NCBI GenBank assembly: GCA_037442925.1 | Contig: JBBIPG010000004.1 | Span: 1-60,493, forward strand | DNA length: 60,493 nucleotides | Reading direction: 5' to 3' | DNA from: Candidatus Fraserbacteria bacterium | GTDB lineage: Bacteria; Bipolaricaulota; Bipolaricaulia; RBG-16-55-9 | Shown here: piece by piece, positions 1 to 60,493 of the stretch | Position numbering within the stretch: the first letter of the stretch is position 1 | How the letters are laid out: every line of letters begins with the position of its first letter | Program-made: the position numbers and the translations under genes | Notes under the pieces: model-generated | Seen by the model: the letters and a program-made list of their open reading frames with translations, nothing else | Told to the model about the DNA's origin: nothing | The model's database searches: none

Positions 1-150
1 CACCTGCTCAGTTGCCAGTTGCATACAGGCCTCGGTAAACTGCAGCAGCTGGGAGGAATTCTTCATTGAGGGTCACCGGCTTACCATAGGCGGTGACTCC
101 TCCCAGCTCAAGGATGTCTACAAAGCCCTATAGATCCATTTCAGAATCCT

Positions 151-354
151 GTGGTCTGGTATGAATCGGTGCTTCTGCCTGTGGGCCAGGAGATCATCCT
201 GCCTGCCTCGCTTATGGCGCCGCGGGAGCCCGGCACGTATAACTTGGTGCTGATGATGCTGGGAGAACCTTACAGACTGACGACAGAGGCAACACTATGG
301 CTTCCAAGCAGAGCGAGTCAGTGGCGTTTTGACCTGAAGGTTGAAATGCCCTAG
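151..354 (+). CDS. Possible 3' part of a hypothetical protein (frame open from 97; may be frameshifted or spurious)
   Basis: Frame 1 is open 97-354 with protein-like beta-rich sequence (APREPGTYNLVLMM). Frame 2 is open from 2 to a TAG near 133. No clear RBS. Confidence 0.25.
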   Translation: MVWYESVLLPVGQEIILPASLMAPREPGTYNLVLMMLGEPYRLTTEATLWLPSRASQWRFDLKVEMP

Positions 355-503
355 TGGATGGATCCGTAAGTTCACCGCTGATCAGGATAGAGTGCACGGA
401 CTCAAGTCACTCGCAGTATGGACTAGATGGCTGGAAGAAGGATCAAATCATATCACGGTCTGGTTCGCATCAGAGGGGTAGAAACAGATTGCAGTGATTT
501 GAA

Positions 504-800
504 CTACGATTGGCCGAAGTCACTTTGAAGGTCCTGGTTCTCCGGGGAGCGGCGTGCAGCGCGGATCAGGCGCTCGGCGAGCTCCTCATAGGCAGGCCAG
601 TATTTGTTGAGATACGTTCGCAAGGTCTTGGCAGCACTTGTATCGGAAGTCGTGACGAGAAAATGAGCAACGTGATGGGGTCCGAGTTCTTGGATCATCT
701 GATCGAGTTCCTTGCATGACCCGTTCGGGCCAGTTGCAAGCTGCTTGACTACTCCGCGCAGTGTTTCATCGACTCCGTACTCCGGCCGCTCTATGCTCAT
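504..800 (-). CDS. Hypothetical protein (98 aa)
   Basis: ATG-started ORF 43 nt downstream of rnhB on the same strand; helical-looking composition; no recognised motif. Confidence 0.4.
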   Translation of the reverse strand: MSIERPEYGVDETLRGVVKQLATGPNGSCKELDQMIQELGPHHVAHFLVTTSDTSAAKTLRTYLNKYWPAYEELAERLIRAARRSPENQDLQSDFGQS

Positions 801-843
801 CTCGTAGAGAGTTTACTTCAGGGGACGAGCGCAGGCTAGAAGC

Positions 844-1515
844 TCAGTCCTCATTGAGGGGGAAGAAGGCCTTGGTCCTTCGGTTCTGGATCAGTCGTTG
901 GACCGTATTCCAGCGGTATCGAACACACTCTGGAAATGCCCCGTGTTTCGCATACCAATGTTTTAAGAATTGCTGGGTCTTTCTCTCGGATGGATACCCC
1001 CAGCCGAAGTCGCCGTATTCGGATCGGAGTTGTTCGATGACTTGATCTCGATGGACTTTGGCGAGGATGGAAGCCGCGCTCACAACCGCGTATTTCTCAT
1101 CGGCCTTGTTTTCCGCGATGATCTCGAGTGCATTGTCGCCGACGAGAGATCGCAACGCCCTCACATAGTGAGCGATCCCCCTTGGCGGGACAGGGGCATC
1201 GAGATAGACTGCCGCGGGTCTCAGCCTGCGGATGAGCTGGGCCATGCCCTTCAGCTCGATCTGTGTCAGATTTCCATCGAGTTTTCTGGCGGGAATGGTG
1301 AGTAGACGGGACTTCCGTGCGATAGTCATGACCTCAGGGAATAAGGCGTCTCTAGGCGAACGACGGAGCTGCTTGGAATCTTTCACGCCCAGTTGAACAA
1401 GTCTGTCCAGTCGCGCTTCGTCGATCAGCACTCCTGCAAGTACGAGTGGACCAATCACGGGCCCCCGTCCTGCTTCGTCAATTCCCAGAATGAGTCTCAC
1501 AGCACATCTGGCCAT
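844..1515 (-). CDS. rnhB: Ribonuclease HII (archaeal-like)
   Basis: Motifs GIDEAGRGPVIGPLV, VKDSKQL, YLDA, NKADEKY..VSAASILAKVHRD, GDFGWGYPS. Start uncertain (1545, 1515 or a GTG at V-RLILGID). Confidence 0.95.
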   Translation of the reverse strand: MARCAVRLILGIDEAGRGPVIGPLVLAGVLIDEARLDRLVQLGVKDSKQLRRSPRDALFPEVMTIARKSRLLTIPARKLDGNLTQIELKGMAQLIRRLRPAAVYLDAPVPPRGIAHYVRALRSLVGDNALEIIAENKADEKYAVVSAASILAKVHRDQVIEQLRSEYGDFGWGYPSERKTQQFLKHWYAKHGAFPECVRYRWNTVQRLIQNRRTKAFFPLNED

Positions 1516-1609
1516 AGCATACGCTGATCTTTCTCCCGTAATCAATTGAGTGTCGCGTGCTTACTCTATACAATGGCGCCATCTGCGAGTGTGCGGAAGG
1601 AGTCTTTCG

Positions 1610-2455
1610 GTGAAGCTGCTCATCTACTCCAAAGGTCTCTATGCGACATGGATCTATTACGCACCGGATCGCATTGTATTCGATGCGGGAGAGGGCTTGA
1701 GCAGCATTCTTGGAAACAAGTGCTTTGCCATAGAGCATGTCTTTCTATCCCACGGCCATGCCGATCACATCTCCGGTCTCATTGGGCTCATCAACATTCG
1801 CAATAGCGGCATGGGCGACACAGAGAAGCCGCTGCACATCTACTATCCCAAGGACAACTGGCGCGTTGTGGAACTCCTCTCATACATCGCACGCACCAAC
1901 TCCAGACTCGATTATGAACTCATGTGGCATCCTCTGGAAGCGGGGGACCAAGTGAAGGTCTTTGAGGGCCAGAACGACCGCTATGTGGAAGCGTTCCCAA
2001 CCGCGCATACTCGCGGCGAGAAGTCCTTGGGTTACAACATCATTGAGGTCCGTCGACGCTTGAAGGAGAAGTATCAGCGTCTCAGTGAGAAGAAGATTCA
2101 AGAGTACGTGCGAGAGAAAGGGCGTGAGGAGATCACAACGACATATCCACAGAAGCTCCTCTCTTATGGAGGGGATTCCGCTCCTCTAGACCCAGATTGT
2201 GTGAGGGAGACTGAAATCTTATGTCACGAGGCCACGTTCCTGAATGAAGCAGATCGAGAGATGCCCACTCACTCCACCCTCGAAGAGGCCATTGAGGTCG
2301 CGCGTCAAGCAGGGGTGAAGCGGGAGCTTTTCGCGTTTCACATCTCTTCGCGCTACCGGAAAGAACTCAAGACGATGGCAATGGAGGTAGAGAAGCTGGA
2401 TGCGGATTTCAAGATTCATCTCGTGCCGCCGGGCAAGATCTGTCGCTATGAGTGA
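1610..2455 (+). CDS. rnz: Ribonuclease Z, Thermotoga (TM)-type short tRNase Z, MBL fold
   Basis: SHGHADH metal motif; FDAGEG, TWIYY, RNSGMGD.EKPL, GGDS, HEATF, THST and FHISSRY follow the T. maritima TM0207 layout; AAGGAG RBS 7 nt before GTG 1610. Confidence 0.9.
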   Translation: MKLLIYSKGLYATWIYYAPDRIVFDAGEGLSSILGNKCFAIEHVFLSHGHADHISGLIGLINIRNSGMGDTEKPLHIYYPKDNWRVVELLSYIARTNSRLDYELMWHPLEAGDQVKVFEGQNDRYVEAFPTAHTRGEKSLGYNIIEVRRRLKEKYQRLSEKKIQEYVREKGREEITTTYPQKLLSYGGDSAPLDPDCVRETEILCHEATFLNEADREMPTHSTLEEAIEVARQAGVKRELFAFHISSRYRKELKTMAMEVEKLDADFKIHLVPPGKICRYE

Positions 2456-2509
2456 TGCGAATCCGCCCTTGCACCCACCTTGTCCTTTTGCTACTCTCGC
2501 CCAACGGGT

Positions 2510-3409
2510 ATGCACATGAGACACCGGGAACAGCGAGTTCATCAACTCTCGGATCGCATCTGGATCTATCGCCATGATTGGCAGAAGGTTGAGCCCACTA
2601 TCGGCATGGTGCTCACCAAAGAGGGGTGGATTGCCATCGACGGGGGAAACTCGCCCGCCCACGGTCGGCAGGTCTACGAGGCCATGCAGGAGATCCGTGA
2701 GGCACCCGTTCTCTACGTCATCGATACCCACCGCCACTTTGATCATGTCTTCGGCAATCAGGCCTTCCAGGCACCGGTGATTGCCAGCCAACGATGCCGG
2801 GAGCGTTTCGTGCAAAATATCCAAGACGATTGGGCTCCGGATCGCGTGCACCGCTGGCTTCAAGAGACCATGTTCTCCAGCATCTCCACCTTGAACCCGA
2901 CAGATTTTCGGGAGCTGATGCTCGTGCCTCCTTCCCTCAGCTTCACCGGAGAGATGACATTAGATCTTGATGGCACAAGCGTTCAACTCTTCTCTCTCGC
3001 GGGGGCTCATAGTGACGATAGCATCGGAATCTTCATCCCCCGTGAGCGCGTGCTCTTTCTGGGCGATGCGTTCTATTTTCGTGAAGGCTCGGAAGGCAGC
3101 TTTCTCCGTCTGCTACAGCTGCTCGACTACATAGCACCTCTGGAGGTGGAACTGTACGTGCCCGGTCACGAAAGGGCCCACGATCGCCGGACGTTTGAGA
3201 GGATTCACTCCTACTGTCGCGAGCTGGCACAATCTGTCCGTTCCCTCCTACGCTCCGGGGCCGGAGAAGCTGAAGTGCTCCATGTGCCCTTCGATGAGGA
3301 GTACGAGCGTACTAGCTTCCTCAGCCCCAAGTTGCACCAGCGTTTCTTAAAGGCTGCCTACCGAGAACTTCTCCCCATGCAGCAACGGCATAGAGCCTCG
3401 CCCCACTGA
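2510..3409 (+). CDS. MBL-fold metallo-hydrolase (cyclase/glyoxalase II-like)
   Basis: THRHFDHVFGN, AHSDD, LFLGDAF and VPGH motifs. Confidence 0.85.
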   Translation: MHMRHREQRVHQLSDRIWIYRHDWQKVEPTIGMVLTKEGWIAIDGGNSPAHGRQVYEAMQEIREAPVLYVIDTHRHFDHVFGNQAFQAPVIASQRCRERFVQNIQDDWAPDRVHRWLQETMFSSISTLNPTDFRELMLVPPSLSFTGEMTLDLDGTSVQLFSLAGAHSDDSIGIFIPRERVLFLGDAFYFREGSEGSFLRLLQLLDYIAPLEVELYVPGHERAHDRRTFERIHSYCRELAQSVRSLLRSGAGEAEVLHVPFDEEYERTSFLSPKLHQRFLKAAYRELLPMQQRHRASPH

Positions 3410-3410
3410 C

Positions 3411-3439
3411 TTGAAAGCGGCTATCCCCAAGGCTATGAT
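3411..3439 (+). promoter_or_regulatory. sigma70-type promoter of sodA
   Basis: TTGAAA-N17-TATGAT, followed by an AGGAG RBS at 3481. Confidence 0.65.
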
Positions 3440-3494
3440 ACAAGCCACCAGCATCAGGGCAGCACGCGAACATACGTCAAAGGAGTGAGTGTCC

Positions 3495-4121
3495 ATGCCG
3501 AAATTCGAGCTTCCGCCTCTGCCGTATGATTACCAGGCGCTGGAGCCTCATATCGATGAGATGACCATGCGCTTGCACCATGACAAGCACCATCAGGCCT
3601 ACACCGATGGGCTCAACGCGGCGTTAGAGAAGTACCCCGATTGGCAATCCAAACCGATAGAAGAGATCCTCACAAACATAAGCACTGTGCCCGAGGCGAT
3701 TCGAGGGGCCGTCAATTTCCACGGCGGCGGGTATGAGAATCACTCGATCTTCTGGGTGAATATGAGCCCCAAGGGCGGTGGCGAGCCCAGTGGCGAGCTG
3801 GCGACAGCCCTTCGAGATACGTTTGGGAACTTTGCGTCCTTCAAAGAGCAGTTCTCGAAAGCGGCAGCCGGTGTGCAAGGCAGCGGCTGGGCGTGGCTGG
3901 CCTGGAACCCCAGAGCCAAGAAGCTGGAGATCAAGACAATGCCCAACCAGACGAGTCCGCGAACTGAAGGATATATTCCGCTTTTGGGGCTGGACGTCTG
4001 GGAGCACGCGTACTATTTGAAGTATCAGAATCGACGAGCTGAATACATTGCTGCGTGGTGGAACGTGGTAAACTGGGCGGATGTGACTCAACGCTTCCAG
4101 AAGCCCGTCAAAGCTAGATGA
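3495..4121 (+). CDS. sodA: Superoxide dismutase, Mn-type signature
   Basis: LHHDKHH, NHSIFW and DVWEHAYY ligands; GGG before the second His and MPNQ (Mn-type specificity pattern). Confidence 0.95.
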   Translation: MPKFELPPLPYDYQALEPHIDEMTMRLHHDKHHQAYTDGLNAALEKYPDWQSKPIEEILTNISTVPEAIRGAVNFHGGGYENHSIFWVNMSPKGGGEPSGELATALRDTFGNFASFKEQFSKAAAGVQGSGWAWLAWNPRAKKLEIKTMPNQTSPRTEGYIPLLGLDVWEHAYYLKYQNRRAEYIAAWWNVVNWADVTQRFQKPVKAR

Positions 4122-5350
4122 AGGGCATTCTCGTCATTGCCGATGGGTTGGGAGGGCGGCCCACGGATTACGATGGCAAGACGTGCCTTCAGGCAGCAAA
4201 AACACCCACTTTAGATGAACTCGCCCGGCGCGGAATCAACGGGCTTCTAGATCCCATCGCGCCGGGAGTGCGTCCGGGTAGTGATACGGCACATCTGTCG
4301 ATCTTCGGCTATGACCCGTATCGCGATTATCCTGGTCGTGGCGTCTTTGAAGCTGTGGGCATTGGCCTAGAAGTGCGAGAGGGGGACGTGTGCTTTCGTG
4401 CCAACTTTGCCACGGTTGATGAAAACTTTATGGTGAAAGATCGCCGGGCAGGGCGTATCGAGACAGGCCAAGCTGAGCTGGAGCGAGCACTTCAGAAGAT
4501 TCGCTTGCCGTCTGACCCCAATGTGAAAGTCTTGTTCAAAGCGAGCACGGAGCATCGTGGAGCGCTCGTGCTGCGTGGGCCGGATCTGTCACCGGCGATC
4601 ACCGAAGCGGACCCTCATGACGACGGCAAGAAAGTTCTCGAAGTCCGCCCCACTCAAGAAACTCCTCAGGCCAAGCACTCAGCTCAGCTTGTGAATGAGC
4701 TCATTCATCAGTCGTATGAGCTATTGAAGGATCTACCTCTAAACAAAGAGCGTCAGCGCCAGGGAAAGCCTGCAGCTAACATCTTGCTACTGCGTGGTGC
4801 GTCGGGTGTGCCCAACTTAAGGACGTTGCCAGAGCTGTACGGCATTCGTGGGACGGTGATCGCGGCGGGTGCGCTCTACATCGGGATTGGTGTACTAGCG
4901 GGTTTGGAGTTTAAGCGAGCTGAAGGAGCGACGGGCAAGCTGGATTCGAATCTTATCAACAAAGTGAAGCTCGCCGTGGAGGAACTTCAATCAAGAGACT
5001 TCGTGTTTGTTCATATGAAGGGAACGGACTCAGCTGGGCACGATCACCATGCGCAAGCGAAAATCGCATTCATCGAGAAGATCGACGAAGCCATCGGGTA
5101 TTTGCTGGAAAATCTTGATTGGGAAGAGACCCATCTTGCGTTCACGGGCGATCACTGCACACCCATCGTCTATGGAGATCACACGGCGGAACCGGTGCCG
5201 CTCGTGATCGCTGGTCCGAGTGTCATCCCCGATGATGTACAGGCATTTGATGAGAGGGGTGTCATGAGTGGGGGCTTAGGGCGAGTGTCTGGCAACGTTG
5301 TCCCCATGTTGGCTGGTTACAATGATTGGTTGAAGAAACATGGGACGTAA
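4118..5350 (+). CDS. apgM: 2,3-bisphosphoglycerate-independent phosphoglycerate mutase, archaeal type
   Basis: IADGLGGRP, PGSDTAHLSIFGY, GRGVFEA, HMKGTDSAGHD, TGDHCTP, HTAEPVP. Confidence 0.93.
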   Translation: MKGILVIADGLGGRPTDYDGKTCLQAAKTPTLDELARRGINGLLDPIAPGVRPGSDTAHLSIFGYDPYRDYPGRGVFEAVGIGLEVREGDVCFRANFATVDENFMVKDRRAGRIETGQAELERALQKIRLPSDPNVKVLFKASTEHRGALVLRGPDLSPAITEADPHDDGKKVLEVRPTQETPQAKHSAQLVNELIHQSYELLKDLPLNKERQRQGKPAANILLLRGASGVPNLRTLPELYGIRGTVIAAGALYIGIGVLAGLEFKRAEGATGKLDSNLINKVKLAVEELQSRDFVFVHMKGTDSAGHDHHAQAKIAFIEKIDEAIGYLLENLDWEETHLAFTGDHCTPIVYGDHTAEPVPLVIAGPSVIPDDVQAFDERGVMSGGLGRVSGNVVPMLAGYNDWLKKHGT

Positions 5351-5389
5351 GCGATTACAGACAGAAAGTGGTTGAACTGAACTGAGTGG

Positions 5390-5419
5390 TTGGCGTCCAT
5401 CGCTCTAAGAGGGTATAAT
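5390..5419 (+). promoter_or_regulatory. Probable sigma70 promoter for the riboswitch-terC transcript
   Basis: TTGGCG-N18-TATAAT (-10 at 5414-5419). Confidence 0.5.
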
Positions 5420-5447
5420 TCGCATCGCAGAGATAGAGAGATTGCTG

Positions 5448-5566
5448 CGAAGGGGAGTAGCAACTAGGCTAGTCTTCTAGGTGGCCTAGAGTACAAGATC
5501 GTCAAGCCGGTGGCGACACCCGGTCTTGTAGCACTCTCGGATCACTAAGAGATTGCGAGACCTTCG
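5448..5566 (+). ncRNA. yybP-ykoY (Mn2+-sensing) riboswitch aptamer
   Basis: Hallmark segments AAGGGGAGTAGC, CGTCAA and GCGAGACCTT; P1 CGAAGG (5448-53) pairs with CCTTCG (5561-66); lies upstream of a TerC-family gene, the typical context. Confidence 0.88.
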
Positions 5567-5613
5567 TCTTAGATTGTATACGCAGTCCGACGGAGGTCTC
5601 ATCCTGAGATGGA

Positions 5614-5653
5614 CCTCCCGCTGACTGCACAACATGAAAGGCGGGGGGTTTTT
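5614..5653 (+). terminator. Riboswitch expression-platform terminator / SD-sequestering hairpin
   Basis: CCTCCCGCT (5614-22) pairs with GGCGGGGGG (5640-48), followed by TTTTT (5649-53); ends 4 nt before the ATG at 5657. Confidence 0.65.
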
Positions 5654-5656
5654 GAC

Positions 5657-6340
5657 ATGGACTTCTCTATCATTGTCGCGTTACTCAGCATCGTCCTCAT
5701 TGATCTAGTACTCAGCGGTGACAATGCGCTGGTCATTGGCTTGGCGGCCCAGAGATTACCACTCCAGCAGCGTCGGAGAATCATCCTTTGGGGCACCGTA
5801 GTGGCCATCATGGTACGGGTCTTAACGACCATGGGGGCTGCGTATGTGCTATCCATCCCGTTGCTTCAAGCGGTCGGCGGTGGGCTCCTGGTTTGGATTG
5901 GCCTCAAACTCGCAGTTCACAGACATCGTGAGGCAGCCACTACCCCAGCCGGGAGAAACTTCTGGGACGCGGTACGTATCATCGTTGTGGCCGATGTTGT
6001 CATGGGTATCGACAACATGTTGGCTGTCGCCGGTGCCTCTCATGGCAACATTGGGTTGCTCCTCTTTGGCTTAGCGCTCAGTATTCCGTTGCTGATGGTC
6101 GGAGCTACCTGGATTGCGGCTCTTGTAAGCCGTTTCCCGTGGTTGAATGCCTTGGGAGCGGGGGTTATCGCATGGACTGGTGGAGCCATGGTGGTAGAAG
6201 ACTCTTTGATAAGTAGCTGGTGGAGCGTAGGAGCAAGCTGGGAAATCTTCAGTTGGTTGCTCCCTCTTAGTGTAGGAGGGGGTATGCTGGTTGTCGGTTT
6301 GTTGAGCGAAGCCCGTTTTCAGCGACGTCAGCCATTGTAA
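5657..6340 (+). CDS. TerC-family (YjbE-like) integral membrane protein, probable Mn-related transporter
   Basis: IDLVLSGDNALVI and ADVVMGIDNMLAVAGAS TerC motifs; about 7 hydrophobic segments. Confidence 0.9.
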   Translation: MDFSIIVALLSIVLIDLVLSGDNALVIGLAAQRLPLQQRRRIILWGTVVAIMVRVLTTMGAAYVLSIPLLQAVGGGLLVWIGLKLAVHRHREAATTPAGRNFWDAVRIIVVADVVMGIDNMLAVAGASHGNIGLLLFGLALSIPLLMVGATWIAALVSRFPWLNALGAGVIAWTGGAMVVEDSLISSWWSVGASWEIFSWLLPLSVGGGMLVVGLLSEARFQRRQPL

Positions 6341-6417
6341 TCCTAATCAGAGTGCAGGTGCTGCGACCAAGGAATAATAATGAGTGATGTTATGCGCACG
6401 TACGAGGTTATCGCACG

Positions 6418-6528
6418 ATGATTCGCTGGCTGAAGCGGCTGGGCATTGTGGGCTTCCTCTTCTTTTTGATCAAGGGATTGCTCTGGCTCATTGTCCCCTT
6501 GCTGATTGCACTGCTGAGTGCTCTATGA
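6418..6528 (+). CDS. Small membrane protein, 36 aa (MIRWLKRLGIVGFLFFLIKGLLWLIVPLLIALLSAL)
   Basis: Not in the ORF track (too short). GAGGT RBS at 6404-08, ATG 6418, TGA 6526-28; basic N-terminus then a hydrophobic stretch. Confidence 0.75.
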   Translation: MIRWLKRLGIVGFLFFLIKGLLWLIVPLLIALLSAL

Positions 6529-6666
6529 CCTCGCTTACCCAAGGTCGCCACCTTGCTTCGAGTCATGACGTCGGAGCAGGAGATTGAGTATGCTTTAGCT
6601 ACGGCATAGAGTGTATAATGAACGCAAGGGGGCAGAGTATGCGAGAAAACGAAAGGGGAGAAACTC

Positions 6667-7164
6667 ATGCTCAGCAAGAAGCTTCAAGATGCACTCAACG
6701 AACAGATTAAGCACGAGATCTATTCGGCGTACACGTATCTTTCGATGGTGGCCTACTTTGAGGCGGAGAACTTGAGGGGCTTTGCCCACTGGATGCGCCT
6801 GCAAAGACTAGAAGAGCTGGAACATGCCATGAAGATCTTCGACTTCGTGATTGACCGTGGCGGTCGAGTCGAACTTCAAGCCATCGAGAAGCCACCGGCG
6901 CAGTTCAAGTCGCCCCTCGACGCCTTTGAGAAGGCATTAGCCCATGAGCGCAAGATCTCAGGCTTGATTCACAAGCTCTATGATCAGGCCGTCAAGGAGA
7001 ATGACTACCCAACACAAGTGATGCTCCACTGGTTCATCGATGAGCAAGTCGAAGAAGAGAAGAGCGCCAGCGAGGTGGTCGATCAACTCCAGATGATTGG
7101 AAACAACGTGGCGGGTCTGTTCATCCTGGACGCAAGACTGGGCGAGCGGAAGGCGGAAGACTGA
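6667..7164 (+). CDS. ftnA: Ferritin (non-heme)
   Basis: LNEQIKHEIYSAYTY, EELEHAMK and WFIDEQVEEE ferroxidase motifs. Confidence 0.95.
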   Translation: MLSKKLQDALNEQIKHEIYSAYTYLSMVAYFEAENLRGFAHWMRLQRLEELEHAMKIFDFVIDRGGRVELQAIEKPPAQFKSPLDAFEKALAHERKISGLIHKLYDQAVKENDYPTQVMLHWFIDEQVEEEKSASEVVDQLQMIGNNVAGLFILDARLGERKAED

Positions 7165-7276
7165 CCCAAATGCATCTACGCTGGACGAAGGAGGACGCGC
7201 GGCTCTTCCAACTGCACGCCCTTGGACTTCACGGCAAGAGATATCCTAAAGGCAGAGCGGGCATCCGAGAGTGTTT

Positions 7277-7951
7277 ATGATCTTAGAGACGCGCGAGCTC
7301 ACAAGAGTCTATCAAGTTGGGCAAGAAGAGATCCACGCCCTGCGCGGAGTCAATTTCCGGGCTGAGGCGGGAGACTTCACAGTCATCAACGGCCCATCCG
7401 GCAGCGGCAAGACGACCTTTTTAAATCTAATCGGCTGCATCGACAGACCCACATCCGGGGAAGTCTTCATCGAGGGACAAGCGACAAGCCTACTCTCGGA
7501 GAGCCAGCTGGCGAATCTACGCAAGCGCAAGATCGGTCTTGTCTTTCAAACGTTCAATTTGATTCCGGTGCTTTCCGCCTATGAGAACGTGGAATACCCG
7601 CTCTTGCTCCTGGGTTTGAGTCGATCTGAGCGGCGTAAGCGGGTCATGGCGCTGCTAGAAGAGGTAGGCCTGAAAGACATGGCCAAGCGCCGCCCCGATG
7701 AGCTCTCCGGTGGCCAGCGGCAGCGCGTTGCCATTGCCAGGGCCCTGGTGACCGAACCCAAGCTTGTATTGGCCGATGAGCCCAGTGCCAACCTTGATTC
7801 AGAGACGGGTAATCAGGTCATGAACATCATGCGGCACCTCAACGAGGAGCATCATGTCGCCTTCATCGTGGTCACACATGACCCCGTGGTGACGCAATAC
7901 GCTCAACGCATAGTGAAAATTCGCGATGGCCAGCTGAGCGAGGAGAACTGA
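7277..7951 (+). CDS. ABC transporter ATP-binding protein (LolD/MacB-like), no adjacent permease
   Basis: GPSGSGKT, LSGGQRQR, LADEP and VTHD. Confidence 0.92.
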   Translation: MILETRELTRVYQVGQEEIHALRGVNFRAEAGDFTVINGPSGSGKTTFLNLIGCIDRPTSGEVFIEGQATSLLSESQLANLRKRKIGLVFQTFNLIPVLSAYENVEYPLLLLGLSRSERRKRVMALLEEVGLKDMAKRRPDELSGGQRQRVAIARALVTEPKLVLADEPSANLDSETGNQVMNIMRHLNEEHHVAFIVVTHDPVVTQYAQRIVKIRDGQLSEEN

Positions 7952-7952
7952 A

Positions 7953-8870
7953 ATGAACATTCTCGTCACCGGAGCCACAGGGTTTATTGGCTCACGTCTA
8001 TGTCAAGTTCTCAGCGAAGCCGGTCATACACTTACGGCGCTCTCGCGTGATCCCGCCTCAGCACAACGGCGTGTCCCAGTGCTGCAGCACGTGTACGCTT
8101 GGGATGCCTTAGCCGCGCCGCCACCAGCAGAAGCGTTTTCAAGCATTGACGCTGTGATTCACTTGGCCGGAGCCACGATCGCGGGTCGCTGGACCGCAGC
8201 CAAGAAAAAATTGCTCTATGACAGCCGCGTCCTCGGCACCCGAAACCTTGTAGATGGCATGAGGTCCGTCGTAGCTCGTCCCAAGGTGTTGGTTTCGCCC
8301 AGCGGCATCGGTTACTACGGCGACCGGGGCGAAGAGAGCGTCACGGAAGAATCCGGTCCCGGCTCAGATTTCTTTGCAGAGATCTGCAAGGGCTGGGAAA
8401 GAGAGACCGCCCGCGCCGAAGAGCTGGGAGTGCGAGCTGTGAGCCTTCGCACCAGCACAGTTCTAGGTCCAGACGGGGGAGCCCTGAAGGCTCTTCTGCC
8501 CATGTACAAGCTGGGGCTCGGAGGTCCGCTGGGATCAGGGCGGCAGTGGTGGCCCTGGGTCCATCGCGATGATCTCATCAGCCTGATCATGTTCGCTTTG
8601 GAGCATGACGTGAGAGGTCCGGTCAACGCCACAGCTCCGCAGCCAGTACGTCAGAGGGAATATGCCCGGACGTTAGGCAGAGTCTTGAGAAGACCTGCAA
8701 TTCTCCCTACACCGGCCTTTGCGCTTAGGCTGATGCTCGGAGAACTGGCGGACGGGCTTCTGGCCAGCATTCGAGCTATTCCCAAGCAGGCTGAAGCGAT
8801 GGGGTTTCGCTTTCGTTACCCTGAACTAGAACCTGCCTTGCGACAGATTCTTCAGCCCCCTCTGCGGTAG
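7953..8870 (+). CDS. TIGR01777/YfcH-like NAD-dependent epimerase-family protein
   Basis: VTGATGFIG, HLAGATI..RWT..KK..YDSRV.GT, GPLGSGRQWWPWVH. Confidence 0.9.
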   Translation: MNILVTGATGFIGSRLCQVLSEAGHTLTALSRDPASAQRRVPVLQHVYAWDALAAPPPAEAFSSIDAVIHLAGATIAGRWTAAKKKLLYDSRVLGTRNLVDGMRSVVARPKVLVSPSGIGYYGDRGEESVTEESGPGSDFFAEICKGWERETARAEELGVRAVSLRTSTVLGPDGGALKALLPMYKLGLGGPLGSGRQWWPWVHRDDLISLIMFALEHDVRGPVNATAPQPVRQREYARTLGRVLRRPAILPTPAFALRLMLGELADGLLASIRAIPKQAEAMGFRFRYPELEPALRQILQPPLR

Positions 8871-8875
8871 CACAG

Positions 8876-9343
8876 TCAACTCAGAAAGCTCTCTGGCATT
8901 TGCACGGCGACCACCTCTCCTTTCGCCGTGACCACTCCGTTGGCTGAAACTATGACGTCTACGATCACCTTGCGGCCCCGGAGTTCCTTCACCCGCCCGC
9001 GCACTTCCAGCTCGGCATCAAGGGGTGTCGGCTTAAGATAGTCCACATGCAACGACGCTGTGACAAAACGCAAGGGCGGCTGGCTGTCCATGTCACGGCC
9101 TTCGGCGCGGTACATGGCAGCAGCTGCCGTCGCCGTGCTGTGACAGTCGATCAGCGAAGCAATCAGCCCCCCGTACACGTAGCCTAAGATGGCTGTGTGA
9201 TACGGACGGGCGCGGAAGCGGGTCACCGATTCATCGCCTTCCCAGTACGTCTTGATCTGCAAACCATGCTGGTTCAACCGCCCACAGCCATAACAGTGGG
9301 CGACGTTGTCAGGATAATAGTCCTGAAAAGCTTTTCCTGTCAT
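8876..9343 (-). CDS. PaaI/hot-dog fold thioesterase
   Basis: CYGCG..N..GL, YGGLIASLIDCH, VTASLHVDYLKPTP; GAGGAGG RBS before ATG 9343. Confidence 0.85.
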   Translation of the reverse strand: MTGKAFQDYYPDNVAHCYGCGRLNQHGLQIKTYWEGDESVTRFRARPYHTAILGYVYGGLIASLIDCHSTATAAAAMYRAEGRDMDSQPPLRFVTASLHVDYLKPTPLDAELEVRGRVKELRGRKVIVDVIVSANGVVTAKGEVVAVQMPESFLS

Positions 9344-9463
9344 GCTTCCTCCTCTTGCAAAGCCCGTGCGCTGAACGAGCTTCCGCAAGGGTATACGATC
9401 TAGGTACTTTTGGGCAAGCAGAGTCGTAGGAGCCGTGCGGCCACTGTTCCTTAATTCGCCATG

Positions 9464-9493
9464 TTGACAACTTCACCGTAGACCCCCTATGCT
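9464..9493 (+). promoter_or_regulatory. sigma70 promoter of the methyltransferase gene; imperfect direct repeat of 16811-16840
   Basis: TTGACA-N18-TATGCT. Confidence 0.6.
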
Positions 9494-9510
9494 TCGCAGA
9501 GGGTCACTTC

Positions 9511-12500
9511 ATGGGACAGCAGGCAAGCCACCGCGTAACACTTGAGGATCTGCGCTTGTGTCGAACCCCTGAAGCTTTGTGCGAATATCTGCTTCGCCCA
9601 TTGGGCTATCGTGTGGAAGAATCACTCCAGCCTCTCGATAAGCAAGCCCTCGACCTGGCTCCGGCTGAGGGGAGAGAGGTGCGCAAGATCTATCTGCTTG
9701 CCGATCACGATCGCCAGTTACAAGTGCTCCTTTGCGAACTCGAGAGCCTCGAGAGCACTCCTCTGAACGCACTGGCAAAGAACTTCCTGCGTCGGCCCGG
9801 CAACTATCTCTTGATCGCCACGCAAGATTACAAGACTCTTGTCTTCATCAATCCCCGCCGCCTGCTCGACGACGGCGCACGCCTGAAGATCAAAATCCAT
9901 AAACTCCTCGTCGATACGACCAATCCCACCCGCCACGACCTCGAAGTCCTGCAAGGCCTCTCCGTCGATGGGCGCTCTGCGATAGAGCTGTATCAAGCCC
10001 ACTGCGAGGCCTTCAACGTCGAGCGCGTCACGCAGCGCTTCTATCGCGAATATGCTCGGCTCTTCGAGCATCTCCAGCAACAAGTACACTCCCACAATCG
10101 CGGCATCGCCCAGTTCAAAGACAAAGCCTATCTGCACGCCTTTACCCAACGCCTGCTGGGGCGCGTGATGTTCTTGTATTTCTTGCAGAAGAAGCTCTGG
10201 CTCGCGGGCCATCCCCGCTTTCTCACAACTTACTATCAGCGCGTCGTGCTCGACAAGCGCAAGAACTACTACAGCGACTTTCTCGAAAAGCTCTTCTTCG
10301 AGACGCTCAACCGCCGACGAGCGGATGATCAATCGCCCTGGGGCAATATCCCGTATCTCAACGGTGGCCTCTTCGAGCGCGATTATCGCTTCATGCTCTA
10401 TCTGCCCAATGAACTCTTCGATCCCAACTCGGATCTGGGCATCTTGGGCTTCTTCAACAGCTGGAACTTCACAGTTCAAGAAGACACTCCCTTAGAGTCC
10501 GACGTGGCGCTCGACCCGGAGCTTCTGGGCAAGGTCTTCGAGAACATGATGGAGTCCGCCGAGCGCGAGCAGTCCGGCACATTTTACACTCCACGTACCA
10601 TCGTGCACTTCATGTGCCGCACGGCCCTTGTGGAGCATCTGTCTGACGAGACGAAGCTCCCTCGTGATCAAATCCGAAAGCTCTTTGAGCTAGACGATGA
10701 GAGTAAGCCGGAGCTCACCGTGGCCGAAGCCACACGGATCGAGAAGGCGCTCCGGCAGTTGCGTGTGCTGGACCCGGCAGTCGGGACAGCGGCCTTTCTC
10801 GTCAGCATGCTTCAAGAGATGATCGCGCTTAGAAGAGCCTGCGAGCGAGCCAAAGGAGCGGAAGTTCGAGTGGGCAGTGCGAAGATTGCCGAATGGAAGC
10901 GCGAGTACATTGCCAATTGTCTTTATGGTGTGGACATCAAAGAAGAGGCCATCGAGATCGCCAAGCTGCGGTTGTGGCTCTCTCTGGTCGTCGATCTGGA
11001 GCGCGATCAAGTCATGCCGCTGCCCAACCTCGATTACAAACTCATGGTCGGGAATTCTCTGATGGAGACGCTCGATGGACAGCCCATTCTCACGATGGAG
11101 AAAGGGCAGACAATTGCTCTGTTGCCCACGGAGACACAACGGGCCATCGAGGAGCTCCAGAAGCTCAAAGAGCAATTCTTTGAAGCCGAGCCGGAGGAGC
11201 GAGCCAAGCTACGTCGGGAAATCGAAGAGCAAGAGCGAGATCTCGTGCTCACGCACATTGCCGAGCGCCAACGCGAGATCGACTCTCAGATGAGGGCCAT
11301 TGAGTCACGGCGCCATCGCGGAAGGCTCGCACGTGCTGATGAAAAGCAGCTGGAGAAGTTGATCCAGTTGGGCGGCGCGCTCGCTCAACTGGAGAGCAAG
11401 ATCAATCAGGGCGAAGCGCTGCCGTTTTTTCTCTACAAGCTGCACTTTGCCGAGGTCTTTGCTGAGAAGGGCGGCTTCGATATTGTCATCGCCAATCCGC
11501 CGTATGTGCGCCAAGAGCGCCTCGATGAAGCTCAGAAAGCTGCGTTTCAGCAGGCTTTCGAGTGCTATCACGGCATGGCCGATCTCTATGTCTATTTTTA
11601 CGAACGGGGCTTTCAGCTCTTAAAGCCCAACGGGCTCTTGGCGTTCATCTCAAGCAATAAATTTTTTAGGGCGGGCTATGGCCGGGGCCTACGCGAGTTT
11701 CTCACAAGAAACGCGACCATTCAGACGATCATTGACTTTGGCGATCAGCCCGTCTTCGATGCGACGGCCTATCCGTGCGTGCTGGTTGTCAAGAATGGCC
11801 CGCCTGCCGATGCTGCCTCCGTCCGGGCGCTCACGGTGACGCAGATCGAGGACTTAGAGCATTTAGATCGGAAGCTGGCTTCCGAAGCAATAGTGCTGAA
11901 GCAGACAGATCTTTCGCCCGAGGGCTGGCGGTTAGAATCGCCACAGCTTTTGCGACTGTTGGAGAAGATAAAATCAGCGGGCGTGCCGCTGGGCGAGTAC
12001 GTGGGGGGCAAGTTTTATCGTGGGATTGTGACAGGATTGAACGAGGCATTTGTGATTGACGAGGAGACGAAGGAGAAGCTGATTGCGGAAGACCCAAAGA
12101 GTGCGGAGATTATCAAGCCGTTCTTGCGTGGGCGGGACATCAAGCGTTGGCGGGTGGATTTTCAGAAACGTTATCTGATCTGGACATATGTGGGAGTGGA
12201 CATCGAGCGTTATCCAGCTATCAAGAAGCATCTTGAGCAATTTCAAGAACGGTTAGAGAAGCGTTGGGACAAGGGTGACTATTGGTGGGAGCTTCGGCCC
12301 TGCGACTACTACGCCGAGTTCGAGAAGCCGAAGATTGTGTATCCGGATATTGCTCGCCGATGTGAGTTTGCTTTTGACGGCAACGGATTCTACGTTGACT
12401 GCACCATTTTCTTGATCCCGACAGACAAATGCTTCCTACTTGGGTTTCTTAACTCTCGCTTGATGAATTTCTGCTACTCGCACATCAGCCCCAGTATTCG

Positions 12501-12738
12501 TGGAGACTTCATGCGCTTCAAAACCATCTACATGGGCCAACTGCCGATTGCGCAGGCCACAGAGAAAGAGAAGACTCAAATTGAAAAGCTGGTCGCGCAG
12601 ATTCTCAAACAGCCCAAAGATGAGCGCGTCGCAAAGTGGGAACACGAGATTGACCAGATCGTCTATAAGCTCTACGGGCTGAGCGAGGAGGAGATTGGAT
12701 TGATTGAGGAGTGGGATGCGAAGAGGCAAAGAGACTAA
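9511..12738 (+). CDS. Eco57I-like / Type IIG-like N6-adenine DNA methyltransferase with C-terminal TaqI_C-type target recognition domain
   Basis: IPYLNGGLFE, LLGKVFENM, GTFYTPRTIVHFM, motif I VLDPAVGTAAF, GVDI, motif IV IANPPY, and C-terminal KPFLRGRDIKRW / EFEKPKIVYPDI. Confidence 0.9.
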   Translation: MGQQASHRVTLEDLRLCRTPEALCEYLLRPLGYRVEESLQPLDKQALDLAPAEGREVRKIYLLADHDRQLQVLLCELESLESTPLNALAKNFLRRPGNYLLIATQDYKTLVFINPRRLLDDGARLKIKIHKLLVDTTNPTRHDLEVLQGLSVDGRSAIELYQAHCEAFNVERVTQRFYREYARLFEHLQQQVHSHNRGIAQFKDKAYLHAFTQRLLGRVMFLYFLQKKLWLAGHPRFLTTYYQRVVLDKRKNYYSDFLEKLFFETLNRRRADDQSPWGNIPYLNGGLFERDYRFMLYLPNELFDPNSDLGILGFFNSWNFTVQEDTPLESDVALDPELLGKVFENMMESAEREQSGTFYTPRTIVHFMCRTALVEHLSDETKLPRDQIRKLFELDDESKPELTVAEATRIEKALRQLRVLDPAVGTAAFLVSMLQEMIALRRACERAKGAEVRVGSAKIAEWKREYIANCLYGVDIKEEAIEIAKLRLWLSLVVDLERDQVMPLPNLDYKLMVGNSLMETLDGQPILTMEKGQTIALLPTETQRAIEELQKLKEQFFEAEPEERAKLRREIEEQERDLVLTHIAERQREIDSQMRAIESRRHRGRLARADEKQLEKLIQLGGALAQLESKINQGEALPFFLYKLHFAEVFAEKGGFDIVIANPPYVRQERLDEAQKAAFQQAFECYHGMADLYVYFYERGFQLLKPNGLLAFISSNKFFRAGYGRGLREFLTRNATIQTIIDFGDQPVFDATAYPCVLVVKNGPPADAASVRALTVTQIEDLEHLDRKLASEAIVLKQTDLSPEGWRLESPQLLRLLEKIKSAGVPLGEYVGGKFYRGIVTGLNEAFVIDEETKEKLIAEDPKSAEIIKPFLRGRDIKRWRVDFQKRYLIWTYVGVDIERYPAIKKHLEQFQERLEKRWDKGDYWWELRPCDYYAEFEKPKIVYPDIARRCEFAFDGNGFYVDCTIFLIPTDKCFLLGFLNSRLMNFCYSHISPSIRGDFMRFKTIYMGQLPIAQATEKEKTQIEKLVAQILKQPKDERVAKWEHEIDQIVYKLYGLSEEEIGLIEEWDAKRQRD

Positions 12739-13207
12739 AAGTCAACGTGAAAAACCCACCAGGTCCGTTGTAGATCAGCACGCATCGGGAGAGAACGTCA
12801 CGACCCAACAGAACGATAATATCTCGTCCCGCAATGCTTTGCCCTGATAGATCAACACCGATGACCGAGCTGAACTCGAGTTCTAGCGCTTCTCCTGGAA
12901 AGCGAAACCTTGCGGGATACAAATGCTGCTGGACTCGCCCACCTGCTGTCCCAGTCGTAGTAACCCCGATTGGGTTCACACCCAGATTTGTAATGGCCTT
13001 TGAATCGACACAGCTCCGTGTAGCTCCCGTATCAATGAGCGCCCAGCCTGTTACAGGTGCAGGAATGGACTGGTTTTGCGCTGTGAGGAATTGAGCCAGT
13101 GCCGAGGGGATTGAGACTTCCACTTGCAAGAGAGGGCCTGCCTGTACCAAGACAGCGGGGTTAATCTGATTGCCCTGGCTAAGGAAGAAGCGATTATGAA
13201 CGGGCAT
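12605..13207 (-). CDS. Retropepsin-like (clan AA) aspartic protease; C-terminus reads through into the methyltransferase gene
   Basis: ALIDTGATRS catalytic motif and LLGRDVL second motif. ATG 13207 overlaps the upstream gene's stop by 14 nt. The fold appears to end near 12740 (GFFTLTF). Confidence 0.85.
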   Translation of the reverse strand: MPVHNRFFLSQGNQINPAVLVQAGPLLQVEVSIPSALAQFLTAQNQSIPAPVTGWALIDTGATRSCVDSKAITNLGVNPIGVTTTGTAGGRVQQHLYPARFRFPGEALELEFSSVIGVDLSGQSIAGRDIIVLLGRDVLSRCVLIYNGPGGFFTLTFSLFASSHPTPQSIQSPPRSARRAYRRSGQSRVPTLRRAHLWAV

Positions 13208-13442
13208 TGAGCAATCCCAAAGTGAGCGCAGGGAAGTGGACGACTTCCTCTTCCTTCGTGACCTTCTTGATGAGGAAGGGTTGATTACCAAATCTCTGAA
13301 TCCCAGCTTGGTAAGCTTCTACCTCTGTAGTAAAAGCTCCAACGAGTTGATCATCCTTGATCAAGACAAATTGATTTTCGTAATGCTTCAAGAGTTCGTC
13401 TTTGTGATCTTCGAAGTACTTCAACTCTTTCGCCAGGACCAT
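13194..13442 (-). CDS. Small DUF5678-like protein (82 aa)
   Basis: YFEDHKDELLKHYENQFVLIKDDQLVGAFTTEVEAYQAG..RFG..PFLIKKV pattern; GGAGGAGG RBS. Confidence 0.75.
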   Translation of the reverse strand: MVLAKELKYFEDHKDELLKHYENQFVLIKDDQLVGAFTTEVEAYQAGIQRFGNQPFLIKKVTKEEEVVHFPALTLGLLNARS

Positions 13443-13598
13443 CAGCTACCCTCCTCCGCCGGAAAAGATACCACACACTCTCACTTGTACCAACTTGTTC
13501 CACCTGAAGTATAGCAGTTACCTCTCTCAGGATCAAAATGCAGAGTTGGCCGAATGAGCCATCCATGCTACGATCAACCGTTACGGAGACTAAAGACT

Positions 13599-16500
13599 AT
13601 GCCCAGCTACTTGCCACCAGACTATATCGACAACCAGCACGAGACTCTGGCTGCGGCGCTACAGAAGATCATCCGCGATCTGGAGCAGCACGAGGCAGCT
13701 ATCGCCACGGGCTTCTTCGATCCTCGTGTGTGGGAACTCTTGCGAGAAGCATTGCCCCTCTTGAAGGAGTTGCGCTTGCTCATCGGCAAGGAGCCCGATG
13801 TCACCTATGGTGGCCTGGATCGCCTGGATCTGCGCCGACTCTATCGCCAAAAGCTCCAAAGCGATCTTGACGAAATGCCTTATGATGTGACTCATGTGAG
13901 ATTAGTCACAGAGCTGATCGAGTTTCTCAAGCGAGAATCTGTGAGCGTCAAGCTCTACAAGAAGGGCTTCCTGCACGCGAAGGCGTACATCTTTCCCGAG
14001 ATCGCTGTCGTGGGCTCGAGCAATTTCACGCCCTTTGGTCTGACGCGCAACTCCGAACTCAACTTGGTGCGCAAAGAGCGCTCCGTCGCCACAGATTTGA
14101 GAGACTGGTTCGACGCTTTCTGGGAAGAATCTGAGGACTATAAGCCTGAGCTGATTGAAACGCTGGAAGCTTCTAAATTTGGTGGCAAGCCCTACACGCC
14201 CTACGAAGTCTTCATCAAGACCCTCTATGAATACTTCAAAGACCGGCTCATTCCCGAAGCGCCCGAGAGCCAATTGGGGGTCGAACTGGCAGCGTTTCAA
14301 GAAGAAGGCTTAAAGGAAGCCATGCGCATTCTGGATAGACACCACTGCGTACTCATCTCGGATGCCGTGGGACTGGGCAAGACGTTCATCGGCTTGGGCC
14401 TGCTGGAGCATTATCTCTTGCGCAAGCGTCGTCGAGGTCATATCCCGCAAGGGCTGGTCATCTGTCCGGCTCAACTGCGCGACATCCTCTGGAGGCCCAA
14501 ACTGGCTGAGCATGGCCTCAGTGCCACGGTCGTCTCGCAGGAAGAAGTCAGCCGCGCAGATTTCCCGTGGAACGCTTATAAGAACTTCGATCTGGTCTTG
14601 GTGGACGAAAGCCACAACTTTCGCAATCCCGGCATCGGACGCTCTCAAAACCTGATGAAGCTGCTTTCCACAGGAAGACGCGATAAGCATGTCATTCTCA
14701 TGACCGCAACGCCCATCAATAACTCGATCTGGGATCTTTATCATCAGATGATGTTGATGGCCCGAGGAAGCGACGAGTACTTTCGGGATTGGGGCATCAG
14801 TAACTTGAAGGGCTTCTTCCGCAGGGTCGATCAAGGAGCCGCAGAGCTATTTGATCTACTGGAAGAGACGACCGTGCGTCGCAGCCGCTCTGATATCCGC
14901 AAGCGCCAAGAGGCCGGAGAAACCATTACGCTTCACGGCGAAGAAGTCAGATTTCCGCAGCGCGAATTGCAAGCCATCGACTACGATCTTGTCGCGACCT
15001 ATCAAGGTTTCTATCAAGAGATTGCCCGTAGCATTGAGGCACTCAGTCTCGTCAGCTACAACATCGAGGAATTCAAGCGGTCTCGCGATCCGGATCACGT
15101 ACATCGCATACAACGCAACAACGCGCTCATCGGCATCATGAAGACGCTCTTTCTCAAACGACTCGAAAGCTCGGTGGAGGCGTTTGAAGTGAGCATTCGC
15201 CGTCAGCGCCAATTCCAGCAACAGTTCTTCGAGCACCTGCTGCAGAATCGATTGCTAGACACTACAAACCATCGAAAGATTCTGGCCCTGGAACAAGAAG
15301 ACGATGAGGAGTCACTTGTGCAGATCATAGAGAATCTGCCAGAAGTCTCCATTGCTGAATATGATCTCAAGGCCATTCGTCGCGCCGTCGAGATGGATCT
15401 TCAGATCTTTGAGAGTATGGAAGAACGGCTTAAGAAAATCCGCAAAGCCACAGAACAAGACATCAAATTGGATCGCAAGCTGGAGCGCCTCAAAGCGGTG
15501 CTCCTGGAGCGATTTAGGGGGCAGAAGATCTTGATCTTCTCGTACTATCAAGACACAGCAATACATATCTATGAGCGGCTTCAAGGTGACTCAACGTGGA
15601 GTTCTCAAATGGGCAATCCTCGGCTGGGTCTAGTCTGCGGAGCTCGTTCTGTCTATAGCGAACCCGGCTCCGGTGAAGATCGTCATCTGCCGCGCGAGCA
15701 GCTCATCAAGCATTTCGCTCCGCTCTCCAATGCTGCCAATGAGGATGAACGGAAGAGCTTGCAAACACGAGAGATTCAGGTTTTAATCAGCACCGACGTG
15801 CTCTCCGAGGGGCAGAATCTGCAAGATGCTGCCATCTGCATCAATTATGATCTGCACTGGAATCCGGTGCGCATGATCCAGCGAGCCGGGCGGATCGATC
15901 GGCTCAATTCAAAGCACTCTCGAGTGACGGTGTGCAATTTCTTTCCAGAAAGAGGGCTTGAGGATCTTTTGGGGCTTGTCAAGCGACTGCAACAGAGAAT
16001 TACCGATATCCACAGAACCGTCGGCCTCGACACGAGCGTGCTAGGCGAGCGGGTGACCGAGCGGTCGCTGGAGGAGCTCAAGCGTCTCAAGTCGGCTGAG
16101 GAGGGCGTCTGGGAGGAGCTGGAGCGAGAGGTTGAGCTGCTCTCGTTGGATGAGATGAAGTTCCCTTTGATTCAGTGCCTGCAATCGTTGGGAGAAGACA
16201 GACTCAAAGAAATCCCCCTGGGCATTCATAGCGGGAGGCACGCTTCTCTTGATGGTCTCTTTCTGGCCTTCAGAGCGCGTGATCGCCATTTCTGGCGCTT
16301 CTACCCTGCGGATAAGAGCAGTCCTGTATGGAAGGAGAAGCGCAAGATCTTTAAGCTCATTCAATGCCCTATGGAGGAACCGCGGCAGATGCCGACCCCC
16401 AGGCCGGACGTGTTTGAGATCATGGATCGTGCAGTCAAAGACCTGCTAGAAGAGCTAAAGAGCGTTGAAGCCACACGCCGCATCAAGAGCCCTCTCAAAA

Positions 16501-16814
16501 GCATGAACCTCAAGCTCTACAGCGCGCTTCACCAAGGTTCGCAGTCTTCTCAACCCATATCTGCTGATCTGCGTGAGCGTTTGAGCGGCGTCTTGGAAGA
16601 GATTTCTCTGAAGCCCTTCGAGCGTGATCCGGCTCTGAAAGCGATCTGGCAGCAGTTTCAAAAGAGCGGTGATCTCAGAGCACTAGCGGATGACTTGGAT
16701 GCTTTCTTTGTCGAGAACGAACTCTATCGCGACATGGCTCCGCCGGCACTGCTGGAGCGAATTCGTGCAGAAGATCTGCAGCTTGTCTGCTATGAATTTC
16801 TCACGGCCCATTGA
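13599..16814 (+). CDS. PLD-nuclease / SNF2-family helicase fusion
   Basis: N-terminal FLHAKAYIF..AVVGSSNFT (PLD HxK/GSxN); SDAVGLGKT, LVDESHNFRN, MTATPINN, STDVLSEGQNLQ, NYDLHWNPVRMIQRAGRIDR. GGAG RBS before ATG 13599. Confidence 0.9.
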   Translation: MPSYLPPDYIDNQHETLAAALQKIIRDLEQHEAAIATGFFDPRVWELLREALPLLKELRLLIGKEPDVTYGGLDRLDLRRLYRQKLQSDLDEMPYDVTHVRLVTELIEFLKRESVSVKLYKKGFLHAKAYIFPEIAVVGSSNFTPFGLTRNSELNLVRKERSVATDLRDWFDAFWEESEDYKPELIETLEASKFGGKPYTPYEVFIKTLYEYFKDRLIPEAPESQLGVELAAFQEEGLKEAMRILDRHHCVLISDAVGLGKTFIGLGLLEHYLLRKRRRGHIPQGLVICPAQLRDILWRPKLAEHGLSATVVSQEEVSRADFPWNAYKNFDLVLVDESHNFRNPGIGRSQNLMKLLSTGRRDKHVILMTATPINNSIWDLYHQMMLMARGSDEYFRDWGISNLKGFFRRVDQGAAELFDLLEETTVRRSRSDIRKRQEAGETITLHGEEVRFPQRELQAIDYDLVATYQGFYQEIARSIEALSLVSYNIEEFKRSRDPDHVHRIQRNNALIGIMKTLFLKRLESSVEAFEVSIRRQRQFQQQFFEHLLQNRLLDTTNHRKILALEQEDDEESLVQIIENLPEVSIAEYDLKAIRRAVEMDLQIFESMEERLKKIRKATEQDIKLDRKLERLKAVLLERFRGQKILIFSYYQDTAIHIYERLQGDSTWSSQMGNPRLGLVCGARSVYSEPGSGEDRHLPREQLIKHFAPLSNAANEDERKSLQTREIQVLISTDVLSEGQNLQDAAICINYDLHWNPVRMIQRAGRIDRLNSKHSRVTVCNFFPERGLEDLLGLVKRLQQRITDIHRTVGLDTSVLGERVTERSLEELKRLKSAEEGVWEELEREVELLSLDEMKFPLIQCLQSLGEDRLKEIPLGIHSGRHASLDGLFLAFRARDRHFWRFYPADKSSPVWKEKRKIFKLIQCPMEEPRQMPTPRPDVFEIMDRAVKDLLEELKSVEATRRIKSPLKSMNLKLYSALHQGSQSSQPISADLRERLSGVLEEISLKPFERDPALKAIWQQFQKSGDLRALADDLDAFFVENELYRDMAPPALLERIRAEDLQLVCYEFLTAH

Positions 16815-16840
16815 CAACCATCTCGCTGACCCCTTAGACT
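16811..16840 (+). promoter_or_regulatory. sigma70 promoter of the molybdoenzyme operon; imperfect repeat of 9464-9493
   Basis: TTGACA-N18-TAGACT, overlapping the helicase stop codon. Confidence 0.6.
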
Positions 16841-16868
16841 GGGAGCCGCCAGCGGCAAGGGGGACTCC

Positions 16869-17354
16869 ATGAACATGAAAGAGCTGCTTCAACTCAAAGT
16901 GAACGGTGAGCTTCATCAGCTCACGGCACCCGTCCAGAAAACGCTGCTCGAAGTCTTGCGCGAAGATCTTCAGCTTACGGGGACCAAGCACGGCTGTGAG
17001 GTCGGCGAATGCGGCACGTGCACCGTTCTGATCGACGGCGAGCCTGTACTGTCGTGCTTGACGTTAGCACTGGAAGCACAAGGACATGACATCACGACCG
17101 TCGAAGGCTTAGAACAGAATGGGACCCTGCACCCGGTTCAAATTGCCTTTGCCGAGCGAGGCGCGGCCCAGTGCGGCTACTGCACGCCGGGCATGCTCGT
17201 GACCGCCAAAGCCCTCCTTGACAAACATCCAAGCCCATCGCGCGAAGAGATCAGAGAAGCGCTTTCAGGGAATCTTTGCCGCTGTACGGGTTATTTGAAG
17301 ATCATCGAAGCCGTCGAGTTGGCAGCAAGTCGTCTCACTGCCGCAAAGGGGTAG
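16869..17354 (+). CDS. Xanthine oxidase-family 2x[2Fe-2S] small subunit (HcrC/CoxS-like)
   Basis: GCEVGECGTCTV..SC and QCGYC..GNLCRC. Confidence 0.93.
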   Translation: MNMKELLQLKVNGELHQLTAPVQKTLLEVLREDLQLTGTKHGCEVGECGTCTVLIDGEPVLSCLTLALEAQGHDITTVEGLEQNGTLHPVQIAFAERGAAQCGYCTPGMLVTAKALLDKHPSPSREEIREALSGNLCRCTGYLKIIEAVELAASRLTAAKG

Positions 17355-17357
17355 CGC

Positions 17358-19778
17358 ATGGCGAGAACGAAAGATTTTTCAGTGATTGGAAAACCCTTTC
17401 CGCGCGTGGACGCCTGGGCCAAATGCACTGGGCGTGCCCAGTACGCCGATGATCTCTCCCTTCCGCGCATGGCCTATGGGAAGCTTTTACCCAGCATCTA
17501 TCCCCATGCTCTCATCCAACATATTGACATAAGTCAGGCAGAGCGTCTCTCCGGCGTGCTTGCCGTGATCACAGGTGAGAGCCTTCCCGTCAAATATGGC
17601 ATCATGCCCAGCACACAAGACGAGACGGCCTTAGCTGTCGGAAAAGTACGCTATGTGGGTGAACCTGTGGCTGCCGTCGCTGCCATCGACGAAGACATAG
17701 CTGAAGAAGCCCTCTCGCTCATTCATGTGGAATATGAGCCCCTCAAGCCCATCATGTCCATCGAGGAGGCCGTGACAGTCAAAGAACCGCGCATCCACGA
17801 CTACGGCCCTGAAGGCAACATTCACAAGCTCGTCTCTCTAGAATTTGGCGATGTCGATGCTGGCTTTGCTGAGGCCGATCATGTGCGCGAAGATGTCTTC
17901 TTCTATCAGGGCAACACGCATCTGCCCATGGAGCAGCATTCCGCTCTTGCCCAATGGAACCCTGCGGAAGAGAAGCTGACCCTCTGGAGTTCGACTCAGA
18001 CCGCGCACTATGTGCATCGTGCTCTCGCCAGAGTGCTGCAACTGCCTGAGCACAAGATTCGGGTGATTGCCCCACCCGTCGGTGGCGGCTTTGGCGGAAA
18101 AGATGATCCCTTCTCGCATGAGATCTGTGCAGCCAAGCTCAGCATGATCACGGGTCGCCCCATCAAGATCACACTCACCCGTGAAGAGGTCTTTTACGCA
18201 CACCGTGGGCGTCACCCGGTGTTGATGTGGGTCAAGACGGGTGTCAAAAAGAACGGGAAGATCACAGCGATGCATTTCAAGTCGTTTCTCGATGGCGGAG
18301 CCTACGGCTCCTACGGAATCGCCAGCACCTATTATACAGGTGCCTTGCAGACGATCACGTACAAGATCCCGGCGTATCGCTTCCAAGGAATGCGGGTGTT
18401 CACAAACAAACCCCCTTCAGGTCCCAAGCGCGGGCACGGCACACCACAGCCGCGCTATGCTCTGGAACTGCACATGGACAAGCTCGCTCAGGATCTCAAG
18501 ATCGATCCGATTACGCTACGCTTGCGCAATTTGACGGGGCCGAACCACATGACAGTCAACTGGCTTAAGATCACGAGCAATGGCCTCAAGAAATGCATTG
18601 AAAGAGTGATCGAAGCCTCGGGCTGGAGGGAGAAATACAAGAAGCTGCCTCTGGGAAAGGGAGTAGGCTTTGCCTGCAGCACATATATCTGTGGGGCTGG
18701 ACTGCCCATCTACTGGAATGACATGCCCCACTCAGAAGTGCAGATCAAGATCGACCGCACCGGCACAGTGACTGCGTTCTCGGGTGCCATCGATATTGGG
18801 CAGGGCTCAGACACGGTGCTGGCGACGGTCATTGCCGAGGTGCTGGGGCTCTACCCCCAAGACATCAAGCTGGTCACGGCCGACACAGACTTGACGCCCA
18901 TTGATTTGGGAAGCTACTCCAGTCGGGTGACGATGATGATGGGCAACGCGGCCTATGAAGCCGCCATGAAAGCCCGCAAACTCCTCTTCAAGGCCGCCTC
19001 TGAAAAATTGGGCGTGCCGGTCAAAAATTTAGTCGCTAAAGAGCGGCGCATCTTCGACAGAGAAGATCCCAAGCGGGCTCTCTCTTTTGCGGAGGCCGCA
19101 CGGCTAGCGGAAGCTCGATTTGGCTTAATCGGGGCTGTAGGCAGCTATAAGCCCCCTAAGAAGATGGGCAATTACAAGGGTTCAGGTGTGGGTCCTTCGC
19201 CTGCCTACAGCTTCTCTGCCTGCGTAGCGCAAGTCGACTGTGATTCCGAGACGGGCAATGTGAAGGTAGAGAAGATCTGGCTGGCGCATGACATTGGGCG
19301 GGCGATCAACCCCATTCTTGTGGAAGGCCAGATCGAGGGCAGTGTGTATATGGCCTTGGGTGAAGTATTGATGGAAGAGCAGATTTTCAGGAAGAATCTC
19401 CATAAGATCCCGTCGCTGCTCGACTATAAGAGCTTGACGTTCAAGGAGATGCCAGAAGTAGAGTCGATTCTCGTTGAGACGGACGAGCCGCGGGGACCCT
19501 TTGGGGCCAAAGAAGCGGGTCAGGGGCCGCTTAATCCCGTCATTCCAGCAGTGGCCAATGCCGTCTACAACGCTCTTGGCATTCGAATCGAGGAGATCCC
19601 GATCACGCCGGAGAAGGTGCTGAAAGCTCTGGAAGAGAAAGCGAAGGGCAAGCTGGCGCGTGTTGGCCCGGATGGGATTCCCGACTATAAATTCCCCGAT
19701 CCCATCAAGGTCGAGCCTCCGGAGGAGTGGAAACAGGAGCATCCACCTGTGAGCCAAGCGGCCGAAAAGGTAGGTTGA
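17358..19778 (+). CDS. Xanthine oxidase-family molybdopterin-binding large subunit, HcrA-like, with an atypical active site
   Basis: GGGFGGK, AHRGR, RGHG, DIGQGSDT, GSYSSRVT, EGQIEG and GPFGAKEA follow HcrA; Gln occupies the catalytic Glu position. Confidence 0.88.
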   Translation: MARTKDFSVIGKPFPRVDAWAKCTGRAQYADDLSLPRMAYGKLLPSIYPHALIQHIDISQAERLSGVLAVITGESLPVKYGIMPSTQDETALAVGKVRYVGEPVAAVAAIDEDIAEEALSLIHVEYEPLKPIMSIEEAVTVKEPRIHDYGPEGNIHKLVSLEFGDVDAGFAEADHVREDVFFYQGNTHLPMEQHSALAQWNPAEEKLTLWSSTQTAHYVHRALARVLQLPEHKIRVIAPPVGGGFGGKDDPFSHEICAAKLSMITGRPIKITLTREEVFYAHRGRHPVLMWVKTGVKKNGKITAMHFKSFLDGGAYGSYGIASTYYTGALQTITYKIPAYRFQGMRVFTNKPPSGPKRGHGTPQPRYALELHMDKLAQDLKIDPITLRLRNLTGPNHMTVNWLKITSNGLKKCIERVIEASGWREKYKKLPLGKGVGFACSTYICGAGLPIYWNDMPHSEVQIKIDRTGTVTAFSGAIDIGQGSDTVLATVIAEVLGLYPQDIKLVTADTDLTPIDLGSYSSRVTMMMGNAAYEAAMKARKLLFKAASEKLGVPVKNLVAKERRIFDREDPKRALSFAEAARLAEARFGLIGAVGSYKPPKKMGNYKGSGVGPSPAYSFSACVAQVDCDSETGNVKVEKIWLAHDIGRAINPILVEGQIEGSVYMALGEVLMEEQIFRKNLHKIPSLLDYKSLTFKEMPEVESILVETDEPRGPFGAKEAGQGPLNPVIPAVANAVYNALGIRIEEIPITPEKVLKALEEKAKGKLARVGPDGIPDYKFPDPIKVEPPEEWKQEHPPVSQAAEKVG

Positions 19779-19784
19779 ACACTC

Positions 19785-20819
19785 GTGCTACGTCTGCCCA
19801 AGTTTGAATATCTTGCACCTAAGACGCTCAGCGAAGCCACCAAGATGCTCGCGGATCATGGCCCCGACGCCATGGCTGTCGCCGGTGGCACCGATGTCTA
19901 CCCTAAGATGAAGCGCCGCCAGTTCTTGCCCAAACTTCTCATCGGACTCCGTCATCTCAACGAACTGAAGGGAGTCCAAGGCAATGCACATTCTGGTCTC
20001 GTCATAAAGGCGGGCACATCGCTCACCGAAGTCAGCAATCATCCCATTGTGCGAGAGAGCTATCCCGGCCTGGCAACAGCTACGGGAGTCATCTCCACAC
20101 CCATTTTGAGAAATATGGGCACCATCGGCGGCAATTTGTGTTTGGACACCCGCTGCAATTACTACGATCAGACTCATCATTGGCGGGTGGCCATCGGCTG
20201 GTGCATGAAAGCCCCCGGTCCCAAGGGTTGGGCCATCGCTCCCGAACGTGCTCCAGAAAAGGGTGATATCCCCTGCCGTGTGGCACCCGGAGGCCCACGC
20301 TGTTGGGCTGTCTCATCAACAGATAGTGCGCCCATGTTCATCGCACTCGATGCGAAAGTGAAACTCATGAGCCGTGCAGGTGAGCGGCTCATCCCCGTGA
20401 GAGAACTCTACCGTGATAACGGCATGTTTTATTTGAACAAACGACACGAAGAACTGCTGACAGAGATCCACCTGCCCCCTGCCAGTGGTGTCAAGAGCAC
20501 GTACTGGAAACTGCGTCGACGCGGATCGTTCGACTTCCCCGTGCTGGGTGTTGCTGTGACACTAAGACAAGCGCCCGATGGGAGGGTAGAGCGTGCCAAG
20601 ATCGTGCTGGGTGGCGTTGGCTCTCATCCCATGGAGATGCCCCAGGCTGCACAACTCTTGATGGGCCAGAAGATCACGCCCGATGTGTTGGACGCTGTAG
20701 CCCAAGCGGTCTTCCAGCCCGCACGTCCGCTGGACAACACAGACTATCATCTGTTTTATCGAAAGCGCATGGCAGCGGTCTACGTCAAGCGGGCTCTTAC
20801 TGAGCTGGCTTCAATGTGA
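19785..20819 (+). CDS. FAD-binding subunit with inserted [4Fe-4S] domain (HcrB-like)
   Basis: AGGTDVYP, RNMGTIGGNLC, and four Cys spaced C-x15-C-x23-C-x8-C. Confidence 0.88.
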   Translation: MLRLPKFEYLAPKTLSEATKMLADHGPDAMAVAGGTDVYPKMKRRQFLPKLLIGLRHLNELKGVQGNAHSGLVIKAGTSLTEVSNHPIVRESYPGLATATGVISTPILRNMGTIGGNLCLDTRCNYYDQTHHWRVAIGWCMKAPGPKGWAIAPERAPEKGDIPCRVAPGGPRCWAVSSTDSAPMFIALDAKVKLMSRAGERLIPVRELYRDNGMFYLNKRHEELLTEIHLPPASGVKSTYWKLRRRGSFDFPVLGVAVTLRQAPDGRVERAKIVLGGVGSHPMEMPQAAQLLMGQKITPDVLDAVAQAVFQPARPLDNTDYHLFYRKRMAAVYVKRALTELASM

Positions 20820-20854
20820 ATCCCAACGGTTAGCAGTTACAATGAGAGCTAGTC

Positions 20855-21940
20855 ATGAGGGAATTGCTTGGGATCTTGAATCGCATTGTAAAGCTCTCTG
20901 CGGAGGGGCAAGCGGCGGCACTGGCCACGGTCATTGCCACCTCCGGCTCGACCTATCGCCGTCCCGGAGCACGGCTGCTCGTTATGGAATCTCAGTCCAT
21001 AGGAGCCGTCAGCGCAGGCTGTCTTGAAGACGAAATCATCTCCGTCGCTCAACGCGTTTTGAAAACAGACCAGCCTCAGCGGATACACTTTGACACGGCG
21101 GAAGAGATGGACCCCATCGTGGGCACAGGGTTGGGCTGCCGTGGCACCATCGAAGTCTTCATCGAGTCTCTGCAAGCTGATGAGGGCGGTGCGCGGGTCT
21201 ATCGCGAGCTGCGCCAGGCGCTCATGCAAGATCGAGTCTGCCATCTGGCCATCGAGCCCAAGACGGCTCGACATATGCTCATCGTGGAGGGAGAGCTCTG
21301 TTTGGACGAGCTGGAAGATCCCCAGCTGCTGGCGGCCGTACGCCGCGCTTCAGGGTCGATGCGTGGAAGGCATGAAATCCTTCAGCCACAACCTGATAGA
21401 GCAATCTATCTTGAACGCATTGATCCGCCGATGAGACTCGTGATCTTTGGCGCAGGATATGATGCGATTCCGCTTGTCCAGCTGGCTAAGGAGCTGGGTC
21501 TTCGCGTTACGGTGGTCGATCATCGCCCGGCGTATTTGACAAGGGAGCGCTTTGCGAACGCCGATCAGCTTCTGCTGGCGCATCCTTCAGAGCTCTCGCA
21601 GAAGATTCAGCTTCAACCGGGCTCGTTCGTCGTCATCATGACGCATAACTATCTCCACGATCTGGAGATTCTCAAATTCACGCTTGGGAGTGAAGCTTCT
21701 TATATCGGCCAGATGGGACCGCGGGAGCGCACCCAAGAGTTACTGGCTGAGATTGAGAAAGGGATTGGACCACTCTCTGCTGAAAGACTCGCACGTGTAC
21801 ATGCGCCTATTGGGTTGGATCTGGGAGCCGAGGCTCCTGAGGAGATTGCCCTGAGCATCTTGAGCGAGATTCTGGCTGTGAAGAATGTGCGCTCTGCGGG
21901 ATTCTTGAAGGGACGTCAAGCGCCGATTCACTCCCCATGA
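20855..21940 (+). CDS. xdhC: XdhC/CoxF-family Moco sulfuration/insertion chaperone
   Basis: GSTYRRPGA, GAVSAGCLE, LGCRG, FGAGYDA, MTHNY..D, APIGLDLGA..PEEIALSI. Confidence 0.92.
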   Translation: MRELLGILNRIVKLSAEGQAAALATVIATSGSTYRRPGARLLVMESQSIGAVSAGCLEDEIISVAQRVLKTDQPQRIHFDTAEEMDPIVGTGLGCRGTIEVFIESLQADEGGARVYRELRQALMQDRVCHLAIEPKTARHMLIVEGELCLDELEDPQLLAAVRRASGSMRGRHEILQPQPDRAIYLERIDPPMRLVIFGAGYDAIPLVQLAKELGLRVTVVDHRPAYLTRERFANADQLLLAHPSELSQKIQLQPGSFVVIMTHNYLHDLEILKFTLGSEASYIGQMGPRERTQELLAEIEKGIGPLSAERLARVHAPIGLDLGAEAPEEIALSILSEILAVKNVRSAGFLKGRQAPIHSP

Positions 21941-22554
21941 GCCGTGAACATAAACTGCCCGGTGTCGTACTGGCTGCCGGGCAGGGAACGCGCTTTCGTG
22001 ACGGCTACAAGCTGCTCATGCCCTTCCGCCATCGTGCGATCATCTATCACAGCGTGAGAGCCCTGCTCGATTCGCAATGCGAACCCGTGGTGCTTGTAGT
22101 GGGCTTTGAGCGCGAGAAGATTCTGAAGGCTCTAGGGGAACTACGAGATCATCCCAAACTGCGAATCGTTCACAATGAGCGCTGGCAGTCGGGGCAGGCT
22201 TTTTCTGTGAGAGCCGCGATTGAGCATCTGCCCCAGGATGCGCCCGGTGTGCTCTTTTTGCCGGGAGATATGCCGCTGATGAGGAGCGTGCTCGTGGATC
22301 GCGTCACACAGCGATTTCTCCAGACGGGTGAGCTCTGTTTTCCCATCTATCAAGGCCAGAAGGGCCATCCGACGGCTTTCCCCCGTGAGCTATTAGGCCG
22401 ACTCTGCGAGCTGGAAGGCGATGTTGGTGGCTTATCTCTCGTGCGCGAACATTGGGGTGACGCAGAGAAGATTGAGCTTGAAATTGGAGAAGAATGTACA
22501 CAATTGGATCTCGATACGGCAGCGGACTACCAGCGTCTGAAAGCTCTTCAATGA
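21937..22554 (+). CDS. mocA: Molybdenum cofactor cytidylyltransferase-like NTP transferase
   Basis: VLAAGQGTRF, LPGDMP, GHPTAF, GDVGG, DLDT..DY. Confidence 0.8.
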   Translation: MSREHKLPGVVLAAGQGTRFRDGYKLLMPFRHRAIIYHSVRALLDSQCEPVVLVVGFEREKILKALGELRDHPKLRIVHNERWQSGQAFSVRAAIEHLPQDAPGVLFLPGDMPLMRSVLVDRVTQRFLQTGELCFPIYQGQKGHPTAFPRELLGRLCELEGDVGGLSLVREHWGDAEKIELEIGEECTQLDLDTAADYQRLKALQ

Positions 22555-23186
22555 AGATCACAGCGCTCGTATTAGCCGGAGGCCAATCTCATCGAATGGG
22601 GCAAGACAAACGACTGCTGGAATACCAGGGCAAGCCACTCATCCGTAGAGCATTCGAGGCAACTCAAGCCATTAGCGACGAACTTTGGGTACTCATCGCT
22701 TCTCACGAAGATCAGCAAATCCTCTCGCCGCTGCTTAATAGAGATACCCGCTTTCTCCTCGATGAGCATCCCAACTCCGGCCCTCTGGCAGCCCTGGTAA
22801 ACGCCCTTCCTCACGTCAAGAGCAAGTACGCTCTGCTGCTGGCTGTCGATTATCCGCTGGTAACGAGGTCGTTCCTGCAAAAGATGAAAAGCACATTGGA
22901 AGCCCAAGCGCCCTCGCCTGATGCCTTTGTTCCCCTCTGGCAAGGCATTCCCCAAGTCGCGTGTGCTTTCTATCGACAATCGCTTCACACAGAACTGAAA
23001 GAAGCGTTTCTAAAGGGAGAACGCTCGCTCCGTCGCTGGGTGCTGAGCTCGCCCAAGGGCAGAGTGCAGTGGCTGCACGAGGAGGACTGGCAGCGATGGG
23101 AGCACCGCGAGGTCTTTCTCAATGTCAACACGCCTCAAGACTACCAGCGCCTTCTGCAACTGGCCCGGAGTCCATTTGAAAAGTAG
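22551..23186 (+). CDS. mobA: Molybdenum cofactor guanylyltransferase
   Basis: VLAGGQSHRMGQDK, GPLAAL, AVDYP, FLNVNTPQD; ATGA overlap with mocA. Confidence 0.88.
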   Translation: MKITALVLAGGQSHRMGQDKRLLEYQGKPLIRRAFEATQAISDELWVLIASHEDQQILSPLLNRDTRFLLDEHPNSGPLAALVNALPHVKSKYALLLAVDYPLVTRSFLQKMKSTLEAQAPSPDAFVPLWQGIPQVACAFYRQSLHTELKEAFLKGERSLRRWVLSSPKGRVQWLHEEDWQRWEHREVFLNVNTPQDYQRLLQLARSPFEK

Positions 23187-23212
23187 ACCCTGAATGTCCG
23201 ATAATAACCGAC

Positions 23213-24190
23213 ATGAAGCTCACGGATCGCTTTGGCCGAGTGCACAATTATCTGAGAATCTCAGTCACGGACCGCTGCAATCAGCGCTGTCACTTCTGCA
23301 TGCCCCTTGATCAACAATTCTTTCACTCCAAGAAAGAGATCCTTTCTTTTGAAGAGATCGTGATGATCGTGCAAGTGGCCAACAAGCTGGGCATCGACCG
23401 CGTGCGGATCACCGGCGGCGAGCCTCTCGTCCGGCGCGAGTTGCCCAAGCTCATCTGTATGCTCAAAGGTGAGACAGACACGAAAGACATCTCGATGACC
23501 ACCAACGGCCTGCTGCTGGAACGCTTCGCCCAGCCGCTCAAAGAAGCAGGCCTAGATCGCATCAATGTCAGCTTGCACTCACTCCAATCTGAAAGATTCA
23601 ATAAACTTACACGCTTCGGAACGTTAGAGACGGTGCTCCGTGGCATCCGCAAAGCAATGGACGTGGGCTTAAAACCAATAAAACTTAACGCGCTCATTCT
23701 AAAAGGCTTCAACGAAGACGAGATCGAGGATCTCTTCCAGCTCACGCTGCAAGATAAGATCGTCGTCCGTTTTCTGGAGCTGATGCCCATCGGCGAGGCG
23801 CTTAGCTTAAACGGCTTCGGCTCATATCTCAACTTGACAAGAGTGCGCGAGAGGCTTGCTGAGAAATATGGGCTCCTGCCGGCCGCAGAGAACGGCAACG
23901 GTCCAGCCAAGTATTGGCAAGCGCCAGGAGCTCCGGGGAAGGTGGGCTTCATCACGCCGATCTCCAACAAATACTGCGACACATGCAGTCGCTTGAGACT
24001 GACAGCCAACGGGGAACTTCGGCCTTGTTTGGCGTATGATGTCCACGTGAACATGCGCGAGGCCATTCGCAACCGCGATCTCGCTGCCATCGAAGAGGCT
24101 TTCATAAGAGCACTGGAGATCAAGCCCAAAGGACATCATTGGGAAGAAGGGCAGACCACGCACACCGTCATGTCCAGTTTGGGAGGTTAG
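23213..24190 (+). CDS. moaA: GTP 3',8-cyclase (radical SAM)
   Basis: CNQRCHFC, RITGGEP, CDTCSRLRLT..G.LRPCL, C-terminal GG. Confidence 0.96.
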   Translation: MKLTDRFGRVHNYLRISVTDRCNQRCHFCMPLDQQFFHSKKEILSFEEIVMIVQVANKLGIDRVRITGGEPLVRRELPKLICMLKGETDTKDISMTTNGLLLERFAQPLKEAGLDRINVSLHSLQSERFNKLTRFGTLETVLRGIRKAMDVGLKPIKLNALILKGFNEDEIEDLFQLTLQDKIVVRFLELMPIGEALSLNGFGSYLNLTRVRERLAEKYGLLPAAENGNGPAKYWQAPGAPGKVGFITPISNKYCDTCSRLRLTANGELRPCLAYDVHVNMREAIRNRDLAAIEEAFIRALEIKPKGHHWEEGQTTHTVMSSLGG

Positions 24191-24192
24191 CG

Positions 24193-24441
24193 ATGCGCGT
24201 GAAAGTCGTCTTCTACGGAGGGCTCAAGCGCGACGTGGGCGCCAAAGCACAAGAGCTTCAGTTCGACAACCAGACTCTAACTGTCGCGCAACTCAAAGAT
24301 GGGCTCATCGCAAGATATCCTGTGTTGCGCCCGAAGCTTTCCAGCGTTGTTTGTGCCGTGGGAGATGAGATTGTGAGCGGGGATTATCTCATTCGAGATG
24401 GCGATGAAGTGGCACTTCTTCCGCCTGTGAGCGGAGGTTAG
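24193..24441 (+). CDS. moaD: Molybdopterin synthase sulfur carrier subunit
   Basis: Ubiquitin-like fold ending GDEVALLPPVSGG. Confidence 0.93.
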   Translation: MRVKVVFYGGLKRDVGAKAQELQFDNQTLTVAQLKDGLIARYPVLRPKLSSVVCAVGDEIVSGDYLIRDGDEVALLPPVSGG

Positions 24442-24442
24442 C

Positions 24443-24892
24443 ATGGGCTGCTGGATCAGCGAAGAGCCGTTGGATCTCAACCGGCTCCTCCAAGAGACAG
24501 AAGATCCCGCTAGCGGAGCGCTCGTGATCTTTAGCGGCACAGTGCGCAACGAGAATGAAGGCCAGCCCGTAAGGGCAATCACGTACGAAGCCCACGTTCC
24601 GTTAGCAGAAAACGTCCTGCGAGCACTCGAAGAGGAAGTTCTCTCGCGCTTCAGCGTACGACGATGTCGGGTCCAGCATAGAATCGGCACGTTGCCGGTG
24701 GGCGAGCCAAGTGCGATCATCGTAGTGCGGGCAGCGCATCGCGCAGAAGCATTCCAAGCTGCTCAGTACGCCATGGATGAACTAAAGCAACGCGCTCCCA
24801 TCTGGAAAGAAGAGCACTATGAGACCGGCGAGAGTCGTTTTCTGGAGGGCACGTCTCTGACTCTGAAGGTGAGTGGAAGACCCAAGCCATGA
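24443..24892 (+). CDS. moaE: Molybdopterin synthase catalytic subunit
   Basis: FSGTVRN, HRIG.L.VGE, AAHRAEAF, PIWKEE. Confidence 0.94.
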   Translation: MGCWISEEPLDLNRLLQETEDPASGALVIFSGTVRNENEGQPVRAITYEAHVPLAENVLRALEEEVLSRFSVRRCRVQHRIGTLPVGEPSAIIVVRAAHRAEAFQAAQYAMDELKQRAPIWKEEHYETGESRFLEGTSLTLKVSGRPKP

Positions 24893-25812
24893 AAGATATC
24901 GCTGAAAAATTCGAGACGCTTCGAGAAGCCATGGCCGAGGCCTTCGTGGCAATTCCCCCAGATGCCCTCGCTCTTTTAAAAGAGAGACGCACCGAGAAAG
25001 GGGATGCCCTGGAAGTGGCACGGGCCGCCGGAATCTTGGCTGCCAAGCGCACTTGGGAGCTTCTTCCCTTCTGCCATCCGCTCCCTCTGACTCATGTGGA
25101 AATCTCGTACGCTTTTGAGAATGAAGGTATGCGCATTCAAGCATCAACTAAGACAATCGCGCCTACAGGTGTAGAGATGGAAGCTCTGACAGCCGCAAGC
25201 ATTGCGGCACTGACGCTCTATGACATGCTCAAGCCTCATACCCAAGAGATCGAAATCCGCTCAGTACGTCTCGTCTCGAAGAGTGGTGGCAAGAGCGATT
25301 ATCGCGCTGCACTCACGCCACCGGTGAAGGCTTGGGTGATCGTGCTTTCAGATAGTGTAGCTTCTGGTAAGAAAGAAGATCGCGCAGGCAAGACGATTCT
25401 CGAGGCTTTGGAGAAAGAGCTAGCCGTGGACGTCAAAGGCTATGAGATTCTGCCCGATGATCCCAAGAAACTCAGAGGAAAAGTGAGTGATCTCGTGGAA
25501 CAGGGCACGGATTTGATTCTCACGGTCGGAGGCACGGGACTGGCTCACACGGATCAGACGGTGGAAGCGCTTCGGCCGCTCATTGAGCGCGAGATCCCCG
25601 GTGTCATGGAAGCGGCACGGGCCTACGGGCAGCGCCGCACACCCTACGCGATGCTCTCACGCGGAATCGCAGGAATGATCAAGAACACATTGGTAATCAC
25701 GCTGCCTGGCAGCACACGAGGCGCCAAAGAGACATACGATGCCATCTTTCCCGCTGTGCTCCACATCTTCTTTGTGCTCCGAAAACTTCCGCATCCACAC
25801 GGGTATACTTGA
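24889..25812 (+). CDS. moaC: Bifunctional MoaC-MoaB/MogA fusion
   Basis: N-terminal AAKRTWELLPFCH, TGVEMEAL, YDMLK; C-terminal VLSDS, GGTG, IPGVME, LPGS. Confidence 0.9.
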   Translation: MKDIAEKFETLREAMAEAFVAIPPDALALLKERRTEKGDALEVARAAGILAAKRTWELLPFCHPLPLTHVEISYAFENEGMRIQASTKTIAPTGVEMEALTAASIAALTLYDMLKPHTQEIEIRSVRLVSKSGGKSDYRAALTPPVKAWVIVLSDSVASGKKEDRAGKTILEALEKELAVDVKGYEILPDDPKKLRGKVSDLVEQGTDLILTVGGTGLAHTDQTVEALRPLIEREIPGVMEAARAYGQRRTPYAMLSRGIAGMIKNTLVITLPGSTRGAKETYDAIFPAVLHIFFVLRKLPHPHGYT

Positions 25813-26567
25813 TGCCCTTTGAGCTCTGGATTCTCCTGCCTTCGTTCTTCGCTGCTTCGTTCTTGTACTCTTCCGTCGGACACGGTGGAGCCTCCGCCTA
25901 TCTTGCCATCTCAGCCCTAGTAGGGCTCTCTCGCGAGGAGATGGTCCCCATCGCCCTGGCGCTCAACATCGTTGTGGCTGGCATCGGTTTCTGGCACTAT
26001 TGGCGAGCAGGACATTTCTCTAGGCAATTGTTATTGCCCTTCGTAATCACTTCGATACCCGGAGCATTTCTTGGCGGCTCGCTCATCATCTCTCCGCAGG
26101 TCTTCGCCGTGCTACTGGGGTTCACGTTGCTGCTGGCTGCGATACGACTCTTGGGGTTGGGGCGCGAGATTCGTCCCAAGTGGGAAGCGTTGCCTCAGTT
26201 GCTATGGCCTGTGGGCTTGGTCATCGGCGCTGTGTTAGGGGTTCTAGCAGGTCTCATCGGCGTCGGAGGCGGCATCTTCCTAAGCCCACTCTTGCTGTTC
26301 GTACATTGGGCTGATGCGAAACACACCGCGGCTGTTTCTAGTGCCTTTATTGTGCTGAACTCCATGAGCGGGCTGCTGGCGCAGTCGCTTCGACACAGTC
26401 CAAACTGGGATCTTCTGCTGCCACTCCTCGCTTCTGTGATCCTTGGGGGAGGGATCGGGTCTCGCTTGGGTGCCGAGCGTCTTTCCTCGGTAGTGCTGCA
26501 ACGTCTGCTGGGAGGAATTCTATTGATCGCTTCGTTCAAGTTGATTCAGCAGGCGCTCACCAGTTGA
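25812..26567 (+). CDS. TauE/SafE-family sulfite exporter
   Basis: SVGHGGAS, GAFLGG, IGVGGGIFLSP; multiple TM segments. Confidence 0.88.
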   Translation: MPFELWILLPSFFAASFLYSSVGHGGASAYLAISALVGLSREEMVPIALALNIVVAGIGFWHYWRAGHFSRQLLLPFVITSIPGAFLGGSLIISPQVFAVLLGFTLLLAAIRLLGLGREIRPKWEALPQLLWPVGLVIGAVLGVLAGLIGVGGGIFLSPLLLFVHWADAKHTAAVSSAFIVLNSMSGLLAQSLRHSPNWDLLLPLLASVILGGGIGSRLGAERLSSVVLQRLLGGILLIASFKLIQQALTS

Positions 26568-26581
26568 TCGGAGTTTCCCTC

Positions 26582-26611
26582 TTGCGAGCTCTCCCAGCTC
26601 AGTAGTAGAAT
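26582..26611 (+). promoter_or_regulatory. Probable sigma70 promoter of cysS-moeA
   Basis: TTGCGA-N18-TAGAAT. Confidence 0.55.
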
Positions 26612-26628
26612 CTGTCAGGTGATTCCAT

Positions 26629-28050
26629 ATCCTCGAAATCAAGCTGTACAACTCGCTGACGCGACAGAAGGAGATCTTCAAGCCCATCAAGCCGTCGCAA
26701 GTAGGAATCTATTGCTGCGGTCCGACTGTCTATGATTTCGCCCATCTGGGGAATCTGCGCACGTATGTCTTTGAAGATCTTTTGAGGCGTATGTTCGAAT
26801 ACAATGACTATCACGTCCGTCACGTCATGAACATCACCGATGTGGGACACCTGACGGGAGACAACATCGGTGACGCCGATCTGGGCGAAGACCGCATGGA
26901 GCGAAGCGCCAGGCTCCAAGGCAAGTCAGCCTGGCAGCTGGCCAAGTTCTATACCGATAGTTTCTTCAAGGATGTGGAACGACTGAATATCCGAAGGCCG
27001 CACGTCATCTGCAAAGCTACGGATCATATTCGTGAACAGATCGCGTTGGTTCAGAAACTCGAACAGAAAGGCTACACCTATCGAGCCTCCGATGGCATCT
27101 ACTTTGATACCTCGAAGCTTGCTGGGTACGGGAAACTCGCGGGCCAGTCCCGTGACGATCGCTTGGCCGGAGCGCGCGTCGAGGTCAACCCCCAGAAGCG
27201 CCATCCGGCTGATTTTGCGCTCTGGAGGTTCTCTCCTCAAGAAGGGCAGCGACAGATGGAGTGGGACAGCCCCTGGGGCGTCGGTTTCCCCGGCTGGCAC
27301 GTCGAGTGCAGTGCCATGAGCACGAAGTATTTAGGGCAGCCCTTCGATATTCACTGCGGCGGTGTCGATCACATCGCGATTCATCACACCAACGAGATAG
27401 CCCAGAGTGAGGCGGCCGAAGGGAAGACGATGGCCAACTACTGGCTGCATGGGGAGTTCATGACCGTAGCCGGTCGACGCATGGGCAAGTCGGAGGGCAA
27501 TGCCTATCTGGTTGAGGACCTGATCGACCGTGGCTTCGATCCCTTGAGCTTTCGCTATCTATGTCTCAACACGCATTACCGTGTGAAGCTCAACTTCACG
27601 TGGGAGGCATTGGAAGCCGCCCAAAATGCCCTGGAACGCCTGCGCGAGCATGTTCGCAGCCACAAAGAATCGGGCGTAACAGCCAGAGAGGGCGAGGTCT
27701 TGCCGGATGTGCGTGCTCCGTTTTACGAGGCGATCAACGACGACTTGAACGTGCCTGCGGCGTTAGGGTTCGTCTGGGAGCTCATGCGTTCGGATCGATC
27801 GCCGGAAGACAGGCTTGCCACTCTGGAGGATTTCGATCGCGTGTTGGGGCTGAGATTGGCTGAAGTGAAGCTTACCACAACAGAGGTCTCCAAGGAAGTA
27901 CAGCAGCTCCTTGCCCAACGTGAGATGTTTAGAGCGAGGCGTCTCTGGAAGGATGCAGATAAGATTCGCGACGAACTCCAGCGCATGGGGTATGCGATTG
28001 AGGACACGCCTCAAGGCCCCAAGGTGAGGAAACTTACGCGCAGCCCGTGA
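26629..28050 (+). CDS. cysS: Cysteine--tRNA ligase; probable non-canonical ATC start
   Basis: The frame upstream of the ORF-track TTG encodes LYNSLTR, CGPTVY and HLGN; downstream GWHVECSAM, HCGG, HHTNE, MGKS. AGGTGA SD lies 6 nt before ATC 26629. Confidence 0.93.
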   Translation: MLEIKLYNSLTRQKEIFKPIKPSQVGIYCCGPTVYDFAHLGNLRTYVFEDLLRRMFEYNDYHVRHVMNITDVGHLTGDNIGDADLGEDRMERSARLQGKSAWQLAKFYTDSFFKDVERLNIRRPHVICKATDHIREQIALVQKLEQKGYTYRASDGIYFDTSKLAGYGKLAGQSRDDRLAGARVEVNPQKRHPADFALWRFSPQEGQRQMEWDSPWGVGFPGWHVECSAMSTKYLGQPFDIHCGGVDHIAIHHTNEIAQSEAAEGKTMANYWLHGEFMTVAGRRMGKSEGNAYLVEDLIDRGFDPLSFRYLCLNTHYRVKLNFTWEALEAAQNALERLREHVRSHKESGVTAREGEVLPDVRAPFYEAINDDLNVPAALGFVWELMRSDRSPEDRLATLEDFDRVLGLRLAEVKLTTTEVSKEVQQLLAQREMFRARRLWKDADKIRDELQRMGYAIEDTPQGPKVRKLTRSP

Positions 28051-29261
28051 TGATCTCGGTCGATGAGGCATTCCAGCACTACAAGCTAGAGATTTCTTCA
28101 CTTCCCATTGAAGACGTATCTCTGGACGAGGCGCTGGGCAGAGTATTAGCGAAAGAGCTCTATTCTCAGATAGATCTGCCGCCCTTCCCACAGAGCGCGA
28201 TGGACGGCTATGCGTTGCGGGCGAAAGACACGAAGAATGCAACATCCGAGCGTTCCATTCGACTGCGCCTAACAGGGGAGATTTCTGCAGGACGGCTCAC
28301 CCAGATCCCTTCACTAAAACCTGGAGAAGCCATGCGCATCTTCACGGGTGGCTACGTGCCGCAGGGAGCCGATGCCATCTTGCGCCAAGAAGATGCTCAA
28401 GTGAAAGAGGGTTGGTTGCTTGTGCGCCATGCGCTGCTGTCAGGCACGAATCTTCGAGAGCAGGGTGAGGAGGTTCCAAAGCACGAACGTCTGGCGACAG
28501 CAGGGACGCGACTGACGGCCGGGCATCTGGCCGTCTTTGCGATCGCGGGTGTGGAGCGAGTGAGCATACATCGTGAGCCAAGGATCGCCATACTCACGAC
28601 GGGGGATGAGGTCGTGACGGTGGGGAACCCGCTTGCGCCCGGTGAAGTTTATGATTCAAACACGCCCCTGATAACAAGCTGGCTACGCTCACAAGGCTAT
28701 ACGCACATTGATGCTATGCATTTGCCTGATAATCTCAAGGGCATAGAGAAGGCTCTTGGCGATGCATTTGCGGGGTCAGATCTTGTGATCACAGCAGGTG
28801 GGGTTTCTGTGGGCGAGCGGGATTTCATTATGAAAGCTGCCCAGAGCGTGGGCGTGCGCGAGATCTTCTGGAAAGTTCGACAGAAGCCGGGTAAGCCGCT
28901 CTTCTTTGGGATGCTCAACGAAAAGCCTCTTTTGGGGCTGCCGGGCAACCCCGGCTCCGTGTTTGTCTGTCTGGTCACCCATGTGAGGAGAGTGTTGGAT
29001 CTCTTAGAGGGCGTTTTGCCTCCCGGTCCGATCTTTCATAGGGGCCGATTGCGCGAGCGTCTGGAGTCGGCTTCCACACGGGTATGGTGGGTGCGCTGCC
29101 GCTTAGAATCCTCTCCCGATGGCGGAATGGGGCTTGTGCCGCTGCCGCATCAATCCTCTCACATGATCACGAATCTTACAGAGTGCACGGCCGTAGTCCG
29201 CCTGCCTGAGGGTGTGGGCGCTTTGCAGAGTGGAAGCGTCGTCTCGTGGACCCCTGTATGA
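28047..29261 (+). CDS. moeA: Molybdopterin molybdotransferase
   Basis: SAMDGYA, IFTGG..P.GADA, TTGDE, DSN, GGVSVG..D, QKPGKP, LPGNP. Confidence 0.95.
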   Translation: MMISVDEAFQHYKLEISSLPIEDVSLDEALGRVLAKELYSQIDLPPFPQSAMDGYALRAKDTKNATSERSIRLRLTGEISAGRLTQIPSLKPGEAMRIFTGGYVPQGADAILRQEDAQVKEGWLLVRHALLSGTNLREQGEEVPKHERLATAGTRLTAGHLAVFAIAGVERVSIHREPRIAILTTGDEVVTVGNPLAPGEVYDSNTPLITSWLRSQGYTHIDAMHLPDNLKGIEKALGDAFAGSDLVITAGGVSVGERDFIMKAAQSVGVREIFWKVRQKPGKPLFFGMLNEKPLLGLPGNPGSVFVCLVTHVRRVLDLLEGVLPPGPIFHRGRLRERLESASTRVWWVRCRLESSPDGGMGLVPLPHQSSHMITNLTECTAVVRLPEGVGALQSGSVVSWTPV

Positions 29262-29334
29262 GTTTTCTATTTTGCGTCTTCCTGTCCTGTTCATCCCGAC
29301 TTCGGGTGGACCGAGCTAGCAAATGGATAGCCCC

Positions 29335-29362
29335 TTGCATGCACCGCAATGCTCGTTATAAT
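29335..29362 (+). promoter_or_regulatory. sigma70 promoter of ssrA
   Basis: TTGCAT-N16-TATAAT. Confidence 0.6.
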
Positions 29363-29388
29363 TAGAATAGTCTTTTGATCTTTGACAT

Positions 29389-29750
29389 GGGGGTGACTGG
29401 ATTCGACGGGGATGTCGAAGTGAAGGCAGCAGGTGGAGTTGGCCGTCCACTCCCAAATCAGGCGGCACAGCACGATAAGTGCCAACGAACTAGCTTACGC
29501 TGCTCCTTCCCTGAACTAAGAGAGGGAGCCGTTCGCCTGAGTCTCTGCCCGTAGGACACAGGACGAACGTCGAACATGCGGGCTGGCTCCTCAGAGAGTC
29601 TCCGTCTAAGGAGCGAGAACACAGGAGGCTTGGACACGAAGATCCGGTCTTGCGGGAGCTTTGTGTCTGAAAACAAGACGCAAGACTAAGCCTGTAGAAG
29701 CCAAGCAGAGGCATCTTCGGACCCGGGTTCAAGTCCCGGCACCTCCACCA
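29389..29750 (+). ncRNA. ssrA: tmRNA (one-piece)
   Basis: 5' GGGGGTGACTGGATTCGACGGG; 3' T-arm CCGGGTTCAAGTCCCGG then CACCTCCACCA; resume context ATAAGT-GCC. Confidence 0.96.
29481..29519 (+). other. tmRNA tag reading frame: ANELAYAAPSLN*
   Basis: GCC AAC GAA CTA GCT TAC GCT GCT CCT TCC CTG AAC TAA, directly after the ATAAGT upstream motif. Confidence 0.8.
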
Positions 29751-29754
29751 CTCG

Positions 29755-31146
29755 ATGGCATTTACACGAAGGAGCAGCATTCTACGACGCCTACTGTGGG
29801 TTACCCTGCTGATTGTGGGTATCGCCCTGATGTTGAGTTTTCCCACACAGAGCCAATCGGCGAGTCCACAAGGCCCCATTTACCTGCTTACCCTTAAGGC
29901 CAGTATCAACCCCGTCACCAAAGACTACTTGGTTCACAACATCGAGCGGGCCCAGCGGGAAGGAGCCTCCCTGGTGCTCATCCAGTTGGATACACCCGGT
30001 GGCCTCGTTTCCTCCACGAAAGACATCGTGGACGCCATACTCAACTCCAAGGTGCCCATTGTGGTCTGGGTGGGCCCAGCAGGAGCCTGGGCCGCTTCCG
30101 CTGGCACATTCATCACGATGTCCGCGCATGTAGCGGCCATGGCTCGTGGAGCCACCATCGGAGCGGCACACCCCGTGAACATCGACGGCAGCGCCCCGCA
30201 AGAGCAGCCATCTCCGGAGGAGCAGCAGGATCAATCCCCAGAAGGCCAACAGAAGAGCCCAAGCGGCGATGCCGTCTCCGAGAAGGTGACGAACTTCACG
30301 GCAGAGTGGGCGCGAGAGATCGCCAAAGTGCGCGGTCGTGATGCTGACTGGGCTGAGGCCGCGGTGCGCTCCAGCGTCACGGCCGGCTGGGAGGAAGCTC
30401 TCAATAGAAAGATCGTCGATCTCGTGGCGGACAGCGTCGAAGAGCTGCTGGCAAAGCTCAACGGCTACTCGCTTCCGGATGGGAGGATGCTTACGACGGA
30501 ACGAGTTCCCCTCAAGAATCTGCCCATGAGTTGGCGAGAGCAACTCTTGAATTACTTGGCCGATCCCAATCTCGTGTATATTCTGCTCCTCATCGGGATT
30601 TACGGCTTGATCTATGAGTTCTTAAGCCCCACGATCGGGCTGGGATTCATCATCGGCGGCATCTCGCTTCTGCTTGCTTTCTTGGGACTGCAAGTGTTGC
30701 CGATCAATCTGGTGGGTCTGGCGCTCATCCTCTTTGGGGTATTGCTCATGGTGCTTGACATCTTCACGCCCACGCACGGGATTCTCACCACCGGCGGCGT
30801 GGTGGCCTTGCTGGTCGGCTCCTTCACGCTCTTTGAGATCCCCGAACCGAGCCTCCAGCTCTCCATGTGGAACGTGCTAGTCACGGTAGGGGTGGTCACG
30901 GGCCTCTTCGTCTTCATCTTGAGCAAGGGGCTGCTCATTCAAAGGCGTGTGCCGGTCACCGGGTTTGAGGGGATGGTCGGTGCAACGGGTGTGGTCAAAG
31001 AAGAACTCCAGCCTCGGGGTCGGGTGTTGGTCAAAGGCGAATACTGGTGGGCGAGCTCCGCTGACGGTCAGCCCATTCGCACGGGTGAAGAAGTCATCGT
31101 AGAGCGCATTGAGCACGGGCGGCTGCTGGTGCGTCGGCGCTCTTAA
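29755..31146 (+). CDS. nfeD: Long-form NfeD membrane-bound serine protease
   Basis: Signal peptide, LDTPGG, AASAG, TIGAAHP, TM bundle and C-terminal OB domain (GRVLVKGEYW.A). Confidence 0.92.
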   Translation: MAFTRRSSILRRLLWVTLLIVGIALMLSFPTQSQSASPQGPIYLLTLKASINPVTKDYLVHNIERAQREGASLVLIQLDTPGGLVSSTKDIVDAILNSKVPIVVWVGPAGAWAASAGTFITMSAHVAAMARGATIGAAHPVNIDGSAPQEQPSPEEQQDQSPEGQQKSPSGDAVSEKVTNFTAEWAREIAKVRGRDADWAEAAVRSSVTAGWEEALNRKIVDLVADSVEELLAKLNGYSLPDGRMLTTERVPLKNLPMSWREQLLNYLADPNLVYILLLIGIYGLIYEFLSPTIGLGFIIGGISLLLAFLGLQVLPINLVGLALILFGVLLMVLDIFTPTHGILTTGGVVALLVGSFTLFEIPEPSLQLSMWNVLVTVGVVTGLFVFILSKGLLIQRRVPVTGFEGMVGATGVVKEELQPRGRVLVKGEYWWASSADGQPIRTGEEVIVERIEHGRLLVRRRS

Positions 31147-31156
31147 ACACTCTCAC

Positions 31157-32914
31157 TCAGTGCCTGACCACACAGAAGGGCAATCCCCGAATCTCCAGCG
31201 GACGGCTGTTATCGGGCGAGTGCACAACCATGCGCCCTTTTTCAAAATACGGGAGCGCCTTCTGATACTGCTTGGGAGCTCCGGCCCGCTCCGCCATCCC
31301 CTGCTCCATGCCTAACAAGATCCTGGTGCTGACTTGCGAGAGGACAGCCTCGCTCACATCTTGCGGGTTTTGCGTGATGAGCACAAGCCCCAATCTGTTC
31401 TTGCGACCCTGCTTGGCTGCCGTCACGAATTTTTCGGCGATGATGCGGTCTTGCTGGGTTTGAGCTTGCGTGAGGTAGCTATGGGCCTCGTCCACAGCCA
31501 GTATCACGGGATATTTCGCGATGCGTCGCCCCCAATCTGTCTCGATGGCCTTGGTCTTGGCATCGGCGATCAACGACATAACAGCCAGCACGACGACTCG
31601 CTCGCCCTCCGCGCTCAGGTGATTCGTCGGGAAGACGCTCACCTGATCCTCTCTGAAGATACTGTCGTAGAGTTTGGTAATGGAATTGGCTCCCTGATCG
31701 AAGATGTGGGCAAACTGGGGTAGCAGGACCCGTCGGCGGATGGCTCCCAGGGTCGCCTCGTGGATGAAGCCGCTGGCGAGATAAGGCTGCATGCGCGCTT
31801 CCTCTTCGAGGAATCGCCGAAAGGCCAGATACGTCCTGTCTTGTGAGTCTTTGAAGAAGTCTCGGATGAGGCGCTCGAGCGCTGTATACTGGGCTTCATT
31901 CAGCTCTCCTCCGGCGATGAGGTAGGGGAAATCGCCCACCAGCTCAAAGGGGATCATGAAATCGGTGTGGGCATCGCAGCCATGATAAGAACATCCGGCT
32001 TCCACGGCCGAGAAGACGGTCAACTTCTGGCCCACTCCACCCACTTTGGCGCCCACACCTACGAGGTTGTCTCGTTCTTCTGGCGGGACGCTCGGGAACT
32101 CAGGGTTCTCATCGCGGAGTCCCCAATACTCATTCTCAGGATCGATGATCACAAGGCACGGCTTGCGCTGCTCTCCGCCGCGTCGCTCCAGCGTGTACTC
32201 TGAACCCACAATCTGTCTTAGGAAGTTCTTGGCAGTATGCGTCTTACCCCGGCCGCTCATTCCGGCGATCAAGACGTGCGTAAAGATCAGTGGATCGCCC
32301 GTCTTCTTCGCATCGTTGATCAAGTAGTACGGGATCTTAAAGCCTCCGCTGAGCGTGATCGGCTCGCCGTTGACGGCCACATAGCCTAAGAAGAGTCCGT
32401 CATCGGGAAGATCAAGGCCCAGCACCACTTCGTCCTTGCTGGTGACACGCCGGACGAGCGCATTGGGTTTCGGGAGATAGCGGACTTCTGTCGGCAATCC
32501 TTCGGCGCTGATCATCGAGATGGGTTCAAGCTCCGCAAGCTGTATGTATTCGTCCTCTCCGACGGATTCCGCGCTGAGGAGCACGTGCACTTCACTCATG
32601 TCGTCGATGGCGTCACGTTTGCGATATGAGAGTCTCTTGACATACGCAAACAGCTTTTCGTCTCGATAATCGAGTGGGATGACGACATATTGGCCGACAG
32701 CCACATCGTTGCGCTTCCCTTCAGGAATGTAGACTTCAATGCAATGCTCTGTAGTGCTGATGAAAAGCTCCTCCGAGATGGCGACACGCCCGATCTCCTC
32801 GGGTTTGAGAGGTCTAATGCCTGCGCGCTCGTCTTCTGGTGTCATAACCCGTTCGGTAGAGCGCCTGATTCTCTCCAGTTCTTTGTCGAGATCGAATTCT
32901 TCTTGCTTTGCCAT
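31157..32914 (-). CDS. herA: HerA-family DNA translocase/ATPase
   Basis: N-terminal HAS-like region, GMSGRGKT, IIDPENEY, VDEAH, KQGRK..LGLVLITQNP. Confidence 0.85.
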   Translation of the reverse strand: MAKQEEFDLDKELERIRRSTERVMTPEDERAGIRPLKPEEIGRVAISEELFISTTEHCIEVYIPEGKRNDVAVGQYVVIPLDYRDEKLFAYVKRLSYRKRDAIDDMSEVHVLLSAESVGEDEYIQLAELEPISMISAEGLPTEVRYLPKPNALVRRVTSKDEVVLGLDLPDDGLFLGYVAVNGEPITLSGGFKIPYYLINDAKKTGDPLIFTHVLIAGMSGRGKTHTAKNFLRQIVGSEYTLERRGGEQRKPCLVIIDPENEYWGLRDENPEFPSVPPEERDNLVGVGAKVGGVGQKLTVFSAVEAGCSYHGCDAHTDFMIPFELVGDFPYLIAGGELNEAQYTALERLIRDFFKDSQDRTYLAFRRFLEEEARMQPYLASGFIHEATLGAIRRRVLLPQFAHIFDQGANSITKLYDSIFREDQVSVFPTNHLSAEGERVVVLAVMSLIADAKTKAIETDWGRRIAKYPVILAVDEAHSYLTQAQTQQDRIIAEKFVTAAKQGRKNRLGLVLITQNPQDVSEAVLSQVSTRILLGMEQGMAERAGAPKQYQKALPYFEKGRMVVHSPDNSRPLEIRGLPFCVVRH

Positions 32915-32943
32915 GGTCCTCACTCATCCCCCTCGTGGGAGTC

Positions 32944-34212
32944 TCACATCAGTTCACTCCGGCTCTGATTATAGCTCCAATCGAGGTCAATCCCGCAGGC
33001 GCGAATCAACGCGGCACTCTCTTCTTCGGTGATACGGGCTCGGCTGTCCGCTCGCCGGATCGCAGGCGGAACCCCTTTGCCCTGGGCGATCTCTGCCAGG
33101 ATTTGCGCACGTAACCGTTCGGGTTCATGTTTCTCAAAGACGATGCGCGGGCACTCGACTTTCAGCACGGCTTTCACCCTCGGATCGTACACGTAGAAGA
33201 AACAGACGTGGTAAGCGCGGGACGGGTGCATTAATTCAAACGATCCCAGGCGCTCAAAGATATCGAAGCTCTCTACGCTCTGTCCTCGACGCTGCGGAAG
33301 CGAGTAGCCCTCCTGCACGAACCAGTTGGTGTACCCAATGGCATCTTTGGGCGTGTTGCTGAGCACAGCCCGCATGAACTGTGCATCGCTGGACCAGTTG
33401 TGGGATTCTGGCTCCAGCGTGAATTCCAAGAACCATGAGGTGCTCGGGTTTTTGTTGAAGCCCACTATAGCAAACCCACGTGCGGCAAACTCCTCGACAA
33501 CTCGCACGGGCTGAGCCAAGATCTCAATAGCGGGCTTCCACTCCGTCCAGCTTGCTCTTATGCCGTTCTCTTCCGGCCAGATCTGATCTTCTCCGGAAAG
33601 ATAGTAGTAGAGCCCTATGGGGTATAGATTCCCATCCAGAATCCAGAGGCCCTGCTGCGGCTTGAGTTCTTGCCGCATACGTCGAGCGTGATACGACTCA
33701 GCTGCCATTCGGGCAAGTCCCCCCACGACGCGCTCAACCTCGTGCTCCAGATATGTCCGCGAGATATGAATTCTCCAGAAGTGAACGTACTCATCTTGAG
33801 ATGTCTCAGATTTTGCGCCACCTAGATCTGTCCTCTGAGAGTGAGAGACCAGTGAGAGCGAGCGAAAGGCCTCCAATGGGAGGTCTTTGTGGCGAGTATC
33901 TGGATCACTGGACAACACGGCTTGATAGGCGCAGAGCATGGTGCCGTTCTCCAATTGCTGGAGGCGTGTGCTGCCACCATCAATGGCATACACGGGCTCA
34001 TACTCTGGGAACGAATAAGCGGCCAACTGCAATACGCTCTCGGAGCGATACTCCAGAGGAGTGAGTGCTTGTATTGCTCCCTTGAGGTGCAGCTTCTCGA
34101 ACAACTGGCGGGCTTCCTCGCGGTGGTTGGGGCTCAGGCGTTGAACTTGTTCGCCGAAGGCTTTCAGTTGATTTCGTAACGTCTGCTTGGCTTCGTTGGA
34201 GAGCATCCTCAT
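32944..34212 (-). CDS. nurA: NurA-family nuclease
   Basis: YAIDGGS, ESYHA, ILDGNLYP and C-terminal G.G.P.AI..AD..ARI; sits between rad50 and herA. Confidence 0.78.
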   Translation of the reverse strand: MRMLSNEAKQTLRNQLKAFGEQVQRLSPNHREEARQLFEKLHLKGAIQALTPLEYRSESVLQLAAYSFPEYEPVYAIDGGSTRLQQLENGTMLCAYQAVLSSDPDTRHKDLPLEAFRSLSLVSHSQRTDLGGAKSETSQDEYVHFWRIHISRTYLEHEVERVVGGLARMAAESYHARRMRQELKPQQGLWILDGNLYPIGLYYYLSGEDQIWPEENGIRASWTEWKPAIEILAQPVRVVEEFAARGFAIVGFNKNPSTSWFLEFTLEPESHNWSSDAQFMRAVLSNTPKDAIGYTNWFVQEGYSLPQRRGQSVESFDIFERLGSFELMHPSRAYHVCFFYVYDPRVKAVLKVECPRIVFEKHEPERLRAQILAEIAQGKGVPPAIRRADSRARITEEESAALIRACGIDLDWSYNQSRSELM

Positions 34213-36620
34213 CTCACCCGATAGACGCGGCTGGTGTTGTCTGCGGTCTTCTCCGTGCGATACTCGTGATCGGCTCCTTCGACAAGTCCCAATTCGTGCG
34301 AAACCACAATCACTTGACCAATACGCCCACCCAGTTCTTCCAGTAGAAACTGCAAGCGATTCACCCGCTCGCGATCCAAATAGATCGTGGGCTCATCGAG
34401 GATGAGCGGCATGCGACTGCTGGCTTGTGCCAGCACCTGATGGATCGCTGAACGAAGTGCGATATTGATGAGCGCTCGCTCACCACCGGAGAGCAGATCA
34501 GGCCGAATGGTACTTCCGTTCTTGAGTTCTACCGTGATATCGTAGTCCTCGGACACGCGTACGCCACGGTAACTCGCGCCCGAATCCATGAGTCGAAAGA
34601 ACTGATTGAAATAAAGCTCAAGGGCCTTGATGTTGCGCGTGCGTAGTTCCCTTTTGAGTGCACCATAGAATTCTGTGAGCTGCTCGAGTTCCGCTTGAAG
34701 GCGCTCGATTGCGGTCAGTTCCGCATCGTTCTGTGCGAGTTCTTCTCTGTACTTCTTGAGCTGCTCCAGTTGAGTGTCAATCTTCCCACGTTCTTGGTGT
34801 AGAGCGCCGATCTCTTGCTCCCGTTGCTTCTTTTGATCCTTGAGCTGCTGTAGCACGACCAATACCTGCTGTGATCTCTTCTCCAGTTCAGCGATATCGG
34901 GCAGACTCCTCTTGATATCTGCAACCTTGGTGCGGATACGGGTCAGCTCATCTCGAAGGGATTCCATGCTCTCCATGAGCGTCTGGCGCTCCTCTTTTCG
35001 CTGGAACCCCTGGTCTTTGATCTGCAGGAGGCGTAGCGCCTGCTCCTTCAGTTGTTCGAGTTGAGTCCGTCGGTTTGCCAGCGCCCTGAACTCTTCGTTC
35101 AACTGCTGGACGGCTTTGTCGGCTTCCCTCTTTAGGGAGCCGATCTCTGCCTCTAGAGTCTGGAGTTTCTCTCTCTCTCGTTGGACTTCTGAGTTCAACT
35201 TCACAAGCGACTTCTCTTTCTGTTTCAATGTGGCGCTATACGTGTTTTCGTGTATGGGTTGCTTGCAGGTCGGGCACTTGCCTTGTTGAATCAGCGCGTC
35301 CATCTCTTCGAGTTCTCGTTGGAGGTTCCGCTGCTGGGTCTCTGCCTGCGCCATGGATGTAAGCAAAGACTCTTTCTCTTTGGAGAGGTTGTCAAGCTGT
35401 TCGGCCATGCGCTTTTGGCGTTCTTGCGTCTGAGAATGGAGGGCTTCTTGCCGTTCGTTCGTTCGCGTCAACTCTTGAGGCAGAATTTCAAGTTCTTCCC
35501 AGTTCGAGGCCTTGCTGAGGGATTTTATCACGGGTTCTTTGGACAATCCCAGCTGCGTGAGCGCTTTGCCGAACTGCGTTTCCAGCTGTTTATATCTCTG
35601 CTTTAGGCTCTCCCGTTCCTGGTCACATTGCTGGACTCTCTTCTCCGCATCGCGAAGTTGCTTCTCCTTCTGCGTGAGTTCTTCGGTACGTTCCTGGATT
35701 TCACGGGTCTGTTCCTCGATGCGCCGGAGTCTCTCCTTAAGACCATGCTGGAGCTCTTCCGCTTGGGAGATCTTCTGCTCAAGTTTTTGGAGTTCAGCTT
35801 GCTGGGCGCGGAGTCTCTCTTCGAGATCTCCTCGGCTTCTCTCGAGATTCTGTCTTTCTCGTTTTTCAATCTCACGCTTCAAGTCTGAAGAGAGTGTGCG
35901 GAGCACATCCAGCCGACGATTGAGAGCTCGTTGCGCCCCTTCTTGTGCTCGCTTGGCGTAGCGATCCAGCTTTTCAAGTCGCAGCAGTCGATCGATCATG
36001 CGACGACGTTCTTCCTCGCTCGTGCGGATCAGCCGATCGATCTCTCCCTGGCGTACGTAGACGCAGTTGGTAAAGTCATCGCGGTTCATGCCGAACAGTT
36101 CTTCAATAGCTTGAGCAACATTCTCGACTCCGAGCCACTCCTCGCCGTCATCGCGACTCAGGCGGCAGTCCTCTTTCTCACTGATGACATGGTCTCCGCG
36201 CCGTCGTAGAGCCATCTGGGCAAGATAACGCTGTGTTCCATGGGAGAATGTGAGCCGCACAGAACCGACATCGGCTCCGATGCGAAGGATATCTGGGAGA
36301 GAGCGATCCATTGCCGGACCGGCTTTGCTCCCATAGAGAGCGAAGAAGACGCTCTCCAGCAGTGAAGATTTCCCGCTGCCGTTGGGGCCCGCGATTACGG
36401 TGACTCCATCTTCAAAGGCGATCTCGGCGTGTTCATAGCACCAGAGGTCTTCAATCTGGAGGGATTCCAACTGCATGGCAGGGGTATGAGATTCCTTCGG
36501 GAGAGTTGGATGCCTCTTGCTTGGCGGTGGACTGGTGGGAAGATCTCTTTCAACGGGCTCACGTTCGCCCTCGGTGCGGGTGAGCAAATCTAGCAGACTC
36601 TGTTCCTTCTTCTTGGGCAT
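34209..36620 (-). CDS. rad50: Rad50/SbcC SMC-like ATPase
   Basis: GPNGSGKSS, Q-loop YVRQGEI, coiled coils, Zn-hook CPTC, LSGGE, LDEPT, VSH. Alternative start at ATG 36476. Confidence 0.93.
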   Translation of the reverse strand: MPKKKEQSLLDLLTRTEGEREPVERDLPTSPPPSKRHPTLPKESHTPAMQLESLQIEDLWCYEHAEIAFEDGVTVIAGPNGSGKSSLLESVFFALYGSKAGPAMDRSLPDILRIGADVGSVRLTFSHGTQRYLAQMALRRRGDHVISEKEDCRLSRDDGEEWLGVENVAQAIEELFGMNRDDFTNCVYVRQGEIDRLIRTSEEERRRMIDRLLRLEKLDRYAKRAQEGAQRALNRRLDVLRTLSSDLKREIEKRERQNLERSRGDLEERLRAQQAELQKLEQKISQAEELQHGLKERLRRIEEQTREIQERTEELTQKEKQLRDAEKRVQQCDQERESLKQRYKQLETQFGKALTQLGLSKEPVIKSLSKASNWEELEILPQELTRTNERQEALHSQTQERQKRMAEQLDNLSKEKESLLTSMAQAETQQRNLQRELEEMDALIQQGKCPTCKQPIHENTYSATLKQKEKSLVKLNSEVQREREKLQTLEAEIGSLKREADKAVQQLNEEFRALANRRTQLEQLKEQALRLLQIKDQGFQRKEERQTLMESMESLRDELTRIRTKVADIKRSLPDIAELEKRSQQVLVVLQQLKDQKKQREQEIGALHQERGKIDTQLEQLKKYREELAQNDAELTAIERLQAELEQLTEFYGALKRELRTRNIKALELYFNQFFRLMDSGASYRGVRVSEDYDITVELKNGSTIRPDLLSGGERALINIALRSAIHQVLAQASSRMPLILDEPTIYLDRERVNRLQFLLEELGGRIGQVIVVSHELGLVEGADHEYRTEKTADNTSRVYRVR

Positions 36621-36682
36621 AGTCTCTCGTGAGGAGTATAGTTGAACGAGTCAGGGGAGAGCAATGAACTTTGGGAAAATTA

Positions 36683-37732
36683 TTACGGTCTCTTCACTAA
36701 CGTTTCGAGCAACTTCGTGACCTCTTCGTCCACTCTCGAATCAGCGACCTTCGGATGGCGAATGATGCCATCGATATCACGAGTCGCCTCCGAGACGTTC
36801 AGTTGTGCCAGCCGTTCGGAGATGAGCGCATCGAGATTGCCGAACTCGAGTTGCACATCCACCCCCTGCTCCCCTTCACTCGACTCTTCTCGTTGGTCTC
36901 GCACACGCACAGCCAAAGCTCCTCGCGAGCGCGCATGTTCCTCAATCTCTTGAACGCGGTGCCCATCACGCGACAGATACACACAGACGACTGCACCCTT
37001 GAGCTGATCTCGATGGGCATCGATGCTCTTGATGGGATCTTCCTCTTCACTGATGTAGAGAAATCTGCGAGTAGGGAGTTCGCGGCGATCCAAGCGTCCC
37101 CTCTTAAGATCGATCAGACTCACTCCTCGCGGCTCGCGCTCATCCAGGCTCCAGCGCTCGGTGCTGCCGGGATACGTGATGAGCACATTCTTATCGTGCC
37201 AGATCTGATGCTCATGATAATCCCCCAAGAGCACATACGGAGCGCCGCAGGCAACTAGATCATCGTAGCGCAGCTCGCCATCGGCGCGGATGCGGTCTAT
37301 CAGCTGATGGCAGACCAGTACGTCTCCCTTTACGTGGAGCAGTTTTACATCGCGACGGCCCGCGTAATCCATGCCATAAAACTTCACACCATGGAGTTCG
37401 TACGGCTCTGAATTGAGATGTACTGCCAAGCCAAGCTGAGCGAAGAGATCGAGCCACTGCACTCCGCGCCGCTGCTCGTGGTTGCCCACGACCCCCAAAA
37501 ACGGGATGCCCACCCCTTTCAACTGGAAGAGCGTCCGAAGCGTCTCGTGAAGGTCTTCTGCTGTGGGATACCGATCATCGAAGAGATCACCAGAATGAAC
37601 GACGGCATCCACTTTTTCTCCGATAGCGATCTCAATGACTTGATGGAAGGCGTGAGAAAAATCAGCTCGCCGTTCTTCAAGACCATACTGGCGGCTGCCG
37701 ATGTGTGTATCCGCCGTGTGGAGGACTCTCAT
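36683..37732 (-). CDS. mre11: Mre11/SbcD nuclease, euryarchaeal-like
   Basis: ADTH, HSGDLFD, VGNHE, LLGDYH, YPGSTER. Confidence 0.92.
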   Translation of the reverse strand: MRVLHTADTHIGSRQYGLEERRADFSHAFHQVIEIAIGEKVDAVVHSGDLFDDRYPTAEDLHETLRTLFQLKGVGIPFLGVVGNHEQRRGVQWLDLFAQLGLAVHLNSEPYELHGVKFYGMDYAGRRDVKLLHVKGDVLVCHQLIDRIRADGELRYDDLVACGAPYVLLGDYHEHQIWHDKNVLITYPGSTERWSLDEREPRGVSLIDLKRGRLDRRELPTRRFLYISEEEDPIKSIDAHRDQLKGAVVCVYLSRDGHRVQEIEEHARSRGALAVRVRDQREESSEGEQGVDVQLEFGNLDALISERLAQLNVSEATRDIDGIIRHPKVADSRVDEEVTKLLETLVKRP

Positions 37733-37744
37733 GCCAGCCAGAGC

Positions 37745-39022
37745 TCACGCGATCGGGATTGCCTTTCGCAGTGATTTGAGTTGCCGCTCCGGGCCTACCA
37801 CCGTGAGAGTAAGCTCGTTCGAACCGAAAAGATCGTTCGCGATCTGTTGCACATCCTCCGCTGTTACAGCCATCGTGCGAGCGATCACATCGTCGATCGA
37901 GAGATGAGTTGAATAGACCTCGGCCATCCCCAGGCGATTCATACGCGCATGACTGCTCTCCAGCCCCAGCAGGATATTGCCCTTGATCTTCTCCTTAGCC
38001 AACTGAAGCGTCTCAGCGGGCACAGGCTCGCGTTGGAGCCGCTCGATCTCCTCCCAGCAGACCGCGAGAGCTTGGACTGCATTCTTGGGCTCCGTGCCCA
38101 GATAGATTGTGAAGAGCCCGCTATCGCTGAAATAACTCGACGCACTAAAGACGGTGTACACCAAGCCTAACTCCTCGCGGATGCGCTTAAACAGGCGCGA
38201 GCTCATCCCTCCCCCCAAGACCGTACTCATAAGTTCGAGGGCGTAGCGACGGGGATCATGCTTGGATACGCCGATTGTGCCCAGGCAGATGTGTGCTTGC
38301 TTAAGCTCGCGCCGATCCTCCACATGATAGCCACCTTGAGGAGGAGGAGAAGATCGTTCTGGCTGAGGGCGCTTGGCTTCTCCCAGGTCATCTAGCTTCT
38401 CTTCCGCTATGCGCATGAGACCATCTGCTGTGATGTCCCCTGCCGCAACGAGAAAGAGATGGCGCGTATCATACAGCGAAAACTGGTCGAGTAGGCCTTC
38501 GCGGGTGAGGCTCTTGACCGTCTCCGATGTGCCAGCAATCGGCCGAGCCAGAGGGTGCTTGGAGTCCCAGAGTCGCTCCGTGAACAGCTCAAAGACTTTC
38601 TCTTGCGGAGTATCCTCCTGCATGCGGATCTCTTCCAGAATCACGCCCTTCTCTTTTGTGATGTCTTCGGGTTGGAAGAGTGGGTTCTTCACGAGATCCG
38701 CTAAGACATCCACGGCTCGTTCCAGATGGGCAGCGAGCACATCGACATAGTATGCGGTGTACTCTTTGGAGGTCATGGCGTTGATGTATCCGCCCAGGGC
38801 ATCGATCTCCTCGGAGATCTGATAGGCAGTGCGATGGGTTGTGCCCTTGAAGAGCATATGTTCCACGAAATGCGAGACGCCCGCTCGTTCTGGCGGTTCA
38901 TCGCGGCTGCCCAACCGGCTCCAGATACCCACGGACAGGGGCCGACCGGGACGAGGTTCAAAGAGCACCTTCAAACCATTGGACAACGTGTCTTCATAGC
39001 ACTGAGGATAGAGCTCCCTCAT
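37745..39022 (-). CDS. M16-family (pitrilysin-like) zinc peptidase
   Basis: SHFVEHMLFKGT (HxxEH), NAMTSKEYT, GGGMSSRLF..IRE..GL.Y; usual neighbour of pnp. Confidence 0.92.
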   Translation of the reverse strand: MRELYPQCYEDTLSNGLKVLFEPRPGRPLSVGIWSRLGSRDEPPERAGVSHFVEHMLFKGTTHRTAYQISEEIDALGGYINAMTSKEYTAYYVDVLAAHLERAVDVLADLVKNPLFQPEDITKEKGVILEEIRMQEDTPQEKVFELFTERLWDSKHPLARPIAGTSETVKSLTREGLLDQFSLYDTRHLFLVAAGDITADGLMRIAEEKLDDLGEAKRPQPERSSPPPQGGYHVEDRRELKQAHICLGTIGVSKHDPRRYALELMSTVLGGGMSSRLFKRIREELGLVYTVFSASSYFSDSGLFTIYLGTEPKNAVQALAVCWEEIERLQREPVPAETLQLAKEKIKGNILLGLESSHARMNRLGMAEVYSTHLSIDDVIARTMAVTAEDVQQIANDLFGSNELTLTVVGPERQLKSLRKAIPIA

Positions 39023-39026
39023 CGCT

Positions 39027-41387
39027 TCAGTTCTTCTCCGAGGAGCCTGCTTGGATGAGCTTGAGACCGTAGCGTCCCTTCTCGTCAATGCGGATCACTT
39101 CTACGGTGACGGCATCACCCACTTTGACGACATCCTCCACACGCTGCACGCGTCTCTCTGAGAGGGCCGAGATGTGAATGAGGCCCGACTCGCCTTCGTT
39201 GAATTCCACGAAGGCACCATAGTCCGCAATGCTCTTGACTCTGCCGGGGTAGCGCTCTCCCACGTGAATGGGTTTTCTTTCGATGACGCGCTTCAAGTTG
39301 ACTCGGCCCATCTGATCGACCTCGACTACCTCCACTTCGAGTTCATCACCGATCTTGACGACATCCTCCACACGTTTCACGTACTTGTTGGAAAGATCCG
39401 AAACGTGGATCAGCCCCTGAACACCGGGCTTAAGTTCCACAAACGCTCCGAAACGCTCGATGCGGGCCACCTTACCCCGGTAGCGATCGCCCACTTCGAT
39501 CTCCTTGGTGATCTGCTCGATCTCGGTACGCGCTGCTTTCACGGATTCCGCGCTAGGACCGGAGATCTTGACCGTTCCGTCGTCCTCAATGTCGATATCC
39601 GTTCCTGTCTCCGTTAGGATCTTGCGGATCATCTTGCCGCCGGGTCCGATCACGACGCCGATCTTCTCCGGGTTGATCTTGAAGATCTCTAGGAGCGGTG
39701 CGTACTTCGAGAGCTGCGGACGCGGAGCCGCGAGAACGGCCGCCATGGCATCTAGAATCTCCAGTCGGGCGCGGCGGGCCTGCGCCATGGCTTGTGCCAT
39801 GAGTTCTTCGGAAATCCCTGTGGTCTTGACGTCCAACTGGAACGCCGTGAGACCCTCACGAGTGCCTGCCACTTTGAAATCCATGTCGCCAAAACCATCT
39901 TCGAAACCCGCGATATCTGTGAGGACCAGTGCTTCGTTGTCCTCCTCGATCAGACCCATGGCGATTCCGGCTACGGGACTCTTAATGGGCACACCGGCAT
40001 CCATGAGAGCCAGTGTGCCACTACAGACCGAGGCCATGGAACTGGAACCATTGGATTCCAATATTTCGGAGACGATGCGGATAATATAGGGGAATTCTTC
40101 TTCACTGGGGAGCACCGGTGCCAGAGCCGTCTCCGCCAGATGCCCATGCCCGATCTCGCGTCGCTTCGGTGGTCCCAATCGGCCGGTTTCGCCGACGCTG
40201 TAGGGCGGGAAGTTGTAATGGAGCATGAAGCGCTTGCGCCCCTCTTCCAGCATCATGTCGATAATCTGCTCATCCTGGCGGGTGGTGCCCAGCGTGCAGG
40301 TGCCCAAGCTCTGCGTCTCACCTCGGCTAAAGAGTGCCGAGCCATGAACCCGAGGCAGAACTCCTACTTGGCAGCGAATGGGACGCAGTTCATCGGCCTT
40401 ACGCCCATCCATCCGGATCTTGCGCCGCAGCGTTTCGTGTCGCACGTGCTCGCGCAAGATCTCTGTAAAGAGTGACTTCAACGTGTTTTGCAGCAGAGCC
40501 TGTTCCGATGCACTGAGCTGGGGATTCTCTGTGATCTTTTGCTTAAGAAGCTGCTCGATAGCGTCATCGCGAATCTGGTCGGCCCGCATCTCGCGCTGGA
40601 GCTTCTTCATCGGCCCCCACAGGCCGTCGAGACGGTTCCCTATGCAAGTCTTCAGTTCCTTCTGCAGTTTCTCTAATTCGGGTCGCGGTGGAACTTCCAC
40701 CTTGGGCTTCGGAGGCTGGACTTTCTGGATGAATTCTTTCTGCAGCTTCACCAGGCGTTGGATCTCGCGATGAGCGGCCTTGACGGCCTCTACGATCTGT
40801 TCCTCCGGCACCTCTTTCATCTCTCCCTCGACCATGGTGACGGCCTGTTCCGTACCGGCGACTACGATGTCCATGGCGCTTGCTGCCAACTGCTCCGCCG
40901 TGGGATTGAATATGAGTCTCCCATCGATGAGTCCCACACGAACCCCGGCGACCGGACCCAGAAAGGGCACGGAGCTGATCATGAGCGCGCTGGAGGCAGC
41001 CAGCATCCCTGCGATCTCCGGTGGGTGATTCTTATCAGCGGAGAGTACCGTGACGACGACGTGGACCACTTCGTTGTAACCAGCGGGGAAGAGCGGGCGA
41101 ATGGGCCGATCGATCATGCGGGCGTGGAGAATGGCCGTCTCTGAGGGTCTTCCTTCACGCTTGAAGAATCCGCCGGGGATCTTCCCGCCCGCATAGAATT
41201 TCTCTTCATAGTCAACTGTAAGTGGGAAATAGTCTATATCTTCGTCGGGGACGCTTCGGTTGACCGTGGCCAAAATGGTGGTCTCGCCAAACGTGACGAT
41301 CACAGATCCATCGGATTGTTGGGCCATCCGACCCGTCTCGATCGTAAAAGGGTCTTCCCGGTGTTGAATGATCGAAAACGCTTCCAT
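39027..41387 (-). CDS. pnp: Polyribonucleotide nucleotidyltransferase with KH and two S1 domains
   Basis: PLTVDYEEK, RMIDRPIRPLF, FSRGETQ, HGHLAE, SNGSSSMAS, GDMDFKVAGT, KH domain, two S1 repeats. Confidence 0.97.
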   Translation of the reverse strand: MEAFSIIQHREDPFTIETGRMAQQSDGSVIVTFGETTILATVNRSVPDEDIDYFPLTVDYEEKFYAGGKIPGGFFKREGRPSETAILHARMIDRPIRPLFPAGYNEVVHVVVTVLSADKNHPPEIAGMLAASSALMISSVPFLGPVAGVRVGLIDGRLIFNPTAEQLAASAMDIVVAGTEQAVTMVEGEMKEVPEEQIVEAVKAAHREIQRLVKLQKEFIQKVQPPKPKVEVPPRPELEKLQKELKTCIGNRLDGLWGPMKKLQREMRADQIRDDAIEQLLKQKITENPQLSASEQALLQNTLKSLFTEILREHVRHETLRRKIRMDGRKADELRPIRCQVGVLPRVHGSALFSRGETQSLGTCTLGTTRQDEQIIDMMLEEGRKRFMLHYNFPPYSVGETGRLGPPKRREIGHGHLAETALAPVLPSEEEFPYIIRIVSEILESNGSSSMASVCSGTLALMDAGVPIKSPVAGIAMGLIEEDNEALVLTDIAGFEDGFGDMDFKVAGTREGLTAFQLDVKTTGISEELMAQAMAQARRARLEILDAMAAVLAAPRPQLSKYAPLLEIFKINPEKIGVVIGPGGKMIRKILTETGTDIDIEDDGTVKISGPSAESVKAARTEIEQITKEIEVGDRYRGKVARIERFGAFVELKPGVQGLIHVSDLSNKYVKRVEDVVKIGDELEVEVVEVDQMGRVNLKRVIERKPIHVGERYPGRVKSIADYGAFVEFNEGESGLIHISALSERRVQRVEDVVKVGDAVTVEVIRIDEKGRYGLKLIQAGSSEKN

Positions 41388-41419
41388 CTTCGTGCCTCGT
41401 CGCAATGATGAACCGTAAA

Positions 41420-41689
41420 TTAGCCGCGGATTCCGAGGCGCTCAATCAGTTGTCGATATCGCTCCGGGTCCTTGTGCTTGAGATATGCCAGCAGGCGCTT
41501 GCGCTGGCCGACCTTGATCATAAGCCCTCGTTGCGAGTGGTAATCGTGTTTGTGGGTCTTGAGATGTTCCGTGAGGGCTTCCACCTCTTTGGTGCGTAGG
41601 GCGATCTGCACCTCCGGAGAGCCGGTGTCCTGTCCGGTCCGTTGGTGGGTCTTAATGATCTCTGTCTTCGCTTGCTTCAAAAGTGCCAT
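41420..41689 (-). CDS. rpsO: 30S ribosomal protein S15
   Basis: [30 protein letters not shown]. Confidence 0.97.
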
Positions 41690-41694
41690 GAACG

Positions 41695-42987
41695 TCAACT
41701 CCTCCTCTGATATCGTTCCTGAAAGCGGCGCACGTGCGCCTTGGCTTCCTCCTCGTCGAACGTCTGAATCACGCGATCTTCCATAACGATCCTGCCGTCA
41801 ACCATGACGGTCTTCACATCAGCTGCCTGCGCGGAATAGACCAAATTGGAAACGAGATCATACTTGGGCAACCAATGGGGACGGTCCATCTCTAGCATTA
41901 CGAGATCCGCCCGTCTTCCCACTTCAATGGCTCCAAGCTCCTCCCAGCCCAAAGCACGAGCTCCGAACTCGGTTCCCAGCCTCAAGGCTTCGAGAGCTGG
42001 CAACGCCGTGGCTTCCCCTAGTATACCCTTCTGGAGGAACGCTGCCAAGCGAAGCTCTTCGATGATGTCCAGATTGTTGTTGGAGGAGGCACCGTCTGTG
42101 CCGATAGCGACCGTAATTCCCCTATCGAGGAGTTTCTGGATGGGCGCAAACCCGGAGGCCAGTTTGAGGTTGCTCGTCGGGTTGTGGACAACACGTACAT
42201 CGTGATCCGCCAGAATCTGCACGTCTCGCTCTGTCAAGTGGACGCAGTGAGCAGCTAGCACCGGGACTTCAAAGACTCTCAAACTCTCTAGATACTCTAC
42301 GGGAGTCTTCTTCCATAGGCGGAGCGCCTCTTGCACTTCGTCTTTGGTTTCTGCCAAATGGGTGTGAAGGGGGACACCCTGTTCGTGAGCCAGATTCAGT
42401 GCGCGTTCCCATACAGAAGGATGGCACGTATGCGGCGCGTGAGGGCTGATGGCAGCGCGAATGCGCCCTTGGGCCATCCCATGAAAGCGCTCGATGAATT
42501 CTTGAGTGATCTTGAGTTCGCGGTCGGCTCGCTCGCCCGGCTCCGGGGCGATGATCCCATAGGCCAGCAAAGCGCGCATGCCGCTCTCCTCCACAGCGCG
42601 AGCGACCGCATCCATATGAAAGTACATATCGGCAAAGCAGGTCGTTCCCGAACGAATCATCTCTGCTATACCCAGAAGGGAACCCCAATACACGTCTTCG
42701 GCTGTCAGCTTGGCTTCGAGGGGCCAGATCTCTTCCTTAAGCCAACGCATCAGGGGCAGATCATCGGCATAGCCGCGCATGAGCACCATGGCCAGATGCG
42801 TATGTGCGTTGATGAGACCCGGTAGGATGAGCTGATCTCTGCCAGAGAATACACGGTTGAAGCGGCCCTTAGGTGGCGATTCTGCAATTTGGGTGATCAC
42901 TCCGTCTTCGATGGCAATGGAGACATGCTCTCGCACCGGCGGATCTCCCAGGGTGACGGCCGTGAAATCTCTTAGCAGGATCTTCAT
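41695..42987 (-). CDS. Amidohydrolase, MTA/SAH deaminase-like
   Basis: [53 protein letters not shown]. Confidence 0.88.
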
Positions 42988-43122
42988 GGTGGTGCTACTC
43001 CTCGAGATGATGTGCATCTGTGAAAGTCTTTCGAGAGGAACCGAGACTATTTATCATGTGCTGGATCATAGCGGGAGATGGACGGTTTCGCAATGTGGAT
43101 CTCTTGCGCGGTGATGAGGGGG

Positions 43123-43150
43123 TTTGATACTCTTTTGATTTGATACTCTT
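43123..43150. repeat. 12-bp direct repeat TTTGATACTCTT x2 (period 16)
   Basis: Exact copies at 43123-34 and 43139-50 in the divergent amidohydrolase/trpS spacer. Confidence 0.8.
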
Positions 43151-43183
43151 ACGAAGTGCACACGGCCAAAGGAGGATTACGGG

Positions 43184-44170
43184 ATGAAGCGGGAGCGGAT
43201 CGTCTCAGGCCAGAAGCCCACAGGAGAGACACATATCGGCAACTACTTTGGGGCCAATCGCAACTGGGTAAAGCTCCAAGACCAGTACGAGTGTTTCTAC
43301 TTCATTGCCGATTACCACGCCCTGACGGAGGATTGGGATGCTGGAGAACTCCAACGCGATACTCTTCACATGGTGCTCGATCTGTTGGCCTGCGGAATAG
43401 ACCCTGAGAGGTCCGTGCTCTTTTTGCAATCCGACATCCCGGAGCATACGGAGCTCTGCTGGATCTTCAATAATTTGACGGGCTTTGGAGATCTATTGCG
43501 CATGACTCAATTCAAGGAGAAGCGCGAAGAGGCAACGGAGGAGTTCGTGAGCGTGGGACTCTTTGATTACCCGGTGCTCCAAGCCGCCGACATTCTGATC
43601 TATCACGGGGCGAAGGTACCTGTGGGTGAGGACCAGTTGCAGCATATTGAGATCACTCGCCGCATCGCGCGGCGTTTCAACAGCCGTTTCGGTGAGTACT
43701 TCCCCGAGCCGGAGGGAATCTTGAGCGAAGCACCCCGCATTATGTCTCCCGCTGACCCTACAAAAAAGATGAGCAAGAGTTACGGGGACAAGCACGTCAT
43801 TCGCCTGATGGAGCCGGAGAATTCGATTGAGGAGAAGATCAAGACGGCCGTGACGGACGTAGGGCCGCGGGGACAAGAGATGAGCCCCGGCGTTGAAAAC
43901 CTGTTCTTGCTCCTCAAGCTCTCGGCTCCCCAGGCGGTCTATCAGCAGTTCCAAGCAGAGTACGAACGTGGTTCCCTCAAGTATGAGCCGCTCAAGCGTG
44001 CGCTCTTCGAGAATCTCATGACAACGCTTCACCCCATCCGTGAGCGGCGCAAGAGGCTTCGTGAGAGCGATGCCAAAGACGTACTCAAAGCGGGTGCCGC
44101 GAAGGCGGGCAAAATCGCACGAGAGACCCTCCACGAGGTCCGGCGACGCATCGGGGTTGGAATCTCCTAA
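43184..44170 (+). CDS. trpS: Tryptophan--tRNA ligase
   Basis: SGQKPTG..HIGNY, YPVLQAADIL, VPVGEDQ, KKMSKS. Confidence 0.97.
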   Translation: MKRERIVSGQKPTGETHIGNYFGANRNWVKLQDQYECFYFIADYHALTEDWDAGELQRDTLHMVLDLLACGIDPERSVLFLQSDIPEHTELCWIFNNLTGFGDLLRMTQFKEKREEATEEFVSVGLFDYPVLQAADILIYHGAKVPVGEDQLQHIEITRRIARRFNSRFGEYFPEPEGILSEAPRIMSPADPTKKMSKSYGDKHVIRLMEPENSIEEKIKTAVTDVGPRGQEMSPGVENLFLLLKLSAPQAVYQQFQAEYERGSLKYEPLKRALFENLMTTLHPIRERRKRLRESDAKDVLKAGAAKAGKIARETLHEVRRRIGVGIS

Positions 44171-44264
44171 AATCATAAAGTCTTCGCATAGGTAGAGCAT
44201 TTCTTCCACTTTCAAGACGTGGCTTTTAACGTTTTTTTAACGTTTGGGGTGTATAGTAGTCAGT

Positions 44265-44373
44265 AGGGGCCCGGCTTGGGCAGGGGGACACCCCGGGATG
44301 GGGAGAACTGGCGGTGGATTTTCCCCGATAGGGTGTAAGAGGGCGCGGTTCGAGACTGTAGAGTCGGGCCCCT
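44265..44373 (+). ncRNA. Putative ~109-nt structured ncRNA (compact 6S-like or tRNA-like)
   Basis: 12-13 bp terminal helix, internal long hairpin, small TTCGAGA-loop hairpin, and upstream TATAGT -10 at 44252-57; lies in a non-coding gap. Confidence 0.65.
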
Positions 44374-44403
44374 CTTCTCTCATCTTTCGTGCGACTCTGC
44401 CTT

Positions 44404-45981
44404 TCACGAACAGACGAGCGGCAGGAGTCGTTGTAGCTGTTGCAGGGAAGAGGGGGCGAACTGAGGAATTACCGTTGGGTTTGCAGGTTGGGTATCGGCA
44501 TTGGCAGACATGATGTCATTGGTGTTCTGCCCGGTGTGGTTCAACCCGAAGAGATGGCCCAACTCATGGGAAGCGACCGTTGCCAGAATGATATGAGCGG
44601 AGTTCCGGGATATGCGAGGGCCACTGGCTGGGACGAAGCTTCCCAAAAAGACCCGCGCCGTGCCAAAGCGGAAGCCCAAAGGAGCACGACCCAAAACGCT
44701 GCCTTCATTCTCAGGGCCGAAGAGAATGGCGGCAAACCCTCGAATGGGTTGTGAGAACGTGAACCGCACGTTCACTCCACGGTACTGTTCTTCCATGACA
44801 CGTTTCAATTGAGGCAAGAAAGAATCTTCCAATTCCTCGATACTCAAGCCTGTCAGTTCCACCAGAAGTGGAAGAGCATCCGCTCGGATCTCCAAGTAGG
44901 CGTATTGGCCGCAGCGGTTGAGCGGTGAGCCCAACTCCACAGCGAGCACCGACACGTTGTTGGCGTCATCGAGTTCGGGAATCCGACCTGTGGCGTCGGC
45001 CTGAACCCGGATGAGCCTCTCTCCCTCTTCCGCAACCCACGAGGCTTCCAGCTGGATGGTCCCACCGGCTGCCAAGCCTGCAACGGATTGAGTTATGACC
45101 GACTGGCCGTCCACTTGAAATGAGACCTGGAAACCGGATGCGGTGCCTAAACCTTGATTGACAACCGTGGCGCGCAGCGTCGCCACTTCGCCCAGTTGGG
45201 GGGCCGGTGGCTCGAGCTGAAGATCACGAACGACCAGATCGGCTCCCGTAGGCTCAGTGAATGAAACATCAAAGAGCTGCGTCAGGGTGTTGTTGCCCTC
45301 TTCGGATTCGCTGACCGTTCCAAAGCGATCCGCAAATAACCAGATGACCTGTGCGCCTTCCGCAGCGATCCATCGGGCTTCGACTGTCTGTTCTTCTCCG
45401 CTCTTTAACCCTGAAAGGAAGAGCGTGGCGATGGATCGAGGTCCTACTCCCATCCGTACCGCGAACCGGTCGTTAATATCTTGTGTGCCCTGATTGCGCA
45501 ACGTAGCCAGAACCCGTGTCTCTTCGCCGGGTTTGGGATGTTCGGGGACAAGAGTCAGTTTCGTGAAAGTCAAGTCCGCACCGTACACGAGCTGTAAGGA
45601 GAGAACGTTGTTCTCTTCGTTGGATTCCGCAACACGACTGGGAATATCCACTTCCACGCGAAGATTCTGCATGCCAGCGGTGACGACCCAGGGCGCTTCG
45701 ATGCGGGTCTCCGCTTGGGATCTAAGTTCACCGATGAACTGCGAGTGCTGGGGAAGATTGTTGATCTTAAGCAGCACCCAAAATCCTCGGGCATCTCCGG
45801 CACCTTGGTTGGCCACAGTCGCCGTGATCTGTGCCGCTTCACCTGGTCTCGCATCAGCAGGCAGGACTGCTAAGCGGGTGGGAATCAAGTCCGCAAGAGG
45901 AGTCGCAGGGGGCTGAGCCCCTTGAGATTGCCAAGCAAAGATCGTGGTCAAAAGCAAGATGAACGCAGTCGTTCGTATCAT
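44404..45981 (-). CDS. Secreted protein with three CARDB-like Ig domains and a C-terminal metzincin domain
   Basis: Signal peptide; repeats (A)DL...V.NQG...ESNE.NN; HELGHLFGLNH plus IMS Met-turn. Confidence 0.85.
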   Translation of the reverse strand: MIRTTAFILLLTTIFAWQSQGAQPPATPLADLIPTRLAVLPADARPGEAAQITATVANQGAGDARGFWVLLKINNLPQHSQFIGELRSQAETRIEAPWVVTAGMQNLRVEVDIPSRVAESNEENNVLSLQLVYGADLTFTKLTLVPEHPKPGEETRVLATLRNQGTQDINDRFAVRMGVGPRSIATLFLSGLKSGEEQTVEARWIAAEGAQVIWLFADRFGTVSESEEGNNTLTQLFDVSFTEPTGADLVVRDLQLEPPAPQLGEVATLRATVVNQGLGTASGFQVSFQVDGQSVITQSVAGLAAGGTIQLEASWVAEEGERLIRVQADATGRIPELDDANNVSVLAVELGSPLNRCGQYAYLEIRADALPLLVELTGLSIEELEDSFLPQLKRVMEEQYRGVNVRFTFSQPIRGFAAILFGPENEGSVLGRAPLGFRFGTARVFLGSFVPASGPRISRNSAHIILATVASHELGHLFGLNHTGQNTNDIMSANADTQPANPTVIPQFAPSSLQQLQRLLPLVCS

Positions 45982-47255
45982 CGCCGGATCACATCTGCTC
46001 CTACATAGTCTCGTAAGACCTCCGGTATCACTACAGTGCTATCGGGCTGCTGGTTTATCTCTACGATGGCACTCAGGAGCCGGGAGGTCGCAAGCCCTGA
46101 ACCGTTGAGTGTATGCACAAATTCGGGTTTGGCTCCCGGTTGGGCACGATAGCGAATGTCCCCGCGGCGAGCTTGATAATCCGTACAATTGCTGCACGAA
46201 GAGACCTCGTAGTAGCGCTTCTGAGAAGGAATCCAGACCTCGAGATCATACGTCTTCGCCGATTGTCCGGCGATATCACCAGTGGGCAGAAGGACTACCC
46301 GATAGTGCAAGTCCAGTGCCTGCAATACGGCCTCGGCATCCTGCACTAAGCGCTCCAGTTCATCGAACGAGTTTTCGGCGCGGGTGAACTTGAAGAGCTC
46401 TACTTTGTTGAACTGGTGCACGCGGATGAGCCCCCGCTCCTCTTCGCCTGCAGCGCCGGCCTCGCGACGGAAACAGGCCGTATAAGCCACGTACTTAAGG
46501 GGCAGTCGGTCTCCATCAAGGATCTCTCCCCGGTGGAGGCTGCACAGCAACGTCTCGGCCGTTGGGTTCAGGTAGAGGTCGTCCTTCTCAATGTAATATA
46601 CGTCGTCTTTGAACTTGGGGAGCTGCGCGGCTGTGAACATCGTCTCGGAGTTGCCGAGATACGGGGGCAGGATGGGGATATAGCCGGTCTTCTTGAAATG
46701 AAAATCCAAGAAGAAGTGAATCAATGCCATCTCGAGTCGTGCCCCCCAGCCCTTGTAGAGCGGGAAACGGGCTCCGGCAATGCGGGCGGCCCGCGGGAAA
46801 TCCAGAATACCCAACTCTTCGCCCAGATCGAGATGATGCTTCGGCTCGAAGTCGAACGTCGGTCTGGCCTTGTGCTCGCGCACCACGATCTTGTCTTCTT
46901 TGCGCATGCTGACGGGCACGCTCTCGTGTGGGACGTTGGGCAGGCGAATGAGAATCTCATTCAGTTCTGCCTCTACAGATGTGAGTTCTTTCTCGAGCCC
47001 CTTGATGCGGTCAGCGATCTGGCGCATCTGGCGAATGCGTTCTTGGGCTTCTGCCTCTCGTTTGCTGGCTTTTAAGCGGGCAATCTCGTCGGAAGCTTCA
47101 TTGCGCTGATGCTTGAGGGTCTCTACTTGTTGGATCAGCTTGCGTCGGCGATCATCGAGTTCTAAAAGCGGCGCTAAGCTCAAAGAGGGTTCTCGCGTCT
47201 TGAGCTTTCTTTCGATCTCTTGGGGGTTCTCGCGAATCGCCTTCAAATCCAGCAT
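45978..47255 (-). CDS. serS: Serine--tRNA ligase
   Basis: MLDLKAIREN, LPNVPHESVP, PTAE, FRREAG, HQFNKVE, EVSSCSNCTDYQARR, TLNGSGLA. Confidence 0.97.
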   Translation of the reverse strand: MLDLKAIRENPQEIERKLKTREPSLSLAPLLELDDRRRKLIQQVETLKHQRNEASDEIARLKASKREAEAQERIRQMRQIADRIKGLEKELTSVEAELNEILIRLPNVPHESVPVSMRKEDKIVVREHKARPTFDFEPKHHLDLGEELGILDFPRAARIAGARFPLYKGWGARLEMALIHFFLDFHFKKTGYIPILPPYLGNSETMFTAAQLPKFKDDVYYIEKDDLYLNPTAETLLCSLHRGEILDGDRLPLKYVAYTACFRREAGAAGEEERGLIRVHQFNKVELFKFTRAENSFDELERLVQDAEAVLQALDLHYRVVLLPTGDIAGQSAKTYDLEVWIPSQKRYYEVSSCSNCTDYQARRGDIRYRAQPGAKPEFVHTLNGSGLATSRLLSAIVEINQQPDSTVVIPEVLRDYVGADVIRR

Positions 47256-47354
47256 GACGGTGACAGCATTGTAGCGAGGAGCATCTGCTCTGGCAAGCGA
47301 AGGCTCCTCTTCCGCTTGCAATGTGAACGCTGACCTCTCATGATGAGAGGAGCC

Positions 47355-47705
47355 ATGCGCTCATCCCAACGCTTTCGGCGGGTCGAAAGGCTCAAAGAGA
47401 GCTCGGATTTCGAGAGGATCTATCGCATGGGCAGTCTCGTTCAGAACGAGCATCTTCGCCTATACGTCCTGGATCAAGAGAAAGATGCCCCTGCGCGTTT
47501 GGGTCTCACAGTGACTAAGAGGCTGGGTAAAGCCACCGTTCGCAATCGCCTGAAACGCTTACTCCGCGAGTGGTTTCGCACGCGCAAGGAGTGGTTTCGT
47601 GGCTTGGATCTGGTCATTCAACCCAAGCCTGCGGCCGCACATCTGACCCCCCAAGCCCTGTGGGAGAGCCTGGAGAGACTGGCCGCATCGCTGAAGCTCG
47701 ATTGA
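47355..47705 (+). CDS. rnpA: Ribonuclease P protein component
   Basis: RLK..SDF, RLGLTVTKRLGKATVRNRLKR (RNR motif), DLVI. Confidence 0.92.
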   Translation: MRSSQRFRRVERLKESSDFERIYRMGSLVQNEHLRLYVLDQEKDAPARLGLTVTKRLGKATVRNRLKRLLREWFRTRKEWFRGLDLVIQPKPAAAHLTPQALWESLERLAASLKLD

Positions 47706-47727
47706 ACCATTCCCTGTCGCATTCCAG

Positions 47728-47756
47728 TTGCACGCCAGCTGGATCTTTGCTATACT
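47728..47756 (+). promoter_or_regulatory. sigma70 promoter of greA-lysS
   Basis: TTGCAC-N17-TATACT. Confidence 0.7.
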
Positions 47757-47854
47757 TTGAGCACTTCAATACTGTAAAGCCGATGGCAAATATCCCTGAC
47801 CCCTTCTGTCTGAGACTCCATCTGAAGGGCTTCGAGGGGCACGAAGGAGAGCGT

Positions 47855-48340
47855 ATGGAAGAGTTGGATGAGATTGTCCTGACCAAAGAAGGCTATGAGT
47901 TGAAGAAAAAGGAGTTAGAAGAGTATCGCCGCATTCTGCATGAAGAGATTCCCAAGAGCCTCAAAGTGGCGAAGGAGCATGGCGGTGAGCTCCGTGAGAA
48001 TAAGGAATTCCTCGATATTCAGTCTCAGAAGGAGTTTTATGAGGCGGAGGTTCGCCGCCTGGAGGAACTTCTCGACAGAGCCAAGATCATTGACGAGGCC
48101 CACATCAGTACAAAGACCGTCGGCATCGGCACTCGCGTGACCCTGAAAGACGTATCTCGTAAGGGCCAAGTCACATATGAGGTTGTCAGTCAAGCCGAGG
48201 TCGATTTGGAAGCGAACAAGATCTCGGTCACTTCACCCTTGGGCAGGGTGCTTGTGGGGCGCAAGAAGGGCGAAGTGGTTGAACTGGAGACACCGGCGGG
48301 CAGAATCAAATATAGCATTGTAGGTATTCAGAGAGGCTAA
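47855..48340 (+). CDS. greA: Transcription elongation factor GreA
   Basis: LTKEGY..L..EL, GELRENKEF, ISVTSPLGRVL.G; AAGGAG RBS before ATG 47855. Confidence 0.92.
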   Translation: MEELDEIVLTKEGYELKKKELEEYRRILHEEIPKSLKVAKEHGGELRENKEFLDIQSQKEFYEAEVRRLEELLDRAKIIDEAHISTKTVGIGTRVTLKDVSRKGQVTYEVVSQAEVDLEANKISVTSPLGRVLVGRKKGEVVELETPAGRIKYSIVGIQRG

Positions 48341-48341
48341 T

Positions 48342-49832
48342 GTGTCTGACGCGCTGCGCGAGGATAGACTAAAGAAGCTCGCCGAACTGCGCGCACAGGG
48401 GATCGATCCCTATCCTACCAAGTTTGATCGCACGCATCTGCTTGGGCAGCTCCACGTTCAATTCCAGTTGCTTGTAGCCGGAGAGGAGACCTCCGAGCGG
48501 GTACGCGTGGCCGGCCGGATCATGGCCCGTCGCGTCATGGGGGGAGCCTCCTTCTATGATCTATGCGATGAGAGTGGGCGCATCCAGCTCCACGCCACCC
48601 AAGATCAGCTGGGAGAGGGGCGCTATCGGCTATTCACGGATCTGGAGGTCGGCGACTTCCTGGGTGTGAGCGGGCTGATCTTTCGCACGAAGCGGGGCGA
48701 GCTTTCCATTCGGGTGGAAGAGTACACGATGCTCGCCAAGGCACTGCGCTCCCTGCCTGAAAAATGGCATGGTCTTACGGACGTCGAGACGCGCTATCGC
48801 CAGCGCTATCTGGATCTGATTGCCAACGAAGAGACACGTCTCACGTTCATCACGCGCGCCAAGATCATCACAGCCATGCGCCGTTTCTTAGACGAACATG
48901 GTTTTCTGGAAGTGGAAACGCCCGTTTTGCAACCTCTCTATGGAGGGGCCTTTGCCCGACCTTTCACGACATACCACAACGAGCTGAAGCAGACGCTGTT
49001 TCTGCGCATCTCCGATGAGCTCTATTTGAAACGCTTGATCATCGGTGGCTTCGAGAAGGTGTACGAGATCGGGAAGGACTTTCGTAACGAGGGAATCTCC
49101 TCCGAACACAATCCGGAGTTCACGATGATGGAGTGCTATCAGGCGTACGCGGATTACGAAGATATGATGGCTCTCACAGAAGAGATGTTCTATTTCATCG
49201 CGCAGGAGCTGGGCAAGACAAAGCTCCAGTATCAGGGGCACGAGATCGATCTGACCCCTCCTTGGCGACGCTGGACTTTAAGGGAAGCTATTCAAGAAAA
49301 GACCGGCATCGATATTGAGGAGCATGCCGATCTGGAGAGCCTCAAGTCGGCCCTCCAACCAAGAAGCCTTCACATCGAACTCAAGCCCACTTGGGGGCAG
49401 TTGGTGGACGAGCTGATCAGCGAGTATGTAGAGCCGGAGCTGATTCAACCCACGTTCTTGCTCGATTACCCGGTGGAGCTCTCTCCGCTGGCCAAGATGA
49501 AGCGAAATGTGCCTCATGTGGTCGAGAGATTTGAGCCGTTCATTGGCGGCTTGGAGCTAGGAAATGCCTTCTCTGAGTTGAACGATCCTCTGGATCAACG
49601 AGAGCGGTTTGCCCAGCAAGAGGAGCGCAGACGCAAGGGCGATGAAGAAGCTCAAGTCCTCGATGAGGACTTTCTGCTGGCCATGGAGTACGGCATGCCG
49701 CCCACGGGCGGGTTGGGCATCGGCGTGGATCGGCTGACGATGCTCTTCACGAATTCAGACTCGATTCGCGAGGTCATCCTGTTTCCCGCTCTGCGCCCCA
49801 AGCAAAAGGAAAAAGAAGAAGAAAGGAGTTGA
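48342..49832 (+). CDS. lysS: Lysine--tRNA ligase (class II)
   Basis: GIDPYP, RYRQRYLDL, EVETP, GGAFARPF, FRNEG, HNPEF, YGMPPTGGLGIG.DR. Confidence 0.97.
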   Translation: MSDALREDRLKKLAELRAQGIDPYPTKFDRTHLLGQLHVQFQLLVAGEETSERVRVAGRIMARRVMGGASFYDLCDESGRIQLHATQDQLGEGRYRLFTDLEVGDFLGVSGLIFRTKRGELSIRVEEYTMLAKALRSLPEKWHGLTDVETRYRQRYLDLIANEETRLTFITRAKIITAMRRFLDEHGFLEVETPVLQPLYGGAFARPFTTYHNELKQTLFLRISDELYLKRLIIGGFEKVYEIGKDFRNEGISSEHNPEFTMMECYQAYADYEDMMALTEEMFYFIAQELGKTKLQYQGHEIDLTPPWRRWTLREAIQEKTGIDIEEHADLESLKSALQPRSLHIELKPTWGQLVDELISEYVEPELIQPTFLLDYPVELSPLAKMKRNVPHVVERFEPFIGGLELGNAFSELNDPLDQRERFAQQEERRRKGDEEAQVLDEDFLLAMEYGMPPTGGLGIGVDRLTMLFTNSDSIREVILFPALRPKQKEKEEERS

Positions 49833-49839
49833 TGGCTGC

Positions 49840-51000
49840 GTGAGCCATCGGGACGTAGCTGTCATTGGCGTTGGATACACGAACTTCAATAGCGTTACGC
49901 CCGAAGTCAACTGGAAAGAACTCATGTTCGAAGCGGCACAGAAAGCCTATCAAGACGCAGGGATCGATCCACGCCGGGAGGTCGATAGCTTCATCACCTG
50001 TGCCGAGGACTTCTGGGAGGGCTTTTCGATCTTCGACGAGTTCACGCCGGATCAATTGGGCGCTGCGCTTCGCCCCATGCACACTGTCCCTGGTGATGGA
50101 CTGCAGGGCTTGGCCAACGCCTACATGCAGATCAAGACCGGACTCTTTGACATCGTCGTTGTCGAGGCCCACAGCAAGATCTCGGAGCTTCTCACCTATG
50201 AAGATGTCGTTCAGCTCTCGTTCGACCCCATCTATGAAGCTCCGCTATCGAATGGAGTCCACCCCTACTATGTAGCCGGCCTGGAGATGAGAGCGTATCT
50301 GGAAGCCACGGGAACGACGGAGGAAGAGTGCGCGGCGGTTGTCGTTCAGAACAAGCGAAATGCTTTCTTGAATCCCTTGGCAGAGTTCGAGTGCGAGCTG
50401 GATGTGGAGAGCGTGATGAGATCCGACTATGCCTTTGATCCCTTGAAGGCCGTGGAGATCGCTCCGCGAGCGGATGGCGCGATTGTGTTCGTATTGGCAG
50501 GCGGAGAGATCGCTCGTGAACTGACAGATGTGCCCGTCTATCTGGAAGGGATCGGCTGGTGTTCTGAATCACCCTGGATCGCCTCGCGTAGCTCGGATGC
50601 CAGCTATGCGAAGCGGGCGGCTCAGATGGCATATCAACAAGCGGGTCTTGAGAATACTCAACTCATAGACATCGCTGAAGTGGACGATCAATTTGCTTTC
50701 AAAGCACTTCAGCATCTGGAGGCTCTGGGGCTCGCGCGCCCTGGCGAGGCAGGCTTCCTCATGGTCGAGGGAGCATTTGGCCCCCAAGGGCAGTTGGCTG
50801 TAAACCCCAGCGGGGGCTCTTTGGGCTGTGGGCATCTGATGGAAGCTTCCGGCCTGGCGAGAGCTCTCGAGATCGTGCTTCAACTGCGAGGGGAAGCGGG
50901 GCAAAGGCAAGTGGAAGATGCCATGATCGGCGTCGCTCAATCTTGGCGAGGTCTGCCTCATGGGACCGGAGCGGTCGCGGTGTTCTCACGGAGGGAATGA
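49840..51000 (+). CDS. Thiolase-fold protein 1 (SCP2/archaeal type) lacking the nucleophilic Cys
   Basis: VAVIGVG, VQNKRNAFLNP, ADGAIVFVL, EVDDQF, VNPSGGSLGCGH; TVPGDGLQG in place of VExACASG. Confidence 0.85.
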   Translation: MSHRDVAVIGVGYTNFNSVTPEVNWKELMFEAAQKAYQDAGIDPRREVDSFITCAEDFWEGFSIFDEFTPDQLGAALRPMHTVPGDGLQGLANAYMQIKTGLFDIVVVEAHSKISELLTYEDVVQLSFDPIYEAPLSNGVHPYYVAGLEMRAYLEATGTTEEECAAVVVQNKRNAFLNPLAEFECELDVESVMRSDYAFDPLKAVEIAPRADGAIVFVLAGGEIARELTDVPVYLEGIGWCSESPWIASRSSDASYAKRAAQMAYQQAGLENTQLIDIAEVDDQFAFKALQHLEALGLARPGEAGFLMVEGAFGPQGQLAVNPSGGSLGCGHLMEASGLARALEIVLQLRGEAGQRQVEDAMIGVAQSWRGLPHGTGAVAVFSRRE

Positions 51001-52187
51001 CCATGAATCTCGGGAAAATTCATAAAGATGTTGCGGTAGTCGGCGCGGGGATGACTCTCTTCTCTCGGCGTCTGCAAGAGACGGGCAAGGAGATGAGCTG
51101 GGAAGCCGCTCAGATGGCCCTCGATCAGGCGGGCCTCTCACTAGATGACATAGATGCCGTGATCATGGGCTCCGCGCCGGATGCCTTCGATGGGGTTCAC
51201 AAGAAGGGTGACTGGCTGCTCGATGGCGCTGGCGGAACCAACAGACCTTACATGCGGGTCTACACCGGTGGCGGCACGGCCGTCTTCGCCCCCATCGCGG
51301 GCTGGTGGCACGTGGCCTCCGGGTTGTTCGAGAAAGTTCTTGTGCTTTGTGAAGAGAAGATGAGCAGCTGCATGCCGCACGCGCAGAGCGCCTTCGCCCA
51401 CATCTGGGACCCCATACTGGATCGCCCGCTCAAGCCCAATCTCGTCTGGATCTTCTCCATGGAGATGCAGCGGTACATGCATACATATGACGTGCGCTAT
51501 GAGGACATCGCGCTGGTTGCTGTCAAGAACAAGCGCAACGCGGTAGGCCATCCCTGTGCTCAATTGGCCGATCCGGACATCACCCTAGATGACGTGCTCA
51601 CTTCAGAACCCATGGCACTGCCGGTGCGACGGCTCGATATCAGCCCGCCGTCGGATGGGGCGGCGGCTGTGGTGCTCGTGAGTGAAGATGTGGCCTATGA
51701 ACTGACGAATGAGCCCGTCTGGATTGATGGTGTGGGCTGGTGTATTGATTCTACTATGTGGACGAATCGCGATCTGGCCTTTCCCAAATTCGTGGCCCAT
51801 GCGGCGCGAATGGCCTACGAGATGGCCGGAATCAAAAACCCGCGTAAAGAGATCGACATTGCGGAACCGTACGATCCCTTCGACTACAAAGAACTTCAGC
51901 ACCTCGAAGCGCTGGGTCTCGCTGATCCCGGTCAAGCAGCCATCATGACCCGAGAGGGCAAGACGCAGCGCGATGGCGAACTCCCCGTCTGTCCCAGTGG
52001 AGGACTTCTGGGGGTGGGAAACCCCATCGCGGCCACGCTCGGGATCAAAGTAGGAGAACTCTTCTGGCAGCTCTCTGGGCAAGCGGGTGCCCGTCAAGTG
52101 CCTGGTGATCCAGCCGTGGGCGTGGCACAGGCGTGGGGCGACTTGATGCAGTTTAGCAGTGTGATCGTGATGAGGAGGCGCTCATGA
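50997..52187 (+). CDS. Thiolase-fold protein 2 lacking the nucleophilic Cys
   Basis: VAVVGAG, VKNKRNAVGHP, SDGAAAVVL, EPYDPF, PSGGLLGVGNP; RVYTGGGTA in place of VExACASG; ATGA overlap with gene 1. Confidence 0.85.
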   Translation: MTMNLGKIHKDVAVVGAGMTLFSRRLQETGKEMSWEAAQMALDQAGLSLDDIDAVIMGSAPDAFDGVHKKGDWLLDGAGGTNRPYMRVYTGGGTAVFAPIAGWWHVASGLFEKVLVLCEEKMSSCMPHAQSAFAHIWDPILDRPLKPNLVWIFSMEMQRYMHTYDVRYEDIALVAVKNKRNAVGHPCAQLADPDITLDDVLTSEPMALPVRRLDISPPSDGAAAVVLVSEDVAYELTNEPVWIDGVGWCIDSTMWTNRDLAFPKFVAHAARMAYEMAGIKNPRKEIDIAEPYDPFDYKELQHLEALGLADPGQAAIMTREGKTQRDGELPVCPSGGLLGVGNPIAATLGIKVGELFWQLSGQAGARQVPGDPAVGVAQAWGDLMQFSSVIVMRRRS

Positions 52188-52726
52188 ACCAAGCGATCAA
52201 ACCCAAGGGGAGGTCCCTTTCAACTGAACAGATGAAGCAAGTTCCGCACGTGATCGCACGGCCTCAGGCCAAGTACGCCTGGGCGGCGGGCGTGGCAATG
52301 AGTCACTTTTTAGAAGGGCTCAAACAAGGCAAGATCCTCGGCCGCCGATGTATTGCGTGCGAGAGGGTGCTTGTACCTCCCAGAATGTTCTGTGAGCGAT
52401 GCTATCGCACGACGGATGGGTGGGTAGAGCTACCCGGCACCGGCGTGATCGAGACGTTTTCGATCTCGTACATCGACACGAACGCGAATCGCATTAAGGA
52501 CCCCATCTTTGTCGGGGTGTTGGCCTTCGATGGTGCGCCCCCGCATTGTGGGATCATGCACTACTTCGGAGAAGTCTCTCCAGAGGAGATCCATATCGGG
52601 ATGCCGGTCGAGCCCCTCTGGAAGCCGGAAAGCGAGCGTGTGGGAGCCATCACAGACATCAAGTACTTCCGCCCTCGTGAAGGAATTCCGTCTAAGAGAA
52701 TCAGCCAGCGCCGTAAGCGAGGTTGA
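52184..52726 (+). CDS. DUF35-type Zn-ribbon/OB-fold protein 1
   Basis: CIAC...PPRMFCERC; G.IETFS; IGMPVEPLWK..R.GAITDIKYFRP. Confidence 0.9.
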   Translation: MNQAIKPKGRSLSTEQMKQVPHVIARPQAKYAWAAGVAMSHFLEGLKQGKILGRRCIACERVLVPPRMFCERCYRTTDGWVELPGTGVIETFSISYIDTNANRIKDPIFVGVLAFDGAPPHCGIMHYFGEVSPEEIHIGMPVEPLWKPESERVGAITDIKYFRPREGIPSKRISQRRKRG

Positions 52727-52732
52727 GAGGCG

Positions 52733-53218
52733 ATGACATTCAGCGAGAAGTTTCAGAGGACGACGGAGATGAAACACTGGCTGGGCGACATGGAGGTCGA
52801 TCACTTCCACTACACGGCCGGCGTCGCAGGCGAAAGATTTTTCATCGCGCTGCGGGATCGAGGAGTGATCCTCGGAGCCCGATGCGCGCCTTGTGGGATC
52901 ACGTACGTGCCACCCCGTATCTACTGTGAGCATTGTTTCGCAGAACTGAAAGAGGACGCCTACCAGGAGGTCGGCCCGCGCGGCTGGGTGCGTGCCTTCA
53001 CCATCGCTCGCCTCGGCAAAGACGGGCACCCACTCACGGAGCCTGAGATATTGGCCGTGATTGACTTCGGGTCAGATTCAACGGGCTTCTTGCACAAGCT
53101 AAGTGGAGTTGCACCCGAAGAAGTGAGGGTAGGCTTGGAAGTGGAAGCTCTACTCAAGCCCAAGGCCCAGCGCGAGGGGCGCATCACGGACATTGAGCAT
53201 TTCCGGCCGGTGGCGTAG
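52733..53218 (+). CDS. DUF35-type Zn-ribbon/OB-fold protein 2
   Basis: CAPC...PPRIYCEHC; R.GRITDIEHFRP. Confidence 0.9.
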   Translation: MTFSEKFQRTTEMKHWLGDMEVDHFHYTAGVAGERFFIALRDRGVILGARCAPCGITYVPPRIYCEHCFAELKEDAYQEVGPRGWVRAFTIARLGKDGHPLTEPEILAVIDFGSDSTGFLHKLSGVAPEEVRVGLEVEALLKPKAQREGRITDIEHFRPVA

Positions 53219-53323
53219 AGTTTGCTTTCATGGCATACAATATCGGACGACGACTGTCAGGAGCACTCGCGAACGGGGTAAAATAGGGGAAGTTCGGGTA
53301 GGCGACCGAAAGGAGATGGCATC

Positions 53324-55981
53324 GTGTTACGAATCAAGCCCGGTGCGATCAGCATGCTCTGGATTGGCGTGCTCTCTGCGTTCGTCATGCTGGGAATGGC
53401 CCAGTCCGTCCAACTGACTTCCGATACTGATCCGGACCAGAATTCCACAAAAATTCAGAGCATGCTGCGCGGATTGATCGGTAGCGTCTCAGGAGCGACC
53501 TCTGAGGATCTTCCGCTCATCCCTCGATTCTTCAGTTTCTCCCAATCCTCGGAGCTAGAGCAGCTGCTGGCTCTTAAAGCGAGAGGGGATCGAGTGCAAG
53601 TCGTCATCGAAGTGGCGCCACAAGCCGAGAGCCTCCAGATTGCAGAGCGGGTGAGAGATTTCGGCGGGGAAGTCGAGTTGACTCAGGAGAATTGGGTGCA
53701 AGCGGTCGTCCCCGTTGATGAATTGGAGAGCCTCGCGGCGATGCCGCAAGTTCGCTTCGTTCGCTTGCCGGTCCGTCCGTTCTTGATGCAGGGCTCCATT
53801 CGTAGCGAAGGTCTGACCATGGTCGGCTCTCCGGGTTGGAATGAGAGTGGTTTCGCGGGTCAAGGCGTCACAGTGGCCCTCGTGGACCCCGGAGGGTTCC
53901 GGGGGTATGAGAGTTTGCTGGGCCGGGAGCTACCCGCCCGCGAGAAGGTGACACCGCGCTCCTTCCGTTCAGATAAGCAGATGTACGAGCCCGATGCCTC
54001 GCGCGGAGCTCAAGTTCATGGGACGGCAACGGCAGAGGTCGTCCACGACGTTGCCCCGGAAGCAGAGCTCTATCTGGTGATGTTCTCAACTGACGTCGAG
54101 TTTCGCAGCGCCATCAACTGGCTGGTCGAACAGAAAGTGGATGTGATCAACACGTCGCTTGGATTCCCGTCGGGTTGTTTCCGCGAGGGCGGAGGGATCT
54201 TTGAGCCCCAGTTCGTGAAAGCTCACGAGAATGGGATCGCCTGGGCTACGGCAGCCGGCAATGAGGGAGACATTCACTGGGAAGGAACCTGGCGCGATTC
54301 CGATGGTGACAATCTATACAATTATACGGACACCGACGAGGGGAACACCCTCGACGTTCAGCTCATCGAGTACCAGTATCCCGACGGCCGACGGGTGGCT
54401 ACGTCAATCATTGATGTTCTCTTCAGCTGGGATGCCTCTTGTACGGATGCTTCGGATGACTACGAAGTGGTCGTTCTGCGAGAGCAAGAGGGCCAACTCA
54501 AGCCGCTTGCCCCTTGGGATGGCTCGGTAGGGCAACTGAGTGATTGGATCTGGAGGCCCGGCGTTCCCATCAAAGAGACCCTTGCCAGCGAGGATTTTGA
54601 TGTAAGTCGAGTAGGGCAGATCGAACGGTATCATCTAGCCATTCGTAAGAAGCGAGCCGATGCCGCCGACTCTCGCTTTGAGATGCTCATCATGTGTCCC
54701 TGCAATCGAATTGAGTACCTTGTAGCTCAGGGCAGCGTAGGCATTACGGAGCCTTCCATCTCGGCCAATGTGATCACAGTGGGAGCCGTGCATCATTCCT
54801 CACGCTGTTCGCGCAGCCTCTGTCCCGATGGGAGGTTGCTCTTCTACTCCAGCCAGGGGCTGACAAAGGATGGTCGCATCAAGCCGGATCTCGCGGCGCC
54901 CAGTCACGTCTCCACTAGTAGCTATGGTCGCTGGACAGGCGAGGGTGGCGGGCGAAATCCCGGCTTCACAGGCACATCAGCGGCTTCTCCACATGTCGCC
55001 GGCGCGGCAGCTCTTGTAAAACAAGCCTTCCCAGAATACACGCCCGATCAGATCAAAGAGTTTCTCGAAGATCGGGCAGAGGACATGGCTGAGCCCGGCA
55101 AGGACAATCGCTACGGGGCAGGCATTCTGCTCTTGGGTCAGCCTCCGGTTCAGCCTGCTGCCCCAACAATTACTGGCATCGAGCCTGCCGGTGGCCTGCA
55201 AGGGAGTGAGATTCAAGCGACGATCAGCGGCACAAATCTTGCAGGTGCCACGTCCGTTACATTCAGTGGGACAGGAGTGACGGCTGCTCTTCGAGAGGGC
55301 GGCACGGCTACAACGTTGCCCATCACCATCACGGTTGCTTCTGACGCATCTCCTGGGTCTCGAACCTTCACCGTCACGACTCCAGCTGGGACAGCATCCA
55401 GCGGAGAAATCACATTCACCGTGCTCGAAGCCCCTCAGATTCAAGTGGAGCCCGAAGCCCTGAGCTTCAGTGTACCAGCGTCCAATGGCGACCCTCCCGC
55501 ACAGACGTTGCGCATTACGAACTCCGGTGGTGGGGCTCTCAACTGGCAGGCATCTACAGACGTTCCTTGGCTGCGCTTGAGTGCCACGGAGGGAACTGCT
55601 CCATCTGAGCTTCAAGTGTCGGTGGTGCTTGCGGAAGAAGATCTAACCGCAGGCAGCTATGAAGGTCGGATCACTATCACGGCTTCGGATGCACTGAACA
55701 GTCCCCTGGTTGTGCCGGTGACGCTCACGCTTAAGGCCCCGCCGGGAGAGCTGATCGCACTGGTCTTCAAGCAGCTGGAGTTCGTCAAACCCGAAGATTG
55801 GGAGCGAACTCTAAGAGAAGGCTGTGTCGTCTATACCAACATCAGTGGTGATTCGAGCATCATGCGCGTGACGCTGCCGGATGACTCCATCCGTGAGTTC
55901 GAGATCCCGGCAGGCCATGAAGTGATCGTCTGCGGGGACGTGGTGCATATTGACACTCGACCTCAAGCCGCCTCCGGTTAG
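53324..55981 (+). CDS. Secreted S8 subtilase with propeptide, IPT/TIG-like and BACON-like domains
   Basis: Signal peptide; triad VALVDPG, HGTATA, GTSAASPHVAG; oxyanion AAGNE; PTITGIEP..G..G and L.W...DVPWL domains; AGGAG RBS. Confidence 0.92.
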   Translation: MLRIKPGAISMLWIGVLSAFVMLGMAQSVQLTSDTDPDQNSTKIQSMLRGLIGSVSGATSEDLPLIPRFFSFSQSSELEQLLALKARGDRVQVVIEVAPQAESLQIAERVRDFGGEVELTQENWVQAVVPVDELESLAAMPQVRFVRLPVRPFLMQGSIRSEGLTMVGSPGWNESGFAGQGVTVALVDPGGFRGYESLLGRELPAREKVTPRSFRSDKQMYEPDASRGAQVHGTATAEVVHDVAPEAELYLVMFSTDVEFRSAINWLVEQKVDVINTSLGFPSGCFREGGGIFEPQFVKAHENGIAWATAAGNEGDIHWEGTWRDSDGDNLYNYTDTDEGNTLDVQLIEYQYPDGRRVATSIIDVLFSWDASCTDASDDYEVVVLREQEGQLKPLAPWDGSVGQLSDWIWRPGVPIKETLASEDFDVSRVGQIERYHLAIRKKRADAADSRFEMLIMCPCNRIEYLVAQGSVGITEPSISANVITVGAVHHSSRCSRSLCPDGRLLFYSSQGLTKDGRIKPDLAAPSHVSTSSYGRWTGEGGGRNPGFTGTSAASPHVAGAAALVKQAFPEYTPDQIKEFLEDRAEDMAEPGKDNRYGAGILLLGQPPVQPAAPTITGIEPAGGLQGSEIQATISGTNLAGATSVTFSGTGVTAALREGGTATTLPITITVASDASPGSRTFTVTTPAGTASSGEITFTVLEAPQIQVEPEALSFSVPASNGDPPAQTLRITNSGGGALNWQASTDVPWLRLSATEGTAPSELQVSVVLAEEDLTAGSYEGRITITASDALNSPLVVPVTLTLKAPPGELIALVFKQLEFVKPEDWERTLREGCVVYTNISGDSSIMRVTLPDDSIREFEIPAGHEVIVCGDVVHIDTRPQAASG

Positions 55982-55987
55982 GAGGGC

Positions 55988-56386
55988 ATGGTGAGTCGAA
56001 ACCTCCTTGGGCTGCTCTTTATCGGGTTATTGTTGTTTGCCTTCACGGGATGCACCGCGAAGCAAGAAGGAGGAGAGCAAGCCGTATCGCCCAAGTGGGA
56101 AGACTATCAAGGCAAAGTCCAGCAGACGCTCTTCGAGTTGGTCACAGCGAAAGATCCCGGCAAGTATGCTGAGCAGCGCCAACTGGAGTATGCCACGATG
56201 GTGCGCGTGGTCATTGAGCTTGCACCAGATGCAGCATTGCCGGAAGGCTTTCTGGTCCTGGAGGAGAGTCGTTATGAGAATGAAATTCAGGCGTGGGTTC
56301 CTCTGGATAAGCTCCTGGAGCTTTCCCAGCAGCCTCAGATCCAGTATATCCGTGCACCGAGGAAGCCAAAGCCGTACTCATACTAG
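55988..56386 (+). CDS. Lipoprotein resembling the propeptide (I9-like) of the upstream subtilase
   Basis: Lipobox FTG-C at residue 22; VRVVIELAPDA and ENEIQAWVPLDKL.EL..QPQIQYIR.P.KP parallel the S8 prodomain; GGAGG RBS. Confidence 0.75.
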   Translation: MVSRNLLGLLFIGLLLFAFTGCTAKQEGGEQAVSPKWEDYQGKVQQTLFELVTAKDPGKYAEQRQLEYATMVRVVIELAPDAALPEGFLVLEESRYENEIQAWVPLDKLLELSQQPQIQYIRAPRKPKPYSY

Positions 56387-56392
56387 ATTCTC

Positions 56393-57331
56393 GTGAAGAC
56401 AAGAGAGCTCATCGCCGGTCTTCTGCAAGGTGATCCCAGGGCGTTGGCCAAGCTCATCAGCTTGATCGAAGATCGCGAGCCAGGCTTTTCTTCCATTATT
56501 GATGAGGTTTACCCTCACACGGGAAGAGCTTATCGCATAGGCATCACTGGGCCGCCGGGGGCGGGCAAGAGTACGCTTGTTGACAAGCTTGTCCCATTCT
56601 TTCGTAAAGAGGGGCGGGAGGTCGGGATCTTGGCGTGTGACCCGACGAGCCCGTTTTCAGGGGGCGCGTTGCTGGGGGATCGCGTGCGCATGCAAGGACT
56701 CTACAGCGATGGAGGAGTATTCATTCGGAGCCTTGCAACGCGGGGAAGTCTGGGAGGACTCTCGGAAGTGGCCTATGAAGTGTCGCTGCTCTTGGAAGCA
56801 GCGGGTTATGATCTCATCTTCTTTGAGACGATCGGTGTAGGCCAAGTGGAGGTTGACATCATTGAGGCGGCGGACACGGTTGTGGTCGTCGTTGTGCCTC
56901 AGTCAGGCGATGCCATTCAAGCACTTAAGGCAGGGCTTATGGAAATCGCTGACGTGTTTGTCGTGAACAAGGCCGATCAAGAGGGAGCGGAGTTTGCGGT
57001 TCAATCACTGCAACTGGCTCTGCGACCTGAAGAGTCATCCAGTGCTTGGATTCCTCCGATTGTGAAGACGGTGGCCACAGGAGGAGAGGGCGTGGATCGT
57101 TTGAAGGAGGCTCTCAATCGCCATCGAGGGCTTTTAGGTGGGGAAGGTCTACGCCAACGTCATCTATCCCGATTGCGGAGGTTCATTCAGCGAGTTGTGG
57201 AGGAGCAGTTGAAGAGAGAGCTTTGGGATGAGCACGGACAGGAGATGCTGGCAAGACAAGTGGAGAGAATCCTCCGGGGCGAGAGTGGGCCGTATCAAAT
57301 CGCCGAGGAGATCCGGCAGAAGCTCAAATGA
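56393..57331 (+). CDS. meaB: MeaB/ArgK-family GTPase
   Basis: ITGPPGAGKST, DPTSPFSGGALLGDRVRM, FIRS.ATRG.LGG, ETIGVGQ, NKAD. Confidence 0.93.
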   Translation: MKTRELIAGLLQGDPRALAKLISLIEDREPGFSSIIDEVYPHTGRAYRIGITGPPGAGKSTLVDKLVPFFRKEGREVGILACDPTSPFSGGALLGDRVRMQGLYSDGGVFIRSLATRGSLGGLSEVAYEVSLLLEAAGYDLIFFETIGVGQVEVDIIEAADTVVVVVVPQSGDAIQALKAGLMEIADVFVVNKADQEGAEFAVQSLQLALRPEESSSAWIPPIVKTVATGGEGVDRLKEALNRHRGLLGGEGLRQRHLSRLRRFIQRVVEEQLKRELWDEHGQEMLARQVERILRGESGPYQIAEEIRQKLK

Positions 57332-57440
57332 AGAGCCGCCCACGGTTCAGCGGCGCTACGTGTTGATGGATGAGGGTCACTCACACAGAACCCGACCGCG
57401 GACGGCTCGCCCTTATGTACTCAAGAAATGGGGATTTGTT

Positions 57441-58934
57441 TCAGTCAAGAAAGGCCAAAGTCGGAAGGATCTCCGGTGATACGAGATCCCTCTCTACTGC
57501 GTAGCGCATCAGTCTCTTCATACCCCCCTTGAAGTTGAACGCACGATAACCCACTTGACGCATGCGTTCTGCCAAGTGCGCGCTCTTCAGCCCCAGCTCG
57601 CAGTAGAGCACATACGTGTGATCGCGATCCAGAGTGGCGTAGTCTTCCAGGGCCTTGAAGAAGTCCATGAAGATCGCACCTGGGTAATGCCACGTGCGAT
57701 AGGAGGCGGGTGAACGTAGATCGATCACAACCGCTCCCTCAGGGATCTCTTCGATTTCCATCTCCGGCGAGGCCAGCTCTTCGGGATCGAGATCTCTTAA
57801 ACTAAAAACCCGTCTCTCGGCGATGGCCTGCTCTAGCACGGAGAGGTCGAGCTGCTGTTCCTCGGCTAGGACATGTTCCAGTGAGGCCCGTGTGGCCGGA
57901 TGGCGAGGTACGATAGCACAATACTCCGCTACAGCGGCAGAGATCTCATAGGTGCCGATGTGACGCGCCTGAGCGATAATCTCTTCTTTGTTGAAACCAA
58001 GAAGCGGCCTGAGAACGGGTAACTGAGCCACAGGAGAGATGACATATAGATTCTGGAGCGTCTGGGAGGAGACCTGACCGACAGCTTCTCCTGTGACGAT
58101 ACCCAATCCACCTACCTCGTGAGCCACCCGCTCGGCTGCCCGATACATGAACCGCTTGAGCAGCACCTGCCAGTAACGGGCTTGAGTCTTCGCCTGCATC
58201 TCGCTTACCAGTTGCTGAAAATCGATGGCATGGAGCCGAGGTTCGTCGCCGTAGCTCCAACGGTCGCCGAGCACGTTCAGCACGCGCAGCACACCCTGCT
58301 GATGTGCACGGCCGCCCAGATTGCAGAAGACATAATCCAGTGCGACACCTCGCTTGAGCATGAACCACGCTGCCACAGCCGAATCAAACCCCCCAGAGAT
58401 GAGCGCGACAGCACGGCCCTCGATTCCCAAGGGCAATCCGCCCGGACCCGAAATCTGGTCTGTGAAGAAATATGCTTGGCCATCCCGCATCTCAACATGC
58501 ACCGTCACTTCGGGATTATCTAGATCGACCTTGAGGGCGTGAGGAAGAAGCGCAGCTCCTAGTGCGCGCGCCACATCTTGTGAACCGAAAGATCCTCCCG
58601 CTCGGTGATCGGCGCGTCGGGCCCGCACGGCGAAACGCTTACCATGGACGGGTGAACGGAAGAGTTCTTCACCCGCTTGCACGATCTCTTCTAGATGTGT
58701 GCCAGCACGGCGTTCCACAACAGAAAGGGATTGGATTCCGAAGACACGCGGAAGAGTCCCTGTAGCTTCAAGACTGGGGGTCTCAATGTAGATGCGATCC
58801 CAGTCCCGCTTCAGCTGGAAAGAACTTCCCGCCAGCGCCTCTTTGATGTTGCGAGCCAAGCGCTCTGTGAAGCGAACTCGTGTCTGCCGGGCTTTGGTGC
58901 TGATTTCTCCAGACAATCGAATCAAAATAAGCAT
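57441..58934 (-). CDS. thiI: tRNA 4-thiouridine sulfurtransferase with THUMP and C-terminal rhodanese domains
   Basis: GEISTK, SGGFDS PP-loop, TGEAVGQVSSQT, RPL, EYC; rhodanese LYCELGLKS. Confidence 0.93.
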   Translation of the reverse strand: MLILIRLSGEISTKARQTRVRFTERLARNIKEALAGSSFQLKRDWDRIYIETPSLEATGTLPRVFGIQSLSVVERRAGTHLEEIVQAGEELFRSPVHGKRFAVRARRADHRAGGSFGSQDVARALGAALLPHALKVDLDNPEVTVHVEMRDGQAYFFTDQISGPGGLPLGIEGRAVALISGGFDSAVAAWFMLKRGVALDYVFCNLGGRAHQQGVLRVLNVLGDRWSYGDEPRLHAIDFQQLVSEMQAKTQARYWQVLLKRFMYRAAERVAHEVGGLGIVTGEAVGQVSSQTLQNLYVISPVAQLPVLRPLLGFNKEEIIAQARHIGTYEISAAVAEYCAIVPRHPATRASLEHVLAEEQQLDLSVLEQAIAERRVFSLRDLDPEELASPEMEIEEIPEGAVVIDLRSPASYRTWHYPGAIFMDFFKALEDYATLDRDHTYVLYCELGLKSAHLAERMRQVGYRAFNFKGGMKRLMRYAVERDLVSPEILPTLAFLD

Positions 58935-59002
58935 GATGATGCAAAGCAATTGTACGGCTTCATTTTGCGCGACTGCAAGCGCCGAAGTCCCCCGTGGAAG
59001 AC

Positions 59003-59031
59003 TTGCAAGAGACGCATCTAGCCTCTATCAT
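59003..59031 (+). promoter_or_regulatory. sigma70 promoter upstream of the aeRF1-like gene
   Basis: TTGCAA-N17-TATCAT. Confidence 0.6.
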
Positions 59032-59078
59032 GCACGATGCCAGTTTCGGCAAAGGCGAAGGCCATCCAGAAAGGAGAC

Positions 59079-60239
59079 ATGCTCGTGTTTTCTCACCGTG
59101 ATCTAGAGAAGCTGCTTACAACTGAATCAAACCCCCTCTTGAGTGTGTATCTGAACACGGACCCTTCGCAAGACCCTAAGGGTTCGTATCGTATCTGGTT
59201 GAAGGATGCGCTGAAGACCCTGGAGGGAAGGGTCGAAGGCTCGGAGCAGAAGCGCTTCCGCGAGGCTGCAGATCACGTCCATGCTCATATGAAAGAGTTT
59301 CGCGCTCAAGGGAAATCTTGGGTGGCTTTTGTGGGGAATGGGCTTGTTGAGCAATACGATTTACGGGTCCCCGTGGAGAACGAGGTCCAGTGGGGGCGAC
59401 CAGAACTTACCCAGCTGGCGTGGCTTTTAGAGGAGTATCGCCCTTACGGGATTGTTTTGGTCGACTCCGAGAAACTGCGTTTTTTCATCGTGGTGATGAA
59501 CGAGATTTATGAGATGAACGACCGGACGCTGGAACTGGACACAAGCGGCTGGCGAAGGAAGGAGATATCACCCCCTTCGCAGCCTCGGGGAACTCCCGTG
59601 CGCGGATCGGTTCGCGGTGGCAACGAGCGAGACGCTTTCGTCGAGCGCGTGAGAGTCCAGACCGAAAAGTTCTGGAGGGAAGCGTCCGGTGTGCTACGTC
59701 GTCTCAACGAGCTTCATCAAGCGGAGAAGCTCGTGCTGGGAGGGCCCAAAGCCATTCGGGAGCGTTTTATGCAGACGCTGGGAGCAGAGAGCAGTAGAGT
59801 CATCGGGCAGATCTCAGTACCCTTAGAGGCTTCGCCTTCGGCTGTGCTAGCGGAGAGCGTGTCTGTGATCCAGACTCATGAGCGCACGCAAGAAATACAG
59901 GTTGTCGAAGAGCTTCTGCGACGGGCATCGACCAGCGATCGGGCGGGTGTGGGGCTACTGCCAACGCTCAAAGCTTTGCAGGAGAGTCGTGTGGAGCGAG
60001 TCATCGTCAATAGGCGTCTGGAAGCGACCCTCAACGAGTGTGTCACTTGTGGGTATGCTTTTGACAGATCGGAAGAGAAATGTCCGAACTGCTCGTCGAC
60101 GCAAGTGAAGCGCACCTCGCTGCGAGCCCTCTTGCCGGTGCTCGTCCGCCGCCATGGGGCTAGGCTGGAGATTATCCGGCGTCCGGCGGCAGAGAAGCTC
60201 GCTCCTCACGGGGGTATCGGGGCATTGTGGCGATATTAG
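59079..60239 (+). CDS. Bacterial aeRF1/pelota-superfamily (baeRF-like) protein with C-terminal Zn ribbon
   Basis: LSVYLNTDP, IVLVDSEKLR, LVLGGP, GL..TL.ALQE.RVERVIV, CVTC..CPNC, GGIGALWRY; AGGAG RBS before ATG 59079. Confidence 0.8.
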   Translation: MLVFSHRDLEKLLTTESNPLLSVYLNTDPSQDPKGSYRIWLKDALKTLEGRVEGSEQKRFREAADHVHAHMKEFRAQGKSWVAFVGNGLVEQYDLRVPVENEVQWGRPELTQLAWLLEEYRPYGIVLVDSEKLRFFIVVMNEIYEMNDRTLELDTSGWRRKEISPPSQPRGTPVRGSVRGGNERDAFVERVRVQTEKFWREASGVLRRLNELHQAEKLVLGGPKAIRERFMQTLGAESSRVIGQISVPLEASPSAVLAESVSVIQTHERTQEIQVVEELLRRASTSDRAGVGLLPTLKALQESRVERVIVNRRLEATLNECVTCGYAFDRSEEKCPNCSSTQVKRTSLRALLPVLVRRHGARLEIIRRPAAEKLAPHGGIGALWRY

Positions 60240-60245
60240 ACAGAA

Positions 60246-60317
60246 GGGCGAATAGCTCAGCGGCAGAGCGTCCGCCTTACACGCGGAAGGTCCCAGGTTC
60301 AAATCCTGGTTCGCCCA
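60246..60317 (+). tRNA. tRNA-Val(TAC), CCA not encoded
   Basis: Cloverleaf GGGCGAA/TTCGCCC, anticodon loop CT-TAC-AC, T-loop TTCAAAT; discriminator A followed by CCC. Confidence 0.96.
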
Positions 60318-60334
60318 CCCCACGCACCTGGAGC

Positions 60335-60364
60335 TTGCAAGTTCTTCTTACTCTGTGGTAGAAT
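60335..60364 (+). promoter_or_regulatory. Extended -10 sigma70 promoter for tRNA-Asp and the next tRNA
   Basis: TTGCAA-N18-TAGAAT with TG at 60356-57. Confidence 0.65.
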
Positions 60365-60378
60365 AAGCCCGTTTGCGC

Positions 60379-60455
60379 GGGGGTGTAGTGTAGCGGCCTA
60401 ACACGCTGCCCTGTCAAGGCAGAGACCGCGGGTTCAAATCCCGTCATCCCCGCCA
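60379..60455 (+). tRNA. tRNA-Asp(GTC), CCA encoded
   Basis: GGGGGTG/CATCCCC acceptor stem, CT-GTC-AA loop, TTCAAAT T-loop, G + CCA end. Confidence 0.96.
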
Positions 60456-60465
60456 CAACCCGCCT

Positions 60466-60493
60466 GCCCAGGTAGCTCAGCTGGTAGAGCACA
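60466..60493 (+). tRNA. 5' fragment of a tRNA truncated by the window end (possibly Phe)
   Basis: GCCCAGG-TA-GCTC-AGCTGGTA-GAGC D-arm; the anticodon lies outside the window. Confidence 0.75.

Follow-up and report, generated by a model that had tools for sequence, protein, structure and literature searches.

Several known restriction systems, among them Type III (EcoP15I), Type ISP (LlaGI), NgoAVII, CglI and SauUSI, combine a site-specific methyltransferase or reader with an ATP-driven SF2 motor and a nuclease, which in NgoAVII, CglI and SauUSI is of the phospholipase D-like (PLD) type. Cutting by these systems requires more than one site or dimerisation. None of them, to our knowledge, joins a gamma-class methyltransferase bearing a target recognition domain (TRD) with a PLD-SNF2 fusion. 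A methyltransferase and PLD-SNF2 pair was described in 2018 as orf33 and orf34 of pLd8 from Lactococcus lactis FM03P, and its authors, as we do here, found no restriction domain in the methyltransferase (PMC6098607). A 2023 survey of inversions covers the pair and Cj0031-like loci, the same kind of locus as that of pJM1F (PMC9881135). We found neither a name nor an experiment for any member of the pair in the literature; the PADLOC entry C3a139 'HKD+Snf2' stands for no more than a candidate cluster associated with type III CRISPR (PMC6546367). In the MANTIS system, the two chains of the dimeric PLD + SF2 effector MtsD share a single PLD active site, and targeting depends on the methyltransferase complex; in vitro reconstitution of MANTIS cleavage is still outstanding (bioRxiv 10.64898/2026.09.23.753747).

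The locus examined here lies in a 60,493-nucleotide stretch of Candidatus Fraserbacteria DNA (the window, meaning the whole stretch that was analysed). It contains two co-oriented plus-strand genes, for a methyltransferase (9511-12738) and a PLD-SNF2 helicase (13599-16814). Upstream are a 4HBT thioesterase and an epimerase, and downstream are 2Fe-2S and molybdopterin dehydrogenase subunits (ORF and Pfam analysis), so that the preliminary description was right to place two large co-oriented genes between housekeeping genes. Its term 'compact' holds only in part: the pair shares one locus, but two small, unrelated minus-strand genes, which it overlooked, separate the partners, and the two genes are not adjacent. 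Because these genes lie between them on the opposite strand, the methyltransferase and helicase genes are not one transcript in the window. The limits originally given to the island, 9464 and 16840, are sigma-70-like hexamer matches. The match 5' of the methyltransferase gene (9464-9493, plus strand; TTGACA, an 18-nt spacer and TATGCT) is a consensus match that may not be the host's promoter type, and a promoter/terminator scan found no convincing consensus promoter in front of the helicase gene. Direct or inverted repeats around the island were limited to chance-level matches of 14-28 nt, and no integrase or transposase was found in the window. A Pfam and PADLOC scan that took in the flanking ORFs and, apart from the 502-aa ORF at 57441-58949, all remaining window ORFs of at least 440 aa detected no DrmA, DrmB, PglZ, BrxC, DUF499 or DUF3780 protein, which for drmA/drmB and pglZ/brxC agrees with what had been reported from the sequence alone.

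The first gene encodes a 1075-aa gamma-class N6-adenine DNA methyltransferase with a C-terminal TRD (ORF, Pfam, PADLOC and NCBIfam evidence), matching the Pfam families Eco57I (1.8e-44), TaqI_C, N6_Mtase and MmeI_Mtase. Both the catalytic motif IV, NPPY (aa 662-665, 11494-11505), and the TRD, which is of the TaqI_C type (aa 869-1013, 12115-12549; PF12950, 4.8e-18), had been recognised beforehand and are confirmed, as is the unusual AdoMet-binding motif I, DPAVGTAAF (aa 421-429, 10771-10797). In an alignment of 113 methyltransferase homologues, the DPAVG and final F of this motif are at least 95% conserved; this form is therefore a trait of the family and not a defect. Between motifs I-III and motif IV, the sequence reads as a charged, helical (coiled-coil-like) insertion of approximately 105 aa (11116-11430) that does not align to CamA, and the Eco57I profile of 171 positions stretches over 281 residues of the protein. 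The N-terminal region (aa 1-345, 9511-10545), which like all these features is on the plus strand, comprises an alpha/beta domain (approximately aa 1-150) and a helical domain and is conserved across the family. There is no conserved D/E/K nuclease triad within aa 1-130 of the homologue alignment. The AF2 model of aa 1-345 is confident (pLDDT 86.7) and had no significant Foldseek match in the PDB (best E 0.016 at TM 0.15), while a profile of the N-terminal region found nothing in the PDB even at E = 10. The best PADLOC matches are REase_MTase_IIG profiles (1.3e-130; 435 bits), among which the full-length Type IIG profile begins to align only at aa 159. As far as profile, triad, modelled fold and PDB profile can test it, the methyltransferase appears to carry no recognisable nuclease of its own, in line with the earlier failure to recognise a PD-(D/E)xK motif. 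This negative comes from Foldseek and HMMER, and PD-(D/E)xK nucleases are well known for the divergence of their folds. Public annotations of the family include 'Type IIG', 'Eco57I restriction-modification methylase' and 'type II restriction endonuclease'; databases usually mislabel it as a one-protein 'Type IIG' restriction enzyme.

The second gene lies in an ORF that is open from 13554 (13554-16814, plus strand; 1086 aa). Its start is most likely the ATG at 13599, giving a protein of 1071 aa, because a GGAG stands upstream, the ATG is conserved in a related locus (L006) and this start fits the N-termini of the homologues. A single HKD/PLD nuclease domain (PLDc_2, aa 47-190 in ORF numbering, 13692-14123) contains the only HKD motif of the chain, HAK (aa 141-143, 13974-13982), followed by GSSN (14013-14024), as expected from the one PLD (HxK) domain noted previously. 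Alignment A1 shows no variation across the helicase family at the H, the K, the GSSN and other PLD residues. The PLD domain is followed by a SNF2-type SF2 ATPase core (14370-15905; Pfam SNF2-rel_dom and Helicase_C), in which the Walker A GLGKT (14370-14384), DESH (14604-14615), TATP (14703-14714) and QRAGR (15879-15893) motifs, on the plus strand throughout, are intact; its top PDB profile match is RapA. The protein ends in a family-specific domain (16131-16811, plus strand) that is always at the C-terminus of its matches, which form 119 clusters at 50% identity in 1.84 billion proteins. Foldseek and PDB profile searches found no reader-like or nuclease-like fold in this domain, for which the AF2 model reaches a pLDDT of only 71, and no match to an SRA-, EVE- or PUA-like reader was found with this moderately confident model. 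The closest relatives of the window helicase come from Chloroflexota-like MAGs; a search for its exact sequence returned no record.

Related loci were gathered by a metagenome scan with the helicase alignment, while a scan of genome contigs with a single helicase sequence yielded only three. The preliminary description had read the two genes as a two-component system and had set co-occurrence in other genomes beforehand as a check; the outcome supports it. Of the 20 helicase loci whose flanks reach at least 8 kb upstream and at least 5 kb downstream, 19 held an Eco57I-like methyltransferase; where only an upstream flank of at least 5 kb was required, 38 of 41 did. All three methyltransferase homologues picked on long contigs for the reverse check had the helicase downstream. 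The partners were co-oriented in every pair (48/48), with the methyltransferase upstream in 43 and downstream in 5, and their similarity matrices correlate (Spearman 0.41; Mantel 0/500), indicating co-divergence. These co-occurrence statistics rule out a chance juxtaposition within a defence island. A few helicases are solitary (L059 and L064). The pair was found in Chloroflexota, Cyanobacteria (Limnospira, Microcystis), Deinococcus, Bipolaricaulota, Lactococcus and haloarchaeal plasmids. The window pair has the features by which we define it: co-orientation, and a TRD-bearing methyltransferase without a nuclease less than about 10 kb from a helicase with the family C-terminal domain. Judged from these sequences, the pair is a widespread, unnamed two-gene module.

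The distance between the partners across loci ranges from 4 to 8790 bp. In the window the gap is 860 bp and holds the two minus-strand genes. One (12605-13207) is a weakly annotated clan-AA (retropepsin-like) aspartic-protease-like ORF (Asp_protease_2, 3.2e-5; TIGR03698, 2.5e-4, below cut-off), the 3' tail of which runs antisense over the 3' end of the methyltransferase gene for 133 nt. The other (13194-13442), divergent from the helicase gene, encodes an 82-aa DUF5678-like protein (PF18929, 6.7e-4, below cut-off) with 85% identity to its positional counterpart in L006, the differences being mostly at third positions. Neither cargo protein had a match in the plasmid collection. In related loci the gap carries PIN, AbiEii, HEPN_AbiU2, SMODS with SLATT, GmrSD_N and RES genes. 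The gap is a variable slot for toxin-antitoxin, abortive-infection-type or signalling genes.

The distribution of the pair is patchy and its decay is frequent. Loci occur on plasmids or beside integrases, T4SS genes or pPIWI islands, and close relatives of the pair occupy different chromosomal sites. These settings and the kinds of cargo in the gap speak for a role in defence. Only the C-terminal 460 aa of the methyltransferase are left in L006 and L007, and in L001 a DDE transposase gene stands at its expected place with a 124-aa remnant; the helicase in these three loci is full-length (58-78% identity). Loss of the methyltransferase with an intact helicase is to be expected if the nuclease cannot find targets without its partner, as in Type I and Type III systems. 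On Lactococcus pJM1F the methyltransferase has beside it an invertase and a spare TaqI_C segment in inverted orientation, pointing to switchable specificity.

We propose, with a probability of about 0.68, that the two genes form an ATP-dependent defence module of a restriction-modification-like kind. The observations behind this proposal are the domain content, the intact motifs, the genomic coupling and the lack of a recognisable nuclease in the methyltransferase; we infer from them a defence role and the following steps. The methyltransferase would methylate a short sequence on host DNA, marking it as self, and would serve as the specificity subunit. The PLD-SNF2 protein would be the effector, which the methyltransferase would recruit or license wherever a site is unmethylated; its domain content suggests that it translocates on double-stranded DNA with ATP and then cuts. 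As there is one HKD motif per chain, cutting would occur only with two copies, probably as a dimer in which the two PLD halves form one active site. This predicts that cutting needs two sites or colliding motors, as in Type III, Type ISP and MANTIS; the shared active site and methyltransferase-dependent targeting of MtsD are a precedent for the proposal. Points against it are the opposite-strand genes that keep the window pair from forming one transcript, the lack of a consensus promoter match before the helicase gene, and the few solitary helicases. The slot in the gap would collect unrelated toxin-antitoxin, abortive-infection or signalling genes. It is possible, though doubtful, that the pair is also a minimal, self-sufficient, ancestor-like form of DISARM/BREX/MANTIS immunity without an AAA+ loader, in which terminal domains mediate a new hand-off from methyltransferase to motor and the two genes bookend an integration slot. 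The hand-off domains would then be aa 1-150 of the methyltransferase and the last approximately 200 aa of the helicase, which have no solved relatives. On the same view, interchangeable defence genes serving as a backup (toxin-antitoxin, Abi, CBASS-like, GmrSD) would be exchanged within the slot and might share regulation with the pair.

Alternatively, the methyltransferase could be an ordinary single-chain Type IIG enzyme with a very divergent N-terminal nuclease, and the helicase an accessory or a neighbour with a separate job. The PADLOC best matches and the public naming of homologues as 'type II restriction endonucleases' point in this direction, and the mixed sheet of the modelled N-terminal alpha/beta domain could hide a degenerate endonuclease fold. 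However, the Type IIG profile aligns only beyond this part of the protein, aa 1-130 have no conserved acidic/lysine triad, and there is no fold or profile match to MmeI, to other solved Type IIG enzymes or to any solved chain. A single-chain enzyme also leaves the near-obligate, co-oriented and co-diverging helicase unexplained, and the absence of a restriction domain from the L. lactis methyltransferase (PMC6098607) speaks in the same sense; we regard this explanation as unlikely. It is similarly improbable that a methyltransferase-helicase complex excludes phage without cutting, as in BREX or DISARM, by blocking replication or injection on unmethylated DNA, with the PLD domain being secondary or acting on another substrate. 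The relationship of the methyltransferase to PglX and DrmMI and of the helicase to DrmD, together with the still missing reconstitution of MANTIS cleavage, would fit such a mechanism, but the invariance of the HKD, GSSN and other PLD residues across the family argues for a catalytic role, and PglZ, BrxC, DrmA and DrmB are all absent from the scanned window ORFs.

It is very unlikely that the helicase is an autonomous modification-dependent (Type IV, SauUSI-like) restriction enzyme, with the methyltransferase an unrelated or antagonistic neighbour. SauUSI has the same order of PLD and SF2 domains, and the solitary helicases would be explained. Nevertheless, the moderately confident model of the C-terminal domain gave no sign of an SRA/EVE/PUA-like reader, and a modification-dependent nuclease beside an active methyltransferase would turn on self DNA, which is hard to reconcile with conservation of the pair in several phyla. 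Hardly probable at all is a role outside defence, as an epigenetic regulator with a chromatin-remodeller-like partner or as a DNA-repair module. SNF2 proteins such as RapA, the top PDB profile match, do have housekeeping roles, and housekeeping genes flank the pair in the window; the patchy distribution, carriage on plasmids and mobile elements, differing insertion sites in close relatives, defence-type cargo, TRD shufflon and frequent decay are all contrary to this view.

If the proposed restriction-modification reading is correct, many genes that now bear the label 'Type IIG' or 'type II restriction endonuclease', among them those of Limnospira/Arthrospira, Microcystis, Nostoc, Deinococcus, Lactococcus plasmids and many Chloroflexota, would supply only modification and specificity to an ATP-dependent system of two proteins. 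The nuclease would be encoded by a neighbour to which annotation pipelines give no more than the name 'helicase-related protein'. This would matter for the interpretation of methylomes and would bear on genetic tractability, because such a system would hinder the transformation of cyanobacteria and of dairy starter strains. The pair would also be the simplest known PLD-SF2 effector directed by a PglX-like methyltransferase and a convenient system for studying how hemimethylating methyltransferases license a motor nuclease, a question shared by BREX, DISARM and MANTIS. New defence genes might also be sought in the variable slot.

On defining features, we rejected an assignment of the pair to DISARM, BREX, MANTIS/Hma, Type III or Type ISP; an assignment to SauUSI also looks improbable, as its SRA-like reader had no match in the moderately confident model of the helicase C-terminus. 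MANTIS/Gao_RL/BR type 2 is likewise methylation-based, with an N-terminal HKD/PLD domain fused to an SF2/SNF2 motor (10.64898/2026.09.23.753747; PMC12839542), and in MANTIS the methyltransferase gives sequence recognition for both methylation and restriction. However, MANTIS requires the DUF499 AAA+ ATPase MtsA and the DUF3780 protein MtsB, neither of which is present in the scanned window ORFs, including the gap, and its methyltransferase is of the alpha group, with DPPY, a central TRD and a DUF1156 N-terminus, whereas that of the window is of the gamma group, with NPPY and a C-terminal TaqI_C domain. Against the whole-protein model NCBIfam NF042964 ('phospholipase D-like domain-containing anti-phage protein'), which we link to no named system, the helicase scores 149 bits (cut-off 1100). 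Class 1 DISARM resembles the pair in its Eco57I-type adenine methyltransferase DrmMI, SNF2 helicase DrmD and PLD nuclease DrmC, but its DrmA/DrmB core did not appear in the window scan, and its PLD protein is standalone whereas that of the window is fused to SNF2. The NCBIfam scores for DrmD (136 bits, cut-off 610) and DrmC (DrmC_I; 18 bits, cut-off 133) are low, and the PADLOC match of the methyltransferase to DrmMI (160 bits) is below its Type IIG match (435 bits).

Type IIG/IIL enzymes (MmeI, Eco57I family) and BREX PglX share the gamma-class core, helical spacer and C-terminal TRD of the window methyltransferase. Type IIG enzymes differ in their N-terminal PD-(D/E)xK nuclease, where the window protein has none that is recognisable, and PglX differs in its PglZ/BrxC partners, which the window scan did not find; PglX models score 29-95 bits against cut-offs of 400-900, the 95 bits being for a model with a cut-off of 500. 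The Type III/ISP, NgoAVII, CglI and SauUSI systems are set apart by methyltransferase class, nuclease position and subunit layout. The pLd8 pair of L. lactis and the Cj0031-like loci have the same composition as the pair of the window, an Eco57I/TaqI_C methyltransferase without a restriction domain beside a PLD, SNF2 and Helicase_C protein, and the Lactococcus pJM1F locus (L015) has approximately 30% identity to both window proteins. In the Lactococcus pair the helicase, of 1233 aa, comes first and a spare TRD and an invertase are present, whereas the window pair belongs to a Chloroflexota/cyanobacterial clade in which the methyltransferase comes first and cargo fills the gap.

Comparison of sequences indicates that the methyltransferase (MTase) and PLD-SNF2 helicase genes of the window are a conserved, co-inherited unit. 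We gathered 96 loci encoding helicase relatives from metagenomes, plasmids and genome assemblies and searched their ORFs with an iterated MTase HMM. An MTase was present in 19 of the 20 loci whose flanks reach 8 kb or more upstream and 5 kb or more downstream of the helicase gene, and in 38 of the 41 with 5 kb or more upstream; the two genes lay on the same strand in all 48 non-redundant pairs, and the MTase precedes the helicase in 43 of them and follows it in 5. A reverse check of three MTase homologues, whose sole selection criterion was a long contig, found a PLD-SNF2 gene downstream in every case, including Limnospira indica PCC 8005. The preliminary description had staked its reading on co-occurrence in other genomes, and these counts bear it out. 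Across 44 loci, the pairwise similarity matrix of the MTase correlates with that of the helicase (Spearman 0.41, a value reached by 0 of 500 label permutations), and co-occurrence, co-orientation and this correlation together rule out a chance neighbourhood. Hosts of the relatives are found in Chloroflexota, Cyanobacteria, Deinococcus, Bipolaricaulota, Lactococcus and the haloarchaea.

The MTase gene (9511-12738, plus strand) encodes a 1075-aa N6-adenine DNA methyltransferase with matches to the Pfam domains Eco57I (1.8e-44), TaqI_C (aa 869-1013), N6_Mtase and MmeI_Mtase; the NPPY motif and TRD initially ascribed to it lie at aa 662-665 and in the TaqI_C region, respectively. Its motif I, DPAVGTAAF (aa 421-429), had rightly been singled out as unusual. 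In 113 homologues DPAVG and the last F are conserved to 95% or more, and this identifies the motif as a family signature and not as damage. A highly charged, poorly conserved helical insertion of ~105 aa (window 11116-11430) lies inside the catalytic domain, between motifs I-III and NPPY, and may serve as a coiled-coil arm in dimerisation or partner docking.

A nuclease belonging to the MTase itself (METHYLTRANSFERASE) was looked for with profiles, residue conservation and a fold search, and none was found. The nearly full-length PADLOC Type IIG profile aligns with the MTase only from residue 159 onwards, and residues 1-130 show none of the acidic or lysine conservation that a PD-(D/E)xK site would have, in keeping with the original failure to recognise such a motif. 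Residues 1-345 gave a confident AlphaFold2 model (pLDDT 86.7). The top Foldseek hit of this model in the PDB has an E value of 0.016 and a TM of 0.15, the 50 PDB matches listed include no Type IIG enzyme, and a profile of the N-terminal region gave zero matches against the PDB even at E = 10. As this result is a negative one and nuclease folds can be cryptic, we retain the alternative that the MTase carries its own cryptic nuclease, but consider it improbable.

The helicase ORF extends from 13554 to 16814 on the plus strand (1086 aa from 13554). Translation most likely begins at the ATG at 13599, which is preceded by GGAG and is kept, together with the Shine-Dalgarno sequence, in another locus encoding a helicase relative (L006), where the ATG at 13554 is not; the N-termini of homologues read MPxYxPPDY. 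The single PLD (HxK) domain reported earlier was found as PLDc_2 (aa 47-190; HAK, then GSSN), N-terminal to an SNF2-type ATPase whose motifs GLGKT, DESH, TATP and QRAGR are all intact, and the closest solved relatives are RapA and chromatin remodellers. The last ~200 residues form a family-specific domain, always C-terminally placed and matched by only 119 clusters in 1.84 billion representative proteins; its model, of moderate quality (pLDDT 71), found no counterpart among solved folds, modified-base readers included. Among the few helicases without an MTase is an N-terminally shortened one of 929 aa (L064, 2539-12712), which adjoins a complete pPIWI_RE three-gene island, a prokaryotic Argonaute-type system. 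A more distant PLD-SNF2 clade (24-31% identity), without the C-terminal domain, occurs on IMG/VR contigs (L113, 9539-18939; L108, 9995-21576; L137, 9992-19101) in the fixed order PLD-SNF2, DUF4391, N6_N4 (Mod-like) MTase and ResIII with RE_endonuc (Type III Res-like), a neighbourhood suggestive of a Type III system plus a PLD motor.

The preliminary description of two large, co-oriented genes between housekeeping genes stands: both are on the plus strand, with thioesterase and epimerase genes upstream and genes for dehydrogenase subunits downstream. Apart from the shift of the helicase start to 13599, it is amended by two minus-strand genes, previously missed, in the 860-bp gap between the pair. 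One (13194-13442) encodes an 82-aa DUF5678-like protein and is 85% identical to its counterpart at that position in L006, the substitutions between them following a coding pattern; the other (12605-13207) is a weakly supported clan-AA aspartic-protease-like ORF, the tail of which runs antisense for 133 nt within the MTase 3' end. Both have Pfam/NCBIfam scores near or below cut-off. The two genes overlap by 14 nt and may be a toxin-antitoxin-like cargo pair (12605-13442); a search of a plasmid collection with them gave no matches. A minus-strand promoter-like site (13508-13536; TTGATC, a 17-nt spacer and TATACT, with TG) precedes the 82-aa gene and keeps its -10 region in L006, and no comparable plus-strand site was found at the helicase. 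The other window ORFs scanned, those of at least 440 aa other than a 502-aa ORF at 57441-58949, are housekeeping genes or part of a HerA/Rad50-like repair operon. This operon (31157-37732, minus strand) encodes a HerA-like DUF87 ATPase (588 aa), a Rad50/SMC-like AAA_23 protein (803 aa) and two ORFs of 422 and 349 aa; it resembles a HerA-NurA/Mre11-Rad50 repair cluster and has no link to the pair.

The gap differs among loci both in length (4-8790 bp; shorter than 100 bp in 16 pairs, at least 740 bp in 26) and in contents. Cargo includes PIN toxins (five loci), AbiEii, HEPN_AbiU2, Hypoth_Ymh and SMODS with SLATT_4, as well as GmrSD_N/DUF262, RES, Peptidase_M78, SDH_protease, DUF4411, DUF3644 and Mrr_N. 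Those relatives most similar to the window (74-78% identity) occupy different chromosomal sites and differ in cargo, an 82-aa gene and PIN versus five genes. An insertion hotspot of comparable kind has been reported within the hma operon (PMC11232893). The slot is a useful lead. Cargo is unusual in cyanobacterial relatives (L099, 13367-14845; L098, 15411-16742), with a full sigma-70-family gene in one locus and an IS605 OrfB/TnpB-like gene in another.

Decayed loci bear on how the pair may work. Only the last 460 residues of the MTase are left in L006 (5076-6458) and L007 (3-1406), and in L001 (1622-3124) a DDE transposase gene sits in the expected place of an MTase reduced to a 124-aa remnant; the helicase is full-length in all three. 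A helicase that found unmethylated DNA unaided would kill such cells. Tolerance of MTase loss accords with restriction of the Type I or Type III kind, where targeting would also fall to the modification subunit. Since each helicase chain has one HKD motif, a dimer would be needed for a single PLD active site; cryo-EM of the MANTIS effector MtsD showed a dimer forming one such site. On the Lactococcus cremoris plasmid pJM1F (L015, 1737-10230), the helicase gene comes first, the reverse of the window order, and the MTase is directly followed by an inverted TaqI_C-only gene of 264 aa and an invertase of the Mpi family. This arrangement points to a specificity shufflon that would switch specificity for the whole system, and an inversion survey has described two loci with a similar invertible spare specificity segment (PMC9881135). 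The original reading of a two-component restriction system, with site recognition by the MTase and translocation and cleavage by the helicase, is supported by the comparative evidence, and its mechanistic steps are those that we infer.

DISARM class 1 has three enzymatic domains in common with the window pair but requires DrmA and DrmB, while BREX requires PglZ and BrxC; as first noted, none of these four was found among the flanking and scanned window ORFs of at least 440 aa, and neither was DUF499 or DUF3780. Both assignments were rejected, every curated score for DISARM class 1 being far below cut-off. Membership of Type IIG fails on the nuclease domain. MANTIS (Gao_RL, BR type 2) has an effector of the same style as the window helicase; its further requirements, namely a DUF499 ATPase, a DUF3780 protein and an alpha-group methyltransferase, are all absent from the window locus. 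The helicase has its top PADLOC match in C3a139 'HKD+Snf2', itself no more than a candidate cluster associated with type III CRISPR (PMC6546367). Passing descriptions of the pair exist, on the L. lactis plasmid pLd8 (PMC6098607) and in the list of PMC9881135; our literature search found no name or experiment for the pair. In Prevotella intermedia, 'Type IIG' genes next to an SNF2 helicase gene (PMC5608340) may be a related case. The module is widespread and mis-annotated, and offers a clean, minimal system. It would be a new form of methylation-based motor-nuclease restriction.

Follow-up and report, generated by a model that had tools for sequence, protein, structure and literature searches.

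The minus strand of the window (the whole stretch of DNA analyzed, 60,493 nucleotides) carries two ORFs, an 82-aa gene for a DUF5678-like protein upstream and a gene for a DTGA aspartic protease downstream, and across genomes this combination of DUF5678 and retropepsin is an obligate, translationally interlocked, and horizontally mobile pair that is sometimes encoded as one chain. We tentatively read it as an autonomous mobile bicistronic module resembling a toxin-antitoxin system, in which the tail of the small protein would control the protease. The general idea of such a module, put forward in the original prediction, gains support from the pair's own putative promoter, its strict pairing, its patchy spread, and its transfer as a 930-nt cassette, as well as from a genomic slot held in common with a VapBC-like pair and from the more frequent loss of the protease than of the small gene.

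Organization, conservation, and mobility of the gene pair

The small partner gene (13194-13442, minus strand; 82 aa, ATG start, pI 5.5) shares 14 nt (13194..13207) with the protease ORF, which as read in the window runs on the same strand from an ATG at 13207 to a stop at 12605-12607 (200 aa) and includes a family-typical retropepsin-like core of 157 codons (12737..13207). The pair occupies the gap between two plus-strand genes and is antisense to both, as originally described: an Eco57I/TaqI_C type IIG-like DNA methyltransferase on the left (9511..12738) and an HKD (PLD) nuclease plus SNF2 helicase on the right (13554..16814, with the true start probably at 13599), both of which we treat as context outside the module. 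Because the same gene order and frame relation recur in well over 150 independent loci, the occurrence of the pair in the window is beyond chance.

The protease scored 25.4 bits against Pfam PF13650 (Asp_protease_2), above the gathering cut-off of 24.3, while its scores against PF13975 (22.6 bits) and PF00077 (16.8 bits) fell under the respective cut-offs. It contains the motifs ALIDTGAT (with the catalytic D59-T-G-A) and G135-R-D137 and a C-terminal strand FFTLTF; hydrophobic-hydrophobic-D-[TS]-G-A is present in all 135 unique family proteases and GR[DNE] in 128 of the 135. An AlphaFold2 monomer model (pLDDT 87.6) adopts a retropepsin fold, with the XMRV, HTLV-1, FIV, and foamy-virus proteases and the Ddi1 RVP as its top Foldseek matches in the PDB (probability 1.0, E = 1.6e-4), and a sequence search of the PDB returned only retroviral protease matches at E>=0.04. 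Family score, predicted fold, and motif all agree with the retropepsin identity originally proposed. Given a catalytic motif kept throughout the family and a confident model, the enzyme looks catalytically active, and its single-lobe size implies that it would work as a homodimer. It has no signal peptide, and its N terminus carries ∼50 extra residues, including a conserved MP(I/V)HN start.

Judged by sequence, the small protein is best called a divergent member of the DUF5678 group, a domain for which we know of no assigned function. It scored 19.9 bits against PF18929, below the gathering cut-off of 23.2, while its relatives P0200 and P0244 exceed that cut-off (36.2 and 31.6 bits) and another, P0054, has a precomputed PF18929 match; its homologs comprise 4275 cluster representatives at E<=1e-3. 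In a comparison of predicted viral structures (Foldseek against BFVD), its model resembles proteins annotated with DUF5678 from Pandoravirus neocaledonia and P. macleodensis (both at probability 1.0 and TM 0.61) as well as S5WA56 (TM 0.71, 35% identity). The original DUF5678-like label holds. The N-domain is predicted to consist of a helix (residues 4 to 20), two strands (24 to 29 and 32 to 37), a second helix (40 to 51), and a final strand (57 to 61), and it is followed first by an acidic linker (KEEE) and then by the conserved tail, a hydrophobic stretch (FPALTLGLLNARS) whose consensus across the family is P-A-L-x-L-G-(L/I)-(L/I). The monomer model is of moderate confidence (pLDDT 72), and its tail is unstructured and of low confidence, which is how a segment that becomes ordered upon binding should look. 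The tail residues P, A, L, G, and L/I are kept across the family with all synonymous codons in use, indicating that the tail is selected at the protein level. The PDB contained no sequence match to the small protein and no significant fold match to its model, and neither HTH, RHH, or AbrB profiles nor PDB folds revealed a DNA-binding domain in this acidic protein.

The tail is also where the two genes interlock. The N-A codons of the small protein's tail form the ATG-CC (M-P) of the protease, and throughout the family the protease start codon sits within the PALxLG(L/I)(L/I) tail. The frame relation is likewise the same family-wide, the overlap measuring 14 nt in 47 of 85 non-redundant pairs and 17 to 53 nt, in steps of 3, in most others; the translational coupling that had been predicted holds. 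A G-rich Shine-Dalgarno-like element (TGGGA; 13215..13219, minus strand), 7 to 11 nt 5' of the protease ATG, falls inside the L-G-L codons of the tail, has related junction sequences in the family, and could be the ribosome-binding signal of the protease. The small gene itself is preceded, 6 nt upstream of its ATG, by the strong ribosome-binding site noted in the original prediction (GGAGGAGGG; 13449..13457, minus strand) and, ∼66 nt upstream of the gene, by a putative sigma-70-like promoter (TTGATC, 17-nt spacer, TG-TATACT; 13508..13536, minus strand). Comparable TTGACA/TAnnnT elements lie directly upstream in relatives, with the strict pattern in 12 of 91 loci versus 0.45 expected. Between the −10 element and the ribosome-binding site lies a tandem 10-mer (ACTTGTACCA / ACTTGTTCCA; 13483..13502) that may be an operator or a product of chance and that is not conserved in relatives. 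Family-wide, upstream inverted repeats are not enriched (4.90 versus 4.67 in shuffles and 4.81 inside genes), so that classic autoregulation is not indicated, and Rfam contains no RNA family with a match in or near the cassette. A search of PHROGs gave only marginal matches, to families of unknown function.

Pairing is nearly invariant. Of 79 GTDB genome loci that could be evaluated, 77 have the small gene directly upstream of the protease and on its strand. In IMG/VR, 17 of 20 loci show the pairing, with protease identity falling to ∼25%, and a metagenome search that started from the small gene, with a narrowed small-protein alignment as the query, shows it in 65 of 77 loci. Copies are distributed patchily over many phyla of both bacteria and archaea, ranging from Chloroflexi-like bacteria to Thaumarchaeota. 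In two natural fusions (P0200 and P0244), two DUF5678 domains, an Asp_protease_2 domain, and a C-terminal hydrophobic helix are joined in a single chain that lacks the tail, and in a deletion fusion (L019) both domains are kept and the tail is again absent, a pattern that fits a tail whose role is to tether the two proteins.

The two genes are not lost equally often. In 12 of 77 loci the small gene survives but the protease is absent or decayed, whereas a protease survives without its small gene in 2 of 78 (Fisher p = 0.005), with the two frequencies drawn from different collections. This asymmetry suggests that it is the protease, rather than the small protein, that depends on a partner. Among the loci anchored on the small gene, 16% have an orphan or remnant small gene and no protease; P0054, for example, is an orphan, and L117 retains a remnant of the small gene only. 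The two solo proteases (L042 and L047) retain DTGA, which is a poor fit with a lethal toxin.

The pair also moves. A 930-nt block containing promoter and pair is 93.5% identical between two loci with unrelated flanks (L007 and L009), some copies lie in viral contigs adjoining integrase, RecT, and terminase genes, and GC content drops across the cassette; the GenBank phage and PLSDB plasmid collections contained no match to the protease. Among close relatives of the window, the methyltransferase-helicase gap is a cargo slot in which small cassettes are swapped between genomes. Sister genomes hold an 82-aa gene plus PIN (VapBC-like) pair in the same gap, with DNA homology between the genomes ending exactly at the gap borders, and other relatives carry a weak-HEPN pair or DUF3644 there. 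We considered whether partners had been swapped, with the 82-aa gene of the VapBC-like pair (L119) being homologous to the small protein, and rejected this, as comparison shows no homology.

Possible roles of the small protein

For the toxin-antitoxin-like reading, we infer tail binding, inhibition, toxicity, and a trigger. A homodimer-type retropepsin-fold protease and its cognate DUF5678-like partner would be produced in fixed proportion through translational coupling, and the acidic small protein would bind the protease via its disordered C-terminal tail. The tail could contribute a β-strand, filling the substrate cleft like a pseudo-substrate or joining the dimer interface, and its binding would keep the protease in check. 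Depletion or displacement of the partner would then leave free protease to cleave cellular targets, leading to growth arrest. Even more guardedly, we raise the possibility that such pairs constitute a widespread new toxin-antitoxin or abortive-infection class in uncultivated bacteria and archaea, with a clan AA protease restrained in trans by the DUF5678 tail acting as a pseudo-substrate or interface strand.

Several observations weigh against a toxin-antitoxin reading. PADLOC-DB v2 contains no model that matches the small protein or the protease, the small protein is acidic and has no recognizable DNA-binding fold, upstream inverted repeats are not enriched, and the GenBank plasmid and phage collections gave no match. 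Solo DTGA proteases exist. Literature searches, extending to the 2009 survey of toxin-antitoxin systems by Makarova and to the NetFlax paper, yielded nothing describing the small gene plus protease pair, and no account of a DUF5678-retropepsin pair in toxin-antitoxin or defense terms.

A rather unlikely alternative, but the one that fares best, is that the small protein is not an inhibitor at all and instead serves as an obligatory activating or substrate-recruiting subunit of an accessory proteolytic device, its tail completing or stabilizing the protease fold or docking a substrate-selecting DUF5678 domain. Such a cofactor or adaptor would account for a protease that almost never occurs without the small gene, and it is consistent with the absence of any sign of DNA-binding autoregulation and with the existence of single-chain fusions of two DUF5678 domains, protease, and membrane helix as stable architectures. 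Membrane anchoring of these fusions is at least as easy to understand if the partner acts as a cofactor or adaptor as if it acts as an antitoxin. Characterized bacterial retropepsin-like enzymes also use partner proteins, as RimB does with RimK (PMC11957791). The orphan and remnant small genes, however, would be unexpected for a pure cofactor, and a cassette that is mobile, occurs in variable contexts, and shares its slot with a VapBC-like pair looks more like selfish or defense cargo.

We consider it improbable that the small protein is instead a dedicated substrate or pro-protein, cut in its linker or tail (L-x-L-G-L-L) so that a DUF5678 domain or a short peptide is released or activated. 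Retropepsins of family A2 prefer extended hydrophobic sites, the conserved hydrophobic tail has a predicted disordered state and comes after an acidic linker, and the catalytic motif of the protease is strictly conserved. Yet both domains persist without the tail in the fusions and in the L019 deletion, the tail region doubles as the translation start of the protease and is hence constrained for other reasons too, and we know of no function for a released DUF5678 domain.

To our knowledge, stand-alone retropepsin-fold proteases of prokaryotes have barely been characterized, the known examples being RimB and RloA, which belong to a different family. If the toxin-antitoxin-like reading is true, the pair would extend the toxin-antitoxin and defense repertoire by a neutralizing domain and an effector chemistry, aspartic proteolysis, that are both new to it, and would provide a simple bacterial model of retropepsin control by a trans-encoded peptide tail. 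Were there indeed a tail-controlled toxin-antitoxin or abortive-infection class, prokaryotes would have their own two-polypeptide version of zymogen-like protease control, and DUF5678 would gain a function.

The window copy and its neighboring genes

The protease of the window differs from its relatives at its C terminus. Family-typical proteases are ∼157 aa long and end in FFTL(A/T)F, which is conserved and terminal, and relatives of the window protease end there. In a 99%-identical relative (GCA_037444325.1), a T5 run is followed by TAG; in the window the run is T4 (12737-12740), and because of this difference the stop is lost and 43 basic residues (pI 12) and a later stop codon are added (12605..12736, minus strand), a window-specific read-through that overlaps the final 134 nt of the methyltransferase gene in antisense orientation. 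The end at 12605 is thus correct for the window sequence but atypical of the family, for which the typical end is 12737. We doubt that this marks a decaying, nonfunctional remnant of the module in which the extension of a dimer-interface strand inactivates the protease, even though the T4-T5 difference from so close a relative, the terminal position of the conserved strand, and the frequent decay of the protease in the family would all fit such a history. Apart from the extension, the ORF is undamaged and matches the 157-aa form at 99% identity, retroviral proteases in precursors tolerate C-terminal extensions, and T4 could be a homopolymer sequencing error, although it is found in two assemblies, the window and one Logan assembly.

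The position of the pair raises the question of its relation to defense genes. PADLOC model families (E<=1e-10) numbered 51 among 150 genes located <=3 kb from the pair, versus 4 among 150 genes at 6 to 10 kb, although many of the near matches are redundant models for one protein. Defense-type genes, to which the original prediction linked the pair, may thus be modestly enriched nearby. In terms of Pfam, the neighboring genes are mostly housekeeping, and no third conserved gene emerged, as no Pfam family occurs in >3 of 150 sampled neighboring genes.

It is highly improbable, and largely refuted by these context data, that the pair is a dedicated accessory of the neighboring restriction-type system, with the protease guarded by or processing the methyltransferase or helicase: the pair does sit exactly between these genes in the window and in GCA_037444325.1, a small-gene remnant lies at the same place in L117/L118, showing that the insertion is old, and type IIG enzymes occur <=4 kb upstream in L004/L012, L007, L009, and L038, but an 85%-identical ortholog on at least 24 contigs lies next to hisS without restriction genes, homologs of the methyltransferase turn up near the pair in only 5 of the 80 loci examined and homologs of the helicase nowhere among them, no family recurs among the sampled neighbors, and relatives fill the slot with unrelated cargo. 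The same counts speak against the secondary suggestion in the original prediction that the pair processes or regulates the adjacent restriction proteins. The best explanation of its position is that the cassette in the window merely fills a variable cargo slot of a defense operon and is not a functional part of it.

Comparison with known systems

The window protease shares its predicted fold and the D-T-G-A and G-R-D motifs with retroviral and retrotransposon proteases (MEROPS A2, clan AA) and with the Ddi1 RVP, but identity to the retroviral enzymes and the Ddi1 RVP is only 14 to 19%, with PDB sequence E values of 0.04 or worse. Unlike the retroviral proteases, it carries the additional N-terminal residues and is a stand-alone gene with a partner in trans and no polyprotein. 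The DTGF-type clan AA proteases of TIGR03698 (clan_AA_DTGF) are similarly small, stand-alone proteins of archaea and bacteria, but the window protease has DTGA rather than DTGF and matches this model weakly (21.8 bits), far under the curated NCBIfam cut-off of 57.35, and we rejected its membership. In PrrC/EcoprrI, an abortive-infection effector is embedded in a restriction-modification operon. The position of the pair between a modification gene and a nuclease/helicase gene is similar to the arrangement at the prr locus; the linkage of the pair to restriction genes, in contrast, is not conserved.

A close organizational parallel is to type II toxin-antitoxin systems such as VapBC, with which the pair has in common a two-gene operon whose small upstream gene overlaps a larger downstream gene, a promoter of its own, horizontal transfer as a cassette of ∼0.9 kb, a patchy distribution, a slot also used by a VapBC-like pair in sister genomes, and preferential loss of the downstream gene. 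It departs from these systems in that its two proteins fall outside the known toxin and antitoxin families, the toxin would presumably be an aspartic protease, and neither a DNA-binding domain nor an operator signal was detected in the pair.

Partnerships between proteases and other operon products are known in prokaryotes. RimB and RloA of Pseudomonas are retropepsin-fold aspartic peptidases that act with operon partners (the RimK ATP-grasp protein, and RloB and RloC, respectively) and cleave glutamate-rich sequences, with RloA being secreted (PMC11957791, PMC12239564). They represent another sequence family with no Pfam match in common with the window protease, which has no signal peptide and is partnered by a DUF5678 protein. 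ImmR/ImmA and RosmerTA (RmrT/RmrA) are small mobile modules that combine a protease with a small partner (PMC10440598). In these, ImmA/IrrE is a zinc metallopeptidase that serves as anti-repressor or antitoxin, usually with an HTH partner or domain. In the pair described here, by contrast, the protease is a retropepsin, and the asymmetry of gene loss suggests that it is the member in need of its partner.

Architecture and conservation of the pair

The minus strand of the window carries two overlapping ORFs at positions 12605-13442. The upstream small gene (13194-13442) encodes 82 aa and is preceded by a ribosome-binding site, GGAGGAGGG (13449-13457), and a sigma-70-like promoter (13536-13508; TTGATC, 17 nt, TG-TATACT), while the protease ORF starts with an ATG at 13207, 14 nt ahead of the small-gene stop, and its product reads ALIDTGAT...GRD. 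Its neighbors, both on the plus strand, are an Eco57I/TaqI_C type IIG-like methyltransferase (9511-12738) and, at 13554-16814, an HKD+SNF2 nuclease-helicase that probably begins at 13599; GC content is 0.49-0.52 across the cassette versus 0.55-0.59 in the flanks. The original prediction thus described the pair and its setting correctly.

The protease is an Asp_protease_2 member barely over the Pfam cut-off (25.4 bits), and its AlphaFold2 model (pLDDT 87.6) resembles the XMRV, HTLV-1, FIV, and foamy-virus proteases and the Ddi1 RVP domain. The small protein is acidic (pI 5.5) and matches DUF5678 weakly (19.9 bits; cut-off 23.2); its model (pLDDT 72; helix, strand, strand, helix, strand, then a disordered tail) has no match among solved structures and resembles predicted DUF5678 proteins from pandoraviruses as well as a viral protein of 80 aa (TM 0.71).

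A protease scan in which each GTDB species was represented by a single genome yielded 80 loci in Bipolaricaulota, Planctomycetota, Dehalococcoidia, candidate-phyla-radiation bacteria, Acidobacteriota, Nitrospirota, Verrucomicrobiota, Thaumarchaeota, Bathyarchaeota, Thermoplasmata, and others, and in 77 of the 79 evaluable ones a small-protein HMM located the small gene immediately 5' of the protease and in its orientation. The two solo proteases (L042, 1416-1925; L047, 9887-10444) have no detectable small gene upstream, retain an intact DTGA, both reading ALIDTGATFSAVD, and may represent a sub-branch able to do without the small protein. Pairing also holds in 17/20 IMG/VR contigs, down to ∼25% protease identity, and, with the small protein as anchor, in 65/77 metagenome contigs. 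That D-[TS]-G-A is kept in all 135 unique proteases argues for an active enzyme. At 50% clustering, the small-protein family itself counts 4275 representatives (E ≤ 1e-3).

The two genes meet at a junction of unusual rigidity. The protease start is ATG or GTG plus CC (M/V-P), made by the codons after the conserved L-G-(L/I)-(L/I) of the small-protein tail. Of 85 non-redundant pairs, 47 overlap by 14 nt and most others by 17-53 nt, varying in steps of three, which preserves the frame relation. The amino acids of the tail, P-A-L-x-L-G-(L/I)-(L/I), are conserved, with every synonymous codon in use. Two natural fusions (P0200, 385 aa; P0244, 376 aa) each join two tandem DUF5678 domains, which exceed the Pfam cut-off at 36 and 32 bits, to a protease domain of almost full length and a hydrophobic (membrane) helix in the C-terminal part. 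Since these proteins and a parcubacterial deletion fusion (L019) all lack the PALxLGLL tail, we infer that in the two-gene form the tail serves to keep the small protein on the protease. In another representative, P0182, the small protein alone is tandemly duplicated.

Family proteases usually span ∼157 aa and end in FFTL(A/T)F. In GCA_037444325.1, which is 99% identical with the same gene order, TTTTT-AG provides a TAG stop overlapping that of the methyltransferase. The window has TTTT in this run (12737-12740), so the stop is missed and the ORF continues for 43 residues, a basic extension (pI 12; 12605-12736) antisense to the methyltransferase 3' end. The T4 state, also present in Logan SRR11582170, could be either a homopolymer sequencing error or a genuine attenuating frameshift.

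A cargo slot and a mobile unit

The gap between methyltransferase and helicase is a cargo slot in which close relatives carry different small cassettes. The retropepsin pair fills it in the window (12739-13598), whereas L119 (3377-4176) and L120 hold a VapBC-like pair of an 82-aa gene and a PIN gene; their helicase is 76% identical to that of the window, and DNA homology breaks off exactly where the methyltransferase stops (window 12719) and restarts where the helicase begins (13596). In L117 (2554-5885), and likewise L118, the gap contains a PIN pair, DUF6602, an S49-type protease, and a 128-aa small-gene remnant in the window's place and orientation, its tail and the protease gone. L121 (5037-6004) has a 108-aa gene and a weak-HEPN 123-aa gene, and L203 (Aggregatilinea lenta; 3886-4962) has DUF3644. 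The retropepsin pair is therefore interchangeable cargo and not a component of the restriction-type system, and we reject on these grounds the alternative in the original prediction, processing or regulation of the neighboring restriction proteins by the pair. In L203, a CHAT-domain protein of 1409 aa and one with a TIR domain (8432-13231) come after the homologous helicase and form a larger defense island there.

The cassette also moves alone. L007 (8801-9727) and L009 (9596-10524) have in common a 930-nt block of promoter and pair, 93.5% identical between unrelated flanks and running from ∼118 nt 5' of the small gene to ∼50 nt 3' of the protease; this block is the mobile unit and testifies to a recent horizontal transfer in which only the cassette moved. 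In many relatives, the pair is directly preceded by a TTGACA/TAnnnT promoter (strict pattern: 12/91 loci versus 0.45 expected). Some IMG/VR copies lie amid integrase, RecT, exonuclease, terminase, and head-protease genes; plasmid and phage collections of cultured organisms contained no homolog.

On at least 24 contigs drawn from several metagenomes, an 85%-identical ortholog (P0063) has hisS on one side and a SAM-methyltransferase/fab operon on the other, and restriction genes are absent there. The 85%-identical pair at 5721-6471 of L084-L093 adjoins hisS, and because the hisS/NosD/Uma2/fab synteny of these contigs is also found in L117-L120, the pair seems to have stayed put amid loss or gain of the surrounding restriction genes. 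An orphan small gene in L114-L116 (5001-5252), which is unrelated, likewise adjoins hisS, in this case at hisS-aspS.

A random sample of 150 genes located no more than 3 kb from the pair, taken from 69 loci, consisted mostly of housekeeping genes and contained no Pfam family more than three times. PADLOC models (E ≤ 1e-10) matched 51 model families in this set, including NsnA, PD-T4-6, SspH, DrmD, mad3, and mad6, versus 4 in a 6-10 kb control, the near count being inflated by redundant models per protein. Type IIG enzymes occur within 4 kb upstream in L004/L012, L007, L009, and L038. We read the PADLOC counts as suggesting an enrichment that is modest and non-obligate. In the window, a molybdenum hydroxylase cluster lies directly 3' of the helicase (16869-24190; annotation transferred from the relative L001/L002), with 2Fe-2S, MoCoBD large, and FAD-binding subunits, XdhC, two NTP_transf_3/MobA-like genes, and a radical-SAM MoaA-like gene; the defense-type genes therefore form a small island inside housekeeping genes. 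Farther along are a tmRNA gene (29389-29750; tag peptide ANELAYAAPSLN) and, at the contig end, tRNA-Val(TAC) and tRNA-Asp(GTC) (60246-60455).

Possible functions and known systems

The comparative evidence on the pair is strong, and we rate it a two-gene mobile module of uncharacterized parts with putative toxin-antitoxin behavior. Tentatively, we favor a toxin-antitoxin-like module in which the acidic small protein would dock on the protease via its tail and restrain it, and loss of the partner would free the protease to damage the cell. The direction of gene loss fits a poison-antidote pair with the protease as poison: the small gene is absent in 2/78 protease loci, whereas the protease is absent or visibly decayed in 12/77 small-gene loci (Fisher's exact p = 0.005), a comparison that is supportive and not decisive as the samples come from different collections. 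Four of these 12 loci retain partial protease remnants; the small gene P0054 is an orphan.

A toxin-antitoxin system of the classic type II kind is disfavored by the lack of a DNA-binding fold found in the small protein, the lack of an operator signal, and the intact DTGA of the solo proteases. A tandem 10-mer in the window (ACTTGTACCA/ACTTGTTCCA; 13483-13502), between the predicted -10 element and the small-gene ribosome-binding site, is a possible operator but is not conserved in relatives. The membrane-anchored fusions likewise count against the classic system, since they suit equally well a small protein that acts as cofactor or adaptor of the protease, a main rival reading that we consider doubtful overall. 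That the small protein is a substrate or pro-protein of the protease seems more improbable still.

The original prediction knew of no characterized function for the pair, and in the searchable literature we likewise found no account of a DUF5678-retropepsin pair, nor of a toxin-antitoxin or defense system with a retropepsin effector. In RosmerTA, the protease is the antitoxin (PMC10440598), and the loss direction seen here argues against such a reverse arrangement. The characterized bacterial retropepsin-like enzymes RimB and RloA cleave glutamate-rich sequences (PMC11957791, PMC12239564); they belong to another family and have other partners, and they show no more than a tendency of enzymes of this kind to cooperate with operon partners.

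Follow-up and report, generated by a model that had tools for sequence, protein, structure and literature searches.

A conserved glutamine in place of the catalytic glutamate marks a probable subfamily of HcrA-like molybdenum enzymes

The glutamate next to molybdenum is regarded as a universal catalytic residue in the xanthine oxidase (XO) family, and aldehyde oxidation is a classical activity of these enzymes. To our knowledge, the oxidation of aldehydes and heterocycles depends on this Glu in all family members studied. The closest solved and characterized relative of the locus described here is the three-subunit complex HcrCAB of Thauera aromatica (PDB 1RM6/1SB3), a 4-hydroxybenzoyl-CoA reductase (hereafter 4-HBCR). 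4-HBCR is oxygen-sensitive and needs a low-potential ferredoxin (PMC12771579). A further reductive phenol dehydroxylase of the XO family that requires XdhC and MCD is the urolithin C 9-dehydroxylase of Enterocloster bolteae, UcdCFO or Ucdh (PMC11760930, PMC12771579). Unlike 4-HBCR, with which it shares ~33% identity, Ucdh employs NADH as donor, and its substrate is a lactone, not a CoA ester; as the second enzyme of its kind, it indicates that reductive dehydroxylase chemistry recurs in the family (PMC12771579). UcdO retains the conserved Glu, E741 (PMC11760930), as does Thauera HcrA, and since these are the two characterized XO-family dehydroxylases, the residue is not obviously dispensable for reduction. 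Here, we analyze a 60,493-nucleotide stretch of DNA (the window) from a Candidatus Fraserbacteria bacterium that carries an HcrA-like gene with Gln at this position, almost certainly a real, selected and clade-defining active-site variant.

The gene belongs to an operon in which small, large and medium subunits (S-L-M) are followed by molybdenum cofactor (Moco) genes (Table 1). Its open reading frame is uninterrupted over the full length, and the product is an XO-family Mo subunit in which PF01315, PF02738 and PF20256, all far over their cut-offs, delineate an a/b-hammerhead and two MoCoBD domains; phmmer aligned it to chain A of 1RM6 with E = 4.6e-182. In the small subunit, eight Cys occur in canonical spacing (positions 43, 48, 51, 63 and 102, 105, 137, 139). 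The FAD subunit matches 1RM6_B (E = 8.6e-46) and is also matched over its full length by PaoB and the medium subunit of a Methylobacillus aldehyde oxidase; its four-Cys insertion loop corresponds to the site that holds the additional [4Fe-4S] cluster in Thauera HcrB. Downstream lie the dedicated maturation genes of the family, namely those for the chaperone XdhC and the cytidylyltransferase MocA, the latter with TIGR03310 as best match (134.5 bits, under the cut-off). The operon is intact, as the first-pass annotation of this DNA had stated. Only Moco-biosynthesis genes adjoin it, and the order of the further cluster genes is identical at an Acetothermia locus (L001). No aromatic-CoA genes were found in the 60-kb window, and genes for benzoyl-CoA reductase, KGOR and ferredoxin are likewise absent from the vicinity of the S-L-M operon.

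Table 1. Features of the S-L-M operon region, in positions of the window.
Feature	Position	Strand	Remarks
Promoter-like site TTGACA-18-TAGACT	16811..16840	+	10/12 consensus matches; weak evidence
Small subunit, HcrC-like, 161 aa, two [2Fe-2S] clusters	16869..17354	+	Pfam Fer2, Fer2_2
Large Mo-cofactor subunit, HcrA-like, 806 aa	17358..19778	+	Pfam Ald_Xan_dh_C, MoCoBD_1, MoCoBD_2
L289, fourth clade-specific position	18222..18224	+	directly after HRGRHPV motif
Q331 and T334	18348-50 and 18357-59	+	clade-specific residues, changed together with E->Q
Active-site loop GPKRGHG	18420..18440	+	K357 18426-28 (AAG), R358 18429-31, H360 18435-37
Motif GAKEAGQGP	19503..19529	+	in large-subunit gene
Q722 codon CAG	19521..19523	+	column of catalytic Glu (Thauera HcrA E726; bovine XO E1261)
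Medium FAD subunit, HcrB-like, 344 aa	19785..20819	+	Pfam FAD_binding_5, CO_deh_flav_C
FAD-subunit insertion loop, four Cys (C124, C140, C164, C173)	20154..20303	+	aligned with Thauera HcrB Cys
XdhC-family Moco insertion/sulfuration chaperone	20855..21940	+	Pfam XdhC_CoxI, XdhC_C; best NCBIfam NF045664
MocA-type molybdenum cofactor cytidylyltransferase (makes MCD)	21937..22554	+	Pfam NTP_transf_3
Further cluster genes	22494..29261	+	MobA through MoeA
MobA	22494..23186	+	
MoaA	23213..24190	+	
MoaD	24193..24441	+	
MoaE	24443..24892	+	
MoaC-MoaB/MogA fusion	24889..25812	+	
TauE-family permease	25809..26567	+	
CysS	26782..28050	+	
MoeA	28047..29261	+	

The window complex shares with HcrCAB the four-Cys FAD-subunit loop for an extra [4Fe-4S] cluster and the MCD-type maturation genes. 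It differs in a FAD-subunit loop longer by 16 residues and in a C-terminal tail of ~40 residues on the alpha subunit, and identity to the HcrA type is only about 41-43% (measured with P0142, the tree partner of Thauera HcrA). The 4-HBCR models are the best or near-best match of each subunit, yet all fall under their equivalog cut-offs: TIGR03193 gives the small subunit 192.7 bits (cut-off 257.8), TIGR03194 the large subunit 867 bits (cut-off 994.55) and TIGR03195 the FAD subunit 242.7 bits (cut-off 404.55). An ordinary 4-HBCR label is therefore unjustified by NCBIfam standards, and to that extent the first-pass annotation is supported. The Mo-Cu CO dehydrogenase CoxLMS, XDH, quinoline oxidoreductase, Kdh and PaoABC have the same fold and domain order as the window enzyme, but are oxidative, keep the catalytic Glu and show < 35% identity.

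At the position of the catalytic Glu next to Mo, the large subunit has Q722 instead. In the phmmer alignment to 1RM6_A, this residue stands opposite the Glu of GAKEASEGM (Glu726) in Thauera HcrA, and the same column holds Glu in CoxL (8UEM) and Kdh (7DQX). K357 is aligned with Met355 of CGAMRGHG, so that the HcrA loop GAMRGHG becomes GPKRGHG; we take this loop to be the counterpart of bovine XO F911-R912-G913-F914 and of the Y-R-C-S loop (AYRCSFR) of CODH. The first-pass annotation had located both substitutions exactly to the base. Further differences from HcrA are L289, Q331 and T334, the latter two lying five and eight residues past Y326. The pocket is otherwise HcrA-like, with Tyr, His and Gln (Y326, H360, Q214) in the columns of bovine XO Arg880, Phe914 and Gln767. 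An AlphaFold2 model of the large subunit, built from an 18-sequence alignment, had a mean pLDDT of 65; it was set aside as a source of active-site geometry owing to pLDDT < 50 in the active-site loops (240-251, 347-362 and 712-717).

The first-pass annotation had named a Gln unique to this assembly as what would undo its proposal. Instead, Gln occupies the catalytic column in all 199 sequences of a clade, against Glu in 16/16 HcrA-like outgroups, and all of the 120 nearest database homologues (65-91% identity) have it too. In the 80 GTDB species loci, where it is likewise fixed, its codon is CAG in 64 and CAA in 16; among these loci are Acidobacteriota, Gemmatimonadota, Methylomirabilota, Dormibacterota, Chloroflexota, Acetothermia and Planctomycetota. 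The large-subunit gene has a dN/dS of 0.08 (against a 91%-identical relative). Invariance of Gln across the clade, the use of both Gln codons and this low dN/dS argue against chance, assembly error and decay; the earlier argument against decay from the intact operon also holds. A misread GAG would need just a single base to yield CAG, which is all that speaks for a sequencing or assembly error; with Gln in every one of 199 independent clade sequences, drawn from many assemblies and using CAA as well as CAG, the probability of such an error is practically nil.

The rest of the cofactor machinery is retained. In all clade members examined, the genes run in the order S-L-M and the FAD subunit has the HcrB-type four-Cys [4Fe-4S] loop, whose four Cys are constant across clade loci while a fifth (GGNLC) is variable. 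The Moco-binding motifs, including GGGFGGK, the Q214 column and R358, are invariant across the clade, and Y326, H360 and Q214 are conserved as in Thauera HcrA. The Gln clade is nested within HcrA-like enzymes in the tree, with moderate bootstrap values for a single origin of the Gln (81% for the core clade, 54% with the early branch P0124). We conclude that it is a large, probably monophyletic and uncharacterized subfamily. Candidate hosts number up to ~585 GTDB species, and a cultured one is Thermogemmatispora aurantia A1-2 (Chloroflexota; locus L071). A literature search found no paper describing an HcrA clade of the Gln type, and it returned nothing relevant on hcr in the host phyla or on 4-HBCR together with the box pathway.

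The nearby Lys was described in the first-pass annotation as new, with a possible takeover of the acid/base role. It is indeed present in 199/199 clade members and thus co-occurs with Gln throughout, but GPKRGHG is also found in seven Glu-containing sister clusters (P0122, P0123, P0127, P0131, P0145, P0152 and P0167). These clades, at 49-57% identity, share the Lys and an HRGRHP motif, yet they retain Glu, and their residues 331/334 are L/P. The nearest sister, P0122 from Ignavibacteriales, is a fused S-L protein that lies next to BcrBC-like and BcrAD-like genes of class-I benzoyl-CoA reductase, along with a POR-family oxidoreductase and an acyl-CoA dehydrogenase, a classical anaerobic 4-HBCR setting; the neighborhoods of P0123, P0127 and P0131 were uninformative or on short contigs. 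Lys357 is thus older than the E->Q exchange and compatible with Glu, and we discarded it as a new compensating residue. Along with E->Q, it was instead Q331 (198/199 clade members; L/M/S/I in outgroups), T334 (196/199; P/L in outgroups) and L289 (193/199; H, K, R, E, I or D in outgroups) that changed. The family has other Glu-less lineages, seen in ~9% of the 150 nearest cluster representatives, and among them position 331 does not co-vary with Glu loss.

Gene neighborhoods were surveyed at the 80 clade loci by reading ~10 kb on each side of S-L-M, with genes at high-GC loci called by similarity. Aromatic-CoA neighbors occur at only 18 of the 80 and belong to the aerobic box pathway or are CoA ligases, in contrast to the anaerobic context of HcrCAB. 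The genes boxC and boxB, matched above the TIGR03222 and TIGR03225 cut-offs, abut the S-L-M genes in 7-9 loci from four phyla, in three different arrangements (Methylomirabilota, Limnocylindria, Terriglobia and Planctomycetota). Adjacent genes encode a benzoate-CoA-ligase-family protein (TIGR02262) in 7 loci and a PaaK-like ligase in 11; single loci feature a BoxR-type regulator (L045), a UbiD-family (hydroxy)arylic-acid decarboxylase (L073) or 2-oxoacid:ferredoxin oxidoreductases (L081). In L021 and L023, S-L-M is adjoined by a BoxB-like paralogue and a benzoate-CoA ligase. The PaaK-like neighbor also resembles the DVU_1553-family ligase. Given this likeness and the matches of window proteins to maturation families named after DVU_155x and AOR (NF045664 XdhC_rel_AOR and NF045665 NTPtran_DVU1551, both under cut-offs), it may be a maturation factor instead of a substrate ligase.

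Since the catalytic Glu is always Gln in this clade, its enzymes probably use a different active-site chemistry, and annotation as ordinary 4-HBCR should be avoided. Our tentative interpretation, to which we assign somewhat less than an even chance, is that S-L-M forms an HcrCAB-type complex with a selected Gln and is a candidate reductive aryl-CoA dehydroxylase; the reductive aryl-CoA mechanism by itself is possible, if a shade more doubtful. The predicted complex would contain MCD, two [2Fe-2S] clusters, FAD and the extra [4Fe-4S] cluster, and its substrate would be the CoA thioester of an aromatic acid, with 4-hydroxybenzoyl-CoA or a close substituted benzoyl-CoA the most probable. Electrons would travel in the reductive direction, as in 4-HBCR, via the [4Fe-4S]/FAD subunit and then the two [2Fe-2S] clusters to Mo, which would take the ring substituent off as Mo-bound oxygen to leave benzoyl-CoA. 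This direction would require no general base to activate Mo-OH. Gln722 could then offer the Mo-bound O/OH2 a hydrogen-bond partner that is always neutral, mimicking a protonated Glu, and the exchange would also take away a negative charge beside Mo. In several soil lineages, the product may enter the oxygen-dependent BoxB/BoxC benzoyl-CoA pathway. In favor of this reading are the homology to HcrCAB and its cofactor sites, the fixed Gln, the nesting of the clade among HcrA-like enzymes with P0122 as nearest sister, the conserved pocket and [4Fe-4S] loop, the box and ligase neighbors and the precedent of Ucdh. Judged from the boxB, boxC, benzoate-CoA ligase and BoxR-like neighbors in part of the clade and the HcrA-like Y326, H360 and Q214, a 4-HBCR-like reaction carried out with Gln appears as likely as a new substrate.

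A rather unlikely alternative, the one put forward in the first-pass annotation, is that the enzyme catalyzes a different reaction or accepts a non-HcrA substrate, such as an N-heterocycle or other small molecule, with another acid/base group, possibly Lys357, offsetting the loss of Glu. Several points speak for it and at the same time against the reductive aryl-CoA reading: all three subunits score under the 4-HBCR equivalog cut-offs, most loci have no aromatic-CoA genes nearby, the window among them, and the clade resides in mainly aerobic soil phyla, where an oxygen-sensitive 4-HBCR would not be expected. The Glu kept by both characterized dehydroxylases, the possible maturation role of the PaaK-like neighbor and the moderate bootstrap for a single Gln origin likewise count against the reductive aryl-CoA reading. 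A changed reaction would also fit the four fixed clade-specific residues and the other Glu-less lineages, by which departures from canonical chemistry are seen to recur. On the other hand, Lys357 coexists with Glu in the seven sister clusters, including one from a classical benzoyl-CoA reductase neighborhood, the three pocket residues are unchanged from HcrA, and such neighbors as are informative are benzoyl-CoA pathway genes and aryl-CoA ligases.

It is improbable that a variant aerobic benzoyl-CoA pathway uses S-L-M in place of BoxA, and possibly also of BoxD. Here, the Mo subunit would oxidize a CoA-bound intermediate such as the ring-cleavage aldehyde 3,4-dehydroadipyl-CoA semialdehyde, while the 2x[2Fe-2S]-FAD-[4Fe-4S] wire would pass electrons directly to the di-iron epoxidase BoxB. 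Crude motif scans of the nine boxB or boxB-like loci detected no ORF with a ferredoxin-type CxxCxxCxxxCP motif and no aldehyde-dehydrogenase signature within ~10 kb, i.e., neither BoxA nor BoxD was seen in that range. This fits a replacement, as do the recurrence of boxCB adjacency in three gene orders and four phyla, the BoxB-like paralogue with benzoate-CoA ligase beside S-L-M in two loci, and the familiar role of XO-family enzymes in aldehyde oxidation. However, boxA and boxD could sit elsewhere in the genome, beyond the ~10 kb covered on each side, most clade members, including the window, lack box genes nearby, and aldehyde oxidation is the very activity for which the family enzymes we know of require Glu.

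Still less probable is a catalytically dead Mo site in a complex kept as an electron-transfer or regulatory module, or a decaying gene. Replacement of the equivalent Glu730 in Rhodobacter capsulatus XDH reportedly abolishes activity, which would favor a dead site. Against both stand the purifying signal of the dN/dS value, the invariant cofactor-binding residues, a Gln that is fixed rather than drifting, and the XdhC, MocA and full Moco synthesis genes in the same operon.

A clade in which Gln is fixed while all cofactor sites and maturation genes are kept constitutes a natural experiment on the role of Glu in the reductive direction, and its candidate hosts, up to several hundred species, belong to abundant phyla of soil and subsurface. 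If it performs aryl-CoA dehydroxylation, it would bring the reductive members of the XO family to just three and would tie a reaction considered anaerobic to the oxygen-dependent box pathway of aerobic organisms. Were S-L-M to replace BoxA and BoxD, the benzoyl-CoA pathway would become self-sufficient in reducing power, with S-L-M an integral part instead of a feeder enzyme, and the XO family would gain a new, base-independent oxidation chemistry. JGI/KEGG-style pipelines name Gln-clade proteins "4-hydroxybenzoyl-CoA reductase alpha subunit", a label that inflates the inference of anaerobic aromatic degradation in metagenomes.

Promoter-like sites of the TTGACA/TAGACT type are no commoner in the region than in shuffled sequence; the one listed in Table 1 ends 29 nt before the S start, and together with a GGGGGA ahead of the S ATG this placement fits the start of the operon.

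The ORF and the Q722 and K357 positions of the HcrA-like molybdoenzyme large subunit (L) were re-read, and the motif description in the first-pass annotation was right at every coordinate. The open ORF encodes 806 residues with all three Pfam domains typical of xanthine-oxidase-family large subunits. Among solved structures it is closest to the alpha subunit of 4-hydroxybenzoyl-CoA reductase (hereafter 4-HBCR) from Thauera aromatica (1RM6_A, E = 4.6e-182), in which the Glu of GAKEASEGM lies opposite Q722 and the Met of CGAMRGHG opposite K357; CoxL (8UEM) and Kdh (7DQX) also carry Glu at the Q722 column. Gln and Lys were found together in 120 of 120 nearest database homologues (65-91% identity) and in an alignment of 18 spread representatives. 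Scanning one genome per GTDB species yielded at least 585 confirmed relatives, the best 80 of which all show the order small Fe-S (S), L and medium FAD (M) subunit. These 80 loci occur in Acidobacteriota (Pyrinomonadaceae, Blastocatellia, Terriglobia, Thermoanaerobaculia), Gemmatimonadota, Methylomirabilota, Dormibacterota, Chloroflexota (including the cultured Thermogemmatispora aurantia), Acetothermia, Planctomycetota and others. A joint alignment showed Q722 and K357, whose co-occurrence had been proposed as a check, in 199 of 199 sequences of the clade each, and Glu at the Q722 column in all 16 HcrA-like outgroups. Gene decay is excluded by a dN/dS of 0.08 against a 91%-identical relative and by clade-wide fixation of Gln. 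The query is almost certainly a real HcrCAB-type enzyme with a variant active site that is under selection and defines the clade. A literature search found no paper describing this clade, whose members are named generically by NCBI and "4-HBCR alpha subunit" by JGI.

Features of the operon and of the surrounding window
Feature	Position	Strand	Place	Remarks
4HBT-superfamily hotdog thioesterase	8876-9388	-		N-terminal CxxC motif
Defence-type island	9511-16814	+	between epimerase gene and S gene	fused Eco57I/MmeI-type restriction-modification methylase (1075 aa), then PLD-nuclease/SNF2-helicase protein (1086 aa)
S gene	16869-17354		5' of L ORF	eight Cys, canonical spacing for two [2Fe-2S] clusters
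L ORF	17358-19778	+
GPKRGHG	18420-18440		in L	K357 codon AAG, 18426-18428
GAKEAGQGP	19503-19529		in L	Q722 codon CAG, 19521-19523
M gene	19785-20819		3' of L ORF	insertion loop with C124, C140, C164, C173
End-resection set, archaeal-style	31157-37732	-		consecutive HerA-like ATPase, NurA-like nuclease, SMC/Rad50-like ATPase, calcineurin-type (Mre11-like) phosphoesterase
Two SCP-x-type thiolase-like genes, then two ChsH2/DUF35 OB-fold zinc-ribbon genes; MeaB GTPase gene nearby	49840-53218 and 56393-57331	+
baeRF protein	59037-60239	+		matches bacterial archaeo-eukaryotic release factor families 10 and 5

The loop cysteines of M align with those that Thauera HcrB has at its extra [4Fe-4S] site. 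For each subunit, the NCBIfam 4-HBCR equivalogs are the best or near-best match, but all scores fall below the curated cut-offs (192.7 vs 257.8 for S, 867 vs 994.55 for L, 242.7 vs 404.55 for M). Downstream of M follow XdhC, MocA, MobA, MoaA, MoaD (C-terminus GG), MoaE, a MoaC-MoaB/MogA fusion, a TauE permease, CysS and MoeA. A promoter-like site lies immediately 5' of S, such sites being no more frequent than in shuffled sequence.

To place the clade, 1.84 billion 50%-identity cluster representatives were searched, the columns inspected and a neighbour-joining tree built, in which the Gln clade is nested within HcrA-like enzymes. Its closest neighbour is the representative P0122 (57% identity), which combines GPKRGHG with Glu; next come further Lys-plus-Glu clusters (P0123, P0127, P0131, P0145, P0152, P0167) and then clusters with Met and Glu, while P0142, with 41% identity to the query, is the partner of Thauera HcrA. 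Bootstrap values were 81% for the core clade, 54% with the early branch P0124 added and 69% for the clade plus P0122. Since P0124 shares the Q331/T334/Q722 signature, the alignment favours a single origin of Gln. Next to P0122 are class-I benzoyl-CoA reductase genes (two HGD-D, two BcrAD/BadFG), together with those for a POR-type oxidoreductase and an acyl-CoA dehydrogenase. True 4-HBCRs classically have this setting; Lys357 thus predates the Glu-to-Gln change and is compatible with Glu. The earlier idea of a new, compensating lysine should be dropped.

No more than four residues combine at least 95% conservation in the clade with absence from all outgroups: Q722, L289, Q331 (L, M, S or I in outgroups) and T334 (P or L). 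Y326, H360 and Q214 are common to clade and outgroups, so the pocket, as far as mappable, is HcrA-like. We take Y326 and Q214 to occupy the columns of bovine XO Arg880 and Gln767, and K357-R358-G359-H360 those of F911-R912-G913-F914. The AlphaFold2 model of L was poor (pLDDT 65, active-site loops <50).

Across the 80 loci, no neighbour besides S-L-M is universal, and aromatic-CoA genes adjoin S-L-M in 18. In locus L039, BoxC and BoxB of the oxygen-dependent benzoyl-CoA (box) pathway exceed the cut-offs of TIGR03222 and TIGR03225; by similarity to these proteins, boxC and boxB lie 3' of S-L-M in loci from Methylomirabilota and Limnocylindria. They lie 5' in L045 (Terriglobia), with a BoxR-type regulator (above the PRK08154 cut-off) upstream, and divergently in L078 (Planctomycetota). 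A benzoate-CoA-ligase-family gene (TIGR02262, 696 bits) adjoins S-L-M in 7 loci and a PaaK-like ligase gene in 11, Thermogemmatispora included; L073 also has a UbiD-family decarboxylase gene. The PaaK-like gene is ambiguous: its product also resembles the DVU_1553-family ligase. The DVU_155x naming of that family recurs in NF045665 and in NF045664, the AOR-type XdhC family, each of which matched window proteins below cut-off. L081, the early-branch locus, has genes for both aconitase subunits (large and small), a PaaK-like ligase and an HMGL-like (isopropylmalate/homocitrate-synthase-type) protein as well as two sets of 2-oxoacid:ferredoxin oxidoreductase genes (L081 13284-22301), which together resemble a 2-oxoacid chain-elongation or chain-shortening set joined to the Mo enzyme.

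As the simplest mechanism, we tentatively propose that reductive handling of an aryl-CoA ester would be retained. The general-base role of Glu, activating Mo-OH for nucleophilic attack (PMC10420851), would not be required in this direction; Gln could offer the Mo-bound oxygen a permanently neutral hydrogen-bond partner, and the benzoyl-CoA product may feed the box pathway in several lineages. Against Glu being dispensable, however, Thauera HcrA, a characterised reductive member, has Glu at this column, and the other characterised one also keeps it (PMC11760930). 4-HBCR depends on ferredoxin and is sensitive to oxygen (PMC12771579). The rival reading is a substrate or reaction other than that of 4-HBCR; informative neighbours are absent from most of the 80 loci and from the 60-kb window, which holds no benzoyl-CoA pathway genes. 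It is very improbable that the enzyme is an oxidoreductase coupled to BoxB that replaces BoxA/BoxD; in favour of this reading, neither a BoxA-like ORF (two ferredoxin-type Cys motifs) nor an aldehyde-dehydrogenase-signature ORF was found within ~10 kb in the nine boxB/boxC or boxB-like loci (L021, L022, L023, L028, L038, L039, L045, L073, L078). A dead Mo site is unlikely. A GAG>CAG assembly error, with Gln unique to this assembly, is refuted by Gln throughout the clade sequences and by both codons (CAG in 64 loci, CAA in 16).

About 9% of the nearest 150 family cluster representatives lack Glu at the catalytic column, and Glu-less lineages therefore recur in the family. Such representatives (P0158, P0164, P0186, P0200, P0203, P0207, P0210, P0211, P0216, P0231, P0239, P0247, P0267) carry Q, R, M, I, L, S, N or A and are scattered over the tree.

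Several loci show further peculiarities. L021 and L023 combine a BoxB paralogue (~35% identity; 211 bits vs cut-off 499) with a short crotonase and benzoate-CoA ligase. In Pyrinomonadaceae, MocA-like and redoxin genes follow M, and 0.6-3.6 kb of unrelated genes (aspartyl-protease-like, polysaccharide deacetylase, DUF4062) separate L and M in L007, L011, L015, L016, L020 and L024. The 91%-identical L083 has a HicAB pair between L and M and a ThiF gene in place of the defence-type island.

The remaining window holds housekeeping genes, the restriction-modification/helicase island and some acyl-CoA-type genes. The thioesterase, the only one of the latter close to the operon, with the island in between, is a weak hint of CoA-ester metabolism because the 4HBT superfamily is very broad. 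A MeaB GTPase gene lies near the thiolase-like/DUF35 genes; this is acyl-CoA metabolism. The archaeal-style DNA end-resection set stands in an apparently bacterial contig. baeRF domains are frequent in conflict systems.

Follow-up and report, generated by a model that had tools for sequence, protein, structure and literature searches.

The window, by which we mean the whole stretch of 60,493 nucleotides that was analysed, very probably encodes an archaeal-type Mre11-Rad50-NurA-HerA module for double-strand break end resection, held as a chromosomal housekeeping locus by a bacterium of the Bipolaricaulota (Fraserbacteria/Acetothermia lineage). Compared by sequence, all four proteins belong to subfamilies of the Halobacteria/Methanosarcinales type. 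Much of the phylum shares the cluster, which is old there and no recent import. A literature search found no publication on a Bipolaricaulota Mre11-Rad50-NurA-HerA cluster.

Locus and neighbouring genes

The ORF list and direct reading give four intact genes in one orientation on the minus strand, directly after rpsO, pnp and an M16 peptidase gene. Features are listed by window coordinate.

29755-31146, plus strand: gene for an NfeD-family membrane protease (Pfam NfeD domains)
31157-32923, minus: herA, HerA-type hexameric translocase/helicase, 588 aa, GTG start
31481-31495, minus: HerA Walker B, VDEAH, intact
32240-32263, minus: HerA Walker A, GMSGRGKT, intact
32944-34212, minus: nurA, NurA nuclease, 422 aa, divergent haloarchaeal-type subfamily
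33628-33639, minus: NurA D193 (LDG), conserved acidic residue
33970-33981, minus: NurA D78 (DGGS), conserved acidic residue
34209-36620, minus: rad50, Rad50 ATPase, 803 aa, short coiled coil
34389-34406, minus: Rad50 Walker B, LILDEP, intact by motif reading
34479-34493, minus: Rad50 signature, LSGGE, intact by motif reading
35265-35276, minus: Rad50 zinc hook, CPTC, intact by motif reading
36366-36389, minus: Rad50 Walker A, GPNGSGKS, intact by motif reading
36480-36620, minus: Rad50 N-terminal extension, 47 aa, with a QSLLDLL peptide (36582-36602) and then a Pro/Ser-rich linker
36683-37732, minus: mre11, Mre11 nuclease, 349 aa, haloarchaeal/Methanosarcinales subfamily
37745-39088, minus: M16 zinc peptidase gene (Pfam Peptidase_M16 and M16_C), adjoining mre11 on its upstream side
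39027-41405, minus: pnp, polynucleotide phosphorylase, ORF of 792 aa (NCBIfam PRK11824, 1031 bits)
41420-41698, minus: rpsO, bacterial ribosomal protein S15 (TIGR00952 S15_bact, 117.6 bits), heading the co-oriented gene string

Coordinates and sequence reading agree with the tight spacing described in the earlier note. The M16 stop codon (TGA, 37747-37745) and the mre11 ATG (37732) are 12 nt apart, an ATGA overlap (34212-34209) serves as rad50 stop and nurA start, and 20 nt separate nurA from herA, which has a Shine-Dalgarno-like GAGGGGG about 5 nt ahead of its GTG. No terminator is predicted; together with the 12-nt gap this suggests that the cluster may be co-transcribed and co-expressed with pnp, whose product has a second C-terminal S1 domain (Pfam S1 matches at 636-702 and about 713-791). 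The NfeD gene, convergent with herA across a 10-nt gap, bounds the cluster at its 3′ end, a conserved synteny; in locus L088 the convergent NfeD also follows the cluster, but with an extra uncharacterised 643-aa gene between herA and NfeD. Both flanks on the contig are clearly bacterial (S15_bact, PNPase, GreA, bacterial-type aminoacyl-tRNA synthetases, NfeD), and nothing in base composition is unusual at the cluster, GC being flat at 0.53-0.59 across the window.

Relatives of the four proteins

Mre11 matches NCBIfam NF041030 (Mre11_Halo) over its full length at 281.6 bits, and Rad50 matches PRK02224 at 427 bits and NF041035 (Rad50_Halo) at 399 bits, whereas the models for bacterial SbcCD, a homologous nuclease-ATPase pair of the same overall architecture, score only 69 (SbcD) and 91 bits (SbcC). 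The haloarchaeal models outscore these 3-4 times. Both scores fall under the NCBIfam equivalog cut-offs (550 for Mre11_Halo, 1087 against the 427 of Rad50); the bacterial Mre11 and Rad50 are therefore a separate clade, not strict orthologues.

Mre11, a Pfam Metallophos protein, has intact catalytic motifs (DTH, GDLFD, GNHE, CHQ and GDYHEH), and its C-terminal helices presumably form the Rad50-binding domain. At motif V (GDYHEH, 37208-37225) the sequence reads LLGDYHEH, with Asp in place of the first His of GHxH. The earlier note had linked this replacement to haloarchaeal and methanosarcinal Mre11, and rightly by our motif comparison: the LLGDxH variant is common to the archaeal relatives, as LLGDYH in Methanosarcinales and LLGD[DNE]H in Halobacteria. 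In a scan of 185,579 species genomes (one genome per species) the best Mre11 loci were 24 from Bipolaricaulota, and the next 56 were all from Methanosarcinales or Halobacteria, with no other bacterial phylum among them. Identity to these archaeal proteins is 35-43% for the loci of the scan and up to 45% in a trimmed alignment; Bipolaricaulota and Halobacteria share 41.8%, against 44.4% between Halobacteria and Methanosarcinales. The best structural matches of the AlphaFold model (pLDDT 81.9) are Mre11 of P. furiosus and M. jannaschii, with the SbcD structures of E. coli and S. aureus ranking below archaeal Mre11.

In Rad50 the H-loop VSHE is intact along with the motifs listed above. The Mre11-Rad50 pairs of Halobacteria and Methanosarcinales (for H. 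volcanii, PMC2700283) are the closest sequence relatives and share motif V and the mre11-rad50 order, in overlapping or adjacent genes; their Mre11 is longer (387-700 aa versus 349 here), as is most of their Rad50 (842-1287 aa versus 803).

NurA matches Pfam NurA (PF09376) at 30.4 bits (cut-off 21), with catalytic motifs DGGS, E172 (a further conserved acidic residue) and LDG intact. Sequence searches of PDB and NCBIfam gave no match, but its AlphaFold model (pLDDT 91.7) matched archaeal NurA structures at probability 1.0, and the fold is closer to archaeal NurA than to that of T. maritima. A profile search of 1.84 billion proteins returned only 115 representatives, five of them from Bipolaricaulota; those outside the phylum, where named or identified by context, are archaeal. 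The relatives retrieved include Haladaptatus, Haloferax, Natrialba and other Halobacteria, where relatives are named NurA, and canonical NurAs lie beyond reach of this subfamily profile.

HerA combines a HAS-barrel-like N-terminal region with an FtsK/HerA ATPase (Pfam DUF87, 37 bits, cut-off 23.2; HerA_C, 22.4 bits, just over its cut-off of 22; HAS-barrel, 24.3 bits, just under its cut-off of 25.2). Its full-length identity to the HerA partners of archaeal NurAs is 29-41%, the HerA of locus L084 sharing 41% (369 bits) and the Haloferax DUF87 ATPase beside nurA 37% over 563 aa (343 bits). Characterised HerA models (PDB, NCBIfam, PADLOC) reach at most 73 bits and cover the C-terminus only.

A 2020 review gives H. 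volcanii as without HerA and NurA (PMC7776575). The closest identified relatives of both proteins are a Haloferax marinum pair (WP_151112823, WP_151112819), to which NurA has 27% identity (95 bits). This haloarchaeal-type pair has invariant residues D, E, D, K, W, D, W, D in common with the window; in Haloferax a small opposite-strand gene parts nurA from herA, and the two are unlinked to mre11-rad50. The pair is experimentally uncharacterised, and the bacterial clade is known from sequence alone.

The operon of thermophilic archaea runs herA-mre11-rad50-nurA, unlike mre11-rad50-nurA-herA here. Found in Sulfolobus, Pyrococcus and Thermococcus (Constantinesco et al. 2002 and 2004, cited in PMC7776575), it has the same four families, co-oriented and tightly packed, with the same catalytic motifs, and solved archaeal structures best match the NurA and Mre11 folds predicted here. 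Besides the difference in host, archaeal there and bacterial here, the thermophile proteins show little sequence similarity to those of the window (Mre11_Sulfo 96 bits, HerA_Thermprot 41 bits, NurA no sequence match). To our knowledge, NurA-HerA of Deinococcus radiodurans and Thermus thermophilus has not been reported in linkage with archaeal-type Mre11-Rad50. That system is a bacterial precedent with the same two-gene nuclease-translocase logic, works in bacteria and is regarded as archaeal in origin (PMC9960219, PMC5448004), but it belongs to another subfamily: no PDB HerA chain exceeds 38 bits against the window HerA, and a sequence search finds no NurA in PDB.

Probable direction of transfer

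Since these subfamilies are otherwise those of Halobacteria, Methanosarcinales and their archaeal relatives, some of which have the same gene order, the cluster would most likely stem from a single en-bloc transfer from a Halobacteria/Methanosarcinales-type or related archaeon to an early Bipolaricaulota ancestor. Vertical inheritance and local rearrangement would have followed, the cluster being joined behind rpsO-pnp-M16 in the Fraserbacteria-like subclade. Lateral transfer from Euryarchaeota, as proposed in the earlier note, is supported by the model scores, the Mre11 genome scan, the NurA profile and the HerA identity, and the acquisition is old. We also looked for the patterns that the note had set against its proposal, namely grouping with bacterial SbcCD or with Deinococcus/Thermotoga-type NurA-HerA and a cluster common in bacteria, and found neither.

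The order mre11-rad50-nurA-herA recurs in L087, which is low in GC and archaeal to judge from neighbouring genes for MCM, RadA, TBP and Hef, and in L085, outside the phylum; in L083, where MC1 is a neighbour, the order is nurA-herA-mre11-rad50. In Halobacteria and Methanosarcinales proper, unlike the window, nurA-herA does not lie inside 10 kb of mre11-rad50 and the pairs are unlinked, so the en-bloc scenario leans on less well identified archaeal contigs.

Bipolaricaulota are monophyletic in the trees of all four proteins, which are rough (neighbour-joining with midpoint rooting, without outgroup). They nest in archaeal diversity in the Mre11 and NurA trees; for Rad50 and HerA the midpoint root falls between bacteria and archaea, and those two trees therefore do not show nesting. 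On grounds of parsimony we infer the direction archaea to bacteria, of which such trees are not proof. The reverse course, with the subfamily born in Bipolaricaulota-like bacteria, the cluster natively bacterial, and the genes given to the ancestor of Halobacteria and Methanosarcinales, seems unlikely. It would suit the Rad50 and HerA roots and the divergence of Halobacteria/Methanosarcinales Mre11, Rad50 and NurA from those of other archaea (separate NCBIfam models; canonical NurAs missed by the profile), and lineages of this group are importers of many bacterial genes. However, the subfamily is present in several archaeal lineages (Halobacteria, Methanosarcinales, the L083 type and L087) and in one bacterial phylum, which supplies only 5/115 NurA representatives. 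The nesting in two trees and the archaeal affinity of the NurA and Mre11 folds also argue for an archaeal source.

Proposed function and conservation in the phylum

By analogy with archaeal systems, an Mre11 dimer and a Rad50 ATPase tethered by its zinc hook would recognise and clip DNA ends. The hexameric HerA translocase would then feed the duplex into a NurA dimer, which would degrade the 5′ strand (or both), leaving a 3′ tail for RecA. NurA-HerA is dispensable in T. thermophilus and D. radiodurans, where its role is unclear, so the role in vivo in a bacterium may differ.

It is far less probable that the genes form an anti-phage or anti-plasmid system of a HerA and an SMC-like ATPase (Sir2-HerA, DUF4297-HerA, Lamassu-like) instead of serving repair. 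HerA and Rad50-like ATPases are known from defence systems, PADLOC models match HerA at 70-73 bits and Rad50 at up to 128 bits (LmuB), and some 15 kb away are a type IIG restriction-modification gene and a helicase of the HKD-Snf2 kind. These scores are nevertheless far under those of repair-type relatives (343-427 bits), with HerA coverage restricted to the ATPase C-terminus, NurA has no PADLOC match, and the canonical repair machine is complete, with 4/4 partners. Moreover, the setting of the cluster across the phylum is that of a conserved core locus among housekeeping genes, not of a variable island.

The four genes of the repair module are contiguous in no fewer than 12 independent assemblies of Bipolaricaulota from different studies (L001-L007, L013, L018, L019, L023, L088), and the transfer is therefore ancient. 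Only the Fraserbacteria-like subclade (L001-L005, L024) shows the linkage to rpsO-pnp-M16; in another subclade herA is no longer adjacent, and in a deep clade only mre11-rad50 is left at the site. Although the window probably derives from a metagenome-assembled genome, judged by its closest relatives, a chimeric join of an archaeal fragment to a bacterial contig in assembly or binning can be dismissed given the bacterial genes on both flanks, the flat GC, the repeated arrangement, and a separate bacterial clade at 23-41% identity to the archaeal proteins directly compared (Mre11 up to 45%, trimmed alignment), whose members are therefore not recent archaeal DNA.

In the rad50 ORF, archaeal homology sets in only after the first 47 codons. 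The extension is real, judging by its conservation at the protein level: 21 of the 23 Bipolaricaulota Rad50 ORFs have it, with the motif [LIVA][LVW]DL[LFWM]. None of 50 archaeal Rad50 proteins carries it (29-31 residues precede their Walker A), and L083 and L087, with 29 residues there, lack it as well; for L085, whose Walker A was missed by the search pattern, the N-terminus was read straight from the sequence. This extra peptide with its near-invariant LLDLL, found on the Bipolaricaulota side also in the comparison with the thermophile operon, is a new and lineage-specific detail of the bacterial Rad50.

Gene string and setting

The resection genes close a run of seven co-oriented genes on the minus strand (41698-31157) in the ORF list of the window.

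Minus-strand gene string from rpsO to herA
41698-41420, minus strand, rpsO (S15_bact)
41405-39027, minus strand, pnp (PNPase, ORF of 792 aa)
39088-37745, minus strand, M16 peptidase
37732-36683, minus strand, mre11 (349 aa)
36620-34209, minus strand, rad50 (803 aa)
34212-32944, minus strand, nurA (422 aa)
32923-31157, minus strand, herA (588 aa, GTG start)

For the last four genes, the ORF list, direct reading and the Pfam and NCBIfam identities agree with the co-orientation and coordinates of the earlier note, and direct reading likewise reproduced its 12-nt gap from the M16 stop to the mre11 ATG and the ATGA in which the rad50 stop and nurA start overlap. The spacing from nurA to herA is 20 nt, with a Shine-Dalgarno-like GAGGGGG ahead of the herA GTG, and 10 nt separate the herA stop from the end of a convergent NfeD gene. 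All catalytic motifs that we looked for are intact in the four proteins. Co-transcription of pnp with the cluster is plausible from the 12-nt gap; a promoter and terminator scan of 30.5-43.5 kb returned sites no more numerous than in shuffled sequence and is therefore uninformative on operon structure.

The cluster sits among ordinary housekeeping genes of a Bipolaricaulota-lineage bacterium, the window also encoding bacterial S15, PNPase and GreA, several bacterial aminoacyl-tRNA synthetases, molybdenum-cofactor genes and RNase HII. GC content is even over cluster and flanks (0.53-0.59). A strong AT skew (-0.29) at 34001-36000, across rad50, arises because a coiled coil rich in Glu, Lys, Gln and Arg is encoded on the minus strand, and does not mark a compositional island.

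Two other features of the window were recorded. The PNPase ORF (39027-41405, minus) carries a second S1 domain past the usual KH-S1 C-terminus (Pfam S1 at 636-702 and ~713-791), and its 3′ end runs 62 nt beyond the TTG annotated as the start of M16; one of these ORF boundaries has therefore probably been placed too far out. Some 15 kb from the cluster is a small defence-island-like pair of plus-strand genes, encoding a type IIG restriction-modification enzyme of Eco57I/MmeI-like type (9511-12738; PADLOC REase_MTase_IIG, 435 bits) and a DrmD-like HKD(PLD)-Snf2 helicase (13554-16814; PADLOC 'HKD+Snf2', 272 bits).

Affinities of the four proteins

Each of the four proteins belongs to a subfamily characteristic of Halobacteria, Methanosarcinales and related archaea. 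The archaeal type proposed for them in the earlier note is upheld by NCBIfam scores, homologue scans, the fifth Mre11 phosphoesterase motif, the Mre11 and NurA folds and full-length HerA matches.

The Mre11 motifs read DTH, GDLFD, GNHE, CHQ and GDYHEH (family pattern DxH, GD, GNH, H, GHxH). Motif V, LLGDYHEH in full, has Asp for the first His of the usual GHxH, as had been remarked before, and this Asp is common to all the Halobacteria and Methanosarcinales relatives (LLGDYH or LLGDNH in Methanosarcinales, LLGD[DNE]H in Halobacteria); three further archaeal-type contigs have LGDYH. The top-scoring NCBIfam model is NF041030 (Mre11_Halo), matched over its full length at 281.6 bits, against 69 bits for SbcD. 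That score falls below the curated equivalog cut-off of 550, and by sequence the window Mre11 is a sister clade of Mre11_Halo rather than an equivalog member. Its AlphaFold model (pLDDT 81.9) fits the family fold of a nuclease domain plus a capping domain; the 15 best PDB matches are Mre11 of P. furiosus and M. jannaschii (TM 0.64-0.74, probability 1.0), with SbcD structures of T. maritima, E. coli and S. aureus ranking lower.

The closest Mre11 homologue is that of Candidatus Fraserbacteria RBG_16_55_9 (78% identity), followed by many Bipolaricaulota/Acetothermia metagenome-assembled genomes. When a single genome for each of 185,579 species was scanned with a Mre11 alignment and motifs specific to this subfamily, the best 80 loci, to which the scan was limited, comprised 24 from Bipolaricaulota and then solely Methanosarcinales and Halobacteria (35-43% identity, full length), with none from other bacterial phyla. 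Mean identities in a trimmed alignment are 41.8% for Bipolaricaulota against Halobacteria and 44.4% for Halobacteria against Methanosarcinales, so the bacterial clade is about as near to the haloarchaeal Mre11 as that of Methanosarcina is.

Rad50 has the motifs of a Rad50/SMC-like ABC ATPase (Walker A GPNGSGKS, signature LSGGE, Walker B LILDEP, H-loop VSHE) and a CPTC zinc hook at residues 449-452 of 803. Among NCBIfam models it scores 427 bits with PRK02224, below the equivalog cut-off of 1087, 399 bits with Rad50_Halo and 91 bits with SbcC.

NurA is more divergent. It exceeds the PF09376 cut-off (30.4 bits against 21), and D78, E172 and D193 do not vary in either alignment, bacterial or archaeal; together with a predicted RNase H-like fold these are the marks of the family. 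A PDB sequence search gave no match even at E up to 10, nor did NCBIfam give a NurA match, so we turned to structure prediction and to an exhaustive search with a profile. NurA structures from T. kodakarensis, S. solfataricus and P. furiosus match the predicted model (pLDDT 91.7) at probability 1.0 and TM 0.36-0.59, and that of T. maritima does so more weakly. The single-sequence homologue search returned proteins of Bipolaricaulota only, with no outgroup, the closest again from RBG_16_55_9 (84% identity). Among 1.84 billion representative proteins the profile search picked out no more than 115 relatives, five of them from Bipolaricaulota and the remainder at no more than 165 bits; few representatives carry names, and those that do are NurA of Halobacteria. 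A profile built from the outgroup sequences recovers the standard NurA of Haloferax, Natrialba, Halopiger and others.

HerA scores 37 bits with DUF87 (cut-off 23.2), 22.4 with HerA_C (cut-off 22) and 24.3 with HAS-barrel (cut-off 25.2), and has Walker A GMSGRGKT and Walker B VDEAH. It lies far below the cut-offs of the curated NCBIfam HerA equivalogs, and characterised HerA proteins from PDB, NCBIfam and PADLOC match the C-terminal ATPase only, at 73 bits or less. The DUF87 ATPases adjoining archaeal NurA relatives match it over its full length (29-41% identity, 251-369 bits). In Haloferax marinum (L081, 8001-11642) a PF09376 NurA gene lies two genes from that of a 630-aa DUF87 ATPase 37% identical to the window HerA; a small opposite-strand gene separates the Haloferax nurA and DUF87/herA.

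Gene order in relatives and origin of the cluster

The complete, clustered and co-oriented set of Mre11-Rad50 and HerA-NurA genes is present in the window and in at least 11 related assemblies, the four genes being contiguous in the Bipolaricaulota loci L001-L007, L013, L018, L019, L023 and L088. Linkage to rpsO-pnp-M16 is restricted to L001-L005 and L024, the nearest relatives of the window. L088 likewise has the convergent NfeD gene, set apart from herA by an additional uncharacterised gene. In a deep clade (L021, L022, L082) the site has mre11-rad50 alone, and in the subclade of L008, L011, L012, L014, L017 and L020 herA is not adjacent to nurA. Two ORFs were considered as missing partners and rejected: one of ~650 aa after nurA (L008, L011, L014, L020), a candidate divergent HerA, is a SurA-N/PpiC peptidyl-prolyl isomerase with a SecDF-P1-like C-terminus, and one of 344-354 aa near rad50 (L021, L082), a candidate cryptic NurA, has no Pfam or NurA HMM match.

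Two close relatives carry ~4.7-4.9 kb between mre11 and rad50. The insert of L001, which is Candidatus Fraserbacteria RBG_16_55_9 (11228-14589), encodes a DEAD-box helicase fused to a phosphoribosyltransferase-like domain, plus DprA, and the unrelated one of L003 (11185-15776) contains cohesin-repeat and peptidase genes. Insertions are therefore tolerated at the junction, which spans 62 nt in the window. Three assemblies labelled 'uncultured Thermotogae bacterium' (L014, L022, L023) have Mre11 and Rad50 within the Bipolaricaulota clade, with NurA as well in L014 and both NurA and HerA in L023, and the NCBI organism label is probably a misassignment.

Outside the phylum, three archaeal-type loci, with taxonomy inferred from neighbouring genes only, hold all four genes together. 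L087 has the order mre11-rad50-nurA-herA and adjoins MCM, RadA, TBP and Hef, and is thus clearly from an archaeon; L085 has the same order; L083 reads nurA-herA-mre11-rad50 and adjoins the archaeal chromatin protein MC1. Contigs recorded as sharing the gene order are GCA_964398955.1 contig CAYNOZ010000041.1, Logan SRR28305190_172300 and JGI 3300017922 Ga0182238_1000030. It is therefore plausible that the genes were transferred en bloc from an archaeon having the present gene order. We reject Methanosarcina or haloarchaea proper as donors in a simple en-bloc transfer, since in Methanosarcinales and Halobacteria mre11-rad50 stands alone, with nurA and herA at other sites: searching the sequence within 10 kb of mre11-rad50 at 56 archaeal loci with HMMs built from the bacterial NurA and HerA gave no homologue, and the neighbours that Pfam identified there were unrelated (ABC ATPase, family B DNA polymerase, PHP, MFS). 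Because the arrangement recurs in independent assemblies, an assembly chimera is excluded; the even GC also speaks against one.

Bipolaricaulota are monophyletic in neighbour-joining trees of all four proteins. These trees are rough, midpoint-rooted and without an outgroup, and they favour the lateral acquisition proposed in the earlier note only in part: the bacterial clade falls inside archaeal diversity for Mre11 and NurA, whereas for Rad50 and HerA the root falls between the domains. The archaea-to-bacteria direction consequently rests mainly on distribution, the subfamilies occurring in several archaeal lineages against one bacterial phylum, with five of the 115 NurA representatives. Mre11 identity inside the bacterial clade goes down to 46%; this depth, with the unremarkable base composition, shows an ancient event rather than one recent in this genome. 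Much of the deep-branching, uncultured Bipolaricaulota, including Fraserbacteria and Acetothermia, carries a complete predicted DNA-end resection machine of a type known elsewhere from haloarchaea and Methanosarcina-type archaea, a clear case of a DNA-repair system of four components that passed between domains long ago.

Predicted function and the Rad50 N-terminal peptide

The cluster likely encodes a HerA-NurA and Mre11-Rad50 resection machine, the known archaeal system; NurA-HerA pairs of Deinococcus and Thermus are known bacterial precedents. Going by the homologous systems of Sulfolobus, Pyrococcus and Thermococcus, Mre11-Rad50 would bind and clip DNA ends, HerA would push the duplex into the NurA dimer for resection, and a 3′ tail would be left for RecA. 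A HerA-based anti-phage system is unlikely: the best PADLOC HerA match (73 bits) covers only the C-terminal 76 residues, and PADLOC found no match for NurA and no effector partner (Sir2, DUF4297 or the like) in the cluster.

Automated annotation already calls the bacterial proteins NurA or 'DNA repair exonuclease', and the cluster leaves knowledge of how such systems work unchanged; we found no paper naming Bipolaricaulota or Acetothermia together with Mre11 or Rad50. What it adds is a physical link to mre11-rad50 of the divergent haloarchaeal-type nurA and DUF87/herA, genes that lie apart in Halobacteria and that the Haloferax literature has missed. A 2020 review describes H. volcanii as without HerA and NurA (PMC7776575). 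For many other Haloferax species NCBI now lists a NurA, and the one locus examined encodes a DUF87 ATPase next to it; the whole haloarchaeal-type NurA-HerA branch thus appears uncharacterised. The linkage supports a shared function, and would be the first genomic-context evidence that this NurA/DUF87 pair works with Mre11-Rad50. For biochemistry, the cluster is also a source of such proteins that is mesophilic and non-halophilic.

The newest lead from the locus is a peptide at the Rad50 N-terminus. The rad50 ORF begins 47 codons ahead of archaeal homology (36480-36620, minus), and the extension is kept as protein in 21 of the 23 Bipolaricaulota Rad50 ORFs. It contains a near-invariant LLDLL-type motif, typically x-L-L-D-L-L (QSLLDLL in the window, nt 36582-36602), followed by a variable linker rich in Pro, Ser and Asp; the consensus is [EQ]-x-[SND]-L-L-D-L-L and then predicted disorder. 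The two loci without the motif belong to the deep clade that is also without adjacent nurA and herA. The extension is absent from the 50 archaeal Rad50 proteins examined (29-31 residues ahead of Walker A), from those of L083 and L087 (29 residues) and from that of L085, whose N-terminus was read directly.

Bacterial proteins bind the beta sliding clamp through a pentapeptide motif, QL[SD]LF or QLDLF, which the Rad50 peptide resembles. One speculative reading, to which we give little weight, is that the peptide was gained after acquisition as a docking site, tethering the complex to the bacterial replisome or recruiting NurA-HerA. The tether would parallel the PCNA-Mre11 contact reported in Pyrococcus (PMC6009593), and if true would illustrate how a machine of several proteins, acquired horizontally, can become wired into a new host. 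The peptide, conserved and present in bacterial copies alone, is a testable candidate for the machine's adaptation to a bacterial host. As a separate observation, L020 has a duplicated Rad50 N-terminal fragment of 166 aa between rad50 and nurA.
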